Assembly (NCBI GenBank): GCA_019636495.1
Contig: JAHBXL010000014.1
Span: 54,061-118,060, forward strand
Length of the DNA: 64,000 nucleotides
Origin: Phycisphaeraceae bacterium
GTDB lineage: Bacteria > Planctomycetota > Phycisphaerae > Phycisphaerales > UBA1924
Direction: 5' to 3'
Translations under genes and position numbers: made by a program
Shown here: positions 1 through 64,000 of the stretch, piece after piece
How positions within the stretch are numbered: position 1 is the stretch's first letter
How the letters are laid out: every line of letters starts with the position of its first letter
Notes under the pieces: generated by a model
The model's input: the letters and a program-made list of their open reading frames with translations, nothing else
Database searches by the model: none
Told to the model about the DNA's origin: nothing

Positions 1-133
1 GGACCCGGACCTTGAGGTCGTGTCGGCGGAGTTCCTCGCGGCGTGCTTGGGCCGTGGTCCCGAGTATGGCCAGCACCGTGGCCGCAGCGACCAGGCCGAT
101 CGCTATCCAGACTTCGGCCTCAAAGGGAACCAT
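1..133 (-). CDS. partial hypothetical membrane protein (N-terminus only, continues past left window edge)
   Basis: ATG (rc) at 133-131 gives MVPFEAEVWIAIGLVAAATVLAILGTTAQARREELRRHDLKVRV, with one clear TM helix. The frame stays open to the window edge. Too short for the ORF track. Divergent from the 185..2755 gene. Confidence 0.3.
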   Translation of the reverse strand, partial: MVPFEAEVWIAIGLVAAATVLAILGTTAQARREELRRHDLKVRV

Positions 134-184
134 GGACCGAACATCGACCACCACGGACGCGTCCATTACCGTTACAATCCCCGA

Positions 185-2755
185 GTGAACCCTCAAGCCC
201 TCTTCATCGCCCTGGCCTTGGTGCTGGCACTCGTCCTGCCATCGGATGCCGCGCGGGCCCAGGGCCGCGCGACGGCCGCGACCGGCACCGGCGACATTCA
301 GTTGCAGATCGGGCAGTTTGGTGTCGGCGGCGCGGCGCGGCCAGGCGATTGGGCCGGTATCGAACTGCTCGCCACCGACTCATCGAACAAACCCCGAAAC
401 GTCCTTTTCCGGATTCGTTTGCGAGACCCCGATGGCGACCGACCGTTGATGCAGCGGGTCGTCACGTTGAACCCGGGCATCCGCCAGTCGGTCTGGCTCT
501 ATGCGCGGCTGCCCGCAACGCTCGCCTCCGGCGGTCTCATCGAGTTCACAGCGCACGAAGCGGTCGAGATCAAGAACGGGCTCGGCGAAGTGATCGGGCA
601 TGAGCCGGGTGTGCTGCAGGCCGTACTCCCTGTGCAAACCACGCCCAATCAGGTGGCCCCGACCGCCAACGGGCTGATCGCCATTGTGGGCAGGCGGAAG
701 GCGGGGCTCGACCAGTATCAGGCGAACCGGCGATCCGGCTCTTCGTACTCGCCGACCGGGCACGAGATCACGGAAATCCTGGACGGGATCGAGCCGGCGC
801 GAATGCCCGACCGCTGGATGGCGTATGCGCCCTTCGAAGCCGTGGTGTGGACCGGCGCGGCGAGCACCGAGCAGCCGTCGCTTCTGTCTGAGACGCAGGC
901 TGAGGCGTTGCGCGAGTGGGTCCGCCGCGGCGGGCATTTGATCGTGATCGTCCCTCCGGCGGCGCAGGGGTGGGTCGGGGTGCCCGCGAATCCGCTGGAG
1001 TCAATCCTGCCGGTCGTCGCACTGGACCGGCGCGAGGGCGAGGACCTGGACCACTTCCGGCCCATGCTGACGCGCCGGGCCAATGTGGCGCTCCCTGCCA
1101 GCGCGGTCGTCAACTTCTTTCGCCCGCGCCCGGATGCGGCGCCGACCGATGCGTTGCCCATCATCAATGGACCCGATGGCACGCCCGTCGTGGTGCGACG
1201 GCTCGTCGGCACGGGTGCCGTGACACTCATCGGCCTGGACCTGACGACGCGGCCGATCGCGGATGTCGCCGGCGCGCTGCAGGCCGACTTGTTCTGGCAC
1301 CGGGTGCTTGGCAAGCGATTGCCCCTGCTCAGCCCCGCTGATCTCGAGCGTGAGACGATCGGCGACATGGCCGCGGGCAAGCGGCCCAAGTGGCAGTTTG
1401 CGCGCCAGGACGCCGACCTCGACGGCGCGATCGGCGGACTCGTGACGCGCTCGGCCCGTGCCGCCGCGGGGCTGCTCATGGCGTTTGTCGTCTTCGTCAT
1501 GTACTGGCTCGCGGCGGGTCCTGTGGGCTACTTCTTGCTCAAGGAGCGGAACTGGAAGCACCACGCATGGGTTGCGTTTGTCGGTGCCGCGGCGCTGTTT
1601 ACGGCGATTTCGTGGGGCGGCGCGAGCGTGCTGCGTACTCGCAAGATCGAGGGGCAGCATGTCACGCTGGTCGACCACGTGTACGGCCAGAGCAACCAGC
1701 GCATGCGCTCGTGGTTCACGGTGCTGCTGCCACGATACGGCGAGCAGCGCGTCGCCATCGGCACGCAACAGGACCTTGAACGCTGGCGGCACACCGTCGC
1801 AGCGTGGGAGGCCATCGGAGGAAGCGGCGGCGCGGGGCTGGCCTCGTTCCCCGATGCGCGGAGTTACGTTGTGGACAGCCGCGCGCCGTGGGCCCTGGAG
1901 GTTCCGGCTCGTGCGACGACCAAGACCTTCCAGGCGGATTGGGCCGGCGGCCTGCCCGCGAACTGGCGGATGATCCGTCCCGTCGCCGCGGAGAACACGC
2001 CGATCGGCCGGGAGATTCGCGTGGTGCCCAACGAGGGGCCGGGGCGCACCTGGCGGCTGGAGGGCGCGATCACGCATGATCTCCCGGGCGAACTGCAGGC
2101 GGTGGATGTCATCGTCGTTCTCGGGCAGACGAATCTGCGCACGCCGACGCCGACATCGCTGGCATACAGCAGCGGCGAACTGCAGGCACGGGTCGTGGCT
2201 TTCAGCAAGCCGGGCGGCGGGTCGTGGAAGCCCGGCGAGGTGATCGACCTCGGGGCCATCACCGGCGGCGATGCTCGCGCGCCGATCCAGGATGCCACGA
2301 TGTGGTTGCGCAGCCTCGTTCCCCAGGCGTCCACAGGCATCGGCCTTTCGCCCAACGAGCGTGCCCTGCGCGATGTGACATCGTCGCTGAACGCGCTGGC
2401 CTTCTTCAGCGTTCTGGCGCCGCCCGATCCGGACCTGTCCGCGACACAGACTGTTGCGCGTCGTCATTCCACGCACGGCTGGGACCTGTCGCGGTGGTTC
2501 ACCCAGCCGTGCATCATCGTCATCGGCCACCTGACCGACGACGGCACCGGCAAGCCCACGGAATGCCCGATGCCGATCTCGGTTGACAACTCCGACCCCG
2601 ACTTCACGCGGAAGGGGATCCTCGGCCGCACGATGGTGCGGTGGGTCTACCCCTTGGTGCCTGCGCCGCCGGCCATGGAGCGGCGTATGGCCTTCGAGGA
2701 TGCGCCGGGGGACGAGCAGCCCATCACGCCTCCGCAGGCGGAACCGACGCCTTGA
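185..2755 (+). CDS. large hypothetical secreted/membrane protein
   Basis: ORF 20..2755. The signal-like segment VNPQALFIALALVLALVLPSDAARAQG suggests a GTG start near 185, but the frame is open to the window edge so the start is uncertain. Two internal TM helices (AAGLLMAFVVFVMYWLAAGPVGYFLL, AWVAFVGAAALFTAISWGGASVL). No recognised catalytic motif. Confidence 0.6.
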   Translation: MNPQALFIALALVLALVLPSDAARAQGRATAATGTGDIQLQIGQFGVGGAARPGDWAGIELLATDSSNKPRNVLFRIRLRDPDGDRPLMQRVVTLNPGIRQSVWLYARLPATLASGGLIEFTAHEAVEIKNGLGEVIGHEPGVLQAVLPVQTTPNQVAPTANGLIAIVGRRKAGLDQYQANRRSGSSYSPTGHEITEILDGIEPARMPDRWMAYAPFEAVVWTGAASTEQPSLLSETQAEALREWVRRGGHLIVIVPPAAQGWVGVPANPLESILPVVALDRREGEDLDHFRPMLTRRANVALPASAVVNFFRPRPDAAPTDALPIINGPDGTPVVVRRLVGTGAVTLIGLDLTTRPIADVAGALQADLFWHRVLGKRLPLLSPADLERETIGDMAAGKRPKWQFARQDADLDGAIGGLVTRSARAAAGLLMAFVVFVMYWLAAGPVGYFLLKERNWKHHAWVAFVGAAALFTAISWGGASVLRTRKIEGQHVTLVDHVYGQSNQRMRSWFTVLLPRYGEQRVAIGTQQDLERWRHTVAAWEAIGGSGGAGLASFPDARSYVVDSRAPWALEVPARATTKTFQADWAGGLPANWRMIRPVAAENTPIGREIRVVPNEGPGRTWRLEGAITHDLPGELQAVDVIVVLGQTNLRTPTPTSLAYSSGELQARVVAFSKPGGGSWKPGEVIDLGAITGGDARAPIQDATMWLRSLVPQASTGIGLSPNERALRDVTSSLNALAFFSVLAPPDPDLSATQTVARRHSTHGWDLSRWFTQPCIIVIGHLTDDGTGKPTECPMPISVDNSDPDFTRKGILGRTMVRWVYPLVPAPPAMERRMAFEDAPGDEQPITPPQAEPTP

Positions 2756-2834
2756 GTTTCTGAGCATCGAGAAGAATGAGATCGACTTGTTCTCGCCGCC
2801 GCGAGCGGCCGACCCGGAGTACCCGACCGTGCCG

Positions 2835-3815
2835 ATGATCGAAACGATCAACCTGACAAAGCGCTACGGCGACCTGGTCGCGCTCGACTCGCTGAACCTG
2901 TCGATCGAGCAGGGCGACTGCTTCGGGTTCATCGGCCCCAACGGCGCGGGCAAGACGACCACCATCAAGATCCTCGCCACGCTGCTGAAGCCATCAAGCG
3001 GTCAGGCGATGATCGACGGCCTGACGGTCGGTTACCAGAACCGCCAGATCCGCCCGCTCATCGGCTACGTGCCCGACTTCATGGGCGCGTACGAGGACAT
3101 GGTTGTCACCGAGTACCTCGAGTTCTTCTCGGCCTGCTACAACATCCACGGCCAGCAGCGCAAGAAGGTCGTGGCGGATGTGCTCGACCTGACGGACCTG
3201 AACTACAAGGCCACGGCCGAGGTCAACTCGCTCTCCCGCGGGATGCAGCAGCGGCTCTCGATTGCACGCGTCCTGCTGCACGATCCCAAGGTCCTGCTCA
3301 TGGACGAGCCCGCCTCGGGCCTCGACCCGCGTGCCCGCATCGAGATTCGCGAACTGCTCAAAGAACTCAAGCGGATGGGCAAGACCATCATCATCTCGTC
3401 GCACATCCTGCCCGAACTCGGCGAGTTGTGCAACGTCGTCGGCATCATCGAACGCGGACAACTGTTGTTCTCAGGCTCGGTACAGCAGGCCATGCAGCGC
3501 GCCAGGGTGGGCAACGTCGTGCACGTCGCCGTCGCCGACCGCACTGCCGCGGCGGTCAAAGTCCTTCAGGCCATGCCCGGCGTTGCCAAAATCAGCGTCG
3601 TCGAGGGCCAGCCGACGCCCAAGGGCCTCAACGGCTCGGCTGCGCACTGGGACGGGCGGATCATCCACGTGCACTTTGACGCGGGTGCCAAGGCCGATGT
3701 CACCGACGTGCCGAACCTGCTGATCAACCAGGGCTTCCGCATCCTGCAGTTCACCGAAGAGGCGGTAAACCTCGAGACAGCGTTCATGCGTCTGACCAAG
3801 GGCGTGGTGCAGTAG
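2835..3815 (+). CDS. ABC transporter ATP-binding protein (ABC-2/NatA-like exporter ATPase)
   Basis: ATG at 2835 (MIETINLTKRYG). Walker A GPNGAGKTT, signature LSRGMQQRLSIA, Walker B LLMDEPASGLD, H-loop SSHIL. The ORF-track start at 2583 is an upstream extension. Confidence 0.9.
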   Translation: MIETINLTKRYGDLVALDSLNLSIEQGDCFGFIGPNGAGKTTTIKILATLLKPSSGQAMIDGLTVGYQNRQIRPLIGYVPDFMGAYEDMVVTEYLEFFSACYNIHGQQRKKVVADVLDLTDLNYKATAEVNSLSRGMQQRLSIARVLLHDPKVLLMDEPASGLDPRARIEIRELLKELKRMGKTIIISSHILPELGELCNVVGIIERGQLLFSGSVQQAMQRARVGNVVHVAVADRTAAAVKVLQAMPGVAKISVVEGQPTPKGLNGSAAHWDGRIIHVHFDAGAKADVTDVPNLLINQGFRILQFTEEAVNLETAFMRLTKGVVQ

Positions 3816-3872
3816 CGGCCGGGCCGCACCCGAGCCCGGAACGCGCCCGCGCAGGTCGGAAAGTCGCAAAGG

Positions 3873-6605
3873 TCACGGCGCGTGCGTGTTGCCGGCTGCC
3901 CTCCTGCCGGGGGCGCACAGAGTTTCAATGACCAGCGCGGTCCAGCCTGTCTGGTGAGTCGCGCCCAGACCGCGCCCCGTGTCGCCGTGGAAGTACTCGT
4001 GGAAGTACACCAGGTTCTTCCAGTGCGGGTCGAGGGCGAAGCGGTCATCATCGCCATGGCAGGGCCTGCGGCCCGCGCCATCGGGGAGGACCAGCGAGGA
4101 CAGTCGCGACCGCAACTCGTCGGCGGCTCGGGCAAGGGTGATGCGCCGTCCCGAGCCTTGCGGGAACTCGATGGTGATGCTGTCGCCGTAGAAGTGGTGG
4201 TAGCGTTCGATCGCTTCGATCAGCAGGTAGTTGATCGGGAACCAGATCGGCCCGCGCCAGTTGGAGTTGCCGCCGAACAGACCGGTGGTCGATTCGCCCG
4301 GCGAGTAGTCCACGCGGAACTCCTCTCCGCCGGCATGAAGGACAAAGGGCTCGCGCTCGTGGTGCTTGCTCACCGATCTCACGCCGAAGGGGGAGAGAAA
4401 CCCGGACTCGTCGAACATGTGCGAAAGGACGCGCTCGAGCCGCGCGCGCGACGGGATGGAGAGCAATCTCGCCCCGGCGTGCTGCCCAGCGTGCGCACAC
4501 GCGCAGGTCGTATGCCATGACAGATCGGTCCTGTTCTTCAGGAACCACTCCATGCGACGCTTGAAATCGGGCAGGCGATCGATGGTCGCCGAGTCGAGCA
4601 CCTCGACGGCCAGGATTGGGATCAGGCAGACGAGCGAGCGAATCGGAAGCCTGGTCGCCTTGTCGCCCAGGCTGATCTGGTCGTAGTACAGCCCGTCGGC
4701 CTCGTCCCAGAGCCCCGTCCCGCCGAGCGTGTTCATGGCGTCCGTGATCGCGATGAAATGCTCGAAGAACTTGGTCGCGATGTCCTCGTACGCCGGATCG
4801 CCCGCGGCGAGTTCCAGGGCCATGCTCAGCATGGTGCCGCAGTAGAAGGCCATCCACGCCGTGCCATCGGCCTGCTCGAGGTGCCCGCCCGTGGGCAACG
4901 GGCGCGAACGATCGAACACGCCGATGTTGTCGAGGCCGAGGAACCCGCCCGCGAACAGATTCCGGCCGCCCGGGTCCTTCCGGTTGACCCACCACGTGAA
5001 GTTGAGCAGCAACTTCTGGAAGCAGCGCGCAAGGAACACGCGGTCGCGGCTGCCGCGTACGCCGGTCATCTTGTACACGCGCCAGACCGCCCACGCGTGC
5101 ACGGGGGGATTCACATCGCCGAACGCGAACTCGTAGGCCGGGATCTGCCCATTGGGGTGCATGTACCACTCGCGGAGCAGCAGCACCAACTGGTCCTTGG
5201 CGAAGCCGGGGTCGAGGCGTGCAAACGGGATCATCTGAAAGGCAAGGTCCCAAGCGGCATACCACGGGTACTCCCACTTGTCGGGCATCGAAATGATGTC
5301 TGCGTTGTTGAGGTGCGACCAGTCGGCGTTCCTGCCTCGGGTTCGTTCGATCGGCGGCGCCGGGGGCTTCGGGTCGCCGCGGAGCCATGCGGGAATGTCG
5401 ATGTGGTAGAACTGCTTGCTCCACAGCAGCCCCGCCGCGGCCTGCCGCGCAACGTTTCTCGCCTCATCATCAACCTCGCCGAAGTTGCGAGGCGGAGCGT
5501 CGTAGAAGTCATCGGCCTCGCGCTGCCGCTGCTCGAACACCTGATCGAACGAGGGGCCGAACCCCGGGCCGCGCGGCGCGGCCTTGCCGTCTTCGCGCGA
5601 GAGGCGCAACCGCACGACGCTCGATCCGCCCGCCTCCAGGTCGAGAACGTACCACGGCGCGCACTTGGTGCCGCGACCCGCGGGGTTCACCGCCTCCTCG
5701 CGACCGTCGATCACGCGTTCGTGGAACGCGTCCTTGACATGGGGCGAGTCGTTCGCCGCGCCCCAGAGCCGCTGTGCGTTGCTCTCGTTCTCCGTGAACA
5801 GCCAGCGCGGATGCTCGCCGCCCGATGCCGCGGCGGCAACGAAGCGATGTCGGCCGAGATCGGATTCGCACGCTACGGTGCCCCCGCGCCGAAGTTCGAG
5901 GAGCGGGCGGGGCGAGCCCTCGCTCCATGACCATGTGTTGCGAAACCAGAGCGTCGGCAGCAGATGGAGCGTTGCCCTCTCGGGCCCTCGATTGTGCACC
6001 GTGATGCGCACGAGGATGTCCTCCGGCGAGGCCTTGGCATACTCAACCTGCACGTCGAACACGCGCCCGCCATCCAGTGCGCCGGTGTCGGCGAGTTCGA
6101 ACTCGCACTCGTGCCGGGTGCGACGCCGGTTCTCCTCGACGAGCCGGGCGTACGGGAACTCCTGCTGCGGGTACTTGTACAGGGCCTTCATGTAGGAATG
6201 TGTCGGTGTTGAATCCAGATAGAAGTAGTGCTCTTTGACGTCCTCGCCATGGTTGCCCTCGGGGCCCGTCAGTCCGAACAGGCGTTCCTTCAGAATCGGG
6301 TCGCGCCCGTTCCACATCGCCAGCGCCAGGCACAGCCGCGACTGGTCGTCGCAGATGCCCAGAAGGCCGTCTTCACCCCAGCGATAGGCGCGGCTGCGCG
6401 CATGGTCGTGCGGGAACGAGTTCCAGCAGTCGCCATCGTGCGAGTAGTCCTCGCGGACGGTGCCCCACTGCCGCTCAGCCAGATAGGGCCCCCACTTCCT
6501 CCACGGCGCAAGCCCCGCGTCCGCCTCCTGCAGCCGCCTGGTCTCGGCACCGGCACTTGCATCAAGGACGGGGGCGGACTTCGGTTCAACTGTCGGCGTG
6601 AGCAT
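3873..6605 (-). CDS. GH63-like glucosidase (MGH1/glucosylglycerate-mannosylglycerate hydrolase-like family)
   Basis: WRKWGPYLAERQWGTVREDYS...RAYRWGEDGLLGICD...LALAMWNGRDPILKERLFGL...EDVKEHYFYLD matches my memory of bacterial GH63 family proteins. GAAGGA sits 6 nt before the ATG at 6605 (alternative ATG at 6611). The ORF-track start at 6884 is an extension. Confidence 0.75.
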   Translation of the reverse strand: MLTPTVEPKSAPVLDASAGAETRRLQEADAGLAPWRKWGPYLAERQWGTVREDYSHDGDCWNSFPHDHARSRAYRWGEDGLLGICDDQSRLCLALAMWNGRDPILKERLFGLTGPEGNHGEDVKEHYFYLDSTPTHSYMKALYKYPQQEFPYARLVEENRRRTRHECEFELADTGALDGGRVFDVQVEYAKASPEDILVRITVHNRGPERATLHLLPTLWFRNTWSWSEGSPRPLLELRRGGTVACESDLGRHRFVAAAASGGEHPRWLFTENESNAQRLWGAANDSPHVKDAFHERVIDGREEAVNPAGRGTKCAPWYVLDLEAGGSSVVRLRLSREDGKAAPRGPGFGPSFDQVFEQRQREADDFYDAPPRNFGEVDDEARNVARQAAAGLLWSKQFYHIDIPAWLRGDPKPPAPPIERTRGRNADWSHLNNADIISMPDKWEYPWYAAWDLAFQMIPFARLDPGFAKDQLVLLLREWYMHPNGQIPAYEFAFGDVNPPVHAWAVWRVYKMTGVRGSRDRVFLARCFQKLLLNFTWWVNRKDPGGRNLFAGGFLGLDNIGVFDRSRPLPTGGHLEQADGTAWMAFYCGTMLSMALELAAGDPAYEDIATKFFEHFIAITDAMNTLGGTGLWDEADGLYYDQISLGDKATRLPIRSLVCLIPILAVEVLDSATIDRLPDFKRRMEWFLKNRTDLSWHTTCACAHAGQHAGARLLSIPSRARLERVLSHMFDESGFLSPFGVRSVSKHHEREPFVLHAGGEEFRVDYSPGESTTGLFGGNSNWRGPIWFPINYLLIEAIERYHHFYGDSITIEFPQGSGRRITLARAADELRSRLSSLVLPDGAGRRPCHGDDDRFALDPHWKNLVYFHEYFHGDTGRGLGATHQTGWTALVIETLCAPGRRAAGNTHAP

Positions 6606-6697
6606 TCGCATTCCTTCGCCGCGTCGCGGTTGTGTGATCTTTGGTTCAGAATCCCCGTCTCGCGGCAACGCCGGCGAGCCTCCGCCGTACCGCCGCT

Positions 6698-7810
6698 TCA
6701 TGGACGCTCCCTGCCGGGCGCGCAGGCGGGCTCGAGCAGCACGAGGTGGCGGTCCGGGTCGCGCACGAGGAACGGCGACACCCGCCCGTCGGCACGGCAG
6801 CCGCGCGATACCACAGGCGTGCCCGCGGCTTCCATCGCGACCAGAAGTCCGGCCGCATCGGCTGCCGAGAGCCGCGTTGTCCATGCCAGCGCGTCGTTGG
6901 GCACCGCATCGGCCGGCGTGTCGCGCCCGTTCCGCGGCGAGAGATACTCGAGTAGTTCGACGCCCGGCCCGTGCTGGGCACGGAGCGTGGTGATGCGCAG
7001 CCTTGCGCCCTCGACGTTGTTCAGGCGCGCCTGCTCGGGGCCGTGGTTCTCGCTCTGGCCCACGACCCGCATGCCCAGCAGGTCGCGGTAGAACCCCAGG
7101 GCGCGCTCGGTATCACGCACGACGATGGCGGTGTGGTCGACTCCAAGGAACAGGCTGTCGGCGCGGCCCTGCCAGCGCGGATCGCCCTTGCCCTCGGGAA
7201 AGCGGATGATCTCCAGGACGTGCCCCTCGGGCGCTTTGAAGTAGAAGGCAGAGATTCCCGCCGCGGCAGGGATGCTCTCAGGGAGCGTCTGCGGCGCGGG
7301 CGAAGCGTGCCGAACGTTGCAGCGGCGCAGGTGCGCATAGGCCAGGTCGATGTCCGACACGACGATCGCGGCGTGTTGGAACCAGCAGTCGTTGCTGCGA
7401 GAGTCGATCGGGATCGGCCGGCCCTCCGGCGCGATGAACTGGGTGAGGCGCAACTGTTCATCGCCGAGAGCCAGCGTCGCCTCGCGGATCCGCGCGCCGA
7501 AAACGCCGGTGGTGCGCTCGACCTCGGGCCCGTGCCGTTCATCGACTGCGACCAGCCGAAACTCAAGGACGCCCGTGAAGAACTCGATGTTCCGTTCGAG
7601 GTCGGCAACGGTGAGCCCGACACTCCGCACGGAATCGACAGGCGGCTCAAGCGCGATGATCGAACGAGCGGCCACGATGCCGCGGGAGGGGGCTGAACCA
7701 GCGGACGACGGCCCGCCGAAGAGGATCGCCGCGGCGGCGGCGAGCACCAGCGCGGCGTCGATGGCGCTTCGGATCATTCGCTCGAGTGCGCTTCCGACGG
7801 TTCCTGTCAT
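6698..7810 (-). CDS. VOC (glyoxalase/bleomycin-resistance/dioxygenase) family protein, about three VOC modules, N-terminal signal/TM
   Basis: Start MTGTVGS at 7810, preceded by AGGAGG. Repeated VOC-like modules (VGLTVADLERNIEFFTGVLEF; FQHAAIVVSDIDLAYAHL; VDHTAIVVRDTERALGFYRDLLGM). The ATGA overlap with the upstream GMC gene stop (7807-7810) supports the start. Confidence 0.75.
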   Translation of the reverse strand: MTGTVGSALERMIRSAIDAALVLAAAAAILFGGPSSAGSAPSRGIVAARSIIALEPPVDSVRSVGLTVADLERNIEFFTGVLEFRLVAVDERHGPEVERTTGVFGARIREATLALGDEQLRLTQFIAPEGRPIPIDSRSNDCWFQHAAIVVSDIDLAYAHLRRCNVRHASPAPQTLPESIPAAAGISAFYFKAPEGHVLEIIRFPEGKGDPRWQGRADSLFLGVDHTAIVVRDTERALGFYRDLLGMRVVGQSENHGPEQARLNNVEGARLRITTLRAQHGPGVELLEYLSPRNGRDTPADAVPNDALAWTTRLSAADAAGLLVAMEAAGTPVVSRGCRADGRVSPFLVRDPDRHLVLLEPACAPGRERP

Positions 7811-9390
7811 GATGCGACCTCCTGGGCTGCACAGGCGACGGCGCGAGCGCCCAGCCGCTCGATGAGGTGATCGCCGACGCGGAGCGCATTGGCCATGATC
7901 GTGAGCGATGGGTTCACCGCCGCCGACGATGGGAAGAACGAAGCATCGACGGCGTACAGGTTGTCGAGGTCGTGCGCCTTGCAGTTCACATCGAGCACGC
8001 TGTCGCGCGGGTCGCGCCCGAACCGAAGCGTGCCGCTCTGATGGCTGACGCCGCTGATGCCCAGCCGTGCGGTCAGACAGGCCGGCGGTTGGTGTCCGGC
8101 TCGCCTGGCGGCCTCCTGCAGGGCGCGAGTGAAGCGATGAACAAGGCGGTCGTAGGCCTCGGTGTTGTTGGGCGTGTACGACAGGCGGACCGCGCCATCG
8201 GGCATCAGTTCCACGCGGTTCGCCGGGTCGGGCAGGTCCTCGGCCGTCAGAAAGAAGTCCACCGTGCGGGACTTGATGCTGTCCACACTCTGGTCGGGCA
8301 ATGCGTCGCCCTTGATCCACTCGAGCGTCCCGCGGTCGGATCTGCCCATGAGTTGGATGGTCCCGAGGGGGAGCGCTCCGTGGCCATCATCGGGATCGCC
8401 GGAGTAGAAGTCCGTCAGTCCGAAGTGCTTCTGGAATCGCGACGGGTTCGGACGGTCATAGACCGCAATGAAACAGCCGTTCTGATGGCTCATGTAGCAT
8501 CGGCCGACCATGCCGGAGGAGTTTGCCAGTCCGCGCGGATGGCCCGCGCAGGCAGACCGCAGGAGCAGCGCGGCGGAGTTGATCGCGCCGCACGCGAGGA
8601 CAAACGCGCGGGCCCGGAACTCGTGCCGCTCGCCATCGCGCTCGACAATGACGCGCTCGATCGAGTCGCCGGCGGAGTCGGTCTCGAGCCGGATCGCCCG
8701 CGCGCGGGTCACAAGCGTCATGGTGGGCCGGAGCAACGCGGGCCGGAGCGCGGAGACGTGCGCATCGGCCTTGGTCTCGGTGGGATCGGGGTAGCCGTCG
8801 AAGTTTCCCAGACGGACCGGGGCGGTCGCGGGCCCGGCCATGTCGGAGCGGATGCCCAGTGGGATCGGGAAGGGCCGCAGGCCGGTCGCCCGGAGTTGCT
8901 GCATCAGTTCGGCGATGCGCGGCTCGGGTTCGAGGGGGGCATCGTCAAAGGGCGCGCTGGCCCAGGGTTCGCACGGATCGCTCCCGCGGAGCCCGCGCAC
9001 GCTGTAGAGATGTTCAGCCTCGGTGTAGTACGGTTCGAGTTCGTTGTAGGTGATTGGCCATGCGGGGGAGACGCCGCCGTAGTGCCGGACCTCTGCGAAG
9101 TCGTGCTCGCGCATCCGCAGCAGCGCTGCGCCGTAGAACTTGGTGTTGCCGCCGACGCAGTAATGCGTGTAGGGCGAGAAGGGCTGCCCGTGTCGGTCGT
9201 GCCACGTCTCGGCCGCCTGGTAGCGCTTGCACTCGAACACCTCGCGCGGATCGGTGTTCTCCTGCTCTCGCGGGACATAATCCCCGCGCTCGAGCACCAG
9301 CACGCGAAGGCCTGACGGCGCAAGCCGGTGCGCCAGCGTCGCCCCTCCCGCACCGGACCCGATGATCACAATGTCGTGCTTGTCGCTCAT
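7807..9390 (-). CDS. GMC family oxidoreductase (FAD-dependent)
   Basis: MSDKHDIVIIGSGAGGATLAHRLA (GxGxxG FAD fold), and the overall sequence matches my memory of GMC oxidoreductases. Start at 9390 overlaps the MIP gene stop (tcat at 9387-9390, i.e. ATGA on the coding strand). Confidence 0.85.
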   Translation of the reverse strand: MSDKHDIVIIGSGAGGATLAHRLAPSGLRVLVLERGDYVPREQENTDPREVFECKRYQAAETWHDRHGQPFSPYTHYCVGGNTKFYGAALLRMREHDFAEVRHYGGVSPAWPITYNELEPYYTEAEHLYSVRGLRGSDPCEPWASAPFDDAPLEPEPRIAELMQQLRATGLRPFPIPLGIRSDMAGPATAPVRLGNFDGYPDPTETKADAHVSALRPALLRPTMTLVTRARAIRLETDSAGDSIERVIVERDGERHEFRARAFVLACGAINSAALLLRSACAGHPRGLANSSGMVGRCYMSHQNGCFIAVYDRPNPSRFQKHFGLTDFYSGDPDDGHGALPLGTIQLMGRSDRGTLEWIKGDALPDQSVDSIKSRTVDFFLTAEDLPDPANRVELMPDGAVRLSYTPNNTEAYDRLVHRFTRALQEAARRAGHQPPACLTARLGISGVSHQSGTLRFGRDPRDSVLDVNCKAHDLDNLYAVDASFFPSSAAVNPSLTIMANALRVGDHLIERLGARAVACAAQEVAS

Positions 9391-10262
9391 GGAATGGTGC
9401 TCGGTGTTGCTTCGCCGCGGCGCGGCATTGGGTGCATCGCTGCCTCGCCGTGTTCGATGCCGACGACGACGTCGCGGTTGCCGTTGCGATTGACGCCGCG
9501 ACAATGCAGCCCGCACCGGTGCGCGGCATGCGGCGTCAGGGTCGGTGCGGCGTCGGCGCGGCCGTACGCAGCGGTGTGGGCGGCGGCGGCGAGCAACATC
9601 GCCGTTGTGGGCGCGACCAAGTAGACCCAGATGGAGTCGGCGCTCCGCGCAGCAAAGGCGGAAGCGACTGTGCGGGCGGGGTTCATGCTCATGCCCGAGA
9701 GTGGCGCCTCGAACGTGATGAACAGCGCAACCATCCCGCCCGCGGCAAAGCCGGTGTACGGCGCGGCGCCGGATCTGCCCAGCGCCAGCACGGCGGAGAG
9801 GAGTGCAAACGAGATCACCGCTTCAGCCAACAGCGCCGCGGCCGTGCCGCGCGAGCCGGGGACGGTCCGCACGTGGCTCACGCTGGGGTGAGCAATGCGC
9901 GGGCCGAGCAGGAGGCCGGCCGCGAGCATCCCGAGAATGCCCCCGCCGAACTGCGCCGCCACGTAGAACGCCGCGTCGTGCGTTGCGATCCGACCCATCG
10001 CGGCGAACGAAAGCGTGACCGCGGGGTTCATGTGCGCGCCCGAGCGCTGACCCCAGGGCGAGTAGATCAGTGCGACGGCTGTCAACCCCATCGCCGCGCC
10101 GATGGTCGCCCGCCGCGCGAAGGGCGATCGGATGCGCCGGCTCAATCGCGAGTCGGGGTGCTGCACAAGGGCCACCGCGATGCTCGCCGAGAGCATGAAG
10201 ATGCCCAGCAGCGTGGCCTCGATCAGATAGAGCGGCCAATGCCGACCGAACGTGTGGAGCAT
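9387..10262 (-). CDS. MIP/aquaporin family channel with C-terminal His/Cys-containing extension
   Basis: Two NPA boxes (GAHMNPAVT and GMSMNPART) and six predicted TM segments. A tail of about 55 aa follows the last TM (HAAHRCGLHCRGVNRNGNRDVVVGIEHGEAAMHPMP). Confidence 0.85.
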   Translation of the reverse strand: MLHTFGRHWPLYLIEATLLGIFMLSASIAVALVQHPDSRLSRRIRSPFARRATIGAAMGLTAVALIYSPWGQRSGAHMNPAVTLSFAAMGRIATHDAAFYVAAQFGGGILGMLAAGLLLGPRIAHPSVSHVRTVPGSRGTAAALLAEAVISFALLSAVLALGRSGAAPYTGFAAGGMVALFITFEAPLSGMSMNPARTVASAFAARSADSIWVYLVAPTTAMLLAAAAHTAAYGRADAAPTLTPHAAHRCGLHCRGVNRNGNRDVVVGIEHGEAAMHPMPRRGEATPSTIP

Positions 10263-10295
10263 GAGCGTGTCGCCTTGCCCGAGCGGTCGGACGCT

Positions 10296-11198
10296 TCAGC
10301 CGCCGGTCTCGAACCCCGGATACAACGTCATGCCGCCGTCCACGAACAGGCTGGCCCCGGTGATGTAGTCGGCCTCGTCGGAGCAGAGCCACACCGCAAG
10401 CCGGGCGACGTCTTCGACTTCGCCGATGCGCTTGTAGGGAATGAGTTTCAGAAGTTCGTTGTACGCCTCGTGCGTTTCCCACGCGGCACGGTTGATCGGC
10501 GTGCGGACCGCTCCCGGGCAAATGCTGTTCACGCGGATCCGCCACGGGGCCACCTCCTGCGCGATGCTCTTCATCATGAGCATCACGCCGCCCTTGCTCG
10601 CGGCGTAGTTCACGTGCCCGGCCCACGGAATGACCTCGTGTACGCTCGACACGCACACGATCTTCCCCGCCGCGCACGAGACGCCTGACCGGACGCCGCG
10701 GCGTTTGAACTCTCGGACCGCGGCCCGCGCACAGAGGAACTGCCCGGTGAGGTTCACCTCCAGCACCCTGCGCCACTGCGCGAGCGACATGTCCTCGATG
10801 GGCGCATCCTGCTGGATACCGGCGTTGTTCACGAGGATGTCGACCGCGCCGAACTCGTCGACAGTTCGCCGAAACATCGCCTCGACCTGCTTCTCGTCGG
10901 AGACATCGGCGGACACGGCGACCGCGCGCCCACGGTGTGCGCATCCGCAGTGCGTCGCTTCGTGCACGGCCGCGAGCGCGTCGGCGTCGGGTCCGATGTA
11001 GTTCACGACCACGTTTGCGCCCGCAGCGCACAGGGCATGCGCGATCCCGCGCCCGATTCCCGACGAGGCCCCGGTGACGATCGCCGTCTGCCCCTTGAGA
11101 ACGGGCCTCGCCTCGCATGCGGGCATCACGACCTGGGGCAGGTCGTCTGGCAGCAGGTCACGGATGTGAGCGCTGTTCATGATCTGTGCGGTGGACAT
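10296..11198 (-). CDS. SDR family oxidoreductase (glucose 1-dehydrogenase-like)
   Basis: TGASSGIG cofactor motif, NNAG, catalytic YAASK. ATG at 11198 is preceded by AGGAG. The ORF-track start at 11417 is an extension. Confidence 0.9.
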   Translation of the reverse strand: MSTAQIMNSAHIRDLLPDDLPQVVMPACEARPVLKGQTAIVTGASSGIGRGIAHALCAAGANVVVNYIGPDADALAAVHEATHCGCAHRGRAVAVSADVSDEKQVEAMFRRTVDEFGAVDILVNNAGIQQDAPIEDMSLAQWRRVLEVNLTGQFLCARAAVREFKRRGVRSGVSCAAGKIVCVSSVHEVIPWAGHVNYAASKGGVMLMMKSIAQEVAPWRIRVNSICPGAVRTPINRAAWETHEAYNELLKLIPYKRIGEVEDVARLAVWLCSDEADYITGASLFVDGGMTLYPGFETGG

Positions 11199-11435
11199 GC
11201 GTGCTCCTGTGCGTGGTTCGTGTGGCCCCGCGACCGGTACAGCCACCGGGGCTCGGTTGAGATGCCGCTCCAGTGCCGCGGTTTCGCCGCGGAGTCGCTG
11301 GTGTACACTGCGCAAACCGCCGTAACCCACTGGGCGCAGCGGCATCCAATGTGCGTGCCAGCACACGCGCCGCCGCCGACCGCCGACGCACCCCGAACGC
11401 CCCTTCGGCGGAACCACGGGGGAACCGAGGTCTCC

Positions 11436-12083
11436 ATGACTACTTCACCGATCAGCGGCGTCCACACGTCCGAAACGCGCCCGGAGCCGACCGGTGACGA
11501 AGAACATCTTTTGCTGAGCCGGCTCCGCGCCGGCGAGGACCGTGCGTTCGACGATCTGGTCCGCCTCGCGGCGGGCCGGATGCTCGCCGTAGCACGTCGA
11601 ATGCTTCACCGCGAGGAGGATGCGCAGGACGCCGTTCAGGAGGCGTTCCTCAGCGCGTTCCGCTCGCTGGACCGATTCGATGGTCGATCACGACTGACCA
11701 CTTGGCTGCACCGCATCACGGTCAATGCCTGCCTGATGAAACTCCGCTCGCAGCGACGCCGGCCCGAACGGGCCATCGAAGACCTGCTGCCGAAGTTTGC
11801 CGAGGACGGGCACCAGGCCATGCCCTCGCGCCCGTGGCGAGAAGAGGCGACCTGCTCGGCCGATTCGACCGAAGTCCGCGAACTGGTCCGGACCAAGATC
11901 GATGAACTGCCGGAGCAGTACCGGGTGGTGCTCGTACTGCGCGACCTGGAGGAACTGAGCACCGAAGAGACCGCCGAGGCCATGGACATGTCGGTCAACG
12001 CGGTCAAGACCCGGCTTCACCGCGCGAGGCAGGCGCTGCGTGCGCTCCTCGATCCGTACTTTCTCGAGGAGTCTTCCAAGTGA
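11436..12083 (+). CDS. ECF (sigma-70 family) RNA polymerase sigma factor
   Basis: Region 2 (DAVQEAFLSAF, TWLHRITVNACLMKLR) and region 4.2 (LSTEETAEAMDMSVNAVKTRLHRARQAL). ATG at 11436. Confidence 0.9.
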   Translation: MTTSPISGVHTSETRPEPTGDEEHLLLSRLRAGEDRAFDDLVRLAAGRMLAVARRMLHREEDAQDAVQEAFLSAFRSLDRFDGRSRLTTWLHRITVNACLMKLRSQRRRPERAIEDLLPKFAEDGHQAMPSRPWREEATCSADSTEVRELVRTKIDELPEQYRVVLVLRDLEELSTEETAEAMDMSVNAVKTRLHRARQALRALLDPYFLEESSK

Positions 12084-12364
12084 GCGAACCCACACCCCGT
12101 CAGGCCCCTGCGACCGGGAGCGGCATCACCTGCCGCGAGGCCATCGACTTCATCATGGCCTATCTCGACAACGAACTGCCGATGGAACAGCGGCACGAGT
12201 TCGAGCGTCACCTCTCTGTCTGTCCTTCATGCGTGAACTACCTCGACTCATACCAGCGCACAGTCACACTCGGGCGAGAGACGCACCGCGGCAACACGGA
12301 CGATGTGCCCGCGAGTCTGCTGAAGGCCATCGGCGCTGCGCGAAAGCGGAGCGGGAGCGCATGA
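12080..12364 (+). CDS. zinc-binding anti-sigma factor (ZAS, zf-HC2), soluble, RsrA-like size
   Basis: HLSVCPSC is an H-x3-C-x2-C motif, with an upstream Cys (ITCREAI). 94 aa, no TM helix. The GTG start overlaps the sigma factor stop (GTGA at 12080-12083). Confidence 0.75.
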   Translation: MSEPTPRQAPATGSGITCREAIDFIMAYLDNELPMEQRHEFERHLSVCPSCVNYLDSYQRTVTLGRETHRGNTDDVPASLLKAIGAARKRSGSA

Positions 12365-13269
12365 GCGCCGCACACGGTCCGTCGAGCACCCGCGAGCCCC
12401 GCGCCGTGGCGTGCATGGAAGTCTGGGGAGGAAGCGGCCGATTCTCGGGGCTGCTCTCGATGCCCGGCAACGATGTTTCCGTCGTGAGCGAGCCTCACGC
12501 CGGCGGCGCCGAGGGCGGCGACGTGTACTACCTCTCCAACTGTGCCGCGGGTTCGATCACGCGCTTCGTGCTCGCCGACATCTCCGGACACGGCGTCGAG
12601 GCGGCGGGCATTGCGCGAATGCTGCGCGACCTGATGCGCAGGCGCATCAACACGGCGAACCAGACGCGCTTTGCGCTCGAACTGAACCGCGCGTTCCTCG
12701 CCGCGGCCGATGGAGCGCGGTTCGCCACCGCCCTGCTCGCGACCTACTTCGCCCCGACCGATCACCTGGTCATCTGCAACGCGGGGCACCCGCGTCCGCT
12801 GCACTTGTCCGCCGAGAGCGGCGAGTGGCGCGTTCTCGACGGCCAGTCCCGCGACGCATCGACAGGTCGGAAGGCCGGCATCGCCAACCTGCCGCTGGGC
12901 ATCATCGAGCCGACCAACTATGAGCAGTTCGCCGTTCGGCTCGGACGAAATGACGTCGTGCTGGTCTACAGCGACGCACTCACCGAGGCGCGGGGCGTGG
13001 ATGGAGCGATGCTGGGCGAGTCTGGCCTGCTCGCCGAGGCAGCGCGGGTCGATCCCACCTCACCCGACATTGCCGAGCGTGTGCTGTCAGCGGTTCGAGC
13101 GCGGACTCCTGACGGCATCGACGACGATGCGACCGTGATTGCCATCCGGCACAACGCCGCCGATCCGCCGGCCCCGGGGCTCTCGGCGGTGTGGGCAGCC
13201 GCCGCGGCGATGCTCGGACTTGGTATCAGGGAGTCCTTGCCCGGGAGCGGCGCGGCGCAGCCGGTGTAA
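12361..13269 (+). CDS. PP2C/SpoIIE-family serine phosphatase (RsbU-like catalytic domain only)
   Basis: GGDVYY, ADISGHGVEAAGIA, VLVYSDALTEA and DDATVIAI motifs typical of SpoIIE/PP2C. ATG at 12361 overlaps the anti-sigma stop (ATGA). Confidence 0.8.
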   Translation: MSAAHGPSSTREPRAVACMEVWGGSGRFSGLLSMPGNDVSVVSEPHAGGAEGGDVYYLSNCAAGSITRFVLADISGHGVEAAGIARMLRDLMRRRINTANQTRFALELNRAFLAAADGARFATALLATYFAPTDHLVICNAGHPRPLHLSAESGEWRVLDGQSRDASTGRKAGIANLPLGIIEPTNYEQFAVRLGRNDVVLVYSDALTEARGVDGAMLGESGLLAEAARVDPTSPDIAERVLSAVRARTPDGIDDDATVIAIRHNAADPPAPGLSAVWAAAAAMLGLGIRESLPGSGAAQPV

Positions 13270-13298
13270 CCCGATTGCACGGCGGGCATCCAAGGGCC

Positions 13299-13511
13299 AT
13301 GCTGATCGCATCGGCGGTACTCGTTGCGTGCGGGTTGTACCTGGTGGCCGGGTTCGTGTTCGGCGTGATGTTTGTCTGGGCGCTCGTTTCGCGGCTCGAT
13401 GCCGCGACCCGCAGCGCGCTATGGACCTTCCGGCTGTGCATCCTGCCGGGCTGCATCGCGCTCTGGCCGATGCTCTTCGCCCTGCTCCTGCGGAAAGGGA
13501 GACACTCTTGA
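13299..13511 (+). CDS. small hypothetical membrane protein (70 aa, 2 TM)
   Basis: MLIASAVLVACGLYLVAGFVFGVMFVWALV...CILPGCIALWPMLFALLL. The stop overlaps the next candidate start (TTGA at 13508-13511). Confidence 0.45.
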   Translation: MLIASAVLVACGLYLVAGFVFGVMFVWALVSRLDAATRSALWTFRLCILPGCIALWPMLFALLLRKGRHS

Positions 13512-13642
13512 CCCGATCCCAACGCCGCGCGCACACGGTCATCTGGCTCGTGATTGTCCCGGCAATCGCACTGCTTCTGGCCGGCGCTCTGCACGCGCGA
13601 AGCCGCCAGCCCTTCGCCGATGCCCGGAGCATGCAGCCATGA
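13508..13642 (+). CDS. candidate 44-aa single-TM peptide
   Basis: TTG start, LTRSQRRAHTVIWLVIVPAIALLLAGALHARSRQPFADARSMQP. Bridged by overlaps on both sides (TTGA at 13508, ATGA at 13639). Below the ORF-track size cutoff. Confidence 0.25.
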   Translation: MTRSQRRAHTVIWLVIVPAIALLLAGALHARSRQPFADARSMQP

Positions 13643-14718
13643 GCATCGGTTACCGTGCCGTGCAGTGGAGTCGCTCCAAGCGCGTCTATGACCTGATCGC
13701 GGCGGGCGCCGCGGCCTCGTTCATCGTCGTGTTCATCGCGGTGGGCAAGGCCGCGTGGCGCGGAGAGCACGCCGTGAGCGACGAGGTGCTGTTCCTGCGG
13801 GCGACGGGCGCATGCGCGCTGGCGCTGCTGCACGTGGTCCTCTGCATCGGGCCCTTGGCCCGCTTTGACTCGCGGTTCCTGCCCGTGCTGTTCAACCGCC
13901 GCCACCTTGGCGTGCTGACCTTCCTCGTTGCACTGGCACACGGCGTTGTGGCGATCGGCTACTACCACGGCTTCGGCTCGGCCAACCCCCTCCTCTCTCT
14001 GCTGACGAGCAACACCAACTTCGGTTCGCTCGGGGCGTTTCCCTTCCAACTGCTCGGTGCCGGCGGATTGCTGATTCTGTTTCTGCTCGCCGCGACCAGC
14101 CACGACTTCTGGCTCAAGAACCTCTCAGCGCGCGTGTGGAAGTCGCTCCACATGCTCGTGTATGCCGCGTACGCGATGCTGGTCGGCCATGTCGCGCTCG
14201 GGGCGATGCAGACCGACCGCGGCGTGCTCCTGCCCGCACTGGTCATCGGCGGCGCGGCGATTGTCTGCGGCTTGCACATCGCGGCAGGGCTGCGCGAGTC
14301 GGCCCGGGACCGCGCCGACGCGCGCGTTCGTGGCGACGACGGCGAGGAGTGGTTCGATGTCGGCCCGGCGATGGAGATTCCCCTGGACCGCGCGCGAACA
14401 GTGTGCACGCCCCGAGGCGACCGCATCGCGGTGTTCCGCCACGATGGCGGCGTCTCCGCCGTGACCAACCGCTGCGCGCACCAGGGCGGACCGCTTGGCG
14501 AGGGCGCAGTGATCGACGGGTGCATCACCTGCCCCTGGCACGGCTGGCAGTACCGCGCGCACGATGGCTGCGCCCCGCCGCCGTTCGCGGAGAAGATCGC
14601 CACCTACCAGGTCCGCATCGTTGCGGGGCGAGCGCACGTTTCCTCGCGCGCACTGCCGCCGGGGTCCCCTGTCCCGCCCGCGCGGATCGAGGAGCACGCC
14701 GATGTCCGAGCGGACTGA
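13639..14718 (+). CDS. ferric-reductase-like transmembrane (di-heme b) domain fused to a Rieske [2Fe-2S] domain
   Basis: TM His pairs (NRRHLGVLTFLVALAHGV; SLHMLVYAAYAMLVGHVAL) as in YedZ/FRD domains. C-terminal Rieske motifs CAHQGGPL and CPWHGWQY. ATG at 13639. Confidence 0.75.
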   Translation: MSIGYRAVQWSRSKRVYDLIAAGAAASFIVVFIAVGKAAWRGEHAVSDEVLFLRATGACALALLHVVLCIGPLARFDSRFLPVLFNRRHLGVLTFLVALAHGVVAIGYYHGFGSANPLLSLLTSNTNFGSLGAFPFQLLGAGGLLILFLLAATSHDFWLKNLSARVWKSLHMLVYAAYAMLVGHVALGAMQTDRGVLLPALVIGGAAIVCGLHIAAGLRESARDRADARVRGDDGEEWFDVGPAMEIPLDRARTVCTPRGDRIAVFRHDGGVSAVTNRCAHQGGPLGEGAVIDGCITCPWHGWQYRAHDGCAPPPFAEKIATYQVRIVAGRAHVSSRALPPGSPVPPARIEEHADVRAD

Positions 14719-15457
14719 GAACCATCCATCGACCAACGATCTGTACGTCAACTACCTGCCGATGCCCCGGCGGCACGCTCGGTTCCTGCGAGTCGCGCTG
14801 CCCGCGGCCCTGTGGCTGCTGGTCGGCGCTGCGCTCGCGTGGGCTCTGACACAGCGCGACCCGGGCGGCGCGGTGTGGGACGACGGCAGACCCGTCCAGA
14901 TCCGCGGCGTGCTGAGCACCCGCCCCTGCGCCGTGCTGCACACCGACGAAGGTCCCGTCCTGCTTGTCGAGGTCGGCAAGCACGGCCCTCGCCGACTTGG
15001 CGCGTTCGAGGGCGCGATGTGCGCCGCTTCCGGCTGGCCGCTTCGACGTGACGGCCGGCGCATGCTCGAACTGGAACCCGGCGACAACGCGGTTCGTGTC
15101 GAAGCCGCAACGCCGCCGCGGCCACTGGACGGGCCGCGAGTGCTCGGGCCGGTCATGCTCCGCGGCGAGATCGTCGATGCCAAGTGCTTCCTGGGCGCGA
15201 TGAAGCCGGGAGACGGCAAGACGCACAAGGAGTGCGCCACGCTGTGCATTCGCGGCGGCATTCCCGCGATGCTTGTCTCCCATGGCGCGGACGGAGCGCC
15301 CGTGTATCACATTCTCACCGCGATGGACGACGGGCCCATCGACGCATCCATCCATCCGCTCATCGCCGATCTCGTTGAGATCCGCGGCGAACTGATCGAC
15401 TGGAACGGCCTGCGCGCGGTGCGCATCGAGCCCTCGGGTGTTCGGCGCGCAAACTGA
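14702..15457 (+). CDS. hypothetical TM-anchored protein with conserved-looking Cys/His motif
   Basis: MSERTEN start with a 17-nt overlap on the upstream gene. TM helix FLRVALPAALWLLVGAALAWAL. C-terminal GEIVDAKCFLGAMKPGDGKTHKECATLCIRGGIP. Confidence 0.6.
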   Translation: MSERTENHPSTNDLYVNYLPMPRRHARFLRVALPAALWLLVGAALAWALTQRDPGGAVWDDGRPVQIRGVLSTRPCAVLHTDEGPVLLVEVGKHGPRRLGAFEGAMCAASGWPLRRDGRRMLELEPGDNAVRVEAATPPRPLDGPRVLGPVMLRGEIVDAKCFLGAMKPGDGKTHKECATLCIRGGIPAMLVSHGADGAPVYHILTAMDDGPIDASIHPLIADLVEIRGELIDWNGLRAVRIEPSGVRRAN

Positions 15458-15546
15458 AACCGCGCGGCACGCCGCGGCATCCGAGCAGCGTCGTTGCAAC
15501 CAATCCGTTCACGCGCGTCCCCACACACCAACTCGGAGAACACACC

Positions 15547-16491
15547 ATGATGGCTGTCTTTGTCTCATCGATACTCTCGCTGGCCTCACTGTCGGCACCA
15601 CACGACCCCGCCAAGGGCGCGCCCACTCCACCCGCGGAAGCCGAAAGCGCGGCGATGCGCACATTCACCGTCGGCGAGGGCGATCGGCGCTTCGACTCCT
15701 CCACTGCGCGCGGCCGCTACCTCGCGATCCACTTCCTCCTCGGCGACGAGTGCCCCTTCTGCACGCGGATGATGCGCGAGTACGAGGAGAAACTGCCGAC
15801 CGTCGCGGGCGTGCGGCAGATCTTCGTGCAGAACATCCCTCCCGAGGCCTTCGATGCCGCCGTGCGCGCCAATCCCGAAGGAACGCGGAACCTGTATCGT
15901 GATGCGGACGGGCGGCTGGCGGAAATGTTCAAGATTCCGGGCGGATACCGCTTCCACGGCATGACCATGGCCTATCCCGCGCTGGTCGTGCTCGATGGCG
16001 AGGGCCGCGAGGTCTTCCGCCACATCGGCGCCAGCAACGCCGATCGGCTGCCCTTCGAGCAGTTCGCGGCCAGGATTGCCGACCTGTCGCGCGATCCCGC
16101 GGTCTCGCACGCCAACGCCGAGAAGGGGCTCGCGCTCGCGGGCTTTGACCCGGTCGCCTACGTCGACCAGAGCGCCGCGACCCCGGGTGATCCGAAGATC
16201 GTCTCGATGCACCGCGGCCTGACGTACCGGTTCTCGTCGGCCCGTCATCGCGCCCTGTTCAACGATGCGCCGGAGAAGTATGCGCCCGCCTACGGCGGCT
16301 GGTGCGCGACCGCCATGGCCGAGGGCCGAAAGGTCGAGGTGAACCCGCGAAGTTTCAAGATCGTTGGTGGACGTCTGATGCTGTTCTACAAGGGCGCGTG
16401 GGGCGATGCGCTCAAGGACTGGAACAAGGACGAGCCGGGCCTGACGCGCAAGGCCGACGAAGCCTGGTCGCGGACAATCGCGGGCCGATGA
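15547..16491 (+). CDS. secreted thioredoxin-fold (redoxin/AhpC-TSA-like) domain fused to a YHS-type domain
   Basis: Signal-like N-terminus. LAIHFLLGDECPFCTRMM (CxxC in a Trx-fold context). The C-terminal half (GFDPVAYVD...YRFSSARHRALFNDAPEKYAPAYGGWCATAMA) resembles YHS domain proteins. Confidence 0.7.
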   Translation: MMAVFVSSILSLASLSAPHDPAKGAPTPPAEAESAAMRTFTVGEGDRRFDSSTARGRYLAIHFLLGDECPFCTRMMREYEEKLPTVAGVRQIFVQNIPPEAFDAAVRANPEGTRNLYRDADGRLAEMFKIPGGYRFHGMTMAYPALVVLDGEGREVFRHIGASNADRLPFEQFAARIADLSRDPAVSHANAEKGLALAGFDPVAYVDQSAATPGDPKIVSMHRGLTYRFSSARHRALFNDAPEKYAPAYGGWCATAMAEGRKVEVNPRSFKIVGGRLMLFYKGAWGDALKDWNKDEPGLTRKADEAWSRTIAGR

Positions 16492-16662
16492 GCCCGCGCC
16501 CGATCCTTCGACCACCGCTGCATCTTCCGCGTCGCGCTCGCTCCGATGTCGAAGCGCATCGCGCCTCGGTCGGGCGATGGAGAAAGCAGGACCCGGGGCC
16601 GCGCAGCACGCGGCGCGCACCACCCTGGTGTCGCGCCGCGTATCACGCTGCGCAGCAGAAAC

Positions 16663-19600
16663 TCACGGGCACCCGGCAAACCACGCGCTGAGGAACGCGA
16701 AGATGTCGGGGACCGCGAGCACGCCGTTGTTGTCGAAATCGGCACGCGGTTCATAGGCAAACCATGCCGCGAGGAACGCGAAGATGTCCGGCACCCCGAC
16801 GACGCCGTCGCCATCGAAGTCGGCCGGGCACGGCGGGGCGATCTGCACGAGGTTGCCCGGCACGTCCACGACACCGTGGTTGATGAGCGTGTTGTAGTAC
16901 ACTTTGCACGCGGGGTTGATGAGCCGGCTCCCCGCGTGGATGCGCAGCGTGTCGACGTACACCGCCTCGCACGCGCCCTGCCCGAGGTTGTCATTGTCGT
17001 GCTGATCGACCAGCCGGACGATCGTCGGCGCAGGGCCGATGACCAGTTGGCCGAGCGGGTACTGCCCCGCGACCGCGCTGTCCAGGCCGCTCGCGACCGG
17101 GCCCATGTCGCGCGACATCACCTCCAGCGTGCGCTCCCCGCCGGGGCCTTCCATGCGCAGCGTCGCCGCGGCGAGGTTGAACCGCGTATGGCTGTTGATG
17201 GCGCAATCGAAGTTCCCGCCGACGAGCACCGCCGCGTCGTCCGCGGTCATCCGCAGGTCGGCATCGGGCCCGATGATCAGGTTCCCACTGACTTCAACTG
17301 CCGGCGGCCCGCCCAGGCACCCCGAGCACACCGGGCCGATGATGGTCCCGTTGTTCACCAGCGTGCCGAAGATGTACAGCGTGCCCGAGCGGATGGTCGT
17401 CGTCGCGCCCGATTCGTTGCGGTAGTCGCCGAACTGCGCTGTCGAGCCGAAGATGTTGACCGCGCTGCGGTTCCAGAACAGCGGCGCGGCCAGGCCACCC
17501 CCCGACATGTTGAACGTGTCGAGGTTGACGAACGGCCCATCGGCGATCATCGACGAGTTGGACAGGAACGTGGTCGGGGCGATCACCGTCGCGCCGCTCC
17601 CGCCGATCAGGTTCAACGCCGCGCCCTGCTCGACGCGCACCGGCCCGTCGAAGCAGACCTCCGCCGCGTTGATCGTCAGCGACGAGTTGATTCGCGCTGT
17701 GAGTGTCCCGCGGGAGCCGAGGCTGAACATCTCCCCGATCAGATCGACCGATGACCCCGCCGAGGAGCGCACCTGCCCGAAGATGTCCAGCGACTGACCC
17801 GGGGCCGCGGCGAGGAACGAAGAGCCCCCCAGCGTCAGGATCGAGGTCGAGGGCGTCCGCAGGTCGCCCGTGGAGTTCAGGCCCAGCGAACGGCCCAGCG
17901 TGTCCAGCGATCCGATATCCGCCCAGGCCTGCTGCGTCGCGGTGATCTGATGCCCGCTCTGCGCCCCGAGCAGCGCCGCGGCCAGCGAGGCGTGCGCCGT
18001 GCCAAGCGAGTTGTTCGCGGCAAACGCAAGGCCGTCGCGCGGCACTTCAAACAGCCGTACGGAGCCTTGATTGCTGTTGGACCCCACATCATCCAAGTAC
18101 GCTCCTGCAAACACGGTCCCTTCAGCGGCGGCGAGCGACCATGCCAACTGATCCTGTGCCGCGGCATCGGCGACCACCAGTTTGCCCTGCTCGGTCCAGG
18201 TCGTACCGTTGCGCGAGAACACGTAGACGAGCCCGCGATTGCTGAGGGTGCTCTCCGTGTCGTTCAAAGCCCCGATGTACGCCCGGTCACCATCCAGCGC
18301 GACAGACCGTCCAAAGAAGCCGTTGACCCTGGCATCCGGCGCGACCAACTGTGCCTGCTCAACCCAACCTCCGGATGTACGTTCGAAGACATAGACCAAC
18401 CCCACGTTCAACAATCCCTGCATGCTCTTGCCGGGCGCTCCCACCAGGACAGTCGTGCCTTGAAGAGCAACCGAGAAAGCAAAGTTGTCATCTTGTCCAG
18501 GAACTCCGGTTCCGATGCGGCCATCGGATTCCCAACCGCCGAACTGGCCCGGGACAAGGGCATACACCTCTCCGTTCGAACCAGTGAACTGAGGCACGGT
18601 GACCACGACCACTCGATTCGCTGAGGCAATGATGCGGCCGCCGTACCCATACCCAAAGCAGTCGCCGCAATCGAATGGGCCGAACGAGGCTTGGCTCCAG
18701 GTCGAACCCGAACGGGTGTAACGGAACGCAAGCCCGCGAGCGAAAGCGTCCCCAACTGTCCGGCCCGGTGCACCGATGAACGCAATGCTCTCCGAAACCA
18801 GAGCCACGGCGCTCCCGAACCGCTGGCTTGCCTGCAAACCCACGCCTGTCGAAGTCGTCAGTTTGGCCTGCTGCGTCCATGTGGCGCTGGAGCGGACGAA
18901 AACATACGCCGCGCCCGTGTCTGTAAACGCATCCACGTCGTGATTCGGCGCTCCGACAACGATCGTGTCGCCCTTGATGGCCACGGCCGCGCCAAACCTA
19001 TCCGACGCCGCGCCATCGGCCGCCGTGAGTTTGGCCTGCTGCACCCACGACAGCCCGGACCGCACGAACACATACGCTGCGCCACGATCCAGGTCGCCGC
19101 CGACATCGCTGCGTGGCGATCCGACAACAATGGTGTCCCCATCGATGGCCACCACGGTTCCGAACTCGTCATTCGCCGCCCCATCCGATGCCAGCAGCAT
19201 CAGATCCGGTCCGATCCACTTCGTCCCCAGCCGCGAGAACACCCACGCCGAGCCCTGATCGGTGTTCCCTTCGACATCATCGAAGGGCGCGCCGCCCACG
19301 GCCGTATCGCCCCACAGCGCGACCGCCGCGCCGAACTGGTCCATCGCAGTCCCATCGGGCGCGGCGAGTCGGGCCTGCTGCATCCACGCCGCGCCGCTCC
19401 GCGCGAAGATGTACATCGCGCCGCGGTTCGAAGCGCCGTCGATCGTCTCCAGCCATGCCCCCGCGGCCAGCGTGTCGCCGTGCAATGCCACGGAATGGCC
19501 CAGGTTGGCGTTGGCCGTCCCGGGCGATGCCGTGACCTTGGCCTGCGGATTCCACGCCGCGCCCGTCCGCACATACACGTAGACCGAGCCCTGGTTCGCG

Positions 19601-22455
19601 TTCGCGCCGATGTCGCCGCCCGGCGCGCCGACGGCGAGCGTGTCGCCCCAGATGCTCACCGATTGGCCGAAAAGGTCCGCGGCCGCGCCATCGAATGCCG
19701 TGAGGTGCGCCTGCTGCGACCACGATGAGCCGTTGCGGGCAAAGACATGGACCGAGCCCCGGTCGGTTGCTGCGCCCACATCGTCCAGCGCCGCTCCCAC
19801 CACCGCCCAATCGCCCCAGACCGCGACGGCGTTGCCGAACCGATCATCCTCCGCACCGGCCGCGGCCTCCAACTTCGCCTGCTGGCTCCACGATGTGCCC
19901 GTGCGCGTGAACACGTACGCCGCGCCCTGGTCGCTGTTGCCGCCGATGTCGGCCAGCAGCGCGCCCACCACCACCGTGTCCGCCCAGATCGACACCGCGC
20001 GCCCGAAGGCATCCTGCGCAGCGCCATCCTCGGCGATGACCCTGGCCTGCTGCGTCCAGGTCGTGCCCATGCGCGTGAAGATGTACGCCGAGCCGTGGTT
20101 GTTCACACCGCCGGTATCGTCCCCCGGCGCGCCGACAACGATGGTGTCCCCATCAATGGCCACCGATGAGCCGAAGTTGTCGTCCGCGGCACCATCGGCC
20201 GCGGTCAACACGGCCTCGTGCACCCAGCCCGACCCGGTCCATCGGTACACGTGGGCCGAGCCCTGGTTGGCATTGGCGCCGACATCATCTCCATCAGAGC
20301 CCACCACCAGCGTGTCGCCATCGATCGCCACCGCGCCACCGTAGCGGTCGTTCGCAGCGCCCGAGGGCGGCCCGAGTTGAACGGGCGTGCTCCGCGGCGA
20401 GGTAAAGGACTCGACCGTGATCTCCGGACCCGGTGGCGGCGGCTCGGCCGGCAAGGCCACGCGGCGGATACGGTTGACGCCAAGCCCCGCATCCGAGATG
20501 TACACCGCGCCATCGGGGCCGACGCCCACGCCGCCGAGTTGGGTGAAGGTCGCATCGAGCGCGGGCCCGCCATCGCCGGTGTTGCCGATTGCGCCGGTAC
20601 CGGCAAAGAAGGAGATCTCGCCGAGCGCGAGGTCAGCGCGCCACACGCGATGCGCGCCACCGATGAGCAGACGGCCCTGACCATCGACCGCGACATCGAC
20701 GGCGAAACCGAGATTCGCCGTGTTCGGCGACCCGCTCGCACCGCTCCCGCCGCCCCCGCCGGCGACGATCGACCAGGTGGAAGTGGCGGTGTTGTAGCGG
20801 TGGATGCGCGAGTTTCCAGTACGGTCGAGTACATACACATTCTCGGCCGCATCGACCGCGACTCGGCGCGGATCGATAAACACGTCCGACAGCGATGTGA
20901 TGATCCCGGTGACAGCATCGACGCGGCGGAGGGCGAAATTGCTCGTGTCGGCAATATAGATATCGCCATCGGGCGCGACAGCGACACCTTCCGGGACCGC
21001 CAATCGTGCAGAAGTCGCCGGACCGCCATCGCCCGTGTAGCCGATCAACCCGTTGCCCGCAACGGTCGTGATGATGCCGGTGTTGCGGTCAATGCGGCGG
21101 ATGCGGTGGTTGGAGGCGTCGCAGAAGAACACATTGCCAGCGCTGTCAACGGCGATTCCGAGCGAGGCAGCAATCTGTGCCGCGGTGCCCGGCCCGCCAT
21201 CGCCGGAGTATCCCAATGAGCCCGTGCCCGCGATGGTTGTGATAATGCCCGTCGCGGCATCCACACGGCGAATGCGGAAATGGGTGTTGTCGACGATGAA
21301 CACATTGCCGCTCGCATCGACCGCGACGCCCTGTGGCGCTGCGAGTTGCGCTGCCGACGCTGGCCCGCCATCGCCCAGACTCGCGCCACCGCCCGCGAAG
21401 GCGTTGATGATCAGAGGGGGCGGCGGCGGCGGTGGCGGCGCCACGCGTCGGATGCGGTTGACGCCAAGCCCCGAATCCGAGATGTACACCGCGCCATCGG
21501 GTCCGCTCCCGACACCCCCGAGCAGCACAAAGGTCGCATCGAGCGCTGGTCCGCCATCGCCATCATCCCCCTCCGCGCCGGTTCCGGCAAAGAAGGAAAT
21601 CTCGTCGAGCGCGAGGTCGGCGCGCCACACGCGCCGAGTACCGGCAATGAGCAAGCGGCCCTGGCCATCCACAGCGATGTCGCGGGCGACACCGAGATTC
21701 GCCGTGTTCGGCGACCCGCTCGCACCGCTCCCGCCGCCCCCGCCGGCGACGATCGACCAGGTGGAAGTGGCGGTGCTGTAGCGGTGGATGCGCGAAGAAC
21801 TGCTGCGGTCCATCACGTAGACGTTCTCGGCCGCATCGACCGCGACTCGGCGCGGATCGAGAAAAACGTCAGACAGCGATGTGATGATCCCGGTGACGGC
21901 ATCGACGCGGCGGAGGGCGAAGTTCTGCGTATCGGCGATGTAGATATCCCCATCCGGCGCGATGGCGACACCTTGAGGAAGTGCAAGCCGCGCGGAAGTC
22001 GCCGGACCGCCATCGCCCGTGTAGCCGAACAGGCCGTTGCCCGCAACGGTCGTGATGATGCCGGTGTTGCGGTCAATGCGGCGGATGCGGTTGTTGGAGA
22101 AGTCGCAAAAGTAGACATTCCCCACGCCATCGACGGCGATGCCGATCGTTCCCGAGATCATGGCCGCCGTCCCCGGTCCGCCATCGCCGGAGTATCCGAA
22201 TGTTCCCGTTCCCGCGATGGTGGTGATGATGCCCGTCGCGCCATCCACACGGCGAATGCGGAAGTGGGTGTTGTCGGCGATGAACACATTGCCGCTCGCA
22301 TCGACCGCGACGCCTTGTGGCGCTGCGAGTTGCGCTGCCGAAGCCGGCCCGCCATCGCCCAGACTCGCGCCACCGCCCGCGAAGGCGTTGATGGTCTGTG
22401 CACAAGCCATCGACCCACACAGCAGAACCGCTGCCGCGAACATCGACTTCAACAT
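16663..22455 (-). CDS. giant secreted multidomain protein: 2x NHL-repeat modules, about 14 FG-GAP-like repeats, beta-helix-like region, C-terminal dockerin-like DIFAFL..WFA module
   Basis: Signal peptide MLKSMFAAAVLLCGSMACAQ. NHL-like units (GVAVDASGNVFIADNTHFRIRRVD). About 14 repeats of D.FG.SVAI.GDT.VVGA. The C-terminus is CPADFDGDGVVGVPDIFAFLAAWFAYEPRADFDNNGVLAVPDIFAFLSAWFAGCP. Confidence 0.85.
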   Translation of the reverse strand: MLKSMFAAAVLLCGSMACAQTINAFAGGGASLGDGGPASAAQLAAPQGVAVDASGNVFIADNTHFRIRRVDGATGIITTIAGTGTFGYSGDGGPGTAAMISGTIGIAVDGVGNVYFCDFSNNRIRRIDRNTGIITTVAGNGLFGYTGDGGPATSARLALPQGVAIAPDGDIYIADTQNFALRRVDAVTGIITSLSDVFLDPRRVAVDAAENVYVMDRSSSSRIHRYSTATSTWSIVAGGGGGSGASGSPNTANLGVARDIAVDGQGRLLIAGTRRVWRADLALDEISFFAGTGAEGDDGDGGPALDATFVLLGGVGSGPDGAVYISDSGLGVNRIRRVAPPPPPPPPLIINAFAGGGASLGDGGPASAAQLAAPQGVAVDASGNVFIVDNTHFRIRRVDAATGIITTIAGTGSLGYSGDGGPGTAAQIAASLGIAVDSAGNVFFCDASNHRIRRIDRNTGIITTVAGNGLIGYTGDGGPATSARLAVPEGVAVAPDGDIYIADTSNFALRRVDAVTGIITSLSDVFIDPRRVAVDAAENVYVLDRTGNSRIHRYNTATSTWSIVAGGGGGSGASGSPNTANLGFAVDVAVDGQGRLLIGGAHRVWRADLALGEISFFAGTGAIGNTGDGGPALDATFTQLGGVGVGPDGAVYISDAGLGVNRIRRVALPAEPPPPGPEITVESFTSPRSTPVQLGPPSGAANDRYGGAVAIDGDTLVVGSDGDDVGANANQGSAHVYRWTGSGWVHEAVLTAADGAADDNFGSSVAIDGDTIVVGAPGDDTGGVNNHGSAYIFTRMGTTWTQQARVIAEDGAAQDAFGRAVSIWADTVVVGALLADIGGNSDQGAAYVFTRTGTSWSQQAKLEAAAGAEDDRFGNAVAVWGDWAVVGAALDDVGAATDRGSVHVFARNGSSWSQQAHLTAFDGAAADLFGQSVSIWGDTLAVGAPGGDIGANANQGSVYVYVRTGAAWNPQAKVTASPGTANANLGHSVALHGDTLAAGAWLETIDGASNRGAMYIFARSGAAWMQQARLAAPDGTAMDQFGAAVALWGDTAVGGAPFDDVEGNTDQGSAWVFSRLGTKWIGPDLMLLASDGAANDEFGTVVAIDGDTIVVGSPRSDVGGDLDRGAAYVFVRSGLSWVQQAKLTAADGAASDRFGAAVAIKGDTIVVGAPNHDVDAFTDTGAAYVFVRSSATWTQQAKLTTSTGVGLQASQRFGSAVALVSESIAFIGAPGRTVGDAFARGLAFRYTRSGSTWSQASFGPFDCGDCFGYGYGGRIIASANRVVVVTVPQFTGSNGEVYALVPGQFGGWESDGRIGTGVPGQDDNFAFSVALQGTTVLVGAPGKSMQGLLNVGLVYVFERTSGGWVEQAQLVAPDARVNGFFGRSVALDGDRAYIGALNDTESTLSNRGLVYVFSRNGTTWTEQGKLVVADAAAQDQLAWSLAAAEGTVFAGAYLDDVGSNSNQGSVRLFEVPRDGLAFAANNSLGTAHASLAAALLGAQSGHQITATQQAWADIGSLDTLGRSLGLNSTGDLRTPSTSILTLGGSSFLAAAPGQSLDIFGQVRSSAGSSVDLIGEMFSLGSRGTLTARINSSLTINAAEVCFDGPVRVEQGAALNLIGGSGATVIAPTTFLSNSSMIADGPFVNLDTFNMSGGGLAAPLFWNRSAVNIFGSTAQFGDYRNESGATTTIRSGTLYIFGTLVNNGTIIGPVCSGCLGGPPAVEVSGNLIIGPDADLRMTADDAAVLVGGNFDCAINSHTRFNLAAATLRMEGPGGERTLEVMSRDMGPVASGLDSAVAGQYPLGQLVIGPAPTIVRLVDQHDNDNLGQGACEAVYVDTLRIHAGSRLINPACKVYYNTLINHGVVDVPGNLVQIAPPCPADFDGDGVVGVPDIFAFLAAWFAYEPRADFDNNGVLAVPDIFAFLSAWFAGCP
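20455..22392 (-). repeat. tandem duplication, 2 x approximately 984 bp (328 codons), inside the giant gene
   Basis: aa 22-339 and aa 350-667 are near-identical (INAFAGGGASLGDGGPASAAQLAAPQGVAVDASGNVFI... through GVNRIRRVA), separated by a Pro8 linker. Confidence 0.85.
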
Positions 22456-22604
22456 GATGCACGCCCTTTCGCTTCCGATCTGCCCCGTGCCGCCGCCATC
22501 GCGGACCCCGAGAGACCCCGGACCTTGACCGCAACGCCGTATGGACTACCCCCGCCGCGGCGGCGATTGGACAGGTGCCCGAGAAATTTCCGCGGATTTC
22601 TTTT

Positions 22605-22690
22605 GCCCCCAGCCCTCCTCCCCGTCCTCCGCCCCCCCCCTCGCCCCCCTTCCACCCACCCCGCCTCCCGGCCACCCCCCGCCGCCCCTG
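22605..22690. repeat. C-rich (G-rich on minus strand) low-complexity tract with a C9 homopolymer
   Basis: ccccagccctcctccccgtcctccgccccccccctcgccccccttccacccaccccgcctcccggccaccccccgccgcccc. C9 run at 22632-22640. Lies 150-235 nt upstream of the giant gene start on its coding strand. Confidence 0.8.
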
Positions 22691-22819
22691 AACCGGCAGG
22701 GACAAGCAGACCGAGCGCGCACTCTGAGCCTCAGCGGCCACTCAAGCCACATACTGGCAGAGACTTCCGCCGCGAACCGGAACTTGATCCCCCGCCTCTC
22801 CCCCCCAACCCGCCGCCTC

Positions 22820-22860
22820 AAAAAGCACAAACCCCCGCGACTCAATCGACTTCGCAGGGG
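22820..22860 (-). terminator. rho-independent-like terminator (minus strand), probably the original tRNA-Phe terminator displaced by the insertion
   Basis: CCCCGCGA (22833-22840) and TCGCAGGGG (22852-22860) form a stem with one bulge. On the minus strand it is followed by TTTGTGCTTTTT (rc of 22820-22831). It lies 35 nt beyond the orphan tRNA 3' copy. Confidence 0.45.
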
Positions 22861-22894
22861 CGTTCAAGGATTCCGGCCGAAGCGGCGAGACAAG

Positions 22895-22918
22895 CAATGG
22901 GCAGGGCCGGACTTGAAC
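22895..22918. repeat. att direct repeat, left copy (orphan 3' end of tRNA-Phe)
   Basis: CAATGGGCAGGGCCGGACTTGAAC is identical to 31165-31188. Confidence 0.8.
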
Positions 22919-23141
22919 ACCCCCGGGAATCGCCGGGAAACAAGGGTGTTTCACTTTCAAGCGGCGCAAAATGCGGCGCACTTGGCGGCGATTCTGCCCC
23001 AACACCGACCCCGGCGACGCCCACCGATCCCGAGTTGGCGGCGGTGGTCGCGGCATGGCCGACGATCCCCCCGGCGGTGCGGGCGGCCATCGTGGCGATG
23101 GCGAAGGCGAGCGGCCCGGCCAAGGGCGGGAGGGGCGAGCG

Positions 23142-23489
23142 ATGACCGGTACACCGTCACCAAACGGATCGAACGGCCACCCGCCAACGTTCGGCCGCGA
23201 TGGACGCGGGCGGTTCGCAGAGGGCAATCGCGGCGGGCCGGGCAATCCGCACGCCCGGCGGACGGCCGAACTCCGGGCCGCGATGCTGGGGGCGGTATCC
23301 GCCGACGATGTACGCGACGTGATCCGCGCTCTGGTGGAGCGTGCGCGCACGGGCGACACGGCCGCGGCGCGTGAACTGCTAGACCGCACGCTGGGCAAGG
23401 CGGGCGACGCCGCGGACCTGCTGGCGCGGCTTGACGAACTCGAATCGAGGATCGCGGGTACGGGCAGTTTCGGGGAGGCTTTCCAATGA
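23142..23489 (+). CDS. small element protein, DUF5681-like (GRFAEGNRGGPGNP motif)
   Basis: ATG at 23142. GRDGRGRFAEGNRGGPGNPHARR followed by a helical region (ALVERARTGDTAAARELLDR) resembles small phage/plasmid DUF5681 proteins, from memory. Confidence 0.5.
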   Translation: MTGTPSPNGSNGHPPTFGRDGRGRFAEGNRGGPGNPHARRTAELRAAMLGAVSADDVRDVIRALVERARTGDTAAARELLDRTLGKAGDAADLLARLDELESRIAGTGSFGEAFQ

Positions 23490-23710
23490 CAGACGCCAAA
23501 GAACGAATCCGCCGGCTGGAACTCGCCACGTCGCGTCGGCGCGGGCCGGCGTGCGCGGTCAACGTCGCGGCCCTTCAGACCTTGGCGGCGGACCCTGCCA
23601 CGTGGGCGCGGTTCGCGGCCCTCTCGGACAGACTCGGCAAGGGCGAGCGCGTCCGGGATCAAGAGTGGCGCGAACTCGCGGAACTCGCCGAGCGGAAGGC
23701 GGACCGATGA
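23486..23710 (+). CDS. hypothetical element protein (74 aa)
   Basis: The ORF start overlaps the upstream stop (ATGA at 23486-23489). No recognisable domain. Confidence 0.45.
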   Translation: MTDAKERIRRLELATSRRRGPACAVNVAALQTLAADPATWARFAALSDRLGKGERVRDQEWRELAELAERKADR

Positions 23711-23964
23711 CCGCGCCACGGAATCGGCTGCTGAGGCTGGAGCGTGCGATCATCCGCCACGGTCGCGTTTGTCCGGCGTGCGCTGCGGCCACGCTGACCG
23801 CGACGCCCCCGCCGGTTGTACGGCGCATCCGTGATCCGGTCCCTGCCAGCGCGCCACCCACGCCCTGCGCGGCGTGCGGCGCGGTGCCGGTGGTGGTGCG
23901 GATTCTCCCGCCACGTTCTGCGCGGGCGTGGGTAGACTGGGCGGCAAACGGGCATCGGGATTGA
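23707..23964 (+). CDS. hypothetical element protein with two CxxC pairs (zinc-ribbon-like)
   Basis: ATG at 23707 overlaps the upstream stop (ATGA). CPAC ... CAAC spaced about 40 aa apart. Confidence 0.45.
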   Translation: MTAPRNRLLRLERAIIRHGRVCPACAAATLTATPPPVVRRIRDPVPASAPPTPCAACGAVPVVVRILPPRSARAWVDWAANGHRD

Positions 23965-24052
23965 TCCCCCGATGAACGGATCGGGCTGGGGTCTTTGGCG
24001 CTCACTCGCCCCAAGACCCCGCCCGACCGGCCCGAGAAAGGCGAGTGAACCA

Positions 24053-25882
24053 ATGGCACGGAAGCCCACGCCGGCGAAGGCGAAGAAACCGAAGGCATCG
24101 CCCCCGACGCCGGTCCCGGCGACGACGACCGATCATGCGATCGCGGGAGCCGGTCCCGGTGATCCTGTCTCTGACGCCCTGACCCGCCACGAAGCGCAGA
24201 GGAAAGCGGACGAAGCGAAACTACTCGCCGATCCGGTGTTCCGTGCTGCTGCTGAACACGGCAAGCGATGGGAGTTGGCACAACGCGCGGCGGCGGACGC
24301 GGCCGCGCCGTTCCGGGCGGAAGTGGACAAACTGATCGCGGATCATCCGCACGGGTACGCGCCCGAGTCGGAGACGGCACGGCGCTTCGACGCGCTCAAG
24401 TGGGCGATTCAAGACGCGGAAACGAAGGCATACGCGGCGCATGGTTTCCAGCAAACGACGGCCCCCAAGTCGCCCGCTGACCTGCTGGCACGGTTGAAGC
24501 GGGTCGAACTCAACTGGTGGTTTGACCTGCAAGAAACCGCAAACCTGCCCCGCCCGAGTGAACTTCTCTGGCAGGATGCGGAAGGGCTGCGGAAGCGCGA
24601 TCCCTTTCTCCCCGAGTTGCCCGCTAAGCCCGACGCGGGGAGAGAGCGGTACGCGGCCCTTATCCGCTGGTGCGAAGATTGCGCGCGTGCTCGCAACGAA
24701 AGCCCCGCCGATCAAGCATTCGGCGCGGCCCGCGCGTTCGTTGAATACCTGGCGATGGTGGCGCAACGCGCCCGCGAGTATCGCCCAAGCCCCGACAAAC
24801 CCGACGCATGGCAAGACGTGGCGTTCAACTTCGCCGAAGCGTTCATCGCGTGGTTTGACCTGACGCACCTGCTGACGCCGGCGGTTTGCACCGAAGCCCG
24901 GCGGGTGTATCCGCCCGGCGCGGCGTCGATCAAGTTGCGAGCGAGCAACGAAACGGCCCCGGTTGTACCGGCCATGCCGGCGAGCGTGGTAAACGGGTTG
25001 GCGGTGTATCGACGGGTGACGCTGGGCGCGACGCCCTACCCCACGGTGATCGAAGCGGTGGCCGATGAGTTGGGGGTCTACTTCCGAAACGCGGTCTACA
25101 CCGGGCGGCGGCATCCTCTGGAACCCGACCTAGACCGATTGATCGGCGAAGCGAAGGCCCGCGCAACGGCGCGGCAAGTCGCCCAAGGCAAACCGGCGGA
25201 ACCGATGGGGTGGCGCGCGGACCTAGACGAACTGAGGGCGAAGGAAACCCGCGCGGTGGTGCGGGAACGGCTGGGGGTCAAGACCTACGGCGACGGTCAA
25301 GACCTGATGATGCGCGAATGGACCGGCCAAGACCGGGCGCGGGGTGAATCGGCGCTTTGGCTGCTGCGGTGCGATGGGATCAACTTCGCGGACCTGCGGA
25401 TGCAACTGGTGCGCGAAGCCGAAGCGGTGATCGCGTCGGCGAACAAGCCCCGCGCCCCGACAATCGACCCCGAACTACTGCAACGGCTGGAAGCCGGCAT
25501 CGCGGCGGTTCATTCCATCGGGAGCAACTTCGATGCTGGCATGGCGCGGGTCGGGCGCGTGATCGAATCCCTGGGCACACAGGATGACAACAACGGCGAC
25601 GCGAAGCCCCCGGCCCTGTCCGCTGGTGTGGAGGCGATCGACGAACACGACGCGGCGCTACTGGCGTTTCTCAATCGAAACCCAAGTCTGCGGCGCAAGG
25701 TTTCGGACGTGCTGCCCGACAAAGGACCACAAGACCGAAAGGCGGTAGCGAAGCGACTGCGGAAGTTGGCCGATCGAACGCCCCCGCTAGTGGACTACCC
25801 GAAGGATGGACGGTCGGGCGTGGTGATACTGCCCGCTGGGTCGGAAGCGTTGAAGCGAGCGACCGCGCCGACGCCCCGCTAA
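24053..25882 (+). CDS. 609-aa orphan element protein, Lys/Pro-rich N-terminus, helical body, C-terminal winged-helix-like segment
   Basis: ATG at 24053 (MARKPTPAKAKKPKASPP), in frame within ORF 23972..25882. No motif I recognise. The C-terminus (AALLAFLNRNPSLRRKVSDVL...AVAKRLRKLADRTPPLVDYPKDGRSGVVILPAG) looks wHTH-like. Confidence 0.65.
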   Translation: MARKPTPAKAKKPKASPPTPVPATTTDHAIAGAGPGDPVSDALTRHEAQRKADEAKLLADPVFRAAAEHGKRWELAQRAAADAAAPFRAEVDKLIADHPHGYAPESETARRFDALKWAIQDAETKAYAAHGFQQTTAPKSPADLLARLKRVELNWWFDLQETANLPRPSELLWQDAEGLRKRDPFLPELPAKPDAGRERYAALIRWCEDCARARNESPADQAFGAARAFVEYLAMVAQRAREYRPSPDKPDAWQDVAFNFAEAFIAWFDLTHLLTPAVCTEARRVYPPGAASIKLRASNETAPVVPAMPASVVNGLAVYRRVTLGATPYPTVIEAVADELGVYFRNAVYTGRRHPLEPDLDRLIGEAKARATARQVAQGKPAEPMGWRADLDELRAKETRAVVRERLGVKTYGDGQDLMMREWTGQDRARGESALWLLRCDGINFADLRMQLVREAEAVIASANKPRAPTIDPELLQRLEAGIAAVHSIGSNFDAGMARVGRVIESLGTQDDNNGDAKPPALSAGVEAIDEHDAALLAFLNRNPSLRRKVSDVLPDKGPQDRKAVAKRLRKLADRTPPLVDYPKDGRSGVVILPAGSEALKRATAPTPR

Positions 25883-25943
25883 TGCCCCCTTCCTGCCGCG
25901 CAGAATCCCCACGGTAGAAACGCCCACGCCCTTTCGTGTGGGC

Positions 25944-26159
25944 ATGATCGAAGAAAACAAGAAACCGTTGTACCTGGGAGCGATGGCCCGCCGGTTGCGC
26001 GTCCCCGCGACGTGGCTGCGGGCCGAAGCCGAAGCGGGACGAATCCCGCACCTGCGCGCGGGTAGTGCGCTGCTGTTCGATCCCGAAGTAGTGGAGCGGA
26101 TCGTTTTCGATCGGCTGCGCGAATCGTCCACGCCGGCGAAGGGGGTGTCGCGTGGCTGA
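25944..26159 (+). CDS. excisionase/MerR-type helix-turn-helix DNA-binding protein
   Basis: MIEENKKPLYLGAMARRLRVPATWLRAEAEAGRIPHLRAGSALLFDPEVV is typical of excisionase-family HTH proteins. Confidence 0.6.
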   Translation: MIEENKKPLYLGAMARRLRVPATWLRAEAEAGRIPHLRAGSALLFDPEVVERIVFDRLRESSTPAKGVSRG

Positions 26160-26367
26160 ACTCCCGAACATTCCGGGCGCGGCCCCGTTGGCGATGCGCC
26201 CGAAAGACGCGGCGAAGGCACTGGGCATCGGGCAACGCAAGTTGTGGGAACTCTCCCAACCACGCGGGCCGATCCCGTGCGTTCGCATCGGCTGTTGTGT
26301 GCTGTACCCCTACGCCCTGCTGCAAGCATGGCTGGCCGAGCAAGCGGCCAAGGGGGGCGAGCAATGA
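26152..26367 (+). CDS. AlpA/excisionase-like HTH protein
   Basis: MRPKDAAKALGIGQRKLWELSQPRGPIPCVRIGCCVLYPYALLQAWL. GTG at 26152 (8-nt overlap) or ATG at 26194. Confidence 0.55.
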   Translation: MAELPNIPGAAPLAMRPKDAAKALGIGQRKLWELSQPRGPIPCVRIGCCVLYPYALLQAWLAEQAAKGGEQ

Positions 26368-26789
26368 ACACGCCCCCAAGAAACGACGCGGCCCCGTCTG
26401 GCAACGGGGCGAGCGCCAATCGGTCGAACACTTCACCCGATTCTACGTTGGCCCGGCTGCCCCTGACCCCACCCGCGCGGCACAACGCGCCGGCGGGTAC
26501 GTCCGGCGTCGCGGCGGATCGGATCGCCGTCCACGCGAAAGACCTGCGCGCCCGCGTCCTGGCGTTCATCGTCGGCCAAGGCCCGCACGGCGCAACCGAC
26601 GACGAAGGGGAAGCGGCGCTGGGGATCAAGTGTCAGACGTACACGCCCCGGCGCGGTGAACTTGTCGCCCTGGGGCTGGTGGTCGATTCGGGACGCCGGC
26701 GGAACACGGTGAGCGGTCGCCCGGCGGCGGTGTGGGTGACGCCCAACCACGCCCCCCCCACGCCGAAGCCGGAAGGGGGTGCGGCATGA
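26364..26789 (+). CDS. hypothetical element protein with winged-helix-like C-terminal half
   Basis: ATGA overlap at 26364-26367. LRARVLAFIVGQGPHGATDDEGEAALGIKCQTYTPRRGELVALGLVVDSGRRR. Confidence 0.5.
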   Translation: MNTPPRNDAAPSGNGASANRSNTSPDSTLARLPLTPPARHNAPAGTSGVAADRIAVHAKDLRARVLAFIVGQGPHGATDDEGEAALGIKCQTYTPRRGELVALGLVVDSGRRRNTVSGRPAAVWVTPNHAPPTPKPEGGAA

Positions 26790-29302
26790 GCGGCCCCGTA
26801 GAACGAATCCTGACGGCCCTACGCGAACACGGACACGAACCCCGCAAGGCCGGCGCGGGCTGGTGCTGCAAGTGTCCGGCCCACGATGATCGGGACCCTT
26901 CCCTGTCGATCCGCGCCGGCGACGACGGGCGGGCGCTGGTGAACTGCCACGCCGGTTGTACCGTCGATGCGGTGTGCGGCGCGATCGGGCTGCGGGCGTC
27001 GGACCTGTTCGAGCCGGACCCGAGCCGGCGGAACGGACACGCGCCACGGACCCGCCAGAGTGTCACCGTCACCACAACCCCACGGAAGCCCGCACGAAAC
27101 GCGGGTATCGGTGACGGTGACGCCAAGACGTTCCCCACGGCCCGCGACGCGGTGGCCGAGTTGGAGCGGCGGCACGGCCCGCGATCGACGACCTGGACGT
27201 ACCACAACGCGGCAGGCGAGCCGGTGGGGCTGGTGGTGCGGTGGAACACGCCCACCGGGAAAGACGTGCGCCCGGTGTCGCGGAAGGCGGACGGATCGGG
27301 CTGGATCATCGGCGGGATGCCCACGCCCCGCCCGTTGTACGGGCTGCCCGACCTGCTGGCGACGCCGGCGGGATCGCGGGTGCACGTCACCGAAGGCGAG
27401 AAAGCGGCGGACGCGGCCCGCGCGGTCGGGCTGGTGGCGACGACAAGCCCGCACGGTTCCAAGTCGGCGGGCAAGGCGGATTGGTCCCCGGTGGCGGGGC
27501 GCGAAGTTGTGATCCTGCCCGACCATGACGACGCCGGCGAGCGGTACGCCGACGACGTGGCGCGGCTGGCGACGGCTGCGGGCGCGAAGTCGGTGCGGGT
27601 GGTGCGATTGGTTGAACTGTGGGCAGACCTGCCCGAAGGCGGCGATATGGCGGACCTGGTGGAGCATCGCGGCGGGGACGTGGACCCGATCCGCGCGGAA
27701 GTCGAAGCCCTGACGATCAACACCGAGCCGGAAGCGGTGACGCCCGACGCGCCGGCGGTCCCCGCGTTCGCGCCCTTCCCGGTGGACGTGCTGCCTGAGC
27801 CGATCCGGTCTTTCGTCGCGGACGCGGCGAAGGCGATCGGGTGCGATCCGTCCTACGTCGCCCTTCCCCTGCTGTCGGGGCTGGCATCGGCGATCGGCAA
27901 CACCCACCGGATCGCGCTGAAGCGCGGGTGGACCGAGCCGGCGATTGTGTGGACGGCGATCGTGGGGGAGTCGGGGACGATGAAAACACCCGCGTTCAAG
28001 TTGGCGATGAAGGCGATCCGCAAGGCGCAAGCCGATGCGTTCAAGGAACACGACGCGGCACGGGCCGAATGGGAAGCCCAACACCTGCGGTATGAAGCCG
28101 AGTTGACGGGGTGGAAGCGGGACGCGGCGAAGAAACGCGGCGGCGATGACGGGTACACCGTCGCCCCACCCGAGAAACCCACCCCGCCGATCGCGCGTCG
28201 GTACATCGTGTCCGACACCACAACCGAAGCCCTGGCCCCGATCCTGCTGGGCAACCCGCGCGGCGTGCTGCTGGCCCGCGATGAACTCGCCGGCTGGTTG
28301 GGATCGTTCGACCGCTACGCGAAGGCGGGGAAGGCGGGCGCGGACTCCGCGCATTGGCTGTCGATGCACAACGGCGAATCCATGACGATCGACCGCAAGA
28401 CCGGGATACCGCCGACGATCCACGTTCCATCGGCATCGGTGAGTATCACGGGCGGGATTCAACCCGGCATCCTGGGGCGGGCGCTGGGGCAGGAACACCA
28501 CGAAAGCGGCATGGCGGCGCGGGTGCTGTACGCGATGCCCCCGCGCAAGGCGAAGCGGTGGACCGAATCCGACGTGGACGCGGACACCGAAGCGGCGGTG
28601 GCGGCGGTGTTCGATCGGCTGTTCTCTCTCACGATGGAAGTCGATCCCGAAGGCCCGCTGCTGGAACCGGACTGTCGGCCCCGGCTGGTGCGGCTGGCCG
28701 ACGATGGGAAGGCGGCGTGGGTGCGGTTCTACAACGAACACGCGACCGAGCAAGCGGAACTGTCCGGCGACCTGTCGGCGGCGTGGTCGAAGTTGGAGGG
28801 GTACGCGGCCCGGCTTGCGCTGGTGGTTCACTTGACCCGCTGGGCGGCGGGTGACGCCACGCTACGCGATCCGGCGCGGGTCGATGAGGCGAGCATCGCG
28901 GCGGGCGTGGTGTTGGCCCGGTGGTTCGGCGACGAAGCCCGGCGCGTCTACGCGATCCTGTCCGAGAGTGACGACGACCGAGAAACCCGGCGGCTGGTGG
29001 AATGGATCGAACGCAAGGGCGGCACGGTGACGGCCCGCGACCTGACCCACGGGGTGCGGGCGTATCGCGGCGATCCTGACGCGGCGGAACGCGCCCTGTC
29101 GGCGCTGGTGGAAGCGGGCATCGGGTGTTGGGAAGCCGACGCCCACGGCCCGAAGGGTGGCCGACCCGCCCAACGATTCCGGCTTGTCTCCACCGTCACC
29201 GTCACCGAAACCCCCGCGAACGCCGGGAAAGACGTGGGTTATGGTGACGGTGACACCGGGGACACGGCCACGGACGCCGGCGACGGCTGGGGGGAACTGT
29301 GA
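26786..29302 (+). CDS. primase-helicase-like replication protein (CHC2-like Zn finger, Toprim, DUF3987-like C-terminal domain)
   Basis: ATGA overlap at 26786-26789. CKCPAHDDRDPSLSI...NCHAGC. Toprim-like VHVTEGEKAAD...VVILPDHDDAGERYA. DUF3987-like FPVDVLPEPIRSFVADAAKAIGCDPSYVALPLLSGLASAIG...IVGESGTMKTPA. Confidence 0.75.
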   Translation: MSGPVERILTALREHGHEPRKAGAGWCCKCPAHDDRDPSLSIRAGDDGRALVNCHAGCTVDAVCGAIGLRASDLFEPDPSRRNGHAPRTRQSVTVTTTPRKPARNAGIGDGDAKTFPTARDAVAELERRHGPRSTTWTYHNAAGEPVGLVVRWNTPTGKDVRPVSRKADGSGWIIGGMPTPRPLYGLPDLLATPAGSRVHVTEGEKAADAARAVGLVATTSPHGSKSAGKADWSPVAGREVVILPDHDDAGERYADDVARLATAAGAKSVRVVRLVELWADLPEGGDMADLVEHRGGDVDPIRAEVEALTINTEPEAVTPDAPAVPAFAPFPVDVLPEPIRSFVADAAKAIGCDPSYVALPLLSGLASAIGNTHRIALKRGWTEPAIVWTAIVGESGTMKTPAFKLAMKAIRKAQADAFKEHDAARAEWEAQHLRYEAELTGWKRDAAKKRGGDDGYTVAPPEKPTPPIARRYIVSDTTTEALAPILLGNPRGVLLARDELAGWLGSFDRYAKAGKAGADSAHWLSMHNGESMTIDRKTGIPPTIHVPSASVSITGGIQPGILGRALGQEHHESGMAARVLYAMPPRKAKRWTESDVDADTEAAVAAVFDRLFSLTMEVDPEGPLLEPDCRPRLVRLADDGKAAWVRFYNEHATEQAELSGDLSAAWSKLEGYAARLALVVHLTRWAAGDATLRDPARVDEASIAAGVVLARWFGDEARRVYAILSESDDDRETRRLVEWIERKGGTVTARDLTHGVRAYRGDPDAAERALSALVEAGIGCWEADAHGPKGGRPAQRFRLVSTVTVTETPANAGKDVGYGDGDTGDTATDAGDGWGEL

Positions 29303-29637
29303 ACCCGCACCCCCACGAACTCGCCCCGCTGCTGCTGGCCCTTGGACGGGCAGGGATCGAACTGGCCCCGCACCCGACCGACGCGGGCCGGCTGCGGCAT
29401 CGCCCGGCGAACCTGCCCCCCGAACTGTCGGCGCGGCTGCGGTTGCACCGGGCGGCGGTCCTGGGGCTGCTGCCCCCCCACGGCGGGTACGCCCCGGACG
29501 CCCACGCGGCGGACGGCAACGCGGCGTACGTCTACGGCGAACGGCTGGGCGTCGCGGACGGGCTGGGGCTGGCGACGCACCCCGGTTCGGCGGCGTGGCT
29601 GGTGGCGGTCGGGGAGTCGATGGGGGCGAGCCGATGA
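29299..29637 (+). CDS. hypothetical element protein with TubC_N-like docking motif
   Basis: GTGA overlap at 29299-29302. LLLALGRAGIELAPHPTDAGRLRHRPANLPPELSARLRLHRAAVLGLL resembles the TubC N-terminal docking-domain pattern, from memory. Confidence 0.45.
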   Translation: MNPHPHELAPLLLALGRAGIELAPHPTDAGRLRHRPANLPPELSARLRLHRAAVLGLLPPHGGYAPDAHAADGNAAYVYGERLGVADGLGLATHPGSAAWLVAVGESMGASR

Positions 29638-29885
29638 AACTTGCACAATGGGAAGTATTGGGGTACGATTGTGGCATGGCGACGGCGAGCGAAACCCTGC
29701 GGCGTGAGTTGGGGCGGTGCGGGCAGACCCGCTACGCAGTGAGCAAGGCGACGGGGATTCCTGAATCGGTACTATCGCGTTTCACCCACGGCCAACCGTT
29801 GCGCGGTGCAAACTTCGACAAGTTGGCGGACTACTTGGGGCTGGTGCTGACGGCGAAGGCGGGCAAGACCACGAAGGGACGGTGA
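29634..29885 (+). CDS. XRE-family HTH protein
   Basis: ATGA overlap at 29634-29637 (alternative ATG at 29676). LRRELGRCGQTRYAVSKATGIPESVLSRFTHGQPLRGANFDKLADYLGL. Confidence 0.55.
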   Translation: MKLAQWEVLGYDCGMATASETLRRELGRCGQTRYAVSKATGIPESVLSRFTHGQPLRGANFDKLADYLGLVLTAKAGKTTKGR

Positions 29886-29888
29886 CGT

Positions 29889-31229
29889 ATGGCGAGCGTT
29901 TCACGCGATGCGAATGGAACCCGGCGGGTGCTGTTCACCGACCGCGAAGGCGAGCGGAAGGCGGTGCGGCTGGGCAGGGTTTCGGCCAAGACCGCCGAAG
30001 CGTTCCGGCTGAAACTCCAAGACGTGATCGCGGCCCGGTTCACCGAAACCGCGATCGACGCGGAAACGGCCCGGTGGCTGGCGGACCTGCCCGACCGTAT
30101 GTATGCCCGGCTGGTGCGCGTTGGGCTGGCCGATCCCCGCGCCAGCGCGTCGCGGGTGACGCTGGGCGGGCTGCTGGCGGCTTTCTTCGCCGGCGTGGAC
30201 GTGAAGCCCGCAACGCGGGTGCGCATGAAGCAAGCCGAAACCGCGCTGGTGGACTACTTCACCGACGCCCGCGACGTGGCGACGATCGGCGAAGCCGACG
30301 CCGACGAATGGCGGGCGAGTCTCACGAAAGCGGGGTACGCGGCGGCGACGATCAGCCGGACGGTCCTGTACGCCCGGCAAGTGTTCCGCTGGGCGATGCG
30401 TCGGGGCATGGCGAGCGGCAACCCCTTCGCGGAGTTGAAGGCGGGGGCGCAAGTGAACCACGCCCGCGCGGTGTTCGTGTCGCGGGAGTCGATTGCCAAA
30501 GTGATCGACGCGGCCCCCGATGCCGAATGGCGGCTGTTGATTGCCCTGTCCCGGTTCGGCGGGCTGCGCGTTCCGAGTGAAGCCCTTGCCCTGCGGTGGT
30601 CGGACGTGGATTGGGAACACAACCGGCTGACGGTGCGAAGCCCCAAGACGGAACACCACGAAGGGAAGGGGGAGCGGATCATCCCGCTGTTCCCCGAGAT
30701 TCGGGAACACCTGCAAGCGGTGTTCGACGCGGCCCCGGTCGGATCGGTGAGCGTGATCGGGCGCTACCGAGAGGGCGCGAACCTGAATCCGCACTTCCGG
30801 CGGATCATCAAGCGGGCGGGGCTGACGCCCTGGGATCGGACGTGGCACAACCTGCGGGCGAGCCGGCAAACCGAACTGGCGGCGACGTTCCCGCTGCACA
30901 CCGTTTGCGCGTGGATCGGGAACACGAAGGCGATCGCGGCGGGGCACTACCTGCAAGTCACCGACGCCGATTGGACCCGCGCCACGGGTGCGGCTGGGGG
31001 CTGCGGAGAAAGCGGCGCAAAAGGCGGCGCACTTCCGACGCAAAATGCGGCGCGGCATCCGTCCGCACCGGATCGCGGGCGTTCGCGGGAATCGACGGAA
31101 GCGCCTTGTTTTGCTGGTGTTTCGCAACCGGACGCGGACGAACGCGAAGCGGTGCAAAACGATCCAATGGGCAGGGCCGGACTTGAACCGGCAACCCCCG
31201 CATTTTCAATGCGGTGCTCTACCAATTGA
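29889..31229 (+). CDS. tyrosine-type site-specific integrase
   Basis: Catalytic-domain pattern: LSRFGGLRVPSEALALRW (Arg), WHNLRASRQTEL (H-x-x-R), AWIGNTKAIAAGHYLQV (His, Tyr). The ORF runs about 90 codons past the catalytic Tyr, through the att core and 62 nt into the tRNA-Phe gene. That tail is low confidence. Confidence 0.85.
   Translation: MASVSRDANGTRRVLFTDREGERKAVRLGRVSAKTAEAFRLKLQDVIAARFTETAIDAETARWLADLPDRMYARLVRVGLADPRASASRVTLGGLLAAFFAGVDVKPATRVRMKQAETALVDYFTDARDVATIGEADADEWRASLTKAGYAAATISRTVLYARQVFRWAMRRGMASGNPFAELKAGAQVNHARAVFVSRESIAKVIDAAPDAEWRLLIALSRFGGLRVPSEALALRWSDVDWEHNRLTVRSPKTEHHEGKGERIIPLFPEIREHLQAVFDAAPVGSVSVIGRYREGANLNPHFRRIIKRAGLTPWDRTWHNLRASRQTELAATFPLHTVCAWIGNTKAIAAGHYLQVTDADWTRATGAAGGCGESGAKGGALPTQNAARHPSAPDRGRSRESTEAPCFAGVSQPDADEREAVQNDPMGRAGLEPATPAFSMRCSTN
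31165..31188. repeat. att direct repeat, right copy (within intact tRNA-Phe 3' end)
   Basis: Identical 24-mer to 22895-22918. It covers the last 21 nt of the tRNA plus 3 nt downstream. Confidence 0.8.
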
Positions 31230-31240
31230 GCTACCTACCC
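31168..31240 (-). tRNA. tRNA-Phe (anticodon GAA)
   Basis: The rc reads GGGTAGGTAGCTCAATTGGTAGAGCACCGCATTGAAAATGCGGGGGTTGCCGGTTCAAGTCCGGCCCTGCCCA. Cloverleaf with anticodon loop TTGAAAA. CCA not encoded. Confidence 0.9.
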
Positions 31241-31501
31241 GAACCGACAGGCCCTAAGCCTAACGGCTTCCATGCATCGGTCAAGCCCCCTCGCGGCTGA
31301 ACCCGCATCCGCTTCGATTCCCGCGTGGTTCGGCCGCGTGCCGCGCGGGCCTGGGCACGCTCAACGCCACGGGGCGTGCCGAGGCGCGGGGGGGCGCGGC
31401 CACCTATCGTTCCACGTTCGCGGCGAGAAACGCCGCCCGGCCCGCCGCGGCGGGTCCGGAAGCGCTTTCCATACAGACCGTTTTCCAGACGGAGCACACG
31501 C

Positions 31502-32539
31502 ATGGCAGTCCGCATCGGCATCAACGGGTTCGGTCGCATCGGTCGGCTTGTCTACCGCATGTGCTGCGAACAGGGGCTCGAGGTGGTCGCGGTGAACGAC
31601 CTGGTTCCCGCGGACAACCTCGCGTACCTCCTCAAGCACGACACCATGCAGGGTCGGTTCATGCTCGGCGGCGCGCTGGCCAAGGTTGAGGCGACGGAGA
31701 ACTCGTTCACCGTCAACGGCAGGACCACGAAGACCATGGCCGAGAAGGACCCGGCGAAACTGCCGTGGAAGGACCTCGGTGTGCAATATGTGCTGGAATC
31801 GACGGGCCTGTTCACCGAGTATGACAAGGCGATGGCGCACATCAGCGGCGGCGGGGCCAAGCGCGTGATTCTCTCCGCGCCCACCAAGAGCGACGACAAG
31901 GTGCCCACGTTCTGCTACCGCGTGAACGAGGAGAAGTATGACCCCGCGAAACACGCGATCATCTCCAACGCCTCGTGCACCACCAACTGCCTCGCCCCCG
32001 TCGCCAAGGTGCTGCAGCAGGAGTTCGGCATCGAGGAAGGCCTGATGACCACCATCCACGCCGTCACCGCGACCCAGCCCACGCAGGATGGCCCCTCCAA
32101 GAAGGACTGGCGCGGCGGGCGCAACGGCTACATGAACATCATCCCCGCGAGCACCGGCGCGGCCAAGGCCGTGGCGCTCTGCATCCCCGAACTCAAGGGC
32201 AAACTGACCGGCATGTCCTTCCGCGTACCGACGGCGACCGTCTCGTGCGTTGATCTCACCTTCCGCACGACCAAGGCCACCAGCCTCGAGGTGATCAACG
32301 CCGCGATGAAGAAGTGGTCCGAGGGCCCCATGAAGAACGTGCTCGGCTACACCGATGAGGAGGTCGTGTCGAGCGACTTTGTCGGCGACCGCCGCAGCAG
32401 CATCTTCGATGCCAAGGCGGGCATCCAACTCAACGACCGGTTCTTCAAGGTCGTTTCGTGGTACGACAACGAGGCGGGCTACTCGGCCCGCTGCGTGGAC
32501 ATGATCAGGATGATCGCGGAGCGCGATGGGGTGAAGTGA
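31502..32539 (+). CDS. gap: type I glyceraldehyde-3-phosphate dehydrogenase
   Basis: [27 protein letters not shown] active site, WYDNE near the C-terminus. ATG at 31502; the ORF-track start at 31325 is an extension. Confidence 0.95.
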
Positions 32540-32942
32540 TCTCCGGCCGCGGCCCGGTCCGAAGCTGCGCCCAAGGAACCGCCTGTTCACGCAGGAGGGC
32601 GGGGACGACGAGGGCCAGGACACCTATCTGTCCGAGTACACCTCCAACCTCCTCAACCAGTACACCCTCCGCGACGTATCAGGGAACGTGGAAGTCGTCG
32701 GCCGCACCAGTTCGAGTTCCGTCGCGGCGGTCGCCGTGAACAGCAGTGAAGCGTGGCTGGAGCACCGCATGTTCCACAAGCGGCTGACCTTCAACAACTT
32801 CTCCGACCCCGTGGTCGGCACGGTGAACGTGCTGGAGGTCCCGGGCCTGAGCTCAAGCAGCAAGGTCTTCCTGCCCGAGGACCCCGAGGAGTTCTGGTAC
32901 GATCCCGATGGCAACCTCACCCGCGACGGCGTCTGGCACTAG
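32540..32942 (+). pseudogene. start-less fragment of an RHS/YD-repeat-type protein
   Basis: The frame is open directly from the gap stop codon: ...YLSEYTSNLLNQYTLRDVSGNVEVVGRTSSSSVAAVAVNSSEAW...VFLPEDPEEFWYDPDGNLTRDGVWH*. The NxLNQYT and YDPDGNLTxDG motifs are typical of the N-proximal part of RHS-family proteins. No credible start and only about 130 codons. GC looks locally lower. Confidence 0.5.
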
Positions 32943-32976
32943 AATATAGAAGAACCCCCGCCGGGAAGGACGGGGG
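32941..32976 (-). terminator. rho-independent-like terminator for the minus-strand gene 33018..35879
   Basis: CCCCCG (32955-32960) pairs with CGGGGG (32971-32976). On the minus strand the stem is followed by TTCTTCTATATTCT. Confidence 0.45.
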
Positions 32977-33017
32977 CTCTGGGTAAACTCATGCACTGGC
33001 GAATGCCTGGATCGAAC

Positions 33018-35879
33018 TCAGGTCCCGCAAGCGCCGACGCCGTGGGCGAACCAAGCGGTCAGGAAGGCGAAGATCGCCGCGACGCCGGGAGTTCCGCCAA
33101 AGTTCTGGGCGGCGGGATCGTTGGCGAACCAGTCTGTGAGGAACGCGAAGATGTCGGTGACCTCGACTTCGTTGTTCACATCCCAGTCCGCCGCGCAGTT
33201 CTGACACCCGTCGATCCGCCCATCGTCATCCGTATCGAGGTCGGGGTACTCGTCCTCGGGATCAAGGTCGCCCTGCGCAATCTCCTCCGAGTCGGGGATG
33301 TTGTTGCCGTTGCAGTCCCGCTCAAGGCCGCAGTCATCGGCCGCTTCAAAGATGGCCACATCCGCCTCCGTGAAGGCCCCGTCATTGTTCAGGTCCGCGA
33401 TCGGGTCCATTGCCAGGTAGGCGGTGTAGTAGTCCTTGACATCGTCGTGGCTCAGCAGGCCGCTCTGGTCCCAATCCGCGATGCACGCGATGTCCCTGTA
33501 ATGCTGGGGCAAATTCTGTCCGCCGGGGTTCCAGTAATCAGATTGAATGCCAGTGATGGCATCGCGCATGACTTGCAGCGCGATCGTCGAGTTGGTCAAC
33601 TCGGGAATGTACCACACAAACTCGTTGACGCCGAAGTTCATGGCCTGCACTCCAACCTCGTACCAGTCCGTCCCATCGAGCCAGCCGTCCTTGCAGTGCA
33701 TCGGGTTGTTCGGGTTGTGGGGATAGGTCGCCATGAACGACACGTGGTTGAGTACGCCGTCATACGGGACTGCATCCAGCGTGCCCAGTCCGAAGTAGAT
33801 GGTGTACGGCTTTTCCGGGTGGGCGCGTGTATGCGCCCGGGCTCGGTCCGCGGCCCACTTCTTGGAGGTTGAGAGGAACCCGGCCCCGTTTGTGTCGAAG
33901 TCCTCGTCGTAACGTTCGAGGAACGTCTCGAGCATGGACCACCTGATCTCGCCTTCACTGTCGATGTACTGAAAGTACGGGAAACTCGGGTAGTATACGG
34001 CGAACTCGTCGTCGGCGCTGACGGAGTAGAGATCATCATCAAGTGTGAACGTGAGTGTGGACCCGTTCCAGCCCGTGACGGACACTTTGAAAATGTAGTT
34101 CGGGTGCACGCTGTTCGTCGGCAACTGCACGAACACTTCAAAGTCGGCGGCGAGGTAACCGCCGATACCGATGTTGCCAATCACTTGCGGGTTCGCTGGG
34201 TTGGAATGAGCAGCGTTGACAGTCAACAGATTGGGATGCTGCGAGTCCCACGCCGCGACCGTCCCCTCGAACGCGTCAGCCGATGCATAACCCACGGGGA
34301 CGATCCCTCCATCGGGTCCGAAGTACGGCGGCGTCGCCGGGTTGATCAGGCAGTAGTACGCATCCCACGTGACGTTCCCCTTCCACTCGCGGGTGCCGTG
34401 GTACACCTCCTCGGCCGGGCCGAAGGGCACCGGGATGTATCCATCCTCCTCGCCCACCTCAATGGTCACGCCGTAGCGGTTGCCAAGCTGGTACTGCGAC
34501 AGGTGAGCCCGCGGCCAGATCTCGCGGAAGTACTGCCAAGTCGAAAGCTCGCGGTAGTAGTTGTACGCCGTTGAGATCGTGGCGATGAGGTACGAACGAA
34601 AATCCTCCATCGTTGGAGAAAAGCCGCCCATTGGCAGTGGGTTCCATTCGAGCAATTCGCCGGACCGGTCCCTCGCGAACGCGGAATGCCACTCGGCCAA
34701 CGTGTGGTTCTCATCAATCCTGTAGTCCTCGTCGCTGGCGCGGCCCGTGCCGTCGAGGTTGTAATACACCGCGTGATAGTTCGCGTAATCCACGCCCGAC
34801 AGATTGAGATCCTCATCGCTCACGGTGACGGCAACGGGAGGACCGATGTTCTCCGAGTCCCAGACCTCGGGGTCTTCCATCGCGGCTTGCATCGCAGCGC
34901 AGAACGCCTGTACCCACTCGCCCATGTCCTCTGCGCCTTCCTTGAAGAAATAACAGGGTTGAAGGCCCCCTCCGACATCGCTGCGGTTGATTCTGAACTG
35001 CTCGTTGGTCACATTCGTCGGGAACGCCGAGCTCACCGTAATCGTCTGCGTCTGGTGATCGAAGCCGGTGATGGTGCGAGTTTCATCTCCAATTGTGATG
35101 GTTGCGGCCAGCGCGGATGTCGGTTCGGTGAAGTGATCATCCGGGAACTGCGTGTAGAAAGTGGGGACATCAGGGTAGAGAATCTGAAGTGTCGTGCCGT
35201 TGGCGTGGTACACGTACCCGCCCCAGTCGAAGTACTTCTGGCGCGGGAGCCTCCCAGTGGGGACATCGTCCTCGTGATTGGAGAACGATGGCAGTTTGCC
35301 CGGCCCCACATGCCAATCCGACCCGGCACCCAGCGCATCCAGGCGCAGGGCCCAGTGGAAGGGCAGATCATCATGATACATGTCCCACATGTCGAAGTAC
35401 TCATGGACTCTCACGACCAGCGCGGCCGCCGCGGCCTCGGCGGAAGCAGCAATGGACTCACCCAGGTGGTGGGTCAGGTTGATGGGAATCTGAAGCGCGA
35501 TGATCGTGCCGTACCCGTTCTCCGATGTTGGAATCAGCAGGTCCCAGAAGGGGTCCTCCGGCTCAAACGCATAAAAATCCAGCGGATCGCTGATCTGGAG
35601 AGTGTGAATCACGCCCTCGCGCACCAGCCTGCGCGCGGCGGTCTGGCTCATGCCGATGCTACCGGGCCGGATGGTCGTGCAGGATGGGCCGCTGCAGTCG
35701 GCGTCCTCTGCACGGAAGACTCCGCCCAACTGGCTGCACTCGTACGCGGTCGTCACAATACACGTGTTGTCAGGGAGGCAGCAGGCCCTCTCCGGTGACT
35801 GGGCGGATATTGTGCCTGCCAAGACGTTTGTGAGAATGAGGGCAAGGGCGATCCGCGGCCAAGGGCAGAGTCGGGTCAT
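33018..35879 (-). CDS. large secreted hypothetical protein with EF-hand/dockerin-like Asp-rich segment and C-terminal DIFAFL..WFA module
   Basis: Signal MTRLCPWPRIALALILTNVLAGTISAQ. DLNNDGAFTEADVAIF and DTDDDGRIDGC segments. The C-terminus is CAADWDVNNEVEVTDIFAFLTDWFANDPAAQNFGGTPGVAAIFAFLTAWFAHGVGACGT. Confidence 0.8.
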   Translation of the reverse strand: MTRLCPWPRIALALILTNVLAGTISAQSPERACCLPDNTCIVTTAYECSQLGGVFRAEDADCSGPSCTTIRPGSIGMSQTAARRLVREGVIHTLQISDPLDFYAFEPEDPFWDLLIPTSENGYGTIIALQIPINLTHHLGESIAASAEAAAAALVVRVHEYFDMWDMYHDDLPFHWALRLDALGAGSDWHVGPGKLPSFSNHEDDVPTGRLPRQKYFDWGGYVYHANGTTLQILYPDVPTFYTQFPDDHFTEPTSALAATITIGDETRTITGFDHQTQTITVSSAFPTNVTNEQFRINRSDVGGGLQPCYFFKEGAEDMGEWVQAFCAAMQAAMEDPEVWDSENIGPPVAVTVSDEDLNLSGVDYANYHAVYYNLDGTGRASDEDYRIDENHTLAEWHSAFARDRSGELLEWNPLPMGGFSPTMEDFRSYLIATISTAYNYYRELSTWQYFREIWPRAHLSQYQLGNRYGVTIEVGEEDGYIPVPFGPAEEVYHGTREWKGNVTWDAYYCLINPATPPYFGPDGGIVPVGYASADAFEGTVAAWDSQHPNLLTVNAAHSNPANPQVIGNIGIGGYLAADFEVFVQLPTNSVHPNYIFKVSVTGWNGSTLTFTLDDDLYSVSADDEFAVYYPSFPYFQYIDSEGEIRWSMLETFLERYDEDFDTNGAGFLSTSKKWAADRARAHTRAHPEKPYTIYFGLGTLDAVPYDGVLNHVSFMATYPHNPNNPMHCKDGWLDGTDWYEVGVQAMNFGVNEFVWYIPELTNSTIALQVMRDAITGIQSDYWNPGGQNLPQHYRDIACIADWDQSGLLSHDDVKDYYTAYLAMDPIADLNNDGAFTEADVAIFEAADDCGLERDCNGNNIPDSEEIAQGDLDPEDEYPDLDTDDDGRIDGCQNCAADWDVNNEVEVTDIFAFLTDWFANDPAAQNFGGTPGVAAIFAFLTAWFAHGVGACGT

Positions 35880-36018
35880 TGAAAACCTCCACGAGCAAAT
35901 GAGGAACTTGCAGGCCGCGGACTCTCCGCAGCGGTATCAAGGCTGGTATACCGCGGGTCGCAGATAAACGCAAGTTGCCGGCAGAGTGGGGCCACCTGGG
36001 GTTTGTGGAGGATTACCC

Positions 36019-36046
36019 TTGCGTCCACGGCCCGATGTGGTATGAT
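36019..36046 (+). promoter_or_regulatory. candidate sigma-70 promoter (extended -10)
   Basis: TTGCGT, 16-nt spacer, then TGgTATGAT. It ends 37 nt upstream of the ATG at 36083, in a locally AT-richer stretch. Confidence 0.35.
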
Positions 36047-36082
36047 TTGGACTCTCTCTCCACTGACCTAAAGAGGTGTCCC

Positions 36083-36658
36083 ATGTTCCGCAATGAGCGC
36101 CGAGGCTTCGTCCTTGCCGGATGTGTGGTTATCGGGCTGGGGGCGTACACGTCACAAGCAGAGCTTGTCACGAATGGCGGGTTTGAATCGGGGAGCTTCG
36201 CGCCTTGGTTTGCGCCACCTTGGGTGTTACCGCCCCAGCCAAATCCTCAGTACTTTGTGGTCAGCTCCGGCGGCGCACACAGCGGCAATCACTACGCCAT
36301 TCTTTCCTCATCAACCTTCCAGTACATCAGCCAGGTGCTGCCGACGACGGCGGGCACGGACTACGAACTGACCTTCTGGCTCAGGCGGCCGGGCAATGTG
36401 CCATCGACGTTTATCGTGCGATGGGAGGGCCAGATCGTCTTCCAAGAGGGCATCCTCCTCCCCGACAACACCAACTGGTGGCAGTTCACGGTTCCGTTGC
36501 ACTCGAACATCACCGGTTCATTCCTCGAACTTGGACAGGCCACCTTTCCGAACGAGTTTCACATCGACGACATCAGCGTGGTGCAGGTGCCCGGGCCGGG
36601 CGGCGCAGCCCTCTTCGCCGCGGCGGGAGCTTTCGCGCTGCGGCGCAGGCGGCGGTAA
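36083..36658 (+). CDS. PEP-CTERM-anchored protein with CBM/jelly-roll-like domain
   Basis: AAGAGG RBS then MFRNERR. ELVTNGGFESGSFAPW is typical of a CBM4/9-like or DUF642-like beta-sandwich. The C-terminus VPGPGGAALFAAAGAFALRRRRR is a PEP-CTERM sorting signal variant. Confidence 0.75.
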   Translation: MFRNERRGFVLAGCVVIGLGAYTSQAELVTNGGFESGSFAPWFAPPWVLPPQPNPQYFVVSSGGAHSGNHYAILSSSTFQYISQVLPTTAGTDYELTFWLRRPGNVPSTFIVRWEGQIVFQEGILLPDNTNWWQFTVPLHSNITGSFLELGQATFPNEFHIDDISVVQVPGPGGAALFAAAGAFALRRRRR

Positions 36659-36787
36659 GTGAACTACTCGTTCTCCTTCCCCCCGCGCCGCGATACGTCC
36701 GCACGAGGGGCAGCCGATCGGCCAGCCCGGCGGTCGCTGCGCCGCGATCGCGGGCGGCTCGTTGAAGAGCACCACCGTCGGCAATTC

Positions 36788-36870
36788 CGCCCCGCCGCAG
36801 ACCTGCACCCACCGCCCCCCTCCCCCGCACCCCCCCCCGCCCTCACCGCCCCACTCGCTCACCGCCCCTC
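36788..36870. repeat. second C-rich tract with a C9 homopolymer
   Basis: cgccccgccgcagacctgcacccaccgcccccctcccccgcacccccccccgccctcaccgccccactcgctcaccgcccc. C9 at 36830-36838. Lies between convergent genes and overlaps the last 4 codons of the 36859..37239 gene. Confidence 0.8.
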
Positions 36871-37239
36871 GCCGAAGTTCGCCTCAAGGAACCGCGCGAC
36901 ATAGTCCACGATGCTCGAGCACTCGGGGATCGTCGGGTTGCTGGTCGGGCCCATGGGCTCGAAGCGCATGCCGCGGAATCGCACCACGGCGTCGTCCAGC
37001 GTCAGGCCATATTGCAGCGCGAGGCTGAACGCCCGGCAGAACGCCTGGCACATGCCCGACATCGTCGAGCCTTCCTTGGCCATCTTGATGAATATCTCGC
37101 CCGGCCGGCCATCGGGGTGCAGGCCGATGGTTAGATACCCCTCGTGCCCGCCCACGCAGAACTTGTGGGTGACCGAGGACCGCGTCTCGGGAAGTACTTG
37201 TCGCATCGCCAGCATCGCCATCTCTCCTCCGGCATTCAT
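36859..37239 (-). CDS. stand-alone TSCPD-like domain protein (homologous to the C-terminal domain of class II ribonucleotide reductase NrdJ)
   Basis: LPETRSSVTHKFCVGGHEGYLTIGLHPDGRPGEIFIKMAKEGSTMSGMCQAFCRAFSLALQYGLTLDDAVVRFRGMRFEPMGPTSNPTIPECSSIVDYV matches the NrdJ C-terminal/TSCPD pattern. Only about 126 aa and no NrdJ catalytic barrel nearby. Start uncertain (Met codons at 37239, 37221, 37215, 37206). Confidence 0.6.
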   Translation of the reverse strand: MNAGGEMAMLAMRQVLPETRSSVTHKFCVGGHEGYLTIGLHPDGRPGEIFIKMAKEGSTMSGMCQAFCRAFSLALQYGLTLDDAVVRFRGMRFEPMGPTSNPTIPECSSIVDYVARFLEANFGEGR

Positions 37240-38372
37240 GGCCGGGCAACGCGTTTTCAGACCCAACTCCGTTCGGGAACGCCCGCCGCCTCCCTCCCAA
37301 GCCCGGCCTCCTGCGCCGACCCGCCAACATCGATGTTCCTCATGGAACATCCAAGGGAACACCGCCACTCACTCAGGGGATGAGCCCCCAATGTGTGGTG
37401 GGTTGCTGCCGTCCGTGGCCCCGTAGATACAAGGCGTAGTGGGTATCGGAAGCCCGATGACCGGGGGCACAGAATATCTTGAACTCACCGATCTGGCAAG
37501 TTCAAAGCAAGCCGATCATGCCCTGTCGCTCTTGAACAAGCCTGAACACGGGCTTTGCGTTGGTTATCCACAATTGATGGCACCCGATCCAGAACGCGCC
37601 AATTCGGCCGCGCGCCCATGGAACTGCTGCGAAGCGTACCGCGAGGAACGTCCCGCGCCTCGCAGGCCGATACAGTTGTCCTGCAAATGCCCCCAGGTCC
37701 TGTCCAAGACGAGCCGATTCTCCGCCGCGACATGGCCGCCGCAGCGCGGTGTCGTCGCGCGGGCATGGGCGGGGCGACGCTGCTTGTGCTTGTGACGCTT
37801 GTGCTTGCGACGGGCCATCGGGCCGTTTCGGTCGACCGGCACAGCATGAGCGAGTCTCGCTGGTCGGAACCAACGACAGCCCGAAATGTCCGCACGGTCG
37901 AGAACCGGACAGAGCCTGCCGGCGCCAAGCGCGCATGCGGCCCATCCCGGCCGCGGCAGGTCTGGAGCGAGTCGGACCACGGCCGCATCGCGGCGGATCG
38001 CTGGGCTCACCTTGCCCGCGAGCGGTGCCCGCGCGAGGTGCTGAGCGTACGCGATGCACTTTCGGATCTGCCGCCGCCGCTTGCCTGATTGCTGCAACGC
38101 CCCGATTCTCGCCGCGCGTCCATCGCGCGGTCGCGGGGCGAGTCACCCTCCATTCGATTGAGCCCCGTTGTGTGAGCGGCCGGCGCGGCGACTGCTGCCG
38201 CGCAGAAGACCGACGAACACAGCAGCGCTCGGCAGGCCCGCTCCCGGGGGCGACCACCGCGGTTCTTCGACCGCTCGCGGCCCACGGGCCGATTCATTGA
38301 ACACACACGCACACGCCGCGCCGCGGGAACGATCCGCAACAGCGCGGCGGAGAACCAAGGACAGGCTTCAAC

Positions 38373-41300
38373 ATGCCCGCAACCACCAACAAACCCCAAG
38401 GCATCCCGCTGATCGGCCCGGTTCTGAACTGGCTGATCGGTTCGCGCAACGAGCGGTTCGTGAAGCGCTACACGCAGCGTGTCGCGGCGATCAACTCGCT
38501 GGAATCGCAGGCCCGCGTTCTGACCGATGCGCAACTGCGCGGCAAACTCGCCGAGTTCCGCTCCCGCATCGACAAGGGACAGACCGGACAGGACCTGCTG
38601 GTGGATGCGTTCGCCATCGCCCGCGAGGCCATGGACCGCGCGGTGGGCATCCGCAACATCTTCAATCCGAAGTTCGCCGAGCAGTTCGATGCAACGAGGC
38701 TGCCCGATGATGCCCGCGCGATGTACGAGGCCGTGAAGGCGGAGATCGCCGGCAAGACCCCCCTGCTTCCCCGCACCTATGACCCCAAACTCGGGCAGCC
38801 CGCGGCCGATGCGCGTCCCGACGATGCGGACGAGTTCCGCGGGTGCAGCGAACTGGTCCCGGCGTGGATGCAGGTGGACATTCCGCCCGCGCTCTATGAA
38901 GCGGTTCGTGCGATGCTGCCGCGGAGCAGGCCGCCGTTCCGCGCCCGCCCGTTCGATGTGCAGTTGATCGGCGGCATGGTGCTCTCGGGCGGCAAGATCT
39001 CGGAAATGAAGACGGGCGAGGGCAAGACGATCGTGGGTCCGCTTGCGTGCTACCTCGCGGCGATCGAGGGCTTGAAGGTGCACGTGGTCACGGTGAACGA
39101 CTATCTCGTGCAGCGCGACCGCGACTGGACGTTCCCGTACTTCCACGCGTTGGGGCTGACGGTCGGCGCGATCCACCCGGTGCACATGCAGCCCGAGGCG
39201 CTGAAGCGCGAGATGTACAAGTGCGACGTGGTGTATGGCACGACGGCGGAGTTCGGGTTCGACTACCTGCGCGACAACATGAAGCCGCGTGCCGAGATGC
39301 AGGTGCAGAGGCGTCGCGAGTTCGCGATCGTGGACGAGGTGGACTCGATCCTGATCGATGAGGCGCGGACGCCCCTGATCATCTCCGGCCCGGCGCACGA
39401 GGGCGCGCCGCGGTACGAACTGGCCAATCGCCTCGCGCTGCACCTGGTCGAGAAGCAGAAGCCCTGGCAGCAGGCCGACGACAGGGTGCAGCATTGTCTC
39501 CGGACGATCAAGGGGCTGGAGGGCGACATCCGCAACGCGCGCGACAAGAGCAAGATCCCGCAGTTGCAGGAGCAGATGAAGGCGGCCAAGGAGCAGATGC
39601 CGGGACTGGAGGCCGAGCGCTCGAACCACACGCAGTACTACGAGATCGAACTGGACAAGCGCCAGGCCCATCTCACGCACGACGGCATCGCCGAGGCGCA
39701 GCGCGTCGCGGGGGTCGGTTCGTTCTACGTCGGCGAGAACATGGACCTGCCGCACCTGCTCGAGCAGGCTGTGCGGGCGCACGTGGTCTACCAACTCGAC
39801 CGTGACTACATCGTGATGCCGACGCAGAACCCGGACACCGGGCGCATGGAGCCGAGCATCGTGATCGTGGACGTGAACACGGGGCGGCCGATGATCGGCC
39901 GTCAGTGGTCCGACGGCCTGCACCAGGCGGTCGAGACCAAGGAAGGGGTGCCGATCCGCCAGGAAACGCAGACGGTCGCGACGGTGACGATCCAGAACTT
40001 CTTCAAGATGTACAAGCGGCTGGCCGGCATGACGGGCACGGCCGACACCGAGGCGCAGGAGTTCCACGACATCTACCGGCTGGACGTGGTATCGATCCCG
40101 ACGAACGTCGCGGTGGTGCGACGCGACTTCGACGACCTCATGTTCCTGACGGCCAAGGACAAGTGGGACTTCATCGTCGACGAGATCAAGCAGTTCCACG
40201 ACGTCGGACGGCCGGTGCTGGTGGGCACGACGAGCGTCGAGAAGAGCGAGACGCTCTCGAAGATGCTGACGGGCAAGCACGGAATCAAGCACGAGGTGCT
40301 CAACGCCAAGCAGCACGAGCGCGAGTCGCACATGATCGAGAACGCTGGCCAACTGGGCGCGGTGATGATCGCGACCAACATGGCCGGTCGCGGCACGGAC
40401 ATCAAACTCGGCGCGGTGACGCGCGAGGCTCTGCTGGATCACTGGCTGCGCCGCGGCATCTGCTCGCGGGAACTGACCGTCAACGCGACAGACGATCAGG
40501 TGCGTGAGAACGTGTACCGAAAGGTCGCGCCGCGCGAACTGGAGATCCCCAAGCGTGAGGCCGACGAGATGCCGATCGGGCAACTCGAACTGCGACTGCT
40601 GCGGCATTGGGCGATGCATCACACGTGGGTCAGCCCCAAGAAGATCGACTCGATGGACGCTGAGTCGCTCAAGAAGGAACTGGACCGGCACGGCCGGTGC
40701 CTGATGCACCGCGTGGGCTGGGTCGATTCGGTCGAGGATCTCGGCGGGCTGCACGTCATCGGCACGGAGAGGCACGAATCCCGCCGCATCGACAACCAGT
40801 TGCGCGGCCGCTCCGGCCGCCAGGGCGACAAGGGGTCGTCGCGGTTCTTCGTGTCGCTCGAGGACGAACTGATGAAGCGGTTCGCCGGCGAGCGCACGAT
40901 GAAGATTCTGGCGACTCTTGGCATGCGCGAGGGCGATGCCATCGAGCACCCGATGCTCAGCAAGAGCGTCGAGCGGGCGCAGCGCAAGGTCGAGGAATGG
41001 AACTTCCAGGGCCGCAAGAATCTGCTCGAGTACGACGAGATTATGGAGCACCAGCGCCGCGCGTTCTACGGGCTGCGGCAGCGCGTGCTGGAGGGTCGCG
41101 ACGTCAAGGGCCTGATTTTCGAGTACATCGAGCAGGCGACGACCGAGGCGTGCGACGACTTCCTCGACAAGGGGTACGCGGCGCAATGCGCATCGGAGTA
41201 CGCGCGGCAGCAACTGGATGTGACCATCGAGGCCGACCGGCTCCGCGGGCTCGACCTGGGCGACCTGGAGAAGCGCATCCGCGCCGATGCTCGCGACGAA

Positions 41301-42791
41301 GTGCGGGCGCAGATCTCCGTCACGCTGGGCGAGTACATGCCCAGCGAGGGCGCGGAGTTCGAGATGGACTTCGACGCCGAGGGGCTGGCCAAATGGGCCC
41401 GGACACACTTCGGAGTCGAACTCGACCCCGCGCACCTGCGCGAACGCGGGCTCGCCGAGCGCGCGGAGATCCAGGAGCAACTGGGCCAGGCGGCCGAGCG
41501 CCGCATCGCCGCGGCGAATCTCGACGGTCTTGCGCAGTTCGTCGAACGCCACTACGGCGCGACGGAACTCTCCAAGTGGGGCGACCGGAAGTTCGGCTTC
41601 GTGGTCCCGCCGGCGGACATCGCCAAGGCCGAGCAGACCGACCGTCGCGACGTGGTGAAACTCTTCCTGGATCGCGCCCGCGACCTCTACGCCAAGCGCG
41701 AGATCGAGTACCCCGTTGATTTCGCCATGGACCTGACCATGTCCATGATGCGGCAGAGCCCCCAGAACGCGGCGCAGCAACTGGTGGACTGGGCCAACCA
41801 GCGGCTGCAACTGGGCTGGACCGTGGAGCAACTGGTGCGGACCCCGCCGGCGCGCTGCCGCGAGGAACTCATGGCCGGCTCGAAGCGGTTCGTCGAGAGC
41901 GGCACGCTCCAGAAGACCATCGACGAGGCCCTGGCGCTTTCCGACCACGACGCACGCGTCGCGTTCTTCAAGGACCGGCAGCGGACCGAGTGGCCGGAGG
42001 CCAACCGGCGCTTCGAAGGCGAGGAACTGGAGCACGCGGTGCGGGCGAAAGTGGAATCGGTGCTGCGGGCCGAGTTGCTGTACTTCGAGCGCACGATGCT
42101 GCTCGAGACGCTGGACCCTTCGTGGAAGGACCACCTCTACGCCATGGATCAGTTGCGCGACTCCATCGGCTTCCGTGCCTTCAGCCAGCGCGACCCGCGC
42201 ATCGAGTACAAGCGCGAGGGCTCGGCGCTGTTCCAGCAGATGATGGAGAACGTGCGCGAACGCGTGACGGACTACGTCTTCAAGGTGCGGATCACGCCGC
42301 AGTTTGTCCCGCCCGGTGCGCCGCCGCAGGGCGCGGGCGGCGGCCCGCGTCCCATCGCCGCGGCTCCCCCCGCGCGGCCGTCGAGCAGCCCCGGCATCGC
42401 GGGGAGCATGATCGCCGGGCCCGGTCTGGAAGTCTCCACTGCGCCCGCCGCCCCTGCCGCGCCATCGGCCGCCCCGCAAGCAGCCGCAGCGCCTGCCGCG
42501 CAGACGGCCACGGCTCCGCCGCCGCCGAGTGCGATCTCGGCCGCGGCGGCGGGGAGCGCGCCGATGAGCGATCGTCAGCAGCGCGACCTCGAAGCGGCAC
42601 AGCGTGCCGGCGCGGCGGGCGAGGCCCCCAAGGCGGCGCCGGTCGTCCGCGCGGAGAAGCGCCTGGGTCGGAACGACCCGTGCCCGCAGGGCAGCGGGCG
42701 GAAGTACAAGAAGTGCTGCAACCGTCCTGATGGCACGTGCACGGGCGAAGGCCTGAAATCCGCCTCGCCCGACAACGGAACCGACGACTGA
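38373..42791 (+). CDS. secA: preprotein translocase ATPase SecA (unusually long, 1472 aa)
   Basis: MKTGEGKT Walker A, VTVNDYL, DEVDSILIDEARTPLIISG, TNMAGRGTDIKLG, RIDNQLRGRSGRQGD. C-terminal SEC-C-like motif DPCPQGSGRKYKKCC. Confidence 0.95.
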   Translation: MPATTNKPQGIPLIGPVLNWLIGSRNERFVKRYTQRVAAINSLESQARVLTDAQLRGKLAEFRSRIDKGQTGQDLLVDAFAIAREAMDRAVGIRNIFNPKFAEQFDATRLPDDARAMYEAVKAEIAGKTPLLPRTYDPKLGQPAADARPDDADEFRGCSELVPAWMQVDIPPALYEAVRAMLPRSRPPFRARPFDVQLIGGMVLSGGKISEMKTGEGKTIVGPLACYLAAIEGLKVHVVTVNDYLVQRDRDWTFPYFHALGLTVGAIHPVHMQPEALKREMYKCDVVYGTTAEFGFDYLRDNMKPRAEMQVQRRREFAIVDEVDSILIDEARTPLIISGPAHEGAPRYELANRLALHLVEKQKPWQQADDRVQHCLRTIKGLEGDIRNARDKSKIPQLQEQMKAAKEQMPGLEAERSNHTQYYEIELDKRQAHLTHDGIAEAQRVAGVGSFYVGENMDLPHLLEQAVRAHVVYQLDRDYIVMPTQNPDTGRMEPSIVIVDVNTGRPMIGRQWSDGLHQAVETKEGVPIRQETQTVATVTIQNFFKMYKRLAGMTGTADTEAQEFHDIYRLDVVSIPTNVAVVRRDFDDLMFLTAKDKWDFIVDEIKQFHDVGRPVLVGTTSVEKSETLSKMLTGKHGIKHEVLNAKQHERESHMIENAGQLGAVMIATNMAGRGTDIKLGAVTREALLDHWLRRGICSRELTVNATDDQVRENVYRKVAPRELEIPKREADEMPIGQLELRLLRHWAMHHTWVSPKKIDSMDAESLKKELDRHGRCLMHRVGWVDSVEDLGGLHVIGTERHESRRIDNQLRGRSGRQGDKGSSRFFVSLEDELMKRFAGERTMKILATLGMREGDAIEHPMLSKSVERAQRKVEEWNFQGRKNLLEYDEIMEHQRRAFYGLRQRVLEGRDVKGLIFEYIEQATTEACDDFLDKGYAAQCASEYARQQLDVTIEADRLRGLDLGDLEKRIRADARDEVRAQISVTLGEYMPSEGAEFEMDFDAEGLAKWARTHFGVELDPAHLRERGLAERAEIQEQLGQAAERRIAAANLDGLAQFVERHYGATELSKWGDRKFGFVVPPADIAKAEQTDRRDVVKLFLDRARDLYAKREIEYPVDFAMDLTMSMMRQSPQNAAQQLVDWANQRLQLGWTVEQLVRTPPARCREELMAGSKRFVESGTLQKTIDEALALSDHDARVAFFKDRQRTEWPEANRRFEGEELEHAVRAKVESVLRAELLYFERTMLLETLDPSWKDHLYAMDQLRDSIGFRAFSQRDPRIEYKREGSALFQQMMENVRERVTDYVFKVRITPQFVPPGAPPQGAGGGPRPIAAAPPARPSSSPGIAGSMIAGPGLEVSTAPAAPAAPSAAPQAAAAPAAQTATAPPPPSAISAAAAGSAPMSDRQQRDLEAAQRAGAAGEAPKAAPVVRAEKRLGRNDPCPQGSGRKYKKCCNRPDGTCTGEGLKSASPDNGTDD

Positions 42792-42895
42792 CGACCGAGC
42801 GACTCTCTGTGGCCGCAGGTACGCACGGCACCGTGTAGATTCGTTTGTGTAGATCCGTCTCGCGCTCCGGGGTTTCTTTGATTGGGTTGCCTGGA

Positions 42896-44113
42896 ATGCT
42901 CCGAGTTCTGCATCTGCTGGATCCGCGAGATGGGGACGAGCCGGCGCTGGCCTGCCGCGCGGCGATGACGATCCAGGGCGTGCATCACGACCTGTGGTTG
43001 GTCACGGACAATGCCGGCGAACACCGTGCCACGGCGCTCGGACTCGGAACCACCGACCGCGTGGCCGATCGGCCGCGAGCGCCGGGCACGACAGCGCGCG
43101 CCATGCGGCGGCTGCTGGAGAACCGATACGACGATGCGGGCCTGCCCACGCCGGACCTTGTGCAGTGCTGGTCGGTGGGCATGCTCGGCGCCGCCCGAGC
43201 GGCCTTCGGCAAGCGGACGATCCCGAGATGCGCCGTGCTGACCCGCACGCCGATGCCGCTTCCCACGGCGGGCCGTTGGCTGGCGCGGCATCGCATCGAA
43301 CGCGCGCTGGACGACACCACCCTGCTCGCGATCGACCCGACCATCCGCGAGGCGTGGGCCCAGCCCGCCTCGGTCGGCCGCGGCGGTCTGCGCATGCTCG
43401 ACAACATCCGCCTGTGCGAGCCGCCCGGCCGAGCGCCGGACGTCGATGCGCATGAGCGCGGTCGTGCCCGCACGGCGCTGGGCATTCGAGACGATGCGGT
43501 CGCGGTCGTGATGCTGGCCGATCCGCCCGCAGCGGCGGACGCGCTGCGCTTTGTGTTTCTCGTCGGTTTGATCCACTGCGCGGGGGTGCGCGTTGTCGCG
43601 GTGGCGCGGAGCGGCCAGCGCGGCGATCGGCGCGCAGCCAGGTTCGTCGCCGGGCATTCGCGCAGGTGGGGATTGGTGGTGTCGGATCGGCCGATGACAG
43701 AACTCATCCACGCGGCGGACATTGCTGTGTGGGACACGGGCGAGCACGGCATTCCCTCATCGGGCCCGATGCTCATCCGCGAGGCTCTGTCGCGGGGTGT
43801 GCCGGTCGCGGCGGCATGGCGGCCGATGGCAGCGCGTGCCCTCGGCCCGCTGGCATCGGCGTGCATGGCGGCCAGCGACACACCGCAACTGGTCGCCGGT
43901 CGAATCCACGCGCTGGCGCGCGATGCCGCGCTGCGTGCTCGCGTGGCGGACGAGAGCCGTCGCTTCGCCGCATCGTGCGCCGAGCGCGACGACTTCCGGC
44001 GGACACTTCGGGCGCTGTGGGAGGAACGTGCCAACGTGCCGACCATCCGTCCGGGGCTGCCGATCCCGGAGGAAATGCTTGCCGACGCGGCGCACGCGGG
44101 GACCGGCACATGA
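42896..44113 (+). CDS. hypothetical protein, weakly glycosyltransferase (GT-B/GT4)-like
   Basis: MLRVLHLLD start is typical of GT4 N-termini. The C-terminal half (ELIHAADIAVWDTGE...IREALSRGVPVAA) resembles the GT-B nucleotide-sugar binding region, but the EX7E motif is not clear. Confidence 0.4.
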   Translation: MLRVLHLLDPRDGDEPALACRAAMTIQGVHHDLWLVTDNAGEHRATALGLGTTDRVADRPRAPGTTARAMRRLLENRYDDAGLPTPDLVQCWSVGMLGAARAAFGKRTIPRCAVLTRTPMPLPTAGRWLARHRIERALDDTTLLAIDPTIREAWAQPASVGRGGLRMLDNIRLCEPPGRAPDVDAHERGRARTALGIRDDAVAVVMLADPPAAADALRFVFLVGLIHCAGVRVVAVARSGQRGDRRAARFVAGHSRRWGLVVSDRPMTELIHAADIAVWDTGEHGIPSSGPMLIREALSRGVPVAAAWRPMAARALGPLASACMAASDTPQLVAGRIHALARDAALRARVADESRRFAASCAERDDFRRTLRALWEERANVPTIRPGLPIPEEMLADAAHAGTGT

Positions 44114-44631
44114 CCGACCTGTCGCGTGTGCGCTCGGTGCTGTTTGTCTGCCTAGGGAACATCTGCCGCTCGCCGCTGGCGCAAGGTGTGATGGAGCACA
44201 TGGCTGTGCAGCGGGGCGTGCGCAAACTGCTGACGGTCGAGTCGTGCGGCACGGGGGCATGGCACATCGGCGAACCACCCGACTCGCGCACGATCGACGT
44301 CGCGCACCGCAACGGTGTGCGATTGGCCTCGCGAGCGAGGCAACTTGCGCCCCACACTGACTTTGCACGCTTTGACCTGCTCCTGGCGATGGACAGGCGG
44401 AACCACGCTTCCGTTCTGCGGGCGGGTTGTCCCGAACACAAGGCCTTGCTGTTCAGAGCGTTCGACCCCATCGCCCGTGCAGACCCCGAAAACGATGCAT
44501 GGAACCTCGAAGTGCCCGATCCGTATCATGGTGGGCCCGCGGGGTTTGATGAGAACTTCGCGATGGTGCACCGCACGGTCGGTGCGCTCCTCGACGGCAT
44601 GTTCCCACAGGATCCAACGGCCCGCTCATGA
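44110..44631 (+). CDS. low-molecular-weight protein-tyrosine phosphatase
   Basis: [15 protein letters not shown] (C-x5-R P-loop) and DPYHG (Asp loop). ATG at 44110 overlaps the upstream stop (ATGA). Confidence 0.85.
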
Positions 44632-45401
44632 TGACCCCACCCTTGCACCGTCGCCGCGGCGGCTTCACGCTGATCGAACTGCTTGTGGTGATCGCGATCA
44701 TCGCGCTGCTGGTCGGGCTGTTGCTGCCCGCGCTGGGCTCGGCGCGAAACGCCGCCCGCGCGACCGTGTGTGCCTCGCGCCTGCAGCAACTGGGCATCGG
44801 CCTCTCGCTGTACATGGAGGACTTCGATCGGCAACTGCCGCAGGTGCGCGTCGACGTCGGCGGCGGCTACATGACGAACATCGGGACCCTCTTCGGCGGC
44901 AAGAAAGGCTGGCTTCCGGCCTACGGCATCAACGAGTACGGCCCCGAGCGCCGACCGCTGAACCCCTACGTGCACGACAAGGCCGTGCCGCCTGATTCCG
45001 AGAACAACCCGTACGAGATGGAGGCGTTCAAGTCTCCGGCCGACAAGGGCGGAAACGTGCCTGGCCTGGGGTTCGTCGCCAGCATGTACGACCTGCTGGG
45101 CACGAGTTACACGCTCAACGACCACGCGCTCGACGGCGAGTGGCGCACCACGCTCATACCGCTCGAGGGCGGGAAGATGCCGTACATCATGGACCCGACC
45201 AAGACCTGGGTCCTCGGCACGCACCCGATCTACAACTATCAGGAGGGCGGGGACCGACAGCACCGCTGGTACAACGCGCGGCGCGTGGATGCGAACCTGC
45301 TCTTTCTCGATTTCCACGTCAAGACGCTGGCGCGCGTGCCGCAGGGCGTGGTGAACACCACGCCCGATTACACCTTCCTGCCGCGACCTGATTGGCCGTG
45401 A
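44628..45401 (+). CDS. prepilin-type N-terminal cleavage/methylation domain protein (DUF1559-like pseudopilin)
   Basis: [47 protein letters not shown]-terminal [13 protein letters not shown] overlap with the LMW-PTP stop. Confidence 0.8.
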
Positions 45402-45404
45402 CCC

Positions 45405-46814
45405 CTACCGGCCCGAGTCGCGCTGCGGCGGACGGCCGCGATTGGGTGTCGTCATCGATTCGAACTTGATGTACTGCGATGCGCCCTCGGGAATGGTGGG
45501 CGTGGTCAGCCAGCCCCAGAAGCAGCGCGACCCGTGCGCCACCACGGTCGTCGGCGGGTGATACTGGAACGCGATCGGCATCACGTCATCGAGTTCATCG
45601 TTGCTGCCAAAGTACTTCCACGGCCGGTCCAGCGGCGGGGCCTTGCTGGAACTCTTGCGCTGCCGCACGATATCGACAGGGACCCAGATCAGTTTGTCGG
45701 AAGACTCATCGTACAAGGCGAACTCCACCCAGGAGCGCAGCCGCGCCGAGCCCTTGGTCCTGCCGAACGGCCCCGAATCTTCACCCTTGGTCGCTGTGAC
45801 GTCGTAGCCGATGACCGTCCGCGCCGGCAGACCGGCGGCGAGATAGACCGCGCACAACGCGATGGCGATGTCGTGCTCGCTGCCGCGCCCAAGGCTCAGC
45901 GTCGTCGAGGCGCGCTGGAGTTTGAAGCCCTCGAGTTCGCCGTTGCGCGATGTCTCCAGCCCGGTCCCGGTCGGCTGCATGATCTCGAGCACCTGCCCCG
46001 CAAGGTACTTGGCCAGCGGCACGGGCCGGACCGTCTTGGGATCCCTGCCCCCGCTCCACTGGCTGATCAGGTTCGTGACGACCGGCGACTGGTAGTCAAC
46101 GAATGCCAGACCGCTGAACGTCGACGCAGCGACCTCGGGCCACTTGCCGCCCGCGGGCCAGACGGCTCGCTCCGCAAGTTTCTCGTCGAACACCGTTTCC
46201 CAGGTTGTCATTGGGATCTCGACGCGCAGGTCCATTTCGCGGCCGGATTTGTTGGTCATTTCCCAGCGAGCCAGGCGCGTGCCGGAGTGGTAGATCGTGG
46301 GCGAGAGTTCCGGCTCGGTGTCCATCGGTCGATCGTCGAAGAACAACGTGCCGCGCATCGCCTCCGGAACGGCCTCGCTGCCCGCGCTCTGCGTGACGAT
46401 CGGGAAGACCACCGCGGCGGTCTCAAACGTGATGGGCTTGACCTGCAGTTCCTTGTTTCCCGGCTGGCCGAGTTTGCGGGGATCGGTCTGGTAGGCATCG
46501 ACGTGGACGTTGACGCGGAGCGTCCAGTTGCGCGTGCGTCCCGGCTTGATCACATTGTCGAGGAACGAGGGCTTGGGCGGAGCGGGTTTGACCTGCGTGG
46601 GCGCGGGGGCTGGTTGTGCCGGCGTGGGCGTTGCGGGGTTGGCCGGCTGCGTTGGGGCCGGTTGTGCGGGCGCGGGCTGCGCCGGGGGTTCCGCCTGTCC
46701 CGGCCGGCGCTGCTGTGCTTGCGAGGCGTTGGCGCACACGAACACGCACGCCGCGACGAGGGCGGAGAGCGTGCCGGCGCTTCGGAGAAACCGACGACCA
46801 GCCAGAGTGTTCAT
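45405..46814 (-). CDS. secreted transglutaminase-like fold protein, apparently lacking the catalytic Cys/His
   Basis: Signal plus Pro/Ala/Gln-rich linker (PAQPAPAQPAPTQPANPATPTPAQPAPAP). GSEHDIAIALCAVYLAAGLPARTVIGY...RLRSWVEFAL...WVPVD aligns by eye with the G-x-C...H-A-W-x-E...D transglutaminase core. GGGAG RBS before the ATG at 46814. Confidence 0.55.
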   Translation of the reverse strand: MNTLAGRRFLRSAGTLSALVAACVFVCANASQAQQRRPGQAEPPAQPAPAQPAPTQPANPATPTPAQPAPAPTQVKPAPPKPSFLDNVIKPGRTRNWTLRVNVHVDAYQTDPRKLGQPGNKELQVKPITFETAAVVFPIVTQSAGSEAVPEAMRGTLFFDDRPMDTEPELSPTIYHSGTRLARWEMTNKSGREMDLRVEIPMTTWETVFDEKLAERAVWPAGGKWPEVAASTFSGLAFVDYQSPVVTNLISQWSGGRDPKTVRPVPLAKYLAGQVLEIMQPTGTGLETSRNGELEGFKLQRASTTLSLGRGSEHDIAIALCAVYLAAGLPARTVIGYDVTATKGEDSGPFGRTKGSARLRSWVEFALYDESSDKLIWVPVDIVRQRKSSSKAPPLDRPWKYFGSNDELDDVMPIAFQYHPPTTVVAHGSRCFWGWLTTPTIPEGASQYIKFESMTTPNRGRPPQRDSGR

Positions 46815-46895
46815 GGTCTGCTCCCGTGTACGGTGCGTCATCGCGCACGCGAGTCGATCCGCGTCGTGGCCGCTGGCGGTTCTACCGGCGAGGCG

Positions 46896-47585
46896 TCATT
46901 CGGCTTCTGCCTGGTCCGCGGGGTCGATCTCGCCCGCACGTGCGCGGGCGCGGAGTTCCTCGACGGTGGGCAGGTCCTTCAGGCTCGACAGGCCGAAGAC
47001 CTCGAGAAACCGGCGCGTGGTGCCGTAGAGGATGGGCCGCCCGAGTTCCTCGGCGCGACCGGTGATCGTCACGAAACGTCGATCGATGAGCGCCCGCAGA
47101 ATGTCGCCGCACGCCACGCCGCGGATGGCCTCAAGGCCGGCGCGGGTGATGGGCTGCTTGTAGGCGATGATCGCAAGGGTCTCGATCGCGGCACGGCTGA
47201 GCGTGCCGCGTTCGCGCGCGCCATGAAAGCGCTCAAGAACCTTGGCGTGCTCCGGGCGGGTCATGACGCGATAGCCGCCGGCGACCTGCTCAATGCGGAA
47301 CGCCCGGCCGGATTGGTCGTAGGTCTCATTAAGTCTTGCGATTGCCGCGTGCACCAGCGCCGCCGGGCCGGTCTTGGCCGTGCCGCCGGCGCTCTCATCG
47401 TCGAACTGCTCTTCGCCGATCAGGCCCGTTGCGGCGGCGATCTTCGACCAGCCGAGCGGCCGAGTGACACTGAACAGCAGCGCTTCAACAGCGCCGGTGA
47501 GTTGCGGATCGGGCTCGGCAGCGGGCGGAATGACGACGGCCTTTCGGCCGCGAGCGCGTGGGGCGGTTGCGACAGGGTCACTCAT
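46896..47585 (-). CDS. scpB: segregation and condensation protein B
   Basis: VEALLFSVTRPL..., GGYRVMTRPEHA, LSRAAIETLAIIAYKQPITRAGLEAIRGV, ITGRAEELGRPILYGTTRRFLEVFGLSSLKDLP. ATG at 47585. Confidence 0.8.
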   Translation of the reverse strand: MSDPVATAPRARGRKAVVIPPAAEPDPQLTGAVEALLFSVTRPLGWSKIAAATGLIGEEQFDDESAGGTAKTGPAALVHAAIARLNETYDQSGRAFRIEQVAGGYRVMTRPEHAKVLERFHGARERGTLSRAAIETLAIIAYKQPITRAGLEAIRGVACGDILRALIDRRFVTITGRAEELGRPILYGTTRRFLEVFGLSSLKDLPTVEELRARARAGEIDPADQAEAE

Positions 47586-47740
47586 GCGGGGATGGTACCC
47601 CAAGGGATTCGGGCGCGTTCCGGCGGGCTTCGCCCATCCGGATCGATAACCGATCCCGCGTCCACTCCCCATGAATGGCCCTTTCCGGGGGTGGGTGATC
47701 GTCGCGGCACGTGGATCTTGGGCCAAGCGGCGGGAAACCC

Positions 47741-47768
47741 TTGACAGTTCGGAGAAACCCTGTACATT
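47741..47768 (+). promoter_or_regulatory. candidate sigma-70 promoter
   Basis: TTGACA, 16-nt spacer, then TACATT. This would give a leader of about 165 nt before the ATG at 47942. Confidence 0.35.
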
Positions 47769-47941
47769 GGCTCTTGGCGGTCTCCAAGGCTGAAACTTGC
47801 CGGCGGGAGAGAGAGACCCCCCGCTCCAACCTTTGGTTCTTTCCCTTTCGCAACCAAGCGGCGGCGAACGGGCTTGGCGTGCGCCGTCGGCGTTCGGCGG
47901 TTGCACGCGTGACGGTGTGACATCAATGAGAGGAGAGAGAG

Positions 47942-48775
47942 ATGAGACATCTGTATACGGCCGGCGCGGTTGTTGCGCTGGCAGCGGGGTCGGCCTTCGG
48001 GCAGATCTCCGTGCTCAACGAAGTGAACCCCGCGGTGCTTGAGGCCTTCTTGGCACCGGGTGGTTCGGGCATCAACGTGACCGGGTTCAGCCTGAGCGGC
48101 CATGTCGTTGGCGGTGCCGCGTCGACCGGCGTCTACTTCCTCGGCCCGGGCGGGAACAACTACGACCTGACCCGCCCCGGCATCGTGCTCAGCACGGGCA
48201 ACGCGGCGGACTACTCCACAGGTCCGAACACGGTGGCGAACCGGTCGTTCAACTACGGGAACCCCGGCTTCGGAGGTCCCGGCGTGCCCGCGACGCCCGC
48301 TCAGGACGCGCTGCTCAGCCCGATCACCGGCTTTGGCGCTGGTGCGCACTACGACGTGACCCAGATCGACATCACGTTCACCACAGACCCCGGCGTGAAC
48401 ACGGTCGGCTTCGACGTGGTGTTCGGATCCGACGAGTTCTTCGAGTATGTCGGCACGGAGTTCATCGATGGCTTCGGCCTCTACCTCAACGGCGTGAACA
48501 TCGCCCAGTACTTCGGCAATCCGGTGAACATCAACCACCCGCTGGCCGGCAACGTTGCCGAGACCGAACTCGACGGCGTGATCCTCGGCCCGAACATGAA
48601 CTTCCTCGGGCCGACCATCGCGGGCGTCAACACGCTGACGATCATCCTCTGCGATACTTCAGACGGGGTGTATGACACAACCGTCTACATCTCGGGCTTG
48701 GGCATTCCCGCGCCCGGTGCCGGCATGCTGCTCGGCCTCGGCGGCATCGCCGCGCTGCGTCGCCGCCGTCGCTGA
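47942..48775 (+). CDS. PEP-CTERM-anchored protein, choice-of-anchor-L-like domain
   Basis: Signal MRHLYTAGAVVALAAGSAFGQ. VVFGSDEFFEYVGTEFIDGFGLYLNGVNIA resembles choice-of-anchor L, from memory. The C-terminus IPAPGAGMLLGLGGIAALRRRRR is a PEP-CTERM signal. Confidence 0.75.
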   Translation: MRHLYTAGAVVALAAGSAFGQISVLNEVNPAVLEAFLAPGGSGINVTGFSLSGHVVGGAASTGVYFLGPGGNNYDLTRPGIVLSTGNAADYSTGPNTVANRSFNYGNPGFGGPGVPATPAQDALLSPITGFGAGAHYDVTQIDITFTTDPGVNTVGFDVVFGSDEFFEYVGTEFIDGFGLYLNGVNIAQYFGNPVNINHPLAGNVAETELDGVILGPNMNFLGPTIAGVNTLTIILCDTSDGVYDTTVYISGLGIPAPGAGMLLGLGGIAALRRRRR

Positions 48776-48806
48776 CGATTCCGAGCCTCGAAATCCCATA
48801 AGCACC

Positions 48807-48841
48807 ACGGCCGCCGGGAGCGATCCCAGCGGCCGTTTTTG
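48807..48841 (+). terminator. rho-independent terminator
   Basis: ACGGCCGC (48807-48814) pairs with GCGGCCGT (48829-48836), followed by a T run (TTTTTG). Lies 32 nt after the stop of the 47942..48775 gene. Confidence 0.7.
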
Positions 48842-48862
48842 CTTCGGTCTACGTACGTCCAA

Positions 48863-48936
48863 CATGCCCGGCAAGACTCGAACCTGCAACCTCTGCCTTC
48901 GGAGGGCAGCGCTCTATCCAATTGAGCTACGGGCAC
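48863..48936 (-). tRNA. tRNA-Arg (anticodon CCG)
   Basis: The rc reads GTGCCCGTAGCTCAATTGGATAGAGCGCTGCCCTCCGAAGGCAGAGGTTGCAGGTTCGAGTCTTGCCGGGCATG. Anticodon loop CTCCGAA. G1:U72 wobble. CCA not encoded. Confidence 0.85.
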
Positions 48937-49044
48937 TCACAACCGGGCATGGCGATTCCACCGTTGCGCGGCGCGTCGATGCTACGATCGGCGCGCGCGC
49001 AAGGCAACCCTGCGCACCGCTCCGACCCGCACGCCGGTCCTCCG

Positions 49045-50373
49045 ATGCCCCCCACCGCCAACCCGACATCGCACGCGCACGCCCCGACGCCGGTATGGGC
49101 CGTGCTGCTGTTCACGTTTCTCAACTCCATCGGCTCGGCGGTGCTTTACACCGGGCTGTTCTTCATCGCCGAGACGGTGTACGGCTTCGGCGCCGGCGAG
49201 CTCTTCGGCATCGGTCTGGTCTACGGCCTGACGTACATTCCCGGCGCGAGGTTCATCGGCCCGCTGCTGAGGCGCATCGAGCAGGCGGCCTCGCCGCGAA
49301 CCGTGCTCGCGTGGGTCATGCTCGCCGCGGCGGCTCTGTGCTGGCTGCCGACGTTGGCCGATGGCTCGGCGCCCGAAGACCGGCCCAGCGCAGCCCGGGG
49401 CGCGTGGGCGCTCTGGGTGGTCATCGCGGTCTATGCGCCGCTGAGCGGGGCGATGTGGCCAATGGTCGAGGCCTTCTTGGCGGGCGGTCGCAGCGAGCGG
49501 CAACTCCGAGCCGCCACGGGCAAGTTCAACGTGTGCTGGGCCGGGGCAATCGTCGCGACGATGCCGCTCATCGGGCCGCTGATCAAGGCCGGGCCGCTGC
49601 TCTCGCTGCAACTGCTCAGCGGTGTGCACGTCGTCGCTGCGGCGGTGCTGCTGGCGACCTTCCGCCCGCGTCCGGGCCGGCACGCGCACATGCACGTGCA
49701 CCCGCACCCGCCGGTGTACCGGCAGTTGCTGAACCTCCTCCGCGTGCTGCTGCCGACGGCGTTCCTGTTCATCAGCGTGCTGTCGCCGTACCTTCCCGGC
49801 GCGCTGCGAGGCATCGGTCTGCCGGTGCAATGGGCAACGTCCATCGCGTCCGCGTGGCTTGCGGCGCGGGTCGCAACCTTCCTGATCATGGAACGTTGGC
49901 ACGGATGGCACGGCAGATGGAGCACCGTCGCATTCGGTGCTGCGCTGCTGCTGGGATCGTTCGCGGCGGTGGTGGTCGTTCCGGTCGTCGCGGATGGACG
50001 TCTGGCGCTCGCGGCGATCATCCTCGCGCTGGCTGGCTTTGGGGTGGGCGTCGGTGTCATCTATTGCGCCGCACTTTACTACGCGATGGAGGTCGGCTCG
50101 GCAGAGGTCGATGCCGGAGGTACACACGAAACACTCATCGGCCTGGGCTACACCGCGGGTCCCCTCTGCGGCATGGCATCGATCTGGATCGTTGAGAGCG
50201 GCACATTGCCGATCGCCAACTACGAACCGCTCATGGCTGCGATCGTCTGCGGCGTGGGCCTGCTGCTGGGCGGGTGGGGCTTGTCGCGGGCCCTCAAGGT
50301 CCGGAATGGGCGGGGTGCCACGGCAGCGACCCAAACGCAACCCCAGCACGCGCAGGACGGTATCGGACACTGA
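49045..50373 (+). CDS. polytopic membrane protein, MFS-transporter-like (about 12 TM)
   Basis: Hydrophobic throughout, with a central cytoplasmic His-rich loop (GRHAHMHVHPHPP) separating two 6-TM halves. Start uncertain (ATG at 49045, or an in-frame Met near 48979). Confidence 0.5.
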   Translation: MPPTANPTSHAHAPTPVWAVLLFTFLNSIGSAVLYTGLFFIAETVYGFGAGELFGIGLVYGLTYIPGARFIGPLLRRIEQAASPRTVLAWVMLAAAALCWLPTLADGSAPEDRPSAARGAWALWVVIAVYAPLSGAMWPMVEAFLAGGRSERQLRAATGKFNVCWAGAIVATMPLIGPLIKAGPLLSLQLLSGVHVVAAAVLLATFRPRPGRHAHMHVHPHPPVYRQLLNLLRVLLPTAFLFISVLSPYLPGALRGIGLPVQWATSIASAWLAARVATFLIMERWHGWHGRWSTVAFGAALLLGSFAAVVVVPVVADGRLALAAIILALAGFGVGVGVIYCAALYYAMEVGSAEVDAGGTHETLIGLGYTAGPLCGMASIWIVESGTLPIANYEPLMAAIVCGVGLLLGGWGLSRALKVRNGRGATAATQTQPQHAQDGIGH

Positions 50374-50611
50374 TCGAGGTCGCCGCCGTGCGGAATCCTC
50401 GCGGGGCAAGGGGATCGAGTCCGTTATGATGTCATGGTTCCGACCGCGTTCCTCGAAAAACCTGGCGCGGCTGGGGAACCGTTGCAGAGTGGCCGATGCA
50501 AACCACCAAGGTTGGGGGGTCGGGGCGGGCGACTCGCGAACAAAGCGTCGCGATCGACCGTACATATTCCGTATCATTCGATCATTGTCCAGATCGTCCG
50601 GAGGCCAAGGC

Positions 50612-52879
50612 ATGATGCGTTCGCGAGTGTTGAGCGTTGCGGCTGGGATGGCTGTCGCCGCGGCGGGCCTGCTGGCGGGCACCACGATGCCCGCGATGGC
50701 GCAGTCGGTCTCGGCCGATTCGTCCCGCATTGAGACCGTGGGCGACCTGTCGCAGCGCGCCTGGGCCGATGCCCGAACGAATCGCGCGACTGACCTTCTG
50801 GCGCTCTCCGGCGAACTCCGCGGGCAGGAACTGCCGGCCGAACTCGGCTCGCTCCGGGACGCGTTCGCCTCGCTGGAAGTGAACATTGCCAAGCGCGAAG
50901 CAACGCGAGCGGAGAAGATCGCCGAGGCGGAGCGCAAACTCGCGGAGAAACTTGACGCCGAGGATGCGACTGCGCTTTCCGATGCGATCCGGTTCGCGGT
51001 CGAACTGTTCATGCTGACGCCGCAGGACCATCGCGCGGGGCTGCTTGCCCAACCAAGGATCACGGACCTAGTCGAGCGGGCAACCGCCGCGGCGAGGGCC
51101 GCGGAGCGCAACGGCGAGTGGTTCGTCGCCAACGAACTGTTCTGGCGGCTGAACGTGTTGCTCGAGGAGCAGGGCACATTCAAGAACGATGTGCGCCGGC
51201 TCGGCCAGCGGCTCTCGATGATCCGGCTGTACGCGCCCGAACGTTTCTGGGAACTGCGCAACGACGAGCGCCTCAAGGATGGGAAGACGCCGCTGCCGCC
51301 CTTCAATGCGCTGGGCGAGGACTATCGCAGCAAACTCGAAGGCGTGAAGTTGCTGATGGTCGCGCAGGCGATCGTCAGCGCATCGCGCTCGCAGATCGAC
51401 CGGGTCCCGATGCGAGATGCGCTCATCAGCGGGCTCGACGCGGTCCGCGTGATGATCACGACCGACGACCTGCATCGCGCCTTCCCAACGCTGGCCGATG
51501 ACGAGGGACGGGCCCGCGTGCTCGCGTTCATCGATGAACGCACCCGAGAACTGGAGAGTCCCGTCACGCTGGTTTCGAACAACACGCTCATCAGCACCAT
51601 TGAGGACACGCTGTCGATCAGCGACGCAACGCTCAAACTTCCTGCCGCGGCCGTCCTGCACGAGTTCGGCAACGGCGCGATGCAGCGCTACGACGAGTTT
51701 TCCGCCATCATCTGGCCCGACGAACTGGCGCGGTTCAACCGCATGACGCAGGGGAACTTCCGCGGCGTCGGCATCCAGATTCAGTACGATGATGACTCGC
51801 AGATGATCAAAGTCGTAACCCCCATCGAGGGCACGCCGGCGCAGCGTGCCGGCATTCGCCAGGGGGACCGCATCACCCGCATCGACGGCAAGTCGGCGGT
51901 GGGGATCACGGTGAATCAGGCGGTCGACCTCATTACCGGTCCGGCGGACTCGCGCGTCACGCTGACAATGGAGCGGCCCACGGGCGAGACCGACGACGCG
52001 GGCAAGGAGATTGTCAAGGAGATCGACTTCCCGCTGGTGCGCGCTGTGATCCCCCTGGCCACGGTCAAGGGTTGGCGGCGCTCCGGACCGCGCGAGGACC
52101 AGTGGGACTGGTTCATCGATCCCGCCGCGGGAATCGGATACGTTCGGCTGCTGCAGTTCACCGACGACACCACCAAGGACCTGCACTCCGCGATTGACCA
52201 GATGCGCCGGCAGGGCCTGCGCGGGCTGATCCTGGACCTGCGATTCAATCCCGGCGGCCTGCTGACCGAGGCCGTGAGCGTGGCCAACACGTTCATCCGC
52301 GAGGGCACGATCGTTTCGACGCAGGGCACGACGCCCGGCGAAGTGAAGCGTGCCGTGCCGAGCGGCAACCGTCTGCGCGGCGTGCCGCTGGTCGTGCTCA
52401 TCAACGAGGGCTCGGCCTCGGCGAGCGAGATCGTGTCGGGCGCCATCCGCCACTATGCGGACAAGGGCGACATTGACGCGGTTGTCGTCGGGCAGCGGAC
52501 CTTCGGCAAGGGCAGCGTACAGAACGTGTTCGAACTGTCCGCCGTCGCCAAGATGAAACTGACCACGCAGTACTACAAGATGCCCGATGGCCGGATCATC
52601 CACCGCCGTGGCGGCGACAGCGTGTGGGGCGTGGACCCGCACCTCGCGGTGGACATGCTGCCCGAGCAGTCGGCCGAAGCCCTGCGACTTCGGCAGGATG
52701 CCGATGTGCTCCCGATCGATGAGAAGGGCAACATCGTCGCCACCGCCAAGCCCGCCGCCGACCCCCGGAAACTCATCGACGACGGCATCGACCTGCAACT
52801 CCAGCACGCGTTGCTGCTGCTGCAGACCAAGGCCGCGGCGGGGGCGCACGAGCAGGTGCGGCTCACCAAGAACAACTGA
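50612..52879 (+). CDS. S41 family C-terminal processing (tail-specific) peptidase with long N-terminal helical domain
   Basis: GGAGG RBS then MMRSRVLS with a signal peptide. PDZ (GVGIQIQYDD...PIEGTPAQRAGIRQGDRITRIDG). Catalytic region LILDLRFNPGGLL, INEGSASASEIVSGA, GQRTFGKGSVQ. Confidence 0.85.
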   Translation: MMRSRVLSVAAGMAVAAAGLLAGTTMPAMAQSVSADSSRIETVGDLSQRAWADARTNRATDLLALSGELRGQELPAELGSLRDAFASLEVNIAKREATRAEKIAEAERKLAEKLDAEDATALSDAIRFAVELFMLTPQDHRAGLLAQPRITDLVERATAAARAAERNGEWFVANELFWRLNVLLEEQGTFKNDVRRLGQRLSMIRLYAPERFWELRNDERLKDGKTPLPPFNALGEDYRSKLEGVKLLMVAQAIVSASRSQIDRVPMRDALISGLDAVRVMITTDDLHRAFPTLADDEGRARVLAFIDERTRELESPVTLVSNNTLISTIEDTLSISDATLKLPAAAVLHEFGNGAMQRYDEFSAIIWPDELARFNRMTQGNFRGVGIQIQYDDDSQMIKVVTPIEGTPAQRAGIRQGDRITRIDGKSAVGITVNQAVDLITGPADSRVTLTMERPTGETDDAGKEIVKEIDFPLVRAVIPLATVKGWRRSGPREDQWDWFIDPAAGIGYVRLLQFTDDTTKDLHSAIDQMRRQGLRGLILDLRFNPGGLLTEAVSVANTFIREGTIVSTQGTTPGEVKRAVPSGNRLRGVPLVVLINEGSASASEIVSGAIRHYADKGDIDAVVVGQRTFGKGSVQNVFELSAVAKMKLTTQYYKMPDGRIIHRRGGDSVWGVDPHLAVDMLPEQSAEALRLRQDADVLPIDEKGNIVATAKPAADPRKLIDDGIDLQLQHALLLLQTKAAAGAHEQVRLTKNN

Positions 52880-53064
52880 CCGCCCCGCGTCCGAATCCGG
52901 CCTCGTGCCGGCCGCGGGAACGACGAACCAGCGCCATTCGGCCCCGAGGAACCCCCTCGCGGGCCGAATCCGCGCTCGGCACGCGACAGGGGATCGAACC
53001 CGCCGCGCCTATCATCAGGTTTGCACCTCTGCCCGTGAGTTCCGCGACCCGTTTCGAGCATCCA

Positions 53065-54252
53065 ATGACGCACGCCAAGACCGCCGACCATCGAAGCCCG
53101 ACGACCGCCAACGGCCAAGCCCGTGCAAGTGGCCGCCCGAGCGCGGACCTCTCGACCGAGACGCTGCACGGTTGGCTCCGCGACATGTACCTGATCCGTG
53201 AGTTCGAGGTGCGGTGCGCGCAGGCGTATCAACAGGCCAAGATCGGCGGCTTCTGCCACCTCTACATCGGACAGGAAGCCTGCGCCGTCGGCACCATCGG
53301 CTGCGTTCAGCGGGACGACCCGGTGATCACGGCATACCGCGACCACGGCCACGCGCTGGCCCGCGGCATGGACCCCGGCGCGTGCATGGCCGAGATGTTC
53401 GGCAAGACCACCGGCTGCGCCAAGGGCAAGGGCGGCTCGATGCACATGTTCGACCGGCCCAACTGGCTCTTCGGCGGGCACGGCATCGTCGGCGCGCAGA
53501 CCCCGCTGGGCGCGGGCCTGGCCTTCGCCTCGCGCTACGAGTGGGAGGTCATCGGCAAGGCCGTCACCCGGCCCGACGGCTCCCCCGCTTCGCCCGATGA
53601 GAACATTCCCGCCAAGAAGAAAGTCTGCCTCTGCTACCTCGGCGATGGCGCGCTCAATCAGGGCGCGCTGCACGAGGCAATGAACCTCGCCGGGCTCTGG
53701 TCCATCCCCGTCATCTACATCGTCGAGAACAATCGCTATTCCATGGGCACCGCCATCGAACGCGGAACCACCATGGCCCACAATCTGCTCACCAAGTCCG
53801 CGGCGTACGGCATCGAGGGCCTGAAGATCAACGAGGACGATGGGCTCGACATCCTGCGCCTGTATGATCGCCTCAAGCCCTACGTGGATGAGTGCCGCGA
53901 CAAGCAGCGGCCCGGGTTCGTCGATCTCGCGACGTACCGCTATCAGGGCCACTCGATGTCGGACCCGCAGAAGTACCGCACCAAGGACGAGGTCGAGGCC
54001 GTGAAGAAGAAGGACTCGATCGACCGGCTCGCGCTGCACCTCATGAACGAGCGCAAGACCCTGACCGAGGACGCCTGGATCGCGATGCAGAAGGACGTGA
54101 AGGCCCAGGTCGCCGCGGCGGTTCAGTTCGCTGAAGACTCGCCCATTCCCGACCCGGAGGCGGAGTTGTACTCGGATGTTTACCTCAACATCCAGAAGAA
54201 CCTCTCGCCGATGCGGGACTATGTTCACGGCGAGAAGAATCCGCTGCTTTGA
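53065..54252 (+). CDS. pdhA: pyruvate dehydrogenase (acetyl-transferring) E1 alpha subunit
   Basis: FCHLYIGQEA, YRDHGHAL, GKGGSMH and YLGDGALNQG (TPP motif). Start at ATG 53065 or GTG 53035. No E1 beta follows. Confidence 0.85.
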   Translation: MTHAKTADHRSPTTANGQARASGRPSADLSTETLHGWLRDMYLIREFEVRCAQAYQQAKIGGFCHLYIGQEACAVGTIGCVQRDDPVITAYRDHGHALARGMDPGACMAEMFGKTTGCAKGKGGSMHMFDRPNWLFGGHGIVGAQTPLGAGLAFASRYEWEVIGKAVTRPDGSPASPDENIPAKKKVCLCYLGDGALNQGALHEAMNLAGLWSIPVIYIVENNRYSMGTAIERGTTMAHNLLTKSAAYGIEGLKINEDDGLDILRLYDRLKPYVDECRDKQRPGFVDLATYRYQGHSMSDPQKYRTKDEVEAVKKKDSIDRLALHLMNERKTLTEDAWIAMQKDVKAQVAAAVQFAEDSPIPDPEAELYSDVYLNIQKNLSPMRDYVHGEKNPLL

Positions 54253-56085
54253 TCACCACTCCGGTCCGCCGCCATACCGGCCATAGACATCCGCCAGCGC
54301 CTGCACCATCTCGCCGAGTGTGCAGTTGGCCAGTGCGCCTTCGACCAGCGCGGGCATGACGTTCTTGTCGGCGCGAGCGGCCTCGCGGATGGCATCGAGC
54401 GCGCCGGACGCGCCCTTCGCATCGCGCTTCTGCTTGAACGCCGCGAGGCGCGAGCACTGGTCGGTCTCGACCTGGTGGGAGATCTGGAGAACATCGAGCG
54501 GGCGGTCATCGGAGCCCTCGGTGAAGGCGTTGACGCCGACGATGATGCGGTCGTTGGCCTCGCACTCCTCGCTGAACCGGTACGACGCTTCGGCGATCTG
54601 GCGGCGGAAGTAGCCCTTGTTGATGCCCGCGACGACGGAGCGGCCGTAGCCGTCTCGCGGGCTGTAGGCCGCGTGATTGGCAAGCGATGTGGGATGTGAA
54701 GTGGCGGAGGAAGAGCCCCTCACCGGTTCGCTGCGCGAACCACCTCTCCCCGATGGGGCGGGGAGAGGGTGCGAACCAGAGCCATAGGTCCCCATCCGGT
54801 CGATCTCGTCGATGAGTTCGAGGGCCCCCGCTTCCATTTTGTCCGTAAGTTCTTCGATGAACCACGAGCCGCCGAGCGGATCGACGGTGCGGGTGACTCC
54901 GGTTTCATAGGCGAGAATCTGCTGCGTGCGCAGCGCGACCGTCACCGCCTGTTCGGTCGGCAGGCCGAGTGTCTCGTCCATCGAATCGGTGTGCAGACTC
55001 TGGCACCCGCCCAGAACTGCCGCCATCGCCTGATACGCGACGCGCACGATGTTGTTCAGCGGCTGCTGCTCGGTCAGCGAGCAGCCCGCCGTCTGCACGT
55101 GCGTCTTCATGAACCACGAGCGCTCGTTCTTCGCGCCGTAGCGTTCCTTCATCATCCGCGCCCAGATCCGCCGCGCAGCGCGCAGTTTGCAGATCTCCTC
55201 AAAGAACTCGTTGTGCGAGTTGAAGAAGTAGGACAGACGCGGGGCGAACTCGTCGACCGGCAGGCCGCGCTCGATGCAGGCCTCGACATACTCCATGCCG
55301 TCGCGCAGCGTGAAGGCAAGTTCCTGCACGGCCGTCGAACCGGCCTCGCGGATGTGGTACCCCGAGATCGACACGCTGTTCCACTTCGGGCAGTTCTTCG
55401 ACTGGAACTCGATGGTGTCCACGACCAGTTTCACCGAGGCCTCGGGCGGGAAGATGAACTCGTTCTGCGAGTGGAACTCTTTCAGAATGTCGTTCTGCAG
55501 CGTGCCGCCCAGCGTGTCCCAGCCGATGTTGCGCTGCCTGGCCATGGCAAGGTACATGGCCCAGATGACCGCCGCGGGGCCGTTGATCGTCTGCGACACC
55601 GTCACCTTGTCGATGGGAATGTCGGCATACAGCCGGTGCATGTCCTCGATGGTGTCGATCGCCACGCCGCAGCGGCCGACTTCGCCGACCGACAGCGCAT
55701 CATCCGAGTCGCGGCCCATCAACGTCGGCAGGTCGAACGCCGTCGAGAGTCCGGTGTTGGCCTGGACCTTCCCCCCTGCCATCCTGGCCTGTTCGAGCAG
55801 ATACTTGAACCGCCGGTTGGTGTCGTCGGCCGAGCCGAAGCCCGCGAACTGACGCATCGTCCACAAACGCGTGCGGTACCCCTCAGGAAACAGGCCGCGC
55901 GTAAATGGGAACTTGCCCGGCGCGGCGATGTCCCTCGAGAGATTCAGCAGCGACTCGGCGGGCTTGTCGGCGGAATAGACCGCGTCGAGCGCGAGGCCCG
56001 AGATCGTGACCGTGTGCGGGTCGACGTTCTCGATGCTGGGGCCGATGATCCGGTGCTGGGGCGTATGAGGGACAAGGGTGCTCAT
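54253..56085 (-). CDS. methylmalonyl-CoA mutase family protein, catalytic (substrate-binding barrel) subunit without a B12-binding domain
   Basis: PGKFPFTRGLFPEGYRTRLWTMRQFAGFG, LSTAFDLPTLMGRDSD, QNDILKEF, RAARRIWA, THVQTAG, VDPLGGSWFIEELT. It ends at ...RYGGGPEW without the DxHxxG cobalamin domain. Confidence 0.85.
   Translation of the reverse strand: MSTLVPHTPQHRIIGPSIENVDPHTVTISGLALDAVYSADKPAESLLNLSRDIAAPGKFPFTRGLFPEGYRTRLWTMRQFAGFGSADDTNRRFKYLLEQARMAGGKVQANTGLSTAFDLPTLMGRDSDDALSVGEVGRCGVAIDTIEDMHRLYADIPIDKVTVSQTINGPAAVIWAMYLAMARQRNIGWDTLGGTLQNDILKEFHSQNEFIFPPEASVKLVVDTIEFQSKNCPKWNSVSISGYHIREAGSTAVQELAFTLRDGMEYVEACIERGLPVDEFAPRLSYFFNSHNEFFEEICKLRAARRIWARMMKERYGAKNERSWFMKTHVQTAGCSLTEQQPLNNIVRVAYQAMAAVLGGCQSLHTDSMDETLGLPTEQAVTVALRTQQILAYETGVTRTVDPLGGSWFIEELTDKMEAGALELIDEIDRMGTYGSGSHPLPAPSGRGGSRSEPVRGSSSATSHPTSLANHAAYSPRDGYGRSVVAGINKGYFRRQIAEASYRFSEECEANDRIIVGVNAFTEGSDDRPLDVLQISHQVETDQCSRLAAFKQKRDAKGASGALDAIREAARADKNVMPALVEGALANCTLGEMVQALADVYGRYGGGPEW
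54646..54789 (-). repeat. 144-nt in-frame insertion carrying nested palindromes (REP/MITE-like) inside the mutase gene
   Basis: Encodes TYGSGSHPLPAPSGRGGSRSEPVRGSSSATSHPTSLANHAAYSPRDGY between the conserved IDRMG and GRSVVAGINKGY. Contains GGTTCGC-tgc-GCGAACC (54725-54741) and CCTCTCCCCG-atgggg-CGGGGAGAGG (54743-54768), flanked by a second GCGAACC (54771-54777). Confidence 0.6.
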
Positions 56086-56269
56086 GGCACAAGGGTAACG
56101 CCGCGGCGGCAAGCAGAACAGTGGGCCCTCGCCGGGAATGAGCCCTCCGCGTACGGACATTCCGCTGGCACGAACCCGGAGAATGGGGTAGATTTACCGT
56201 TGGCATCGGAGTGGTCGGCCCCTTGGCGTGGATGCATCGTTTTCGGACGTTTTGACAAAGAGGTCCTTC

Positions 56270-58423
56270 ATGGCGAAGTTGTGGCGTTCGGTCGTCGTCG
56301 CTGGGCTGATTGGGCTCGCGGCGGGGTGGTCGGTCACTTCTGCAAGCGCCCGCCCCCCTGCGCGGGAAGGCGCCGCGGCGGAACTGGACCTGCCGCTGGT
56401 TCGTGCATCGATCCAGCGGGTCTCGCCCGTCGCCTATCCAAGCGGTGCTGTGGTCGTTTCGGTCGCGCTGCCACACGGCGCGGCGACGATGGAACTCCAT
56501 CCGCACAGCGTGCGTGCTCCCGGCTTCGCCGCGTTTGAACGGCTCGGGAACGAAGTCGTGCCGGCCGGAGACACGCCGATCACGACCTATCGCGGACGGC
56601 TGGTCGAGGACCAGGGGGCGCAGGTCGTGGCCTCGGTGATCGACGGCCAGGTTTCGGCGACAATCTGGATCGGCGAAGACCGCGACCCGTGGGTCGTGCA
56701 GGCGCTGTCGCAGTTCGATGGGCATGAGGCCGCGGACCGCGACCTGCACGCCGTGTACCGAGGATCGGATGCGATCCGACTCCCGATGTGGTGCGGTGTG
56801 GATGAACGCTTGCACGTCGGCGCCGCCGCGGCGGGCGAAGGCGGGGCGGGCTTGCGCGGTCCGGGCACGGCGTGCATCCGCATCGCGGAGATCGTCTACG
56901 AGTGCGATCACGAGTTCTTCCAGGCCTACGGCTCGATGCCCGCGACGATCGCGGGACTTGAGGCGTATCACAACCAGGCGGACTTCATCTACGAGCGTGA
57001 CATCGGCATCAGCCTGACCATCGTTCAGTTGACGGTTCAGAGCACGCCGCCCGCGCCGGACCATCCGTACCTGGTCGGTACCGACCCATACGCCGTGCTG
57101 GGCGCGTTCCGCGCGCACTGGGCGGTGCAGCCCGGGCCGCAGCGCGACAATGTGCACCTGATGTGCGCGCGGGATTTCGGCGGGATCGCGGGCCTTGCGT
57201 ATCTGCCCGCGACGTGCAACACCGAGGGCTACAACACCGGCCTGACGCGGCGCTACACCGGCGACTTCAACAGCATCGTGGTCGTTCTGGCGCACGAACT
57301 CGGCCACAACATGGGCTCGCCCCACGACAACCAGGGCGGCACGTGCTCGGGGTCGCCCGGCGGCTTCATCATGAATCCGTCCGTGAACACCTCACAGATG
57401 GCGTTCAGCCCCTGCTCGGTCGCGGCGATGAACAGTTTCCTGTGGCCGTGGGGCGGGTGCCTGGAGCGCGTGATGCCGGGTCCGCCATTCGGCCGGCCCG
57501 ACAGCGCGGTCGCCGTGCGCAACTCGCCGGTGGAAATTGACGTGCTGCCCAATGACATCTCGTGCGAATCGGCGACGGTGCAGTTGATCAACGCGACCAG
57601 CGCGGGCGGCGCAGCGCTGCAGATCGCCGCGGGAACGGGCTGGGCCGGGCAGGACCGCATCCGGTACACCTCCAACGCGGGAACGCCGAACAACGACACG
57701 TTCACGTATCGCGCGACCAACGCGCAGGGCCAGAGCTCGCCCATCACCGTGAGCGTCACCAACCTGACGGCACGAACGCCGGAGAACCCCGCGAGCACGC
57801 AGCCCTCGCTCGATGTGCGCTACTACGCGCTTCCGAGCAGCACGAGCGTGCTGCCGAACTTTGACCTGCTGACTCCCTACGCGACCTCGACCACGCCGAA
57901 CATCGACTTCCCTTCGACCAACGGCGTCTATGCCGACAGCGGCCGCGCCGATGATGTCGGGGCGGTGTACATTGGCTACATCCAGGCGCCGACGACCGGC
58001 TTGTACACGCTGTACACCGAATCCGATGACGGAAGCAGGCTGCGGATCGGCACGACCATCGTCGTCAACAACGACGGCCTGCACGGCATGGTCGAGCAGT
58101 CGGGGCAGATCGCGCTGGCCGCGGGCTGGCACGCGCTGCGCGTCGAGTTCTTCGAGCGCGGCGGCGGCGCAGGGCTCATCATGCGATGGGCCGGGCCGGG
58201 GTTCGGACGCCAGGTCGTCGCGGCTCAGTATCTGCGACGCGACCTGCCCTGCCCGACCGACCTCGATAACAGCGGCACAACCGACGTTCCGGACATCTTC
58301 GTCTTCCTGACCTGGTGGTTCGCCAACGATGCCCGGGCCAACTGGGACGGCGTCGGCGGAGTGCAGGTGTCCGACATTTTCGCGTTCCTGAGCGCGTGGT
58401 TCGCGGCACAGGGGCCGTGTTGA
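56270..58423 (+). CDS. secreted metzincin (reprolysin/M12B-like) metalloprotease with PA14-like domain and C-terminal DIFAFL..WFA module
   Basis: AAGAGG RBS plus signal peptide. HELGHNMGSPHD (HExxHxxGxxHD). PA14-like LYTLYTESDDGSRLRIG...GWHALRVEFFERGGGAGL. The C-terminus is CPTDLDNSGTTDVPDIFVFLTWWFANDARANWDGVGGVQVSDIFAFLSAWFAAQGPC. Confidence 0.8.
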   Translation: MAKLWRSVVVAGLIGLAAGWSVTSASARPPAREGAAAELDLPLVRASIQRVSPVAYPSGAVVVSVALPHGAATMELHPHSVRAPGFAAFERLGNEVVPAGDTPITTYRGRLVEDQGAQVVASVIDGQVSATIWIGEDRDPWVVQALSQFDGHEAADRDLHAVYRGSDAIRLPMWCGVDERLHVGAAAAGEGGAGLRGPGTACIRIAEIVYECDHEFFQAYGSMPATIAGLEAYHNQADFIYERDIGISLTIVQLTVQSTPPAPDHPYLVGTDPYAVLGAFRAHWAVQPGPQRDNVHLMCARDFGGIAGLAYLPATCNTEGYNTGLTRRYTGDFNSIVVVLAHELGHNMGSPHDNQGGTCSGSPGGFIMNPSVNTSQMAFSPCSVAAMNSFLWPWGGCLERVMPGPPFGRPDSAVAVRNSPVEIDVLPNDISCESATVQLINATSAGGAALQIAAGTGWAGQDRIRYTSNAGTPNNDTFTYRATNAQGQSSPITVSVTNLTARTPENPASTQPSLDVRYYALPSSTSVLPNFDLLTPYATSTTPNIDFPSTNGVYADSGRADDVGAVYIGYIQAPTTGLYTLYTESDDGSRLRIGTTIVVNNDGLHGMVEQSGQIALAAGWHALRVEFFERGGGAGLIMRWAGPGFGRQVVAAQYLRRDLPCPTDLDNSGTTDVPDIFVFLTWWFANDARANWDGVGGVQVSDIFAFLSAWFAAQGPC

Positions 58424-58429
58424 TGGCCG

Positions 58430-59701
58430 TTACGCCGCGGCGTCGGATTCGGCCGGCGGTGTCACCGAGCGCAGCACCTGCATTGCCCAGTCGTGGTGGG
58501 CGGGGTCGGTAAAGGTGATCGCCACCAGCGCCATGCGGCCGGGGAGGGCGAGCGTCGCGGAGAGGGCGGTGAAGCGGTCGCCCTGCTCCTCAACCTCGCC
58601 GAGATAGCCTCGGACGGATGCGCCGTTGTTGGTCGTCTCGATGATCTGCGCGCCGGGCGGGGCCGTTTCGAGCGCGGGTGCGAGCAGGTCCTCAACCGAT
58701 GGCGGGCTGTCGTCATCGGAGTCGGCCGAAAACGTGGCGATTCGGACGGTGCGATCGTTGAAATGCCACATCGGCGATCCCTCGCCCTCGCCCTCGTCTT
58801 CGACATACTCGATGAAGTACCCGGCGAGTTCCATTGACCAGTTGTCGGGCAGTGGCCATCGCACGATGTGCCGGTAGTAGCCGATGCCCTTGGGCGAGGG
58901 TTCGCGGTACGGTGCGTCCTCGTCCCACTCCAGGAGTTCGCGCAGTTCGGCGAGTTCCGCCGCGGGAAGCAGGTGCGCTGCGCCGAGTTTCTCGGCTTCC
59001 TCCGCCGCGGCGAGCACCATGCCCCAGATACGCGCCTCACTCTCGCTGGTTGCCGGTCGCCACTTGACCTCGGACCAGAGGATCATGCTGGCAAGTTTGC
59101 GCCAATAGTCGGCATCACGCTCCTTGTTCCACCACACATAGAACTCGCGGCACTTGGCATCGGCATCCTTGCCCGCCAGGAAGTCTCGGCACCACGCGGC
59201 CGAGAGCGGGCCGACAGGCGCAAACAGGCCGCCGGGATTGCCGATGGGCGAGGGGACGCCGATGGGCCAGTTGATGTAGAGCCCATCGTCGCCGGCGCGC
59301 TGGGTGAGGATGTTCACAATGGCGTGGAACTGGTCGGCCATCTGCTTCTGGAGCGCGGCAAAGTCGCCATCGACGGCGTAGCCGGTCTCGTCTGCTTCTG
59401 CCCAGTCGATGGTGATGCGCCCCGCAGCCGCGAGCCGCTTGAACATGTCGACGACGTGCGCGTGGAAGCCGGGGCCCAGCGTCGAGGTCTTGATCTCGAC
59501 CGTGAACCCGTCGCCTTCTTTCTCGAAGCGGAGGAACTCCGAACCCGGTTGAATGTTGAATGCAGAGGCGTCGTCCCCTTCGTGCAGTTCGAGGTACTCG
59601 CCCTCGAAGGTCTGCGTGACCAGTTTCTGGAACGAGGCCCAGGGCATGGGCTTGCCGACCATGATCGGACGACGCGAGAAGATGCCGATTCCAAGACCCA
59701 T
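58430..59701 (-). CDS. hypothetical cytoplasmic protein
   Basis: Long ORF with good codon bias. ATG at 59701 (MGLGIGIFS) preceded by GGAG. No motif recognised. Confidence 0.55.
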   Translation of the reverse strand: MGLGIGIFSRRPIMVGKPMPWASFQKLVTQTFEGEYLELHEGDDASAFNIQPGSEFLRFEKEGDGFTVEIKTSTLGPGFHAHVVDMFKRLAAAGRITIDWAEADETGYAVDGDFAALQKQMADQFHAIVNILTQRAGDDGLYINWPIGVPSPIGNPGGLFAPVGPLSAAWCRDFLAGKDADAKCREFYVWWNKERDADYWRKLASMILWSEVKWRPATSESEARIWGMVLAAAEEAEKLGAAHLLPAAELAELRELLEWDEDAPYREPSPKGIGYYRHIVRWPLPDNWSMELAGYFIEYVEDEGEGEGSPMWHFNDRTVRIATFSADSDDDSPPSVEDLLAPALETAPPGAQIIETTNNGASVRGYLGEVEEQGDRFTALSATLALPGRMALVAITFTDPAHHDWAMQVLRSVTPPAESDAAA

Positions 59702-59884
59702 GTCGGGATCTCCATTGTGCGACCCGCTCCTCCCGCAGCAACTCGCACGCGGAGTATAACACATGTTCACCCGTCCGCGCTCTTCGTGCAGCGCTCGACA
59801 GAGAGTCATCGCGGTCGCCCCCATGCGCAACCTTGACCCAGCCTCGTGAGGCCGGCAGACCGGCGGCGCGGCGGAACGTGCGAC

Positions 59885-61171
59885 CTACTGACCCAGCGCC
59901 CGCAAGACCACCGTTGCGTACGCGCCGCGCGGCAGGTCGAACCGCACCTGGCGCTTCATCGAACTCGACCGGGGCGCGGCAAGGTCGTCGGGCTCGGGAT
60001 CGCCGAGCGAGAACGCCGCGGCGGTGATGAACAGCGGCCGCATCGCCTCGCCGAAGAACGGCCGTCGCAGGCCGGGGATCTTGAGGCGATCCAGCGCGAG
60101 ACCCTCGCGCTCGAGGATCGCAAGCAGGTCGCCCCCCCACGGCTCGACGGGCTGCGTCTCTGGCGCGGGCAGCGGCAAGTGAAGATCGAACAAGCCGGGC
60201 GCCGCGGCCCTTGCCTCCGCAGGCGGGAAGAGCATCTGCCCGAACTCGTCATCGGTCTTGAGCAGCGATTGGCCCGCGGCGATTCGCGCCGCCATCCGCC
60301 GCGCCAGTTCGTTCCACAGATACGACTGGTACGCTTCAACGTACAACTGCTGCAGAAAGTATGGGAGCGCGGCGAACGCCTCGCGGTAGCCCCGTTCATC
60401 GATCGGCGCCTCACGACGCGAGGCCATGAAGGCGAGCCGCTCGATGGCCTTCTTCTCCGGGCAGCGGGGCAGGTCGCGTGCCAGCGCGGCCCACCCGTCG
60501 CGCCCCGCGCCCGCGGCCTCGCTCCACCGCGCGGCAAGCATGCGCGTGAACGTACGTGTAACGCCGGTGTCCTTGCGGCTGGGGGTGGCGATGGCGAGCC
60601 TGAGCGCGTGCTCGAACTTGCCATCGATCAGCGATCGCGCGATCCATCCCTCGCCGTGACGTGCCGAGCCGAATCGCTGCGCACCGAAGTAGTTCACGAT
60701 CAACAGCGCGCCTCCGTCGTCGCCCGCGGTCGCGAGAAGTGATGCGCGTCTGTCCATCTCCGCGGCCGCGGCCCGGCTCACGCCGCGCACGACGATGCAG
60801 AAGCGGTTTCCTGCGATCGCCGATGCGTCGATGGGCGCGACTGTCCAGCCGATCCGCCGCGCTGACCATTTCCCGCCGCGGATTTCGGCGGGAAGGAGCA
60901 CGCCATCGGCGAGCGTTCTCGCCTTCACGCCGACCATCTGCGATGTCTGGGCGTGCTTGTCCTTCAGCCCGGCGTAGGAGATGTCATTCTGACGGACTTG
61001 CAGTTCCGCCGCGAGCAGACTGACCGCGTGCGGGGTCGTGAGTTGCGACTTGTCGAGGCGATAGACGGCGACCAAAGCGTCGGCCGAGGGCGCAGCGCGG
61101 AGCGATCCCTCGAACTCGGGCGCGGCGATCTCGTCGACGATGAAGTCCGCGGGTGTGCGGCGGATGGTCAT
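59885..61171 (-). CDS. truD: tRNA pseudouridine(13) synthase TruD
   Basis: PADFIVDE N-terminal motif, YAGLKDKHA (catalytic Asp context), NYFGAQRFG. ATG at 61171 (alternative at 61195). Confidence 0.8.
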   Translation of the reverse strand: MTIRRTPADFIVDEIAAPEFEGSLRAAPSADALVAVYRLDKSQLTTPHAVSLLAAELQVRQNDISYAGLKDKHAQTSQMVGVKARTLADGVLLPAEIRGGKWSARRIGWTVAPIDASAIAGNRFCIVVRGVSRAAAAEMDRRASLLATAGDDGGALLIVNYFGAQRFGSARHGEGWIARSLIDGKFEHALRLAIATPSRKDTGVTRTFTRMLAARWSEAAGAGRDGWAALARDLPRCPEKKAIERLAFMASRREAPIDERGYREAFAALPYFLQQLYVEAYQSYLWNELARRMAARIAAGQSLLKTDDEFGQMLFPPAEARAAAPGLFDLHLPLPAPETQPVEPWGGDLLAILEREGLALDRLKIPGLRRPFFGEAMRPLFITAAAFSLGDPEPDDLAAPRSSSMKRQVRFDLPRGAYATVVLRALGQ

Positions 61172-61210
61172 GGGGCCGATGGTAGTGCGCCGCACGGGCC
61201 CGGCGTGCCG

Positions 61211-62692
61211 TCAGGCGGAGGGCCTTCCGAAGAGCAGCGAGATGTACGGCTCGTCGTCGGGCTTGCAGAAGACATAGACGTAGTCGCCTTCCAGGAGCCG
61301 CGTCTGGCCGCGCGCGGCGACCAGTTCGTCGCCGCGCACGACAAGAATCGCGGCCGAGCCCTCTGGGAATCGGACTTGCGACAGAGTCGCGCCGCACACG
61401 GCCAGCGATGGGTCGATGTAGTACGCCTTGACCTCCCCATTGAGTTGTCGCAGCGAGTGCATCTCAAGCGCGGCGGCGGGCGCGGGCGGTTCGGGTTCGT
61501 CGAGGCGTAGCCACCTTGCCACCGGCACGATGCTGGCGCCGGGTACGAGCGTTGAGACCACGACGATGAAGAAGACGATGTGGAAGACCGCTTCGCCCGC
61601 GGCAAGGCCCGCCATGATCGGGAATATGGCGAGAATGATGGGGACGGCGCCGCGAAGCCCGACCCAGCCGATGCACAGCGACTCGCGCCACGAGAAGCCG
61701 AACGGCAGGAGGCACAGCGCGACCGTGACAGGTCGCGCGACGAACGCGAGCGCCAACCCAAGCAGCAGGCCGGTACCCGCGACGGGCACGAGTTTGGATG
61801 GGAACACCAGCAGCCCGAGCATCAGGAACATCGAAACCTGGCTCAGCCATGCAAGCGCATCGTGCACACGCGCGATGCCCATGCGATAGGGCAGCGGCCC
61901 GTTGCCCAGCACCACCGCCGCGGCAAACGCTGCGAGAAACCCGCTGCCGTTGGCGAGCGTTGCCGCGCCAAACGCGACAAAGCCCGCAGCGAGCGTGACG
62001 ACCGGGAGCAGCCCGCCCGCGCTGATCTGCACGCGCGCCAGCAGGTGCTGCGTGACAAAGCCGACAGCGACCCCCACCGCGGCGCCAATCAACAGTTGCA
62101 GCGGAACATCGACCAGCAGCATCCAGCCCGGCGGCTCGCCCGCGCTGATCGCGGCGATCACCGCGACCGTCAGAATCACCGCCATGGGGTCGTTGGCGCA
62201 CGCTTCGACCTCCAGCACGTTGCGGACACGGTCCTTGAGGCGGATGCTCCCAGCGCGCAGCACGGCAAACACCGCCGCGGCATCGGTCGAGGAGACAATC
62301 GCACCGATCAGCATGGCGGCCTGCCAGGAGAGGCCGAACGCGCGGGCGATCAGCGCGAGCGCCGCGGCGGTCCCGGCGACACCAAACGTCGCCAGCACGC
62401 CCGAGGGGCCGATGCTGGCGCGGATCGCGCGGACGGACGTGTTGAGACCGCCGTCGATGAGGATCAGCACCAGCGCGACGGTGCCGAGGCGGAACGCGGT
62501 GTCGTAGTTGTCTAACGCGATCCGCCCGATGCCCTCGGACCCGCCGAGCATTCCGAGCACGAGAAACAGGAGCACGATGGGCACGCCCGCGCGGTTCATG
62601 GTCCGCGCAAACAGAACGCAAAAGGCCATCAGCAGTCCGAAGACCGCGAGCAGGATGGCGGTTGCGCCGGGTTCTGCCAGGGCGAGTGTCAC
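61211..62692 (-). CDS. potassium/proton antiporter (CPA1, NhaP2/CvrA-like) with C-terminal TrkA-C/RCK_C domain
   Basis: About 12 TM, GSEGIG, STDAAAVF, EACANDP motifs. The C-terminus (LNGEVKAYYIDPSLAVCGATLSQVRFPEGSAAILVVRGDELVAARGQTRLLEGDYVYVF) is TrkA-C-like. GTG start at 62692 inferred; ORF-track start at 62950 would overlap the neighbouring gene. Confidence 0.75.
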   Translation of the reverse strand: MTLALAEPGATAILLAVFGLLMAFCVLFARTMNRAGVPIVLLFLVLGMLGGSEGIGRIALDNYDTAFRLGTVALVLILIDGGLNTSVRAIRASIGPSGVLATFGVAGTAAALALIARAFGLSWQAAMLIGAIVSSTDAAAVFAVLRAGSIRLKDRVRNVLEVEACANDPMAVILTVAVIAAISAGEPPGWMLLVDVPLQLLIGAAVGVAVGFVTQHLLARVQISAGGLLPVVTLAAGFVAFGAATLANGSGFLAAFAAAVVLGNGPLPYRMGIARVHDALAWLSQVSMFLMLGLLVFPSKLVPVAGTGLLLGLALAFVARPVTVALCLLPFGFSWRESLCIGWVGLRGAVPIILAIFPIMAGLAAGEAVFHIVFFIVVVSTLVPGASIVPVARWLRLDEPEPPAPAAALEMHSLRQLNGEVKAYYIDPSLAVCGATLSQVRFPEGSAAILVVRGDELVAARGQTRLLEGDYVYVFCKPDDEPYISLLFGRPSA

Positions 62693-62711
62693 GCCCCCAT
62701 TATGGCCCTGT

Positions 62712-63989
62712 TCAACGGTTGCCGCGCGAACGACGGGTCGTGGACCGCTCGGGGGCCGACGGGCGTGCAGCCTCAACGCCCGCGACGGCTTTGGTCGCCG
62801 CAGTCTCGGTTCCGGAGTCCAATCCCGCGCGGCCGACAAGCCAAGCGGTGGGTTGTCCGCCCTCGTGCCGTCCGATCCAGATGACCAACGAAACATCGTT
62901 GCGCGTGGCGAGCCAAGCGCGGATCGCTTCGTTGCTCTGAGGTGTCTCAAACGGCGTCACGCCGATGGCGTTGCGCAGATCGGCGATGGTCTCGTCGTCG
63001 GTCGTTGTTGAGGAATCGGCCGAGCCGCCAATGAGCGCAAAGCCGGCTTCGGCCAGGCGGACGAGCGCCTGGTCGATCTCCGTGCGGTGTGACTGCTGAT
63101 ACGCGACGGGATCTCGCAGCACGACGATGGCGTGCGCGGCATCCGCAGCGCCGTTCAGAACGGCCGGCGCGACGGGCGCCTGGGGCGCGGTCGCTGCATC
63201 GCCGACGCGCGAACTGGTCTTCGATACTGAGACCTTGATGCCCGATGTGCCGATCTGCAGTTGACGGTTCGCTCCGGCCTGGACTTGTTCGTGCTGGACA
63301 GAGCGCAGCGACTGCCCGAAAACGAACATCGTCGCGAGCAGCCCGCACGCGCCGATGAACACTAGCACCGCGATCCCCACGCCGAGATTCAGACCGACGC
63401 CGGGCCCGCGAGAGAACCCGGACATGCGCTGATGGGCACGCTGCCGGCGCTCCGCAGCGCGCCCTCGCGCACGGACCAGTTGCTCGGCCGCGCTCGACCC
63501 CGGTCCGCGCGGCACCGGCGGAACCGATGGCACGCGCGGTGAAGCAGCCGCCGCGACCACGCGTGGAGAATCGGGTGCGCCCGGCGGGTCGATGGAGTAC
63601 TTGCCTGTCCACCAGCCGGTGACGCGGATGCGGGGCTTGCCGCCCGTGGCCGCGGCAACCGCACCGGCAGCGGCTGCTCCCGCCGCGGCCTGCGCGCCGA
63701 TGCCCGCGGAGTTCAGCGCTGAATCCACGTATTGTCCGACCTGACCGAGAACCGAGGCCACCGGACCCTGCTTGCGGCCGAAGGATGGCGCAGAGCCGGC
63801 ATCGGCCGGCGCCGCGCCGACAGCCGCGGCCGCGCCAAACGGGGTCGCGCCCGGCACGCCCTCCCAGCCGTGCTGATCGGCCGCGCCGTGGTGCGCGGCC
63901 TGCACGCCGCGCATGCTGGGCAGCGCGACCGGCTTGACCGCGTACGGATCGTCGGCGCGAATGACGGTCTCGATGTCTTCGAGCATCAT
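62712..63989 (-). CDS. hypothetical single-pass membrane protein, Ala/Gly/Pro-rich N-terminal half
   Basis: One TM (GVGLNLGVGIAVLVFIGACGLLATMFVF). The start lies near the window edge and may extend beyond it. Confidence 0.5.
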   Translation of the reverse strand: MMLEDIETVIRADDPYAVKPVALPSMRGVQAAHHGAADQHGWEGVPGATPFGAAAAVGAAPADAGSAPSFGRKQGPVASVLGQVGQYVDSALNSAGIGAQAAAGAAAAGAVAAATGGKPRIRVTGWWTGKYSIDPPGAPDSPRVVAAAASPRVPSVPPVPRGPGSSAAEQLVRARGRAAERRQRAHQRMSGFSRGPGVGLNLGVGIAVLVFIGACGLLATMFVFGQSLRSVQHEQVQAGANRQLQIGTSGIKVSVSKTSSRVGDAATAPQAPVAPAVLNGAADAAHAIVVLRDPVAYQQSHRTEIDQALVRLAEAGFALIGGSADSSTTTDDETIADLRNAIGVTPFETPQSNEAIRAWLATRNDVSLVIWIGRHEGGQPTAWLVGRAGLDSGTETAATKAVAGVEAARPSAPERSTTRRSRGNR

Positions 63990-64000
63990 CGCGGCGGACT

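Follow-up and report, generated by a model that had tools for sequence, protein, structure and literature searches.

A conserved ferric-reductase–Rieske membrane module that probably passes electrons to a periplasmic double-OB protein with a Cys3His site

The four membrane-protein genes g1 to g4 of a Phycisphaeraceae bacterium form a conserved module whose probable role is to take electrons out of the cell interior and across the inner membrane, to a metal- or thiol-binding domain of a new kind; an oxidant-sensing regulator appears to turn it on. We consider it fairly likely that the module serves a thiol-oxidant or electrophile stress regulon as its arm for exporting electrons to the envelope; if so, it would bring reducing power outside the cytoplasm, beyond the reach of NAD(P)H and thioredoxin. 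It would be an experimentally unstudied complex of FRD-type transmembrane electron transfer with no characterised equivalent found, in line with a preliminary description whose author knew of no system of this composition.

Five ORFs read in that description as co-directional do lie on the + strand of the window, the whole 64,000-nucleotide stretch that was analysed. The core operon opens with two tiny TM proteins, also as described: g1 (13299..13511; 70 aa, 2 TM) and g2 (13508..13642; 44 aa, 1 TM, TTG start). They are followed by g3 (13639..14718; 359 aa), which encodes a ferric-reductase-type di-haem b domain fused to a Rieske domain, and g4 (14702..15457; 251 aa), which encodes an N-in single-pass protein with two OB-like beta-barrels. 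Read from the sequence, the stop of g1 and start of g2 share TTGA (13508-13511), those of g2 and g3 share ATGA (13639-13642), and g3 and g4 overlap by 17 nt (14702-14718), so the proposed chain of overlaps holds. The last ORF, g5 (15547..16491), encodes a secreted thioredoxin-fold protein (CPFC) with a YHS-type (seleno)protein domain. Domain identities, conservation, gene linkage, fusions and topology of g1–g4, and a shared promoter-like motif, were established in silico, with cutoffs taken from Pfam and NCBIfam profile searches of the window ORFs.

Conservation was followed in two lineages: a split-type sample of 80 species genomes from Phycisphaerae/Planctomycetota, out of 305 with a g4 relative, and a fused-type sample of more than 80 metagenome loci from a second large lineage, Acidobacteriota among it, in which g3 and g4 are one protein of ~600 aa. 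The order g1-g2-g3-g4 is kept in essentially every sampled locus of both lineages (about 150 independent loci, with translational-coupling overlaps), g3 lies directly 5' of g4 in 83/84 loci, and the module occurs in hundreds of bacteria from soil and water. Of the five-gene module first proposed, g1–g4 therefore stands as a conserved unit and g5 is facultative. Natural g3-g4 fusions number more than 100 proteins, one of them named (Thermoanaerobaculia, Acidobacteriota), and share the order FRD-Rieske-YVGYLP-TM7-2xOB; an AF2 model of one (pTM 0.76) has 6+1 TM helices. This order places the Rieske domain inside and the Cys3His domain outside, in the periplasm.

Both halves of the g3 fusion claimed at the outset score above the profile cutoffs, Ferric_reduct (PF01794) with 47.4 bits (cutoff 28) and Rieske (PF00355) with 60.3 bits (cutoff 20.3). 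The membrane domain has six TM helices and is YedZ-like, with the Rieske [2Fe-2S] ferredoxin-type domain at the C-terminus. Invariant histidines are H89/H101 in TM3 and H171/H184 in TM5, plus H155 and H213, and the invariant Rieske residues are C279, H281, C298 and H301. A count of K+R around the six helices gives 17 inside versus 3 outside, which puts the Rieske domain in the cytoplasm, a placement compatible with the periplasmic Cys3His domain of g4 read from the fusion order. The Rieske part of a fused homologue superposes on dioxygenase Rieske ferredoxins with a TM-score of 0.8-0.86 and an rmsd of ~2 Å, the closest structures being the soluble electron-shuttle ferredoxins 2qpz, BphA3 and CarAc and not catalytic oxygenases. 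Against the MsrQ model the membrane domain matches weakly (E 8.8e-10; 38 bits, far under the cutoff of 130). Homologues of g3 often carry the annotation "MsrQ" in the sources. No conserved neighbour is a flavoprotein reductase that could supply the Rieske cluster with electrons; the only candidates are SDRs, for which no reduction of Fe-S clusters is known.

The g4 protein has no Pfam or NCBIfam family match in the profile searches, and no sequence relative was found in the PDB, although its family comprises 2677 clusters at 50% identity. The preliminary description of a TM-anchored protein with a Cys/His motif was right apart from the spacing, which is C-x12-H-x2-C-x3-C and not C-x11-H: the second barrel carries an invariant C162-x12-H175-x2-C178-x3-C182, with fixed spacing in 264/264 family members. 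In the AF2 model (pLDDT 85) a TM helix (residues 23-49) precedes two barrels, for which Foldseek returned generic OB folds only (best E 1.4e-3), and the three ligands of H-x2-C-x3-C are predicted to share one face of a helix. Charge bias puts the N-terminus, with its conserved YVxYxP motif, in the cytoplasm. We take the Cys3His site to be a metal centre or a redox-active thiol site, i.e. a catalytic or hand-over point; it could also be a purely structural zinc site, and zinc ribbons inserted into OB folds have a precedent in RPA70.

Neither g1 nor g2 matched a Pfam or NCBIfam family in the profile searches, yet both are conserved. Among loci with enough upstream DNA, g1 is kept in 70/71 split-type and 54/54 fused-type cases, and its 73 aligned orthologues share the signature Y..G......F...G....D...FR....PG..ALWP. 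The g2 gene is kept in 73/75 loci, each time ending in the 4-nt ATGA overlap with g3, and encodes M-T-R-x2-R-R-x-H-x3-W followed by one TM helix; the fused-type lineage has longer versions with a ~110-aa tail. In L039, L061, L070 and L071 the two genes are fused. Co-occurrence, topology and small-ORF conservation thus all left the earlier suggestion of a trans-membrane electron conduit standing, in which electron transfer itself is a prediction.

The thioredoxin-fold and YHS-type domains proposed for g5 were recovered (AhpC/TSA 29.4 bits, cutoff 26; Redoxin 26.7 bits, cutoff 26.6; NCBIfam NF041384 "YHS domain-containing (seleno)protein" 113.6 bits, cutoff 70). CPFC did not hold as a family feature, being present in 5/24 orthologues with the CxxC mostly degenerate, so that a g4-to-g5 thiol relay is no general property of the family; the YHS-type YGGWCAxAM, on the other hand, is kept in 90% or more of the 24 orthologues aligned. 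Of the long-flank loci, 15/51 of the split type and 7/19 of the fused type have g5 near the module, with varying position and strand; it is a facultative partner that appears to be co-regulated with the core.

Upstream of g1 lie, all on the + strand, genes for an ECF sigma factor (11436..12083; Sigma70_r2, Sigma70_r4_2 and Sigma70_ECF matches), a soluble 94-aa ZAS anti-sigma factor (12080..12364; zf-HC2, 46.9 bits) and, between the latter and g1, a SpoIIE/PP2C-type phosphatase (12361..13269; PF07228, E 6.7e-34), which has no recognisable sensor domain and a hydrophobic C-terminal end. A hydropathy scan found no TM segment in the window's anti-sigma factor. Its ligands are spaced C18-x25-H44-x3-C48-x2-C51, which we take to be identical to RsrA, and each position reaches 90% conservation or more across 33 orthologues drawn from the two lineages, while the RsrA equivalog model gives 36.4 bits, under its cutoff of 62.5; we infer that it senses thiol oxidation in an RsrA-like manner. 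The neighbourhood is wider than first described and includes an SDR-MIP-GMC-VOC operon (6698..11198, - strand; 6.7-11.2 kb) divergent from the sigma gene, with Pfam matches for an SDR (10296-11198), a MIP channel (9387-10262), a GMC oxidoreductase (7807-~9390) and a two-domain VOC/glyoxalase-type protein (6698-~7650).

We list as facultative neighbours recurring in both lineages redoxin-YHS, ECF sigma, RsrA-like anti-sigma and PP2C, together with a DinB_2/TANGO2/ATP-grasp-like trio, DoxX and the SDR-MIP-GMC-VOC operon. Taken one by one, the g5, sigma, anti-sigma and PP2C genes occur in roughly 30-47% of long-flank loci. An ECF sigma gene is found no more than 9 kb from the module in 24/51 long-flank loci of the split type and 5/19 of the fused type, less than half of the loci have sigma and anti-sigma adjacent to it, and PP2C was counted in 16/51 split-type and 0 fused-type loci. 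Near the module, split-type loci have homologues of MIP (13/51), GMC (13/51) and VOC (9/51), and 3-5 of 18 fused-type loci have them too; in L168 these homologues run in the same direction as the fused gene, sigma and ZAS. The commonest neighbours in the fused-type lineage are a FabG-like SDR and aminolipid acyltransferases.

A pattern search for the ECF-type promoter that had been suggested upstream of 13299 yielded a promoter-like motif, GTAACC-N14-GCATCCAA, with two exact copies in the 64 kb versus 0 expected. Both are candidate ECF promoters on the + strand, one immediately 5' of g1 (13266..13293) and one 5' of sigma (11322..11349), through which the sigma factor may be autoregulated. The -35 element of the former overlaps the PP2C stop codon, which leaves g1 a very short leader or none. 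The core AACC-N14-15-GCATC was observed six times in the window versus 1.37 expected, always between 9.4 and 15.5 kb, and 5/6 stand in the correct orientation in front of GMC, SDR, sigma, g1 and g5. These include possible variants 62 nt upstream of g5 (15456..15484, +; GAAACC-N15-GCATCCGA) and 58 nt upstream of the divergent SDR gene (11257..11285, -; GAAACC-N14-GCATCTCAA). The g5 variant is at chance level when taken alone, and its position is that of the exact motif upstream of g5 in L009, L011, L059, L072 and L081. Elsewhere, the same motif precedes sigma in L026 and L034, and the motif precedes GMC, VOC and SDR in L057, L072, L081, L074 and L077 and g1 (by 60-190 nt) in about 12 genomes without an adjacent sigma gene. 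About 27/47 loose matches in other genomes precede a gene for sigma, g1, g5, DinB_2 or anti-sigma.

In the reading we prefer, g1–g4 would form a four-subunit inner-membrane redox complex of about 10 TM helices that moves electrons from cytoplasm to periplasm. A cytoplasmic donor would reduce the C-terminal Rieske-ferredoxin-type [2Fe-2S] domain of g3, the electron would cross the membrane via two b haems held by the four invariant histidines in TM3 and TM5, and it would arrive at the Cys-x12-His-x2-Cys-x3-Cys site of the periplasmic tandem-OB domain of g4; g1 and g2 may be small structural or assembly subunits. Cofactor binding, direction of flow and regulation are here deduced from sequence features. 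The operon would be an output of the ECF sigma factor restrained by the soluble RsrA-like zinc anti-sigma factor, with one motif driving sigma, g1–g4, g5 and the divergent operon. The motif also precedes DinB_2 genes in other genomes, where DoxX genes recur as neighbours, and the shared motif and regulon make-up most likely mark the module as the envelope arm of a thiol-oxidant/electrophile stress response. SigR-RsrA of Streptomyces and MhqR/YodB/CatR of Bacillus subtilis, the latter with DoxX and VOC dioxygenases, are regulons for thiol-reactive electrophiles, which the set of DinB_2, DoxX, VOC, SDR, redoxin and YHS fits. Points that speak against this reading are the missing flavoprotein reductase, a Cys3His site that could be structural, a sigma/anti-sigma pair next to the module in less than half of the loci, a motif that comes from a pattern search, the degenerate CxxC of g5, and the lipid-type neighbours of the fused-type lineage.

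A periplasmic metal reductase or metallochaperone, in which the g4 site binds Cu or Fe and the complex reduces Cu(II)/Fe(III), is unlikely, but less so than the other alternatives; it would serve uptake, cuproenzyme assembly or detoxification, with the YHS-type domain of g5 in metal handling. Three ligands on one predicted helix face, as in g4, are the geometry of Cu(I) sites such as those of CsoR and Csp1, periplasmic copper chaperones with an OB fold exist (CusF), and the YHS-type domain appears to be co-regulated. Moreover, g3 is a member of the FRD superfamily, in which eukaryotic FRE and STEAP perform such reductions; the superfamily's founding activity is ferric and cupric reduction (Zhang et al. 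2013, PMC3591440). Against it, about 150 neighbourhoods show no recurrent gene for a metal transporter, P-type ATPase, multicopper oxidase, TonB receptor or metal-responsive regulator. The regulator belongs to the thiol/oxidant-type ZAS proteins, the genes that do recur (DinB_2, VOC, DoxX, SDR, TANGO2) lie outside metal homeostasis, and NF041384 is defined by a Cys/Sec redox residue. The fused-type neighbours point to lipid chemistry and not stress defence: a FabG-like SDR is directly 5' of g1 in 32/49 fused-type loci, OlsB-like (E 1e-42) and OlsA-like (E 4e-38) acyltransferases are directly 3' in several, and alpha/beta-hydrolase-DedA/VTT-ATP-grasp-like fusions and TANGO2 recur. A membrane-lipid redox enzyme for lipid remodelling, which would oxidise or reduce lipids of the envelope (for example at an aminolipid head group or an acyl chain) and bind lipid or head group through its OB domain at the outer leaflet, is nonetheless improbable, as these lipid genes are missing from the window and nearly so from Phycisphaerae loci (Acetyltransf_5, 4/84), the Rieske domain is of the electron-shuttle type without an oxygenase catalytic domain, and we know of no lipid-modifying enzyme on an FRD-Rieske scaffold; co-regulation of envelope stress genes could explain the association.

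The contiguous, often overlapping anti-sigma, PP2C and g1–g4 genes, the PP2C with its hydrophobic end and no recognisable sensor domain, and the YVxYxP motif of g4 as a possible docking site would suit a complex that reads periplasmic or membrane redox state and signals to PP2C, anti-sigma and sigma instead of being their target. We regard this as very improbable: in over half of the loci the core stands without a nearby gene for sigma, anti-sigma or PP2C, PP2C is missing from the fused-type lineage, the anti-sigma factor has a complete RsrA-like sensing site of its own, and the sigma-type motif precedes g1 even without an adjacent sigma gene, which marks g1–g4 as the target. Equally hard to credit is reverse flow, with a periplasmic substrate oxidised at g4 and electrons passing inward to the Rieske cluster and cytoplasmic acceptors. 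FRD haems and Rieske ferredoxins are reversible carriers whose direction is not fixed by sequence, but the cluster is of the ferredoxin type, with a low potential of about -150 mV, so that electrons could flow inward only from a very strong reductant in the periplasm, and all characterised FRD-family systems (NOX, FRE, STEAP, MsrQ) run outward or towards a periplasmic partner (PMC3591440; also established knowledge).

On the regulatory side, a close parallel is SigR-RsrA, with its soluble ZAS anti-sigma factor (C-x25-H-x3-C-x2-C) and autoregulated sigma factor, a candidate feature here. Thiol-dependent or electrophile-detoxifying genes (DinB_2, VOC dioxygenase/glyoxalase, DoxX, SDR, redoxin) are likewise shared with SigR-RsrA and MhqR/YodB/CatR. 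The locus differs from SigR-RsrA in an anti-sigma factor under the equivalog cutoff (36.4 versus 62.5) and from both in the PP2C inserted in the operon, and to our knowledge these regulons include no FRD-Rieske membrane complex. NOX, FRE, SpNOX and STEAP share with g3 the six-TM FRD core, two His pairs on TM3 and TM5, a C-terminal cytoplasmic electron-input domain and, as proposed for the module, outward flow. In g3, however, the input is a one-electron Rieske [2Fe-2S] ferredoxin and not an FAD/NADPH dehydrogenase, so a separate reductase is needed, and a dedicated outside protein would be the acceptor instead of O2 or free metal. A Rieske "electron transfer agent" fused to a bacterial FRD appears as model M4 in Zhang et al. 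2013 (PLoS One 8:e58126, PMC3591440), as a domain-architecture entry only, with FMN also listed and partner genes, topology, regulation and function not given.

Cytochrome b561-DOMON (CYBDOM) and FRD-DOMON proteins likewise combine a di-haem conduit with an extracytoplasmic beta-rich acceptor domain, which passes electrons to extracellular targets, but their donor is ascorbate, the b561 membrane fold differs, and the acceptor is a haem-binding DOMON instead of an OB fold with Cys3His. DsbD/CcdA-TlpA brings cytoplasmic reducing power to periplasmic thioredoxin-fold proteins, as which g5 would qualify, yet these are pure thiol-disulfide cascades without haem or Fe-S, and no DsbD or CcdA homologue is present at this locus. 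In MsrPQ (YedYZ) of E. coli, a system induced by oxidant stress, a YedZ/FRD-type haem b protein supplies electrons to a periplasmic partner for the repair of oxidative damage, points on which we liken the module to it. In contrast to MsrPQ, the gene for MsrP (molybdopterin) is not present, the proposed acceptor is anchored in the membrane and combines two OB barrels with a Cys3His site, electrons would enter through a fused cytoplasmic Rieske cluster instead of from quinol or Fre, and there are two extra small subunits. The module would thus follow the logic of MsrPQ or DsbD with a different set of components.

In the window, an ECF sigma factor (11436-12083, +), a 94-aa zf-HC2 anti-sigma factor (12080-12364, +) and a SpoIIE/PP2C phosphatase (12361-13269, +) precede five further ORFs on the same strand: g1 (70 aa, 13299-13511, +), g2 (44 aa, 13508-13642, +), g3 (359 aa, 13639-14718, +), g4 (251 aa, 14702-15457, +) and g5 (314 aa, 15547-16491, +). 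The overlaps chaining the first four (TTGA between g1 and g2, ATGA between g2 and g3, 17 nt between g3 and g4) are exactly as given in the preliminary description. A scan seeded with a motif and covering one genome per species identified g4 relatives in 305 genomes, the best 80 of which are all Phycisphaerae or other Planctomycetota MAGs. The co-occurrence on which the proposal of a module depended was found across genomes: g3 is the gene immediately 5' of g4 in 83 of 84 loci (a contig end interrupts the remaining one), 70 of the 71 loci having sufficient upstream DNA contain g1, and 73 of 75 contain a g2-like ORF, which always closes with a 4-nt overlap with g3.

g1, g2 and g4 matched no family in Pfam or NCBIfam, which leaves these three of the four module proteins without family assignment. 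The two tiny ORFs are nevertheless real genes, as first proposed, because they are conserved, g1 carries a family signature (Y..G......F...G....D...FR....PG..ALWP) and the two are joined as one three-TM protein in four genomes (L039, L061, L070 and L071, ~1.0-1.4 kb upstream of g4). Every g2-like ORF reads M-T-R-x2-R-R-x-H-x3-W followed by one TM helix. In the second lineage, where g3 and g4 form a single protein (fused-type loci, as opposed to the split-type loci of Phycisphaerae), g2 often has 150-166 aa, of which ~110 aa form an extracytoplasmic tail (e.g. L084, 6552-7004; L085, 6504-7004). All-against-all ORF clustering of the Phycisphaerae loci suffered from noise due to antisense shadow ORFs in DNA of 68% GC, the value of the window, and confirmed only g1, g3, g4 and known accessories.

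Both domains described earlier for g3 were recovered. Residues 56-182 match the ferric reductase domain (FRD) superfamily (PF01794, 47.4 bits, cutoff 28), six TM segments are seen in a hydropathy scan, and the Rieske domain (PF00355, 60.3 bits, cutoff 20.3) has its C-x-H ... C-x2-H ligands. H89/H101 (TM3) and H171/H184 (TM5) are invariant in split and fused families alike and are the bis-haem b pattern of the FRD superfamily, so that haem binding is predicted. Invariant and common to both families are also the Rieske ligands C279, H281, C298 and H301, together with H155 (in "TSHDFW") and H213 (TM6). Beyond TM6 a Pfam scan found the Rieske domain only, with no FAD/NAD(P)H dehydrogenase domain, and no flavoprotein reductase able to reduce the Rieske cluster is conserved in the module neighbourhoods. 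The Rieske part of one modelled fused g3-g4 homologue (P0462) superposes on 2qpz with a TM-score of 0.86 and an rmsd of 1.9 Å, and is also close to BphA3, CarAc and T4moC (overall TM-score 0.8-0.86). As modelled, it resembles the soluble single-electron-shuttling ferredoxins of aromatic dioxygenase systems, unlike the catalytic oxygenases, and g3 counts as an FRD-superfamily protein with a ferredoxin-type Rieske domain. C295 is an extra invariant Cys in g3, and H110 is ~90% conserved. Between TM3 and TM4, an uncharged loop on the periplasmic side is highly conserved (NPLxSLLxSNTNFxSLxAFPFQ) and could be a docking surface for g4.

g4 shares 98% identity with a protein of a Phycisphaeraceae MAG, the lineage being Planctomycetota. 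An HMM search returned 2677 clusters at 50% identity (E<=1e-3), 1185 of them with E<=1e-30, and by these profile matches g4 belongs to a large family without a name. Its cysteine motif had been read with C-x11-H spacing, which is wrong; the correct form is C-x12-H-x2-C-x3-C (C162-x12-H175-x2-C178-x3-C182, here the Cys3His site). These residues are invariant and their spacing fixed in 264/264 family members, within the consensus GEIVDxKCxLGAMKPGxGKxHKxCAxLCxxGGIP. In the AF2 model of g4 (pLDDT 85), a single N-in TM helix is followed by two OB-like barrels, with the four residues on a helical insertion of the second barrel, in a loop of low model confidence, as would be expected of a ligand site modelled without its ligand. 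The g4 profile had 0 matches to PDB sequences at E up to 10, and Foldseek found only generic OB folds (SSB, LysRS; best E 1.4e-3), for which reason homology to these was set aside. Assignment to DUF5818 (PF19135) was likewise rejected: window g4 has no match even at E 10, and two homologues are borderline (27-28 bits, cutoff 27), over the first barrel only.

Several g4 relatives are ~600 aa long in the order FRD, Rieske, g4, and a search with one fusion as query found >100 distinct fused proteins at 42-51% identity, among them one named Thermoanaerobaculia (Acidobacteriota) and one named "Planctomycetes bacterium". The g3 membrane domain has 17 K+R predicted inside vs 3 outside, which places the g3 termini and the Rieske domain in the cytoplasm. 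Downstream of the Rieske domain, the fusions continue with a conserved YVGYLP motif, a seventh TM helix and two beta-barrels, and since this order puts TM7 between the cytoplasmic Rieske domain and the barrels, the latter should be periplasmic. An AF2 model of one fusion agrees (pLDDT 81, pTM 0.76). The fusions thus fix the partnership of g3 and g4 and their predicted topology, and the compartments of the partners, a concern raised at the outset, are compatible.

Ahead of their final TM helix, dual Sec/Tat-inserted cofactor proteins have a conserved twin-arginine (Tooke et al. 2017, PMC5449189), whereas in the g4 family RR precedes the TM helix in 99/207 members; another 32 have RK or KR there, and 76 have neither. 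Export through Tat of a domain already loaded with its cofactor was therefore rejected as a family-wide trait. Because export of a pre-folded Fe-S protein needs the conserved twin-arginine, a mononuclear metal or thiol site is more likely than an Fe-S cluster.

Upstream, the anti-sigma factor matches zf-HC2 (46.9 bits, cutoff 22.2), is soluble (no TM segment), and has ligands C18-x25-H44-x3-C48-x2-C51, each with a conservation of at least 90% across 33 orthologues of the two lineages. This is the spacing of the zinc/redox site of RsrA, which it resembles in ligand spacing and solubility, but its score against the RsrA equivalog (TIGR03988, 36.4 bits) is below the cutoff of 62.5. The PP2C phosphatase (12361-13269) lacks an N-terminal sensor domain and has a hydrophobic end (residues 271-289, LSAVWAAAAAMLGLGIRES) that could be a membrane tether; its surroundings show neither a STAS nor a kinase partner.

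GTAAC-N16-CATC emerged from a dyad search of upstream regions, and the ECF-type promoter sought upstream of 13299 has a candidate in this motif. The longer form GTAAC-N15-17-CATCCAA has exactly two copies in the window, with none expected. Candidate promoters lie at 11322-11349 (+), 87 nt upstream of the sigma ATG, and at 13266-13293 (+), ending 6 nt before the g1 ATG with a -35 element that overlaps the PP2C stop codon; variants lie upstream of an SDR gene (11257-11285, -) and of a GMC oxidoreductase gene (9456-9479, -). The core AACC-N14-15-GCATC is found six times in 64 kb vs 1.37 expected, a number reached in 0/100 shuffles, and all six cores fall at 9.4-15.5 kb, five of them correctly oriented upstream of GMC, SDR, sigma, g1 and g5. 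The sixth (AACC-N15-GCATC, 14761-14784, -) is antisense within the 5' part of g4 and is probably due to chance, though an antisense transcript crossing the g3/g4 junction could start from it. Sigma-70 promoter-like sites were absent from the results of a consensus scan, in which the terminator-like matches (4 vs 2.1 expected) were uninformative. Of 47 loose matches in other genomes, ~27 are located 20-200 nt ahead of a gene for sigma, g1, g5, DinB_2 or anti-sigma, and further ones precede GMC, VOC or SDR genes. Because the motif is found upstream of g1, including roughly a dozen genomes without an adjacent sigma gene, this pattern marks g1-g4 as a putative target of the sigma factor, beyond a mere neighbour.

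Other genes are more loosely associated with the unit. Within ~9 kb in long-flank loci (51 split-type and 19 fused-type), sigma is present in 24 and 5, anti-sigma in 22 and 2, PP2C in 16 and 0, DinB_2 in 18 and 11, TANGO2 in 17 and 7, an ATP-grasp-like protein in 17 and 10, and g5 in 15 and 7, respectively. A second count, anywhere in the locus and with slightly different flank limits (51 split-type and 18 fused-type), gave DoxX in 13 and 8, MIP in 13 and 3, GMC oxidoreductase in 13 and 3, and a two-domain VOC/glyoxalase protein in 9 and 5. The facultative partners recur in both lineages. Of the five genes initially joined as a module, g1-g4 are a conserved unit and g5 is one of these facultative partners.

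g5 had been read as a thioredoxin fold (CPFC) joined to a YHS domain. Its AhpC/TSA and Redoxin matches are just above the cutoffs (29.4 vs 26 and 26.7 vs 26.6 bits), and the CxxC of the window copy is degenerate in most orthologues, being kept in 5/24. The match to NF041384, "YHS domain-containing (seleno)protein", is well clear (113.6 bits, cutoff 70); the conserved part of the family is a YHS-type domain with a single Cys only, in "YGGWCAxAM", a stretch with at least 90% conservation over the 24 sequences of the alignment (YGGYC in two tandem-YHS outliers). This Cys presumably occupies the family-defining Cys/Sec position. Against the PDB, a phmmer search with g5 gave nothing but noise.

Divergent from sigma, an operon of SDR (glucose-1-dehydrogenase-like), MIP channel, GMC oxidoreductase and two-domain VOC/glyoxalase genes spans 6698-11198 (-), and these gene types recur close to the module in ~25% of the Phycisphaerae loci with long flanks, as well as in some of the fused-type ones. 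One fused-type genome has the full set together: SDR, g1, fusion, sigma, ZAS (the zinc-binding anti-sigma factor), YHS, MIP, GMC, VOC, DoxX, DinB_2, TANGO2 and VTT. A FabG-like SDR lies directly upstream of g1 in 32/49 fused-type loci; it and the window SDR are not treated as orthologues because their identity is only 24%. Downstream of fused-type modules, OlsB- and OlsA-like aminolipid acyltransferases are often found, fused together once. These and an alpha/beta-hydrolase-DedA/VTT-ATP-grasp-like protein are encoded directly 3' of the FRD-Rieske-OB gene (L084, 8805-13551; L085, 8827-9687; L167, 3745-4605; L166, 787-2631). Next to the VOC gene in the window is a GH63/MGH1-like glycoside hydrolase (3873-6884, -), and as a homologous type is beside the module in fused-type L168 (3075-5837), synteny with that locus extends past the redox genes. 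On the other side of the module, a 1930-aa protein (16663-22455, -) contains 12 FG-GAP_2 repeats and NHL/teneurin-NHL repeats; its first ~340 residues are near-exactly duplicated (about 20-340 and 350-680), and its C-terminus has a short aspartate-rich motif in two copies, DFDGDGVVGVPDIFAFLAAWFA and DFDNNGVLAVPDIFAFLSAWFA.

Three statements are well supported in silico: that g1-g4 form one membrane complex, as predicted from sequence; that this complex would hold, in series, a [2Fe-2S] cluster predicted on the cytoplasmic side, two haems within the membrane and the Cys3His site in the periplasm; and that, from the motif pattern, g1-g4 are within the putative regulon of a ZAS-controlled ECF sigma factor. 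SigR-RsrA and the MhqR/YodB/CatR regulons of B. subtilis, with DoxX and VOC dioxygenases, are thiol-oxidant/electrophile regulons. The gene set here (DinB_2, VOC, DoxX, SDR, redoxin, Cys/Sec YHS) resembles them, and because of this likeness the most likely role of g1-g4 would be to export reducing power to the envelope during thiol-oxidant/electrophile stress. Among rival readings, a metal reductase has most weight, followed by a lipid-modifying redox enzyme, then a sensor and, last, reverse electron flow.

Taken together, we tentatively suggest, with somewhat less than even confidence, that the module represents an unrecognised class of bacterial electron export without a quinone or thiol cascade, in which electrons would pass from a cytoplasmic Rieske domain via two b haems to a new periplasmic Cys3His centre on an OB fold. 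In Planctomycetota, Acidobacteriota and related groups, an RsrA-like redox switch would govern it, and its use would be to repair or detoxify components of the envelope that have been oxidised or damaged by electrophiles; g1, g2 and g4 would then be three new families, and Cys3His-OB a new type of redox/metal cofactor site. Few systems are known that deliver reducing power to the periplasm of Gram-negatives (DsbD/CcdA thiol relays; MsrPQ via quinol or Fre), and the module points to a further, widespread way, given that g4 has 2677 clusters (50% identity) and relatives in 305 species genomes of a single scan, and that the fused form is carried by hundreds of second-lineage metagenome contigs. 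The carriers, Phycisphaerae and Acidobacteriota, are dominant in soils and waters and genetically hard to study. The analysis also provides a concrete candidate regulon and promoter motif for an ECF/ZAS pair outside Actinobacteria, and ties DinB_2, TANGO2, DoxX, VOC, GMC, MIP and YHS-type (seleno)proteins into a single testable stress island.

The FRD+Rieske architecture was catalogued in a 2013 domain survey without functional context (PMC3591440), and this catalogue was all that our literature searches on FRD-Rieske, DUF5818, TANGO2/DinB neighbourhoods and Planctomycete ZAS/PP2C returned; within this limited search there was nothing on the operon, g1, g2 or g4. Cytochrome b, Rieske and small subunits could suggest a bc1/b6f-like complex, a reading for which both topology and fold are wrong. 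The Rieske protein of bc1/b6f is periplasmic (positive side) and Tat-inserted, whereas that of g3 is predicted to be cytoplasmic, with no twin-arginine before TM6; the cluster-stabilising disulfide of bc1/b6f has no equivalent in the g3 C-x-H loop, which is without a second Cys; and the cytochrome b fold is not matched by g3 (Cytochrome_B, Pfam). NOX/FRE long forms have a C-terminal FAD and NAD(P)H dehydrogenase, where g3 has a Rieske domain instead, and g3 was rejected as a member for this reason. MsrPQ includes the molybdoenzyme MsrP, whereas no MsrP (Oxidored_molyb) gene was found in the window locus or any annotated neighbourhood, and g3 is far below the MsrQ equivalog cutoff (NF003831, 38.4 bits vs 130). 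In its logic, reducing power to the envelope, the module is analogous to MsrPQ and DsbD, and g1-g4 can be classed as FRD-based transmembrane electron transfer in a defined regulatory context. What is new is the electron entry, a fused Rieske ferredoxin domain, the acceptor, an OB fold carrying the invariant Cys3His residues, and the pair of small subunits.

Follow-up and report, generated by a model that had tools for sequence, protein, structure and literature searches.

The window analysed here, the whole 64-kb stretch of DNA from a Phycisphaeraceae MAG (Planctomycetota), contains two exact copies of the 24-mer CAATGGGCAGGGCCGGACTTGAAC, at 22895-22918 and 31165-31188. No additional match occurs in the window at up to three mismatches, and shuffling gave 0 in 100 shuffles. 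Identity between the copies is exact over all 24 nt, and both flanks diverge on either side. The right copy overlaps an intact tRNA-Phe(GAA) gene on the minus strand (31168-31240) and thus comprises the last 21 nt of the tRNA plus 3 nt beyond it, and no tRNA body was found at the left copy by ARAGORN. The initial annotation, which had described an exact pair of repeats with an orphan left copy, was correct on these points, and its concern that the 24-mer might be a dispersed repeat is answered by the restriction to two copies in the window. Measured between the starts of the attL and attR cores, the element is 8,270 bp long, with the following features.

22895-22918, plus strand: attL core, exact 24-mer made up of a displaced tRNA-Phe 3' end (21 nt) and 3 further nt
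22897-23145, plus strand: g0, 'Int tail exon', starting at an ATG in the att core, which is read as MGRAGLE
22959-22983, plus strand: P' arm-type repeat AAGCGGCGCAAAATGCGGCGCACTT, candidate binding site of the Int N-domain, repeated in direct orientation at 31010 and 31038
23142-23489, plus strand: g1, small DUF5681-like protein whose translation is coupled to that of the tail ORF (Pfam DUF5681, E 9e-4; phrog_38011)
23486-23710, plus strand: g2, 74-aa protein, its start overlapping the g1 stop
23707-23964, plus strand: g3, 85-aa protein with CxxC...CxxC in its sequence (zinc-ribbon-like)
24050-25882, plus strand: g4, 609-aa all-alpha protein, variable cargo (AF2 pLDDT 73, helices throughout)
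25938-26159, plus strand: g5, small HTH protein, weakly excisionase-like (phrog_1840 excisionase, E 0.007)
26152-26367, plus strand: g6, HTH_17 / AlpA-Xis-type protein, candidate recombination directionality factor (PF12728, E 2.3e-5; phrog_66 excisionase)
26364-26789, plus strand: g7, winged-HTH-like protein (phrog_1123)
26786-29302, plus strand: g8, primase-helicase with zinc finger/Toprim N-terminus and DUF3987 (E 8e-76)
27062-27121, no strand: inverted-repeat module 1 in g8, candidate origin/iteron, GTCACCGTCACC - 36 nt - GGTGACGGTGAC
29195-29254, no strand: inverted-repeat module 2 in g8, with 36 nt between the same 12-mer arms, lying 2133 nt away from module 1
29299-29637, plus strand: g9, 112-aa protein conserved beside the replicase (homologs in 12 related loci)
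29634-29885, plus strand: g10, XRE/Cro-C1-type HTH regulator directly upstream of int (PF13443 HTH_26, 23.8 bits)
29889-31229, plus strand: int, integrated ('IntX-like') form, 446 aa (PF00589)
31010-31053, plus strand: P arm-type repeats inside the int ORF, one full (31010-31034) and one partial (31038-31053)
31165-31188, plus strand: attR core, restoring the tRNA-Phe 3' end
31168-31240, minus strand: intact tRNA-Phe(GAA), the integration target (ARAGORN; Rfam RF00005, 74.6 bits)

Twelve genes, all on the same strand, lie between the 24-mer copies, with the tyrosine integrase last. The earlier description had the orientation and the integrase right but counted 11 ORFs; the number is 12 because the short ORF g0 starts within the left repeat. 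Every ORF is open; the packing is tight, and stops overlap starts. The primase-helicase and XRE regulator named in the initial annotation were recovered, the HTH_26 score of g10 exceeding the Pfam cutoff and its PHROG match being a transcriptional repressor. Of the two proposed excisionase-type HTH proteins, g6 stands and g5 is a weak match, as is the DUF5681-like assignment of g1, which falls below the Pfam cutoff; g1 has no detected similarity to a phage TerS. In g8 the Toprim_3 match is weak and the PHROG families are DNA primase and helicase, and this gene is probably the replicase of the element. Homologs of g6 occur in 25 of 84 related loci and those of g10 in 32, while the circular relative L088 carries the g7 family as well as the same weakly DUF5681-like family at the position equivalent to g1. 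The g4 product is 100% identical to NCBI KF699_12100, a Phycisphaeraceae MAG protein, and has only 46 homologs, all from Planctomycetota and none with a Pfam domain; it gave no significant structural match in PDB or BFVD and no PADLOC match. GAPDH likewise matches an NCBI protein of such a MAG at 100% identity. No family match was obtained for g2 (Pfam, PHROGs, NCBIfam, PADLOC), for g3 (domain, PHROG and NCBIfam profile searches) or for g9.

Searches of the element against Pfam, PHROGs, NCBIfam and PADLOC agreed in returning no capsid, portal, terminase, tail, relaxase or T4SS families, as the initial annotation had held, and no defence genes were found in the element. Nor was a virion module present elsewhere in the window, which speaks against a prophage fragment separated from such a module. 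The earlier description, of an integrative element bounded by att sites in tRNA-Phe that carries genes for replication and regulation but none for a virion, is supported. Within g8, the 12-mer arms of the two 60-nt inverted-repeat modules occur in four exact copies against 0.63 expected, all within the element, and a relative (L024) has modules identical in sequence and geometry; the two modules are candidate origins.

The int ORF spans attP and would be remodelled on integration; this feature was absent from the initial annotation and is the most distinctive one. The protein comprises N-terminal arm-binding-like, core-binding and catalytic domains, then a linker through the attR core, and its catalytic residues (R227, K253, H320, R323, W342 and Y354) are invariant. 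In the AF2 model an N-terminal three-strand-plus-helix domain is present, residues 369-460 are disordered and residues 471-498 form confident helices. The best Foldseek match of this model is full-length lambda Int (1z1b), and the predicted architecture is that of a lambda-type heterobivalent tyrosine integrase. No stop codon precedes the att core, and the ORF runs 62 nt antisense into tRNA-Phe, which encodes the last 13 aa of the integrated form (PATPAFSMRCSTN). Int at attR and g0 at attL read the core in one shared phase, so that in the reconstructed circular form int continues via attP into g0 to give a 508-aa Int; as there is no stop codon in between, the circular form must translate the fusion. 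Because the int gene crosses its own attachment site, insertion swaps the integrase tail, and integration is predicted to exchange the last 75 aa of Int for 13 tRNA-encoded residues. The whole predicted attP (∼250 bp: the 24-bp core with two P-arm repeats on one side and a single P'-arm repeat on the other) lies inside the int ORF, downstream of the catalytic tyrosine, and its arms and core are the DNA that encodes the ∼100-aa linker of the 508-aa protein. The arm repeats are conserved in position and co-vary in sequence in 10 of 11 elements.

The stop of g0 overlaps the start of g1 (ATGA). Its tail motif, DPELAAVVAAWPTIPPAVRAAIVAM, at 23026-23100, corresponds to a conserved Int C-terminal two-helix motif, DPELAAVVAAWPxLPxAIRAxIxAM, which AF2 models as a two-helix hairpin (pLDDT about 79-88). 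No Pfam family matched g0. A profile search with the tail motif matched 9443 clusters. Codon variation in the tail is mostly third-position (756:454:1001), with a pN/pS of 0.6 that indicates moderate selection only. About 10 of the 120 closest homologs stop inside the core (NGQGRT-stop) and many remoter, lower-GC relatives have short Ints without the extension; the tail is thus dispensable for the recombinase fold.

Long forms make up 12 of the 120 best homologs. They cover 97-99% of the 508-aa fusion, including the tail motif, and carry the tail segment as their C-terminus; 11 are 484-529 aa long and one (P0013) is 650 aa. The attP junction that the initial annotation had predicted was also seen in relatives. 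In L001, sequence corresponding to window positions 26375-31188 is joined via one core to that of 22878-23108. L088 (8,907 bp) is self-closed by an independent contig, L089, at 100% identity; this circle has a 514-aa int across attP and no tRNA. Such junctions in contigs could reflect tandem arrays instead of free circles. Of 75 integrated relatives, whose targets are tRNA-Phe, Val, Ile, Leu, Met, Lys, Glu, Ser, Arg and others, 72 keep int open past the catalytic domain and on into the tRNA, compared with 24 and 21 for the two control frames (∼30%; p 5e-34), a difference that requires selection on the int frame up to the core. At attL, the tail motif is in the int phase in 11 elements, as are variant tails in two more, and in one element it is out of phase. 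The Int family as a whole targets at least 12 different tRNA species. Related elements amount to 338 confirmed loci among species-representative genomes, with 3563 protein matches; their sizes cluster at 6-10 kb, and the replicase (DUF3987, Prim-Pol or AAA_25) is swapped between near-identical int cassettes.

Taken as a whole, the locus is probably an 8,270-bp integrative, autonomously replicating element in tRNA-Phe whose int spans attP and undergoes Mx8-like self-remodelling. Recombination of attP with attB would cut the int ORF at the core, leaving a chromosomal int that encodes the 446-aa protein and stranding the tail at attL, at a distance of 8.3 kb, in a short ATGA-coupled ORF. The integration reaction would thereby covalently remodel its own enzyme, as in the conversion of Mx8 IntP to IntX. 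By analogy, full-length Int may favour integration and truncated Int may be less active or altered in specificity; the tail swap would then stabilise the integrated state, with excision needing the HTH_17 proteins. Integration would also uncouple g0-g4 from read-through transcription leaving int. An integrase-tail switch of this kind was previously a matter of one Myxococcus phage, and here would be conserved across a very large family.

An Mx8 int gene with attP inside it was reportedly described by Tojo et al. in 1996 and Magrini et al. in 1999, the former reportedly finding that integration replaces 112 C-terminal residues by 13; the exchange in the element would be 75 for 13. In both systems the 3' end of a tRNA gene gives int its new 3' end and arm sequences flank the core within the int ORF. 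Mx8 Int reads the core as ...TGLEP..., in the same phase over the tRNA T-arm as GLE in the element, and the small upstream HTH excisionase Uoi has comparable small HTH proteins here. In Mx8, attP falls within the part of int that follows the codon of the catalytic Tyr, and IntP becomes IntX on integration (PMC6070905, PMC4383910). The element has this architecture without detectable sequence homology to Mx8 (BLASTP of the two Ints, E = 2; tblastn without an Mx8 match), and its family has its own conserved AWPxLPxxxR two-helix tail domain. Moreover, Mx8 is a 49.5-kb tailed phage, whereas the element is an 8.3-kb virion-less replicon whose architecture is conserved in a phylum-wide family targeting many tRNA species.

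Lambda Int is similar in its predicted three-domain fold, arm-type repeats around the core, ∼250-bp attP and Xis-like small HTH proteins. Lambda sib retroregulation is an analogue in logic, int output differing between the free and integrated states because of the position of attP relative to int; however, in lambda the int ORF does not contain attP and the state-dependence works through mRNA stability, while in the element the difference would lie in protein sequence. Broussard et al. in 2013 reportedly described integration-dependent immunity in the mycobacteriophages BPs and Brujita. There, too, attP is inside a coding sequence and integration alters a protein's C-terminus and behaviour, but it is the repressor that is remodelled, losing a degradation tag; in the element it is the integrase, the XRE gene g10 is untouched, and the ends of the tails vary and do not resemble ssrA tags. 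Archaeal SSV-type 'suicidal' integrases and the integrative plasmids pTN3, pT26-2 and the pRN family (PMC8371274) likewise have attP within int, an ORF split by tRNA-gene integration and a compact, exchangeable int-att cassette, often on small plasmids with primase-helicase replicases. However, in SSV-type enzymes (PF16795, confined to archaea) the split falls between the N-terminal portion and the catalytic domain and the gene is inactivated, whereas the element keeps a complete recombinase (PF00589) and exchanges the C-terminal appendage alone.

How such an element moves between cells is a matter of two tentative readings. The initial annotation had suggested a P4- or PICI-like satellite or a minimal integrative mobilisable element; the resemblance stands, although P4/PICI hallmark genes and a relaxase were not found. 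The closest match in gene content is the PICMI model of Vibrionaceae satellites, whose mandatory int (PF00589), AlpA/HTH_17 (PF12728) and DUF3987-type primase are all present (PMC10803314). A satellite of the PICMI, P4 or PICI kind would stay integrated until a helper phage infects, excise with an AlpA-like HTH_17 protein, replicate with its own primase-helicase and use helper capsids. This reading concerns the mode of transfer and is compatible with an int spanning attP. The 8.3-kb size, the missing virion genes, the lack of capsid-remodelling or packaging genes and the ATGA overlap of a gene with full-length int, like iolg in PICMIs, all agree with it, and the same Int/attP architecture is present in L099, a true tailed phage from related hosts, so potential helpers exist. 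We nevertheless regard it as possible rather than likely. No helper phage is known and none is in the window; features of the TerS, capsid-remodelling, Psu/Sid/Delta or cos-like kind were not recognised; and every gene is co-oriented, in contrast to PICI regulatory modules. PICMIs integrate beside fis instead of in a tRNA gene, belong to hosts of another phylum and have no reported Int spanning attP, and their induction and packaging by virulent helper phages were shown (PMC10803314). The closed 8.9-kb circle, found in two total-metagenome runs, resembles a plasmid-type episome. An integrative cryptic plasmid (pSAM2-like or archaeal pRN/pTN3-type), alternating between a chromosomal copy and a low-copy episome kept by its primase-helicase, is similarly conceivable and similarly doubtful. 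The circle is free of host DNA, replicases are exchanged between int cassettes, candidate origin repeats are present, and relaxase, T4SS and virion genes are all missing. Such a plasmid would have no dedicated transfer machinery and would spread vertically, by transformation, in vesicles or by mobilisation via unrecognised genes (g1-g4, for example). Partition and copy-control genes were not recognised, however, and the very wide spread of the family, which implies efficient horizontal transfer, is not accounted for.

Two further alternatives concern the tail and the origin of the locus. If g0 were an independent small gene, the continuity of int would be incidental to stop-poor, high-GC DNA and without regulatory meaning. 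In most elements the core does supply an ATG or GTG in frame, gene callers list thousands of stand-alone 40-150-aa ORFs with the motif at the end, some proteins have 2-4 tandem motif copies and no integrase, and certain family Ints lack the tail. This is nonetheless unlikely given the open frame in 72 of 75 relatives despite variable linker length, the tail sharing the phase of int in 11-13 of the 12-14 informative elements (1/3 expected by chance), the fusion that the circular form must translate, and the functional equivalent layout in Mx8 (PMC6070905). The locus is most improbably a decayed remnant of a larger prophage, reduced to int and early genes once its virion module was deleted. Remoter members of the Int family do occur in real phage genomes (L099), and scars of related elements beside tRNA-Phe in L090, L005 and L082 could point the same way. 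However, both att cores are intact and identical, the ORFs are undamaged and closely packed, relatives hold the same compact gene set as an equal-sized complete circle or attP-junction contig, and the clustering of element sizes at 6-10 kb also argues against decay.

Comparison with L090, in which GAPDH is 90% identical, bears on the empty-site prediction of the initial annotation. The tRNA-Phe/GAPDH synteny of the right flank is kept there and the element is missing, so the gene set is not fixed in all relatives. The left flank of L090 is non-syntenic, and a pristine empty site was not found.

The 24-mer CAATGGGCAGGGCCGGACTTGAAC is present in the window in two copies, at 22895-22918 and 31165-31188, which are 8,270 bp apart. 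An intact tRNA-Phe(GAA) was placed on the minus strand at 31168-31240 by both ARAGORN and Rfam; the right copy therefore comprises the last 21 nt of this gene and a further 3 nt, and the other is an orphaned tRNA fragment. When the two ends were aligned, identity stopped exactly at the limits of the 24-mer. This arrangement is the classic mark of integration into a tRNA 3' end, and contains what defines an Islander-type genomic island, namely an intact tRNA and a displaced repeat of its 3' end that enclose 2-200 kb including an integrase (PF00589). The pattern search, ARAGORN and Rfam thus uphold the initial annotation, which had reported exactly two copies, one at the end of a tRNA-Phe on the right and one without a tRNA on the left. 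The alternative of a dispersed repeat failed, as no further copy occurs in the window at up to three mismatches; none was found in 100 shuffled sequences. The Rfam scan detected two tRNAs and nothing else, and scans for promoters and terminators gave none beyond shuffle expectation. Composition was rejected as a sign of foreignness, the GC of the element (0.64-0.74) being near that of the left flank.

To the left of the left core (attL) lies a giant FG-GAP/NHL repeat gene (16663-22455, minus strand), and the 440 nt between its start and attL (22456-22894) are non-coding and C-rich, with CCCCGCC-type runs. The 10 nt directly left of the attL core, CGAAGCGGCG, resemble the P-arm sequence CGAAGCGGTG directly left of the right core (attR), a likeness that could be the remnant of an older element or could have arisen by chance.

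The DNA is 67% GC, which makes for noisy ORF lists, and genes were chosen by codon-position GC. The interval is filled by 12 co-oriented, tightly packed genes, several with stop/start overlaps; the same-strand arrangement described initially holds, but the count of 11 ORFs does not.

Genes of the element, left to right, all in one orientation
g0, 22897-23145: tail ORF
g1: weak DUF5681 match
g2: without family
g3: without family, with CxxC...CxxC
g4: 609 aa, without family, the sole large unknown
g5: weak match to an excisionase PHROG
g6: HTH_17/excisionase (PF12728, E 2.3e-5, just under cutoff)
g7: phrog_1123, wHTH-like
g8: primase-helicase, Toprim + DUF3987 (PF13148, E 8e-76)
g9: without family
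g10: XRE (HTH_26, above the Pfam cutoff)
g11: tyrosine integrase (int; PF00589), adjoining tRNA-Phe

The primase-helicase and the XRE protein recognised from the sequence were both recovered, with DUF3987 and HTH_26 respectively. Of the two proposed excisionase-type HTH proteins, g6 stands and g5 has a weak PHROG match only; the DUF5681-like small protein is g1, its match being weak. No function is known for DUF5681, and g1 was rejected as a small terminase, having no similarity to the TerS of the related phage L099. No virion, lysis, relaxase, T4SS or defence families were found in the element with Pfam, PHROGs, NCBIfam and PADLOC, and the first three of these agree with the reported lack of capsid, portal, terminase, tail and conjugation genes. 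The same four collections gave no family for g4. Its AF2 model is all-alpha, and structural matches to it were rejected as meaningless (PDB E at least 0.26; BFVD TM ~0.1 to tape-measure-like helices). For both g4 and the GAPDH encoded in the window, NCBI has a 100% identical protein from a Phycisphaeraceae MAG. Outside the element the 64-kb window codes for ordinary host functions, and the search there for a helper prophage therefore found none nearby.

Directly right of GAPDH, ~4.3 kb of lower GC (32540-36858; 0.58-0.63) are missing from a syntenic relative, L090. They contain genes for a minus-strand protein of 953 aa with a GC-type dockerin-like domain and a weak AbiEi_4 match and for a PEP-CTERM/NTTRR-F1-like protein of 251 aa, as well as an ORF of 135 aa, and seem to be a second insertion or variable region next to the same tRNA-GAPDH locus.

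The integrase abuts the tRNA, as reported initially, but it had been overlooked that int reads through the att core. The ORF has no stop before the core, and from the Y354 codon (30948-30950) the frame is open through 31165-31188. At attR, int reads the core as ...NDP-MGRAGLE, runs 62 nt antisense into the tRNA and ends in ...PATPAFSMRCSTN and a stop (446 aa). The same core at attL is read by g0 in the phase used by int (MGRAGLE-HPRES...); g0 ends with DPELAAVVAAWPTIPPAVRAAIVAMAKAS..., and its stop codon overlaps the start of g1 (ATGA). Given a stop-less int and the same phase at both cores, the excised circle must carry a continuous 508-aa ORF. Integration exchanges 75 C-terminal residues for the 13 tRNA-encoded residues PATPAFSMRCSTN. 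The integrated int ORF, and so its mRNA too, is antisense to tRNA-Phe over window 31168-31229.

The catalytic residues R227, K253, H320, R323, W342 and Y354 are invariant. In the AF2 model of the 508-aa protein (68-sequence alignment, mean pLDDT 81), residues 1-52 form a three-strand sheet plus helix (pLDDT >93), the core-binding and catalytic domains extend to residue 366, residues 369-460 are disordered, and the tail forms two confident helices (471-482 and 485-498). The top Foldseek matches were to full-length lambda integrase (1z1b_A, 374 aligned columns, and related entries), followed by Tn1549 Int and Xer. On account of these domains and matches, Int is predicted to be a lambda-type heterobivalent integrase with an N-terminal arm-binding domain. 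Its linker, disordered in the model, is encoded by its own attP, and its small helical appendage can be encoded by the circular form alone.

A 12-27-nt direct repeat is common to the left (P) and right (P') sides of the core in 10 of 11 elements, at ~-160 to -125 from the core on the P side, often as two tandem copies, and at ~+38 to +55 on the P' side; positions are conserved, and from one element to another the sequence co-varies. In the window the repeat, GCGGCGCAAAA[G/T]GCGGCGCACTT, lies at 31010 and 22959, with a partial copy at 31038. These repeats behave like arm-type sites and are candidates for that role; they also account for the repeated 'SGAKSGAL' peptides in the Int linker. Two attP-form integrases, P0002 (from contig L001) and P0008, are identical over residues 1 to ~370, have entirely different linker/arm regions (type A, GAKSGAL...AQNAAQH, versus type B, AAANPATQARP...KTQNPQNP.DLVGVGV) and are alike again at the tail motif. 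It appears that the attP arms are swapped as a unit, separately from the recombinase domains.

The predicted junction is found in relatives. A JGI contig of 8,558 bp (L001; Int 79% identical) is collinear with window 26375-31188 and then leads through one core, with 1 mismatch, to window 22878-23108, which is precisely the attP junction predicted. A Logan contig of 8,907 bp (L088; Int 66% identical, Prim-Pol replicase) holds no tRNA and no host DNA, and its 514-aa int spans attP; L089, from a different sequencing run, bridges its end to its start at 100% identity. Together, the two form either a closed circle of 8,903 bp or a head-to-tail concatemer. A test for circularity by terminal overlap gave no overlap in L001, L088 or the other short contigs.

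A search with the hypothetical 508-aa protein returned 3,563 protein matches. Among the best 120, 12 extend over 97-99% of the fusion and include its C-terminal motif (11 of them 484-529 aa in length, and P0013 650 aa), and many of these sit on 8.5-9.3-kb contigs. Around 85 of the 120 end in a same-phase tRNA-encoded peptide and are integrated copies, in ~10 the frame is closed by a TGA within the core (after NGQGRT), and 2 use the third phase. The NGQGRT subclass (L086/L087) lacks a tail motif and has no attL within 10 kb; its members are probably decayed or belong to larger elements.

With one genome scanned per species, 338 related loci were confirmed, the best 80 of which were used for family tests. 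These are nearly all from Planctomycetota, with Phycisphaerales closest and Tepidisphaerales, Pirellulales, Gemmatales and Planctomycetaceae also represented. Members of the family are present in two culturable hosts, Adhaeretor mobilis HG15A2 (L052) and Fontivita pretiosa B-254 (L069). In 74 of the 80, the catalytic domain is soon followed by a tRNA gene on the opposite strand, and the targets include tRNAs for Phe, Val, Ile, Leu, Met, Lys, Glu, Ser, Arg, Ala, Tyr and Gln. At 72 of 75 loci no stop interrupts the int frame between the end of the catalytic domain and a point 9 nt inside the tRNA, versus 24 and 21 of 75 for the other two frames of the same DNA (binomial p 5e-34). The linker at these loci has a median of 56 codons and a GC of 0.60; its length varies while the frame is kept, so selection acts to maintain read-through of the core. 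In several relatives of lower GC, Int is short and lacks an extension altogether.

Phase at attL was assessed in elements with an exact attL repeat within 10 kb (sizes 6.2-9.6 kb). The core leads in the same phase into the canonical tail motif in 11 and into a variant helical tail in 2; one (L060) is out of phase and 4 have a missing or decayed tail, with 1/3 expected in phase by chance. Differences within the 25-codon tail motif are distributed 756:454:1001 by codon position (pN/pS 0.60), a coding-like pattern under moderate constraint. A 36-position tail profile matched 9,443 clusters at E <= 1e-3, most of them short attL-side ORFs with tRNA-core peptides in frame before the motif, and in one match the tail is joined to an integrase of another subfamily. 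The tail falls in no Pfam family. Its ends vary (GGGR, GSEP, AAAK, TTP), and an ssrA-like degron was rejected as unlikely. A few small proteins without an integrase domain (P0287, P0288, P0292, P0343) carry 2-4 tandem copies of the motif, AWPxLxxxxR, which suggests that the motif is an autonomous folding or interaction unit.

L090-L093 have in common with the window tRNA-Phe, GAPDH (90% identical) and ~10 kb of downstream synteny, and lack both integrase and element. The comparison with relatives suggested initially therefore yielded right-flank synteny without the element but no clean empty site, since the left flank of L090-L093 is not syntenic with the window. There, ~250 nt separate tRNA-Phe from a DnaE-like polymerase gene, and these include a decayed int-linker with a stop codon. 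In L090 (9540-9640, left of and abutting tRNA-Phe) it is of type B with an internal stop (KPETQNPQNSSELVGVGD, stop, AVESEPMGRAGLE), the scar of a related element. The alternative that the 8.3-kb gene set is syntenic in all relatives thus fails: the set appears not to be fixed among them, and tRNA-Phe is a recurrent target. Similar int-linker remnants occur upstream of attL in L005 and L082 and, with that of L090, are fossil traces left by previous or tandem occupants of this site. The exact attB pattern gave no match in metagenome contigs, and neither did an attP scan that L001 should have matched; the collection evidently lacks such contigs and both nulls are uninformative.

P0001, whose Int is 98% identical to that of the window, is at tRNA-Phe in a different host context and with an AAA_25 replicase, and this shows modular exchange around the int-att cassette. 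In L082-L084, an integrase 98% identical to that of the window is integrated at tRNA-Phe in another host setting, with an ABC transporter/FabA/LolA operon on the right; the replicase there is AAA_25-type in place of the DUF3987 primase-helicase, and the locus has its own inverted repeats (9245-9353).

Integrases that disrupt their own gene, with the N-terminus split from the catalytic domain, have been described as exclusively archaeal (PMC8371274). The SSV-type 'suicidal' integrase has attP in the 5' part of int, separated Int(N) and Int(C), and PF16795, whereas the catalytic and DNA-binding domains of the window Int (1-366) stay contiguous and match PF00589/PF02899. The true precedent for an int spanning attP is the Myxococcus phage Mx8, which has an attP within int (PMC6070905; PMC4383910) and gains a new int 3' end with altered activity (intX) upon integration (PMC6070905). 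Mx8 Int (533 aa) has the same layout, with Tyr ~354, a linker, ...STGLEPV... (tRNA T-arm, same phase) and a tail of ~110 aa. As in Mx8, the core in the window lies in the ORF 3' of the catalytic Tyr codon, and the C-terminus is swapped for a short host-encoded peptide, as it is in 72 of 75 relatives. Homology to Mx8 Int was rejected (BLASTP E = 2), and tblastn against 50,697 phage records gave only generic integrases of ~25% identity, with no Mx8 match. True phages also carry more distant members of the family: L099 (IMGVR_UViG_3300005529_000016), a 43.8-kb tailed-phage genome in IMG/VR, has a 43%-identical int that runs across an attP-type junction into an AWP-type tail. At 5041-16220 int is followed by VRR-NUC-like and HNH-like ORFs (read from translations) and by genes for TerS, TerL, portal, protease and major head protein (PHROG searches). 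It is likely to be a temperate Planctomycetota phage using the same switch.

The closest system by gene content is the Vibrionaceae phage satellite PICMI, modelled as int, AlpA/HTH_17 (PF05930/PF12728) and a primase (DUF3987/DUF5906), with an ATGA-coupled gene at int (PMC10803314). The window has all three (PF00589; PF12728, E 2.3e-5, just under cutoff; PF13148, E 8e-76), but the element is inserted in tRNA-Phe, whereas PICMIs, which helper phages induce and package, integrate next to fis. The proposed likeness to P4-like or PICI-like satellites or a minimal mobilisable element survives as far as a small, virion-less element is concerned, but not for the P4, PICI and IME/ICE definitions on the features tested. 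Psu/Sid, Delta/Epsilon, an alpha-type primase-helicase and cos are absent from the element (Pfam, PHROGs, NCBIfam), its replicase being Toprim+DUF3987. All genes are co-oriented, with no divergent repressor/activator module as in PICI/cf-PICI; as to the packaging module of those satellites (TerS, Ppi/Cpm or capsid genes), TerS and capsid matches are lacking, and g4 has no structural match. Relaxase, T4CP and T4SS families were likewise absent in Pfam, PHROGs and NCBIfam, although a novel relaxase may be present among the proteins of unknown function. With no virion or lysis module within the att-bounded segment, it is not a prophage by definition either, and the overall reading of an att-bounded tRNA-Phe element without virion genes is supported. 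It is best described as an Mx8-type self-remodelling integrase on a PICMI-like, plasmid-like minimal replicon. As a route of transfer, we consider a satellite and an integrative plasmid about equally likely.

The sequences show the boundaries of the element, an attP inside int, two alternative Int C-termini, arm repeats, conservation of frame and tail motif, and the existence of circular or attP forms in relatives. By analogy with Mx8, full-length Int would be integration-proficient and the chromosomal form attenuated or altered; an attenuated form would stabilise the integrated state, with the HTH_17 proteins perhaps acting as directionality factors. The tail helices may mediate protein-protein contacts, and integration would uncouple g0-g4 from transcription reading out of int. 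It is also conceivable, if rather unlikely, that the conserved two-helix tail of 30 aa serves as a regulatory module in its own right, attached to and detached from the recombinase by site-specific recombination. In the circle, the tail would then be tethered by the ~100-aa linker (predicted disordered 369-460) and license integration, for example by bridging intasome protomers. In the chromosome, a free tail peptide would be made from the tRNA-core start codon, translationally coupled to g1, and could act in trans on Int, the Xis-like proteins or replication. Such a module, if real, would amount to a two-state memory switch at the protein level, used by elements and phages of Planctomycetota in their thousands, and would be the equivalent in bacteria of the archaeal self-splitting integrases.

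The chief interest lies in a phylum-wide conserved int that spans its own attP and has a dedicated, undescribed tail domain, which is absent from Pfam and found in more than 9,000 clusters. The Mx8 mechanism of an enzyme that rewrites its own gene is thereby a conserved phylum-wide design rather than the curiosity of one myxophage. To our knowledge, mobile elements of Planctomycetota are almost uncharacterised, and a survey of their plasmids did not mention such elements. The family, made up of integrative replicons of 6-10 kb, is very abundant, and the present locus is a clean and complete member of it. It also qualifies the claim that self-disrupting integrases are exclusively archaeal (PMC8371274). 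As int and attP form one compact cassette of ~1.5 kb whose target specificity has diversified to many tRNAs, it could be turned into genetic tools for the Planctomycetota, whose manipulation is difficult.

The primase-helicase gene g8 also contains candidate origin repeats. The 12-mer GGTGACGGTGAC has 4 exact copies in the window, against 0.63 expected, and these form two inverted pairs within the gene (27062-27121 and 29195-29254), each with a 36-nt spacer and 2133 nt apart, in a layout reminiscent of P4 ori/crr. The modules translate as VTVT...GDGD. The related locus L024 has the same sequence and geometry (7235-7294 and 9320-9379) in a gene whose protein is 73% identical, and we infer that the 60-nt modules may be origin or iteron sites.

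Follow-up and report, generated by a model that had tools for sequence, protein, structure and literature searches.

An integrase gene of Planctomycetota that appears to span its own attP and to encode two alternative C-termini

Our analysis makes it likely that the integrase gene of a planctomycete mobile element spans its own attachment site, attP, such that the free circle would produce a longer, hairpin-tailed enzyme and the tRNA-inserted element a shorter one, a switch resembling that between IntP and IntX of phage Mx8. The window analysed here is a stretch of 64,000 nt from Phycisphaeraceae bacterium (GCA_019636495.1, contig JAHBXL010000014.1, positions 54,061-118,060 of the forward strand), and all coordinates follow window numbering. 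Within it the 24-mer CAATGGGCAGGGCCGGACTTGAAC is present in exactly two copies, with 0 expected by chance, and the segment that these copies delimit (22895-31188) we identify as an integrated mobile element of ~8.3 kb (8.27 kb) in a tRNA-Phe gene. Its features are as follows.

22895-22918, plus strand: core copy at attL, the displaced 3' end of the original tRNA-Phe gene and an exact repeat of 31165-31188
22897-23145, plus strand: left-end tail ORF of 82 codons, which would supply the last 75 codons of the integrase in the excised circle
23142-23489, plus strand: DUF5681-like gene, the first downstream of the tail (Pfam DUF5681, E = 9e-4, below the curated cut-off; phrog_38011, E = 1e-5)
Within the element, plus strand: orphan open reading frame of 636 aa
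25938-26159 and 26152-26367, plus strand: two small excisionase-like HTH genes (PHROG excisionase families, E = 7e-3 and 9e-6; weak match to TIGR01764)
26732-29302, plus strand: primase/helicase with Toprim and DUF3987 (Pfam DUF3987, E = 8e-76; PHROG DNA helicase and primase families)
Within the element, plus strand: Cro/CI-like HTH gene (profile searches)
29889-31229, plus strand: tyrosine integrase, integrated form, 446 aa (Pfam Phage_integrase, PF00589; phrog_1, E = 5e-32)
31165-31188, plus strand: core copy at attR, within both the integrase ORF and the tRNA gene
31168-31240, minus strand: tRNA-Phe(gaa), the integration target (ARAGORN), whose 3' end is the right core copy

Every plausible gene between the core copies is encoded on the plus strand, Pfam and PHROG searches recognised none of them as a virion gene, and the element probably replicates on its own. 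HTH_17 genes take up the position of the two Xis-like genes in related circles, and the family to which the element belongs is common in Phycisphaerae and other Planctomycetota. A scan of 22400-31500 for promoters and terminators returned sites no more numerous than in shuffled sequence, and a search of 40 relatives for an empty attB with the left flank (22300-22894) yielded poly-C matches only. Two similar palindromic units of ~65 nt (GTCACCGTCACC...GGTGACGGTGAC) lie ~2.1 kb apart, the first (27057-27124) towards the 5' end of the primase-helicase ORF and the second (29185-29264) at its 3' end; we regard them as candidate iterons, origin or operator.

The integrase possesses the conserved Arg...His-x-x-Arg...Tyr catalytic domain of tyrosine recombinases: PF00589 matches residues 206-358 with 32.5 bits against a cut-off of 27.1, and the blocks GLR, HNLRAS and HYLQ are conserved in an alignment of 13 integrase sequences. 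The codon of the catalytic Tyr354 occupies 30948-30950, and the right core copy follows downstream of it inside the ORF, where it is read as MGRAGLE with the ATG at 31167 in the integrase frame. The integrated 446-aa protein ends in ..MGRAGLEPATPAFSMRCSTN, its final 13 codons after the core being antisense to tRNA-Phe. At the left end, the ATG at 22897 lies in a frame that ends at the TGA at 23143-23145, and this stop overlaps the ATG at 23142 as ATGA. When the attP junction is assembled in silico, the two halves join in one frame at the core and give a protein of 508 aa that continues HPRES...GGRGER for 75 codons, so that integration would swap a 75-residue tail for 13 tRNA-antisense residues. 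An earlier note on this DNA had claimed that the integrase ORF and the left-end ORF read the core in one frame, that a circle would extend the integrase by 75 codons and that the tail stop overlaps the next start; we confirm the shared frame to the base, and the extension and the overlap as well. The integrated copy keeps all catalytic residues and so, by its sequence, still encodes a complete recombinase, and the hairpin ORF appears stranded at the far end of the element beside host DNA, with neither an element gene nor a promoter upstream of it.

Taken by itself, the window provides weak evidence for such an arrangement, because most frames are open in DNA of ~67% G+C. The left-end frame is open from 21280, which gives a 621-aa ORF reaching to 23145, and one of the other frames of the junction has no stop at all while another has a single one. 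That 621-aa ORF (21280-23145, plus strand) is an artefact antisense to a gene for a 1930-aa exoprotein (16663-22455, minus strand). In addition, the GC3 of 30960-31166, just after the catalytic Tyr, is 0.58 versus 0.85 in the integrase body and hence not coding-like, and composition shuffles put the chance of one frame staying open over 155 codons at ~3%. The spurious ORF, the open second frame and the linker GC3 mean that the window alone would leave room for coincidence, that is, for a frame open merely because stops are rare at 67% G+C and for a tail that is no real coding sequence. What lifts the observation above chance is the relatives, with their natural fusions, their conserved frame and a tail motif under protein-level selection.

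We searched for fused forms with the 82-aa tail among longer proteins, obtaining proteins of 491-531 aa in a first round and a higher total in a second. At least 13 distinct metagenomic integrases of 491-554 aa, with 32-88% identity in the integrase body, end in the same tail, the fused set comprising P0002, P0004, P0006, P0007 and P0158-P0167. The contigs that carry fused integrases measure 3.4-14.7 kb, and four of them, of 7.8-14.7 kb, are circular, with terminal overlaps typical of assembled circles.

L102: terminal overlap of 141 nt, unit of 9176 bp
L105: terminal overlap of 77 nt
L107: terminal overlap of 101 nt
L019: terminal overlap of 30 nt

The contig L017, which carries the fused P0002, is the natural counterpart of our in-silico junction, with which it is colinear at 91-100% nucleotide identity and gapless across the core. 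By sequence, the element occurs both as circles and as tRNA insertions, the circle encoding the integrase together with the hairpin. P0007 and P0164 are 48% and 32% identical to P0002, P0164 bearing a large insertion, and both end in the same tail with the last 12 residues identical; a common tail on such different integrases suggests that tail/downstream and integrase modules have been exchanged between elements. The fused protein P0163 is an IS3-type transposase OrfA-like HTH protein (281 aa) that runs in frame into the tail motif, and it most likely arose by an insertion sequence landing beside a left-end tail ORF.

The genome of the window itself contains a second such element (G000 contig C22, L014:377-9853), 9.4 kb long and inserted in tRNA-Tyr with a 29-bp core, whose integrase is 47% identical, whose tail is in frame and overlaps the following gene as GTGA, and which has the same arm-repeat motif. 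Two integrase paralogues in this genome also read into tRNA genes, one at C1:134762-136061 (minus strand) into tRNA-Val in a different tRNA register and the other at C32:2122-3100 into tRNA-Glu; no second att copy was detected for either as an exact repeat of at least 12 nt, and they are probably remnants.

To gauge how regularly the frame is kept, we compared loci chosen in two ways. A tail-based sample comprised 80 loci found through the tail motif alone, 79 of them from Planctomycetota records, mostly Phycisphaerales, and the exception from a Gemmatimonadales MAG contig. Fourteen of these loci, the window and C22 included, could be resolved, and in 11 of the 14 integrase and tail are in frame across cores derived from Phe, Tyr, Val, Lys, Glu and Gly tRNAs, the in-frame cores crossing either the T-loop or the anticodon region. 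An integrase-based sample was chosen through the integrase body with the tail disregarded. At a threshold of E<=1e-30, homologues were detected in 111 of the 201 genomes that were sampled from the host's order. Among 29 loci from different genomes, 27 have an integrase ORF that continues into a tRNA gene, entering its 3' end in antisense (Val, Ile, Phe, Glu, Arg, Tyr, Leu or Lys), and none stops short of it. Scanning 16 kb of upstream DNA in this sample uncovered 11 second att copies: all seven elements with a detectable tail (Val, Ile, Phe, Glu) have it in frame, and the other four junction ORFs stay open over a further 46-80 codons, one including a divergent motif. Overall, integrase and tail are in frame in 18 of 21 resolvable elements, integrated or in attP form, with cores from seven tRNA types. 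The linker from the catalytic Tyr to the motif varies between 104 and 131 aa in the fused proteins and is always in frame, which implies that many indels have kept the frame. Together with the fused integrases and the circular contigs, this bears out the expectation that related elements keep an open frame across attP.

Stops or frame shifts between the core and the first gene, which would have spoken against the idea as first proposed, occur in a minority only, namely in the three relatives L050, L057 and L030. In L030 the frame breaks in the linker. L050 (3400-4100) and L057 (9500-10150) are attP-form junctions with a 46-nt tRNA-Lys core that reaches the anticodon loop; there the integrase stops at a TGA contributed by the anticodon loop, the motif lies in the -1 frame, and both have GGTGCGA ~11 codons upstream of the core, which could mark a separate (GTG) start or a frameshift.

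The last ~28 residues of the tail are its conserved part, DPELAAVVAAWP.LPPAIRAGIVAMV.

23026-23109, plus strand: conserved tail motif DPELAAVVAAWPTIPPAVRAAIVAMAKA, a predicted helical hairpin (codon-position entropy, AF2 and cluster matches)

Among 72 aligned homologues, the motif columns have an entropy near zero at codon positions 1 and 2 and a high one at position 3, a pattern that extends to columns beyond the peptide search pattern (P.LPPA.RAGIVAMV) and that we read as protein-level purifying selection. The motif matches 5550 representative clusters (E<=1e-3) and is more strongly conserved than the integrase body, in agreement with the suggestion of the earlier note that PELAAVVAAWP..AVRAAIVA is conserved at integrase C-termini. 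With an alignment of 109 sequences, AF2 places helices at tail residues 45-56 and 59-72 (pLDDT 88-96), a confidently predicted two-helix hairpin. In the AF2 model of the fused protein, residues 358-472 are disordered and docking of the hairpin on the enzyme is not confident (pTM 0.35). The tail family has no Pfam match, its 109 members giving chance-level matches only (E >= 0.02, at most 2 members each), and there was nothing similar to the tail in PHROGs, in NCBIfam or by Foldseek against the PDB. Searches of 50,697 phage records gave no close match to the integrase or to the tail; the tail finds only unnamed Planctomycetota clusters in the ESM Atlas and one match in IMG/VR. We also considered an antisense gene as the source of the conservation and rejected it: two of the antisense frames are interrupted by stops in one sequence out of four, and the boundaries of the third are inconsistent, since it can be open for as few as 2 codons ahead of the motif and for none past it.

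The DNA between the catalytic Tyr and the hairpin has a different character, which is apparent from repeats on both sides of the core.

22962-22979, plus strand: P' arm-type repeat CGGCGCAAAATGCGGCGC, one of three copies
31013-31030 and 31036-31053, plus strand: two P-arm repeats in the integrase linker (31017-31030 and 31040-31053 in a pattern search)

The sequence GCAAAAKGCGGCGC has three copies in the window, only beside the core, and the P-arm repeats are read in two frames, as SGAKGGA and TQNAAR. Of 8 attP junctions examined, 7 (L019 being the exception) have a comparable pair of repeats around the core, commonly ~196 nt apart and in different frames on its two sides, the version of other elements being GGCAGCAAATCCGGC. 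In the alignment of 72 homologues, entropy in the core and in the 'GGAKSGA' columns is equally low at all three codon positions, which argues for a DNA-level constraint on core and arm repeats. We interpret this stretch as attP, core plus arm repeats, constrained as DNA. The repeats are best read as putative arm-type integrase sites, a reading in keeping with the lambda-like fold predicted for the integrase, N-terminal beta domain included: in the AF2 model of P0002, a close fused homologue, residues 3-54 form three strands and a helix, and Foldseek ranks full-length lambda Int first among the matches to this model (1z1b_A, E = 6.5e-11). With a predicted N-terminal domain and putative arm repeats flanking the core, the integrase has the features of a lambda-type heterobivalent enzyme, and a complete arm-core-arm attP would be overprinted by an open reading frame.

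The tail also adjoins the next gene. The 4-nt ATGA overlap of the window recurs in the close relatives L017, L102, L104 and L105, and among 64 evaluable loci we counted 9 clean 4-nt overlaps, 12 longer overlaps, 25 gaps and 18 loci where no ORF of 80 aa or more follows. On sequence, candidate coupling of the tail to the next gene is common and not universal. The genes all run the same way round the circles, as the proposal of a closed circular chain of coupled ORFs requires, but several intergenic gaps, of 0.2-0.8 kb, remain, so that the chain is true in part only.

We propose that the integrase reading frame of the free element would pass the catalytic Tyr, traverse ~115 codons of attP (P-arm repeats, core and P' arm repeat) and end with the hairpin of ~28 residues. 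By analogy, the tethered hairpin would modulate the integrase, and as long as the element is free it may promote or permit attP x attB integration, or synapsis; loss of the tail would leave a less active or differently specific enzyme and so stabilise the integrated state, as we infer from Mx8. With every gene pointing in one direction, excision would also restore the read-through from integrase to tail and, in this element, on to the next gene. What the tail does to recombination is proposed by analogy, and a sensor of the integration state would have its precedents, in principle, in Mx8 and in the integration-dependent immunity of mycobacteriophages. A more specific version, which we hold only tentatively and at clearly lower confidence than the switch itself, treats the hairpin as a dedicated regulatory domain through which the physical state of the element would determine how efficiently, or in which direction, recombination runs: it would be present on the integrase only in the free circle and be parted from the gene by the same reaction that it governs, the attP DNA would double as a disordered protein linker, and the switch would be self-contained, family-wide in mobile elements of Planctomycetota and evolved independently of Mx8.

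The hairpin might instead be a small protein in its own right, encoded by the first gene that follows attP and translated from a start in or near the core, its continuity with the integrase being a tolerated by-product of packing in stop-poor DNA. Most of the best 150 profile matches are short (58-199 aa) and many begin exactly at the core Met; most database proteins with the motif are short ORFs called from the in-frame core ATG, so that the tail may also be made on its own. An in-frame ATG, GTG or TTG is present at the core in all 16 copies aligned that far, although this core ATG is the reverse complement of C72-A73-T, and T follows 46 of the 54 tRNA genes in the genome; as a by-product of tRNA gene ends, the core ATG is no evidence for a separate gene, and selection for an in-frame ATG at the core was rejected. 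P0160 and P0166, which use the other register, lack an in-frame start at the core, and the circular L107 has zero in-frame ATG, GTG or TTG codons in the 116 codons preceding the motif, back to the catalytic Tyr, so that the motif could be made there only as part of the integrase. A separate gene has most in its favour in L050 and L057, with integrase and motif in different frames and a possible GTG start upstream of the core, and it is also suggested by a tail that very different integrases have in common, that is more conserved than the integrase and that appears to shuffle separately. It does not account for tails in frame in 18 of 21 elements, where one third would be expected, in spite of variable linkers, nor for integrase ORFs that enter the tRNA in 27 of 29 cases and never stop before it. 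We consider a separate small protein unlikely, yet the most serious competitor of the two-isoform integrase.

A second alternative is that the tail acts as a C-terminal degradation tag, which would make the integrase of the free element unstable and the integrated form stable. The motif does end in ..LALVKAA or ..AMVKAA, reminiscent of Ala-rich tags, and there is a precedent for an attP within a gene at which integration removes a degron (PMC9262239). The motif is, however, never C-terminal, being followed by 3-78 variable residues (median 9), and the terminal dipeptides have no Ala-Ala bias; the tmRNA tag of the host is GNSNYALAA, and neither isoform ends in this way; and the conserved part is a predicted folded hairpin rather than an end sequence. 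Because the residues after the motif vary in length and ending and the host tag differs, we judge a degron very improbable. Coincidence, for which the frame open from 21280, the stop-free second junction frame and the non-coding-like GC3 of the linker could be cited, is scarcely credible and, as far as sequence comparison goes, refuted by variable third with fixed first and second codon positions in 72 homologues, by 5550 related clusters with a confidently predicted fold, and by a frame kept in 18 of 21 elements with no consistent antisense ORF; the relatives, the selection by codon position and the predicted fold likewise disfavour it as the alternative that the earlier note had allowed for.

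The two-isoform integrase has its closest counterpart in Mx8, where int contains attP and acquires a different 3' end on integration, which alters the properties of the integrase without inactivating it (PMC6070905; PMC4383910). As in Mx8, a tyrosine integrase has the attP core in the 3' part of its gene downstream of the catalytic residues, and insertion into a tRNA gene shortens the 3' end of int but leaves the enzyme intact; in the window the core lies inside int past the Tyr, and the C-terminal segment is replaced by host-encoded residues. The two differ in that Mx8 Int has no detectable sequence similarity to P0002 (BLASTP, E = 2), in the host, here Planctomycetota, in the nature of the element, here a primase-bearing circle of 7.8-14.7 kb with no virion gene recognised, and in what is lost, here a specific predicted hairpin of ~28 residues that is conserved over thousands of clusters and more than seven tRNA targets and joined through a linker consisting of attP arms and core. 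The suicidal integrases of the SSV type, from archaeal viruses and plasmids, also carry att inside the integrase gene, which their own integration cuts (PMC8371274). There the gene loses an essential portion through the split and no longer encodes a complete enzyme after integration, whereas in the window the catalytic residues, Tyr354 included, stay upstream of the core and the integrase remains complete. Cluster G, N and P mycobacteriophages have attP in the repressor gene, and integration removes an ssrA-like tag (PMC9262239); in both systems attP lies in a coding sequence over a tRNA-derived core and integration changes a C-terminus, but there the gene encodes a repressor with an ssrA-like tag and arm sites are absent, and here attP lies in int, outside any HTH gene, with no terminal tag and with arm-type repeats within the ORF. 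Like lambda Int and the integrases of Tn1549 and Tn916, the enzyme has a body fold with an N-terminal beta domain, two-sided arm-type repeats and small excisionase-like HTH partners; unlike lambda-type integrases, it has an extension of ~150 residues past the catalytic Tyr that is encoded across attP. Lambda Int, at 356 aa, ends ~14 residues after Tyr342. We found no paper on this integrase family in the literature.

We conclude that an IntP/IntX design like that of Mx8 probably operates in an unrelated integrase family across Planctomycetota, the effect of the isoforms being drawn by analogy. An attP within int with an exchanged C-terminus had rested mainly on one phage and would here be a conserved family trait, turning a single-phage curiosity into a widespread module whose motif is found in thousands of protein clusters across Planctomycetota. 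For annotation, it means that gene callers split one protein into an 'integrase' and an orphan 'hypothetical protein' of ~80 aa at opposite ends of the island. With natural circles and a defined 28-residue module at hand, the sensing of integration state through an integrase isoform has become directly testable.
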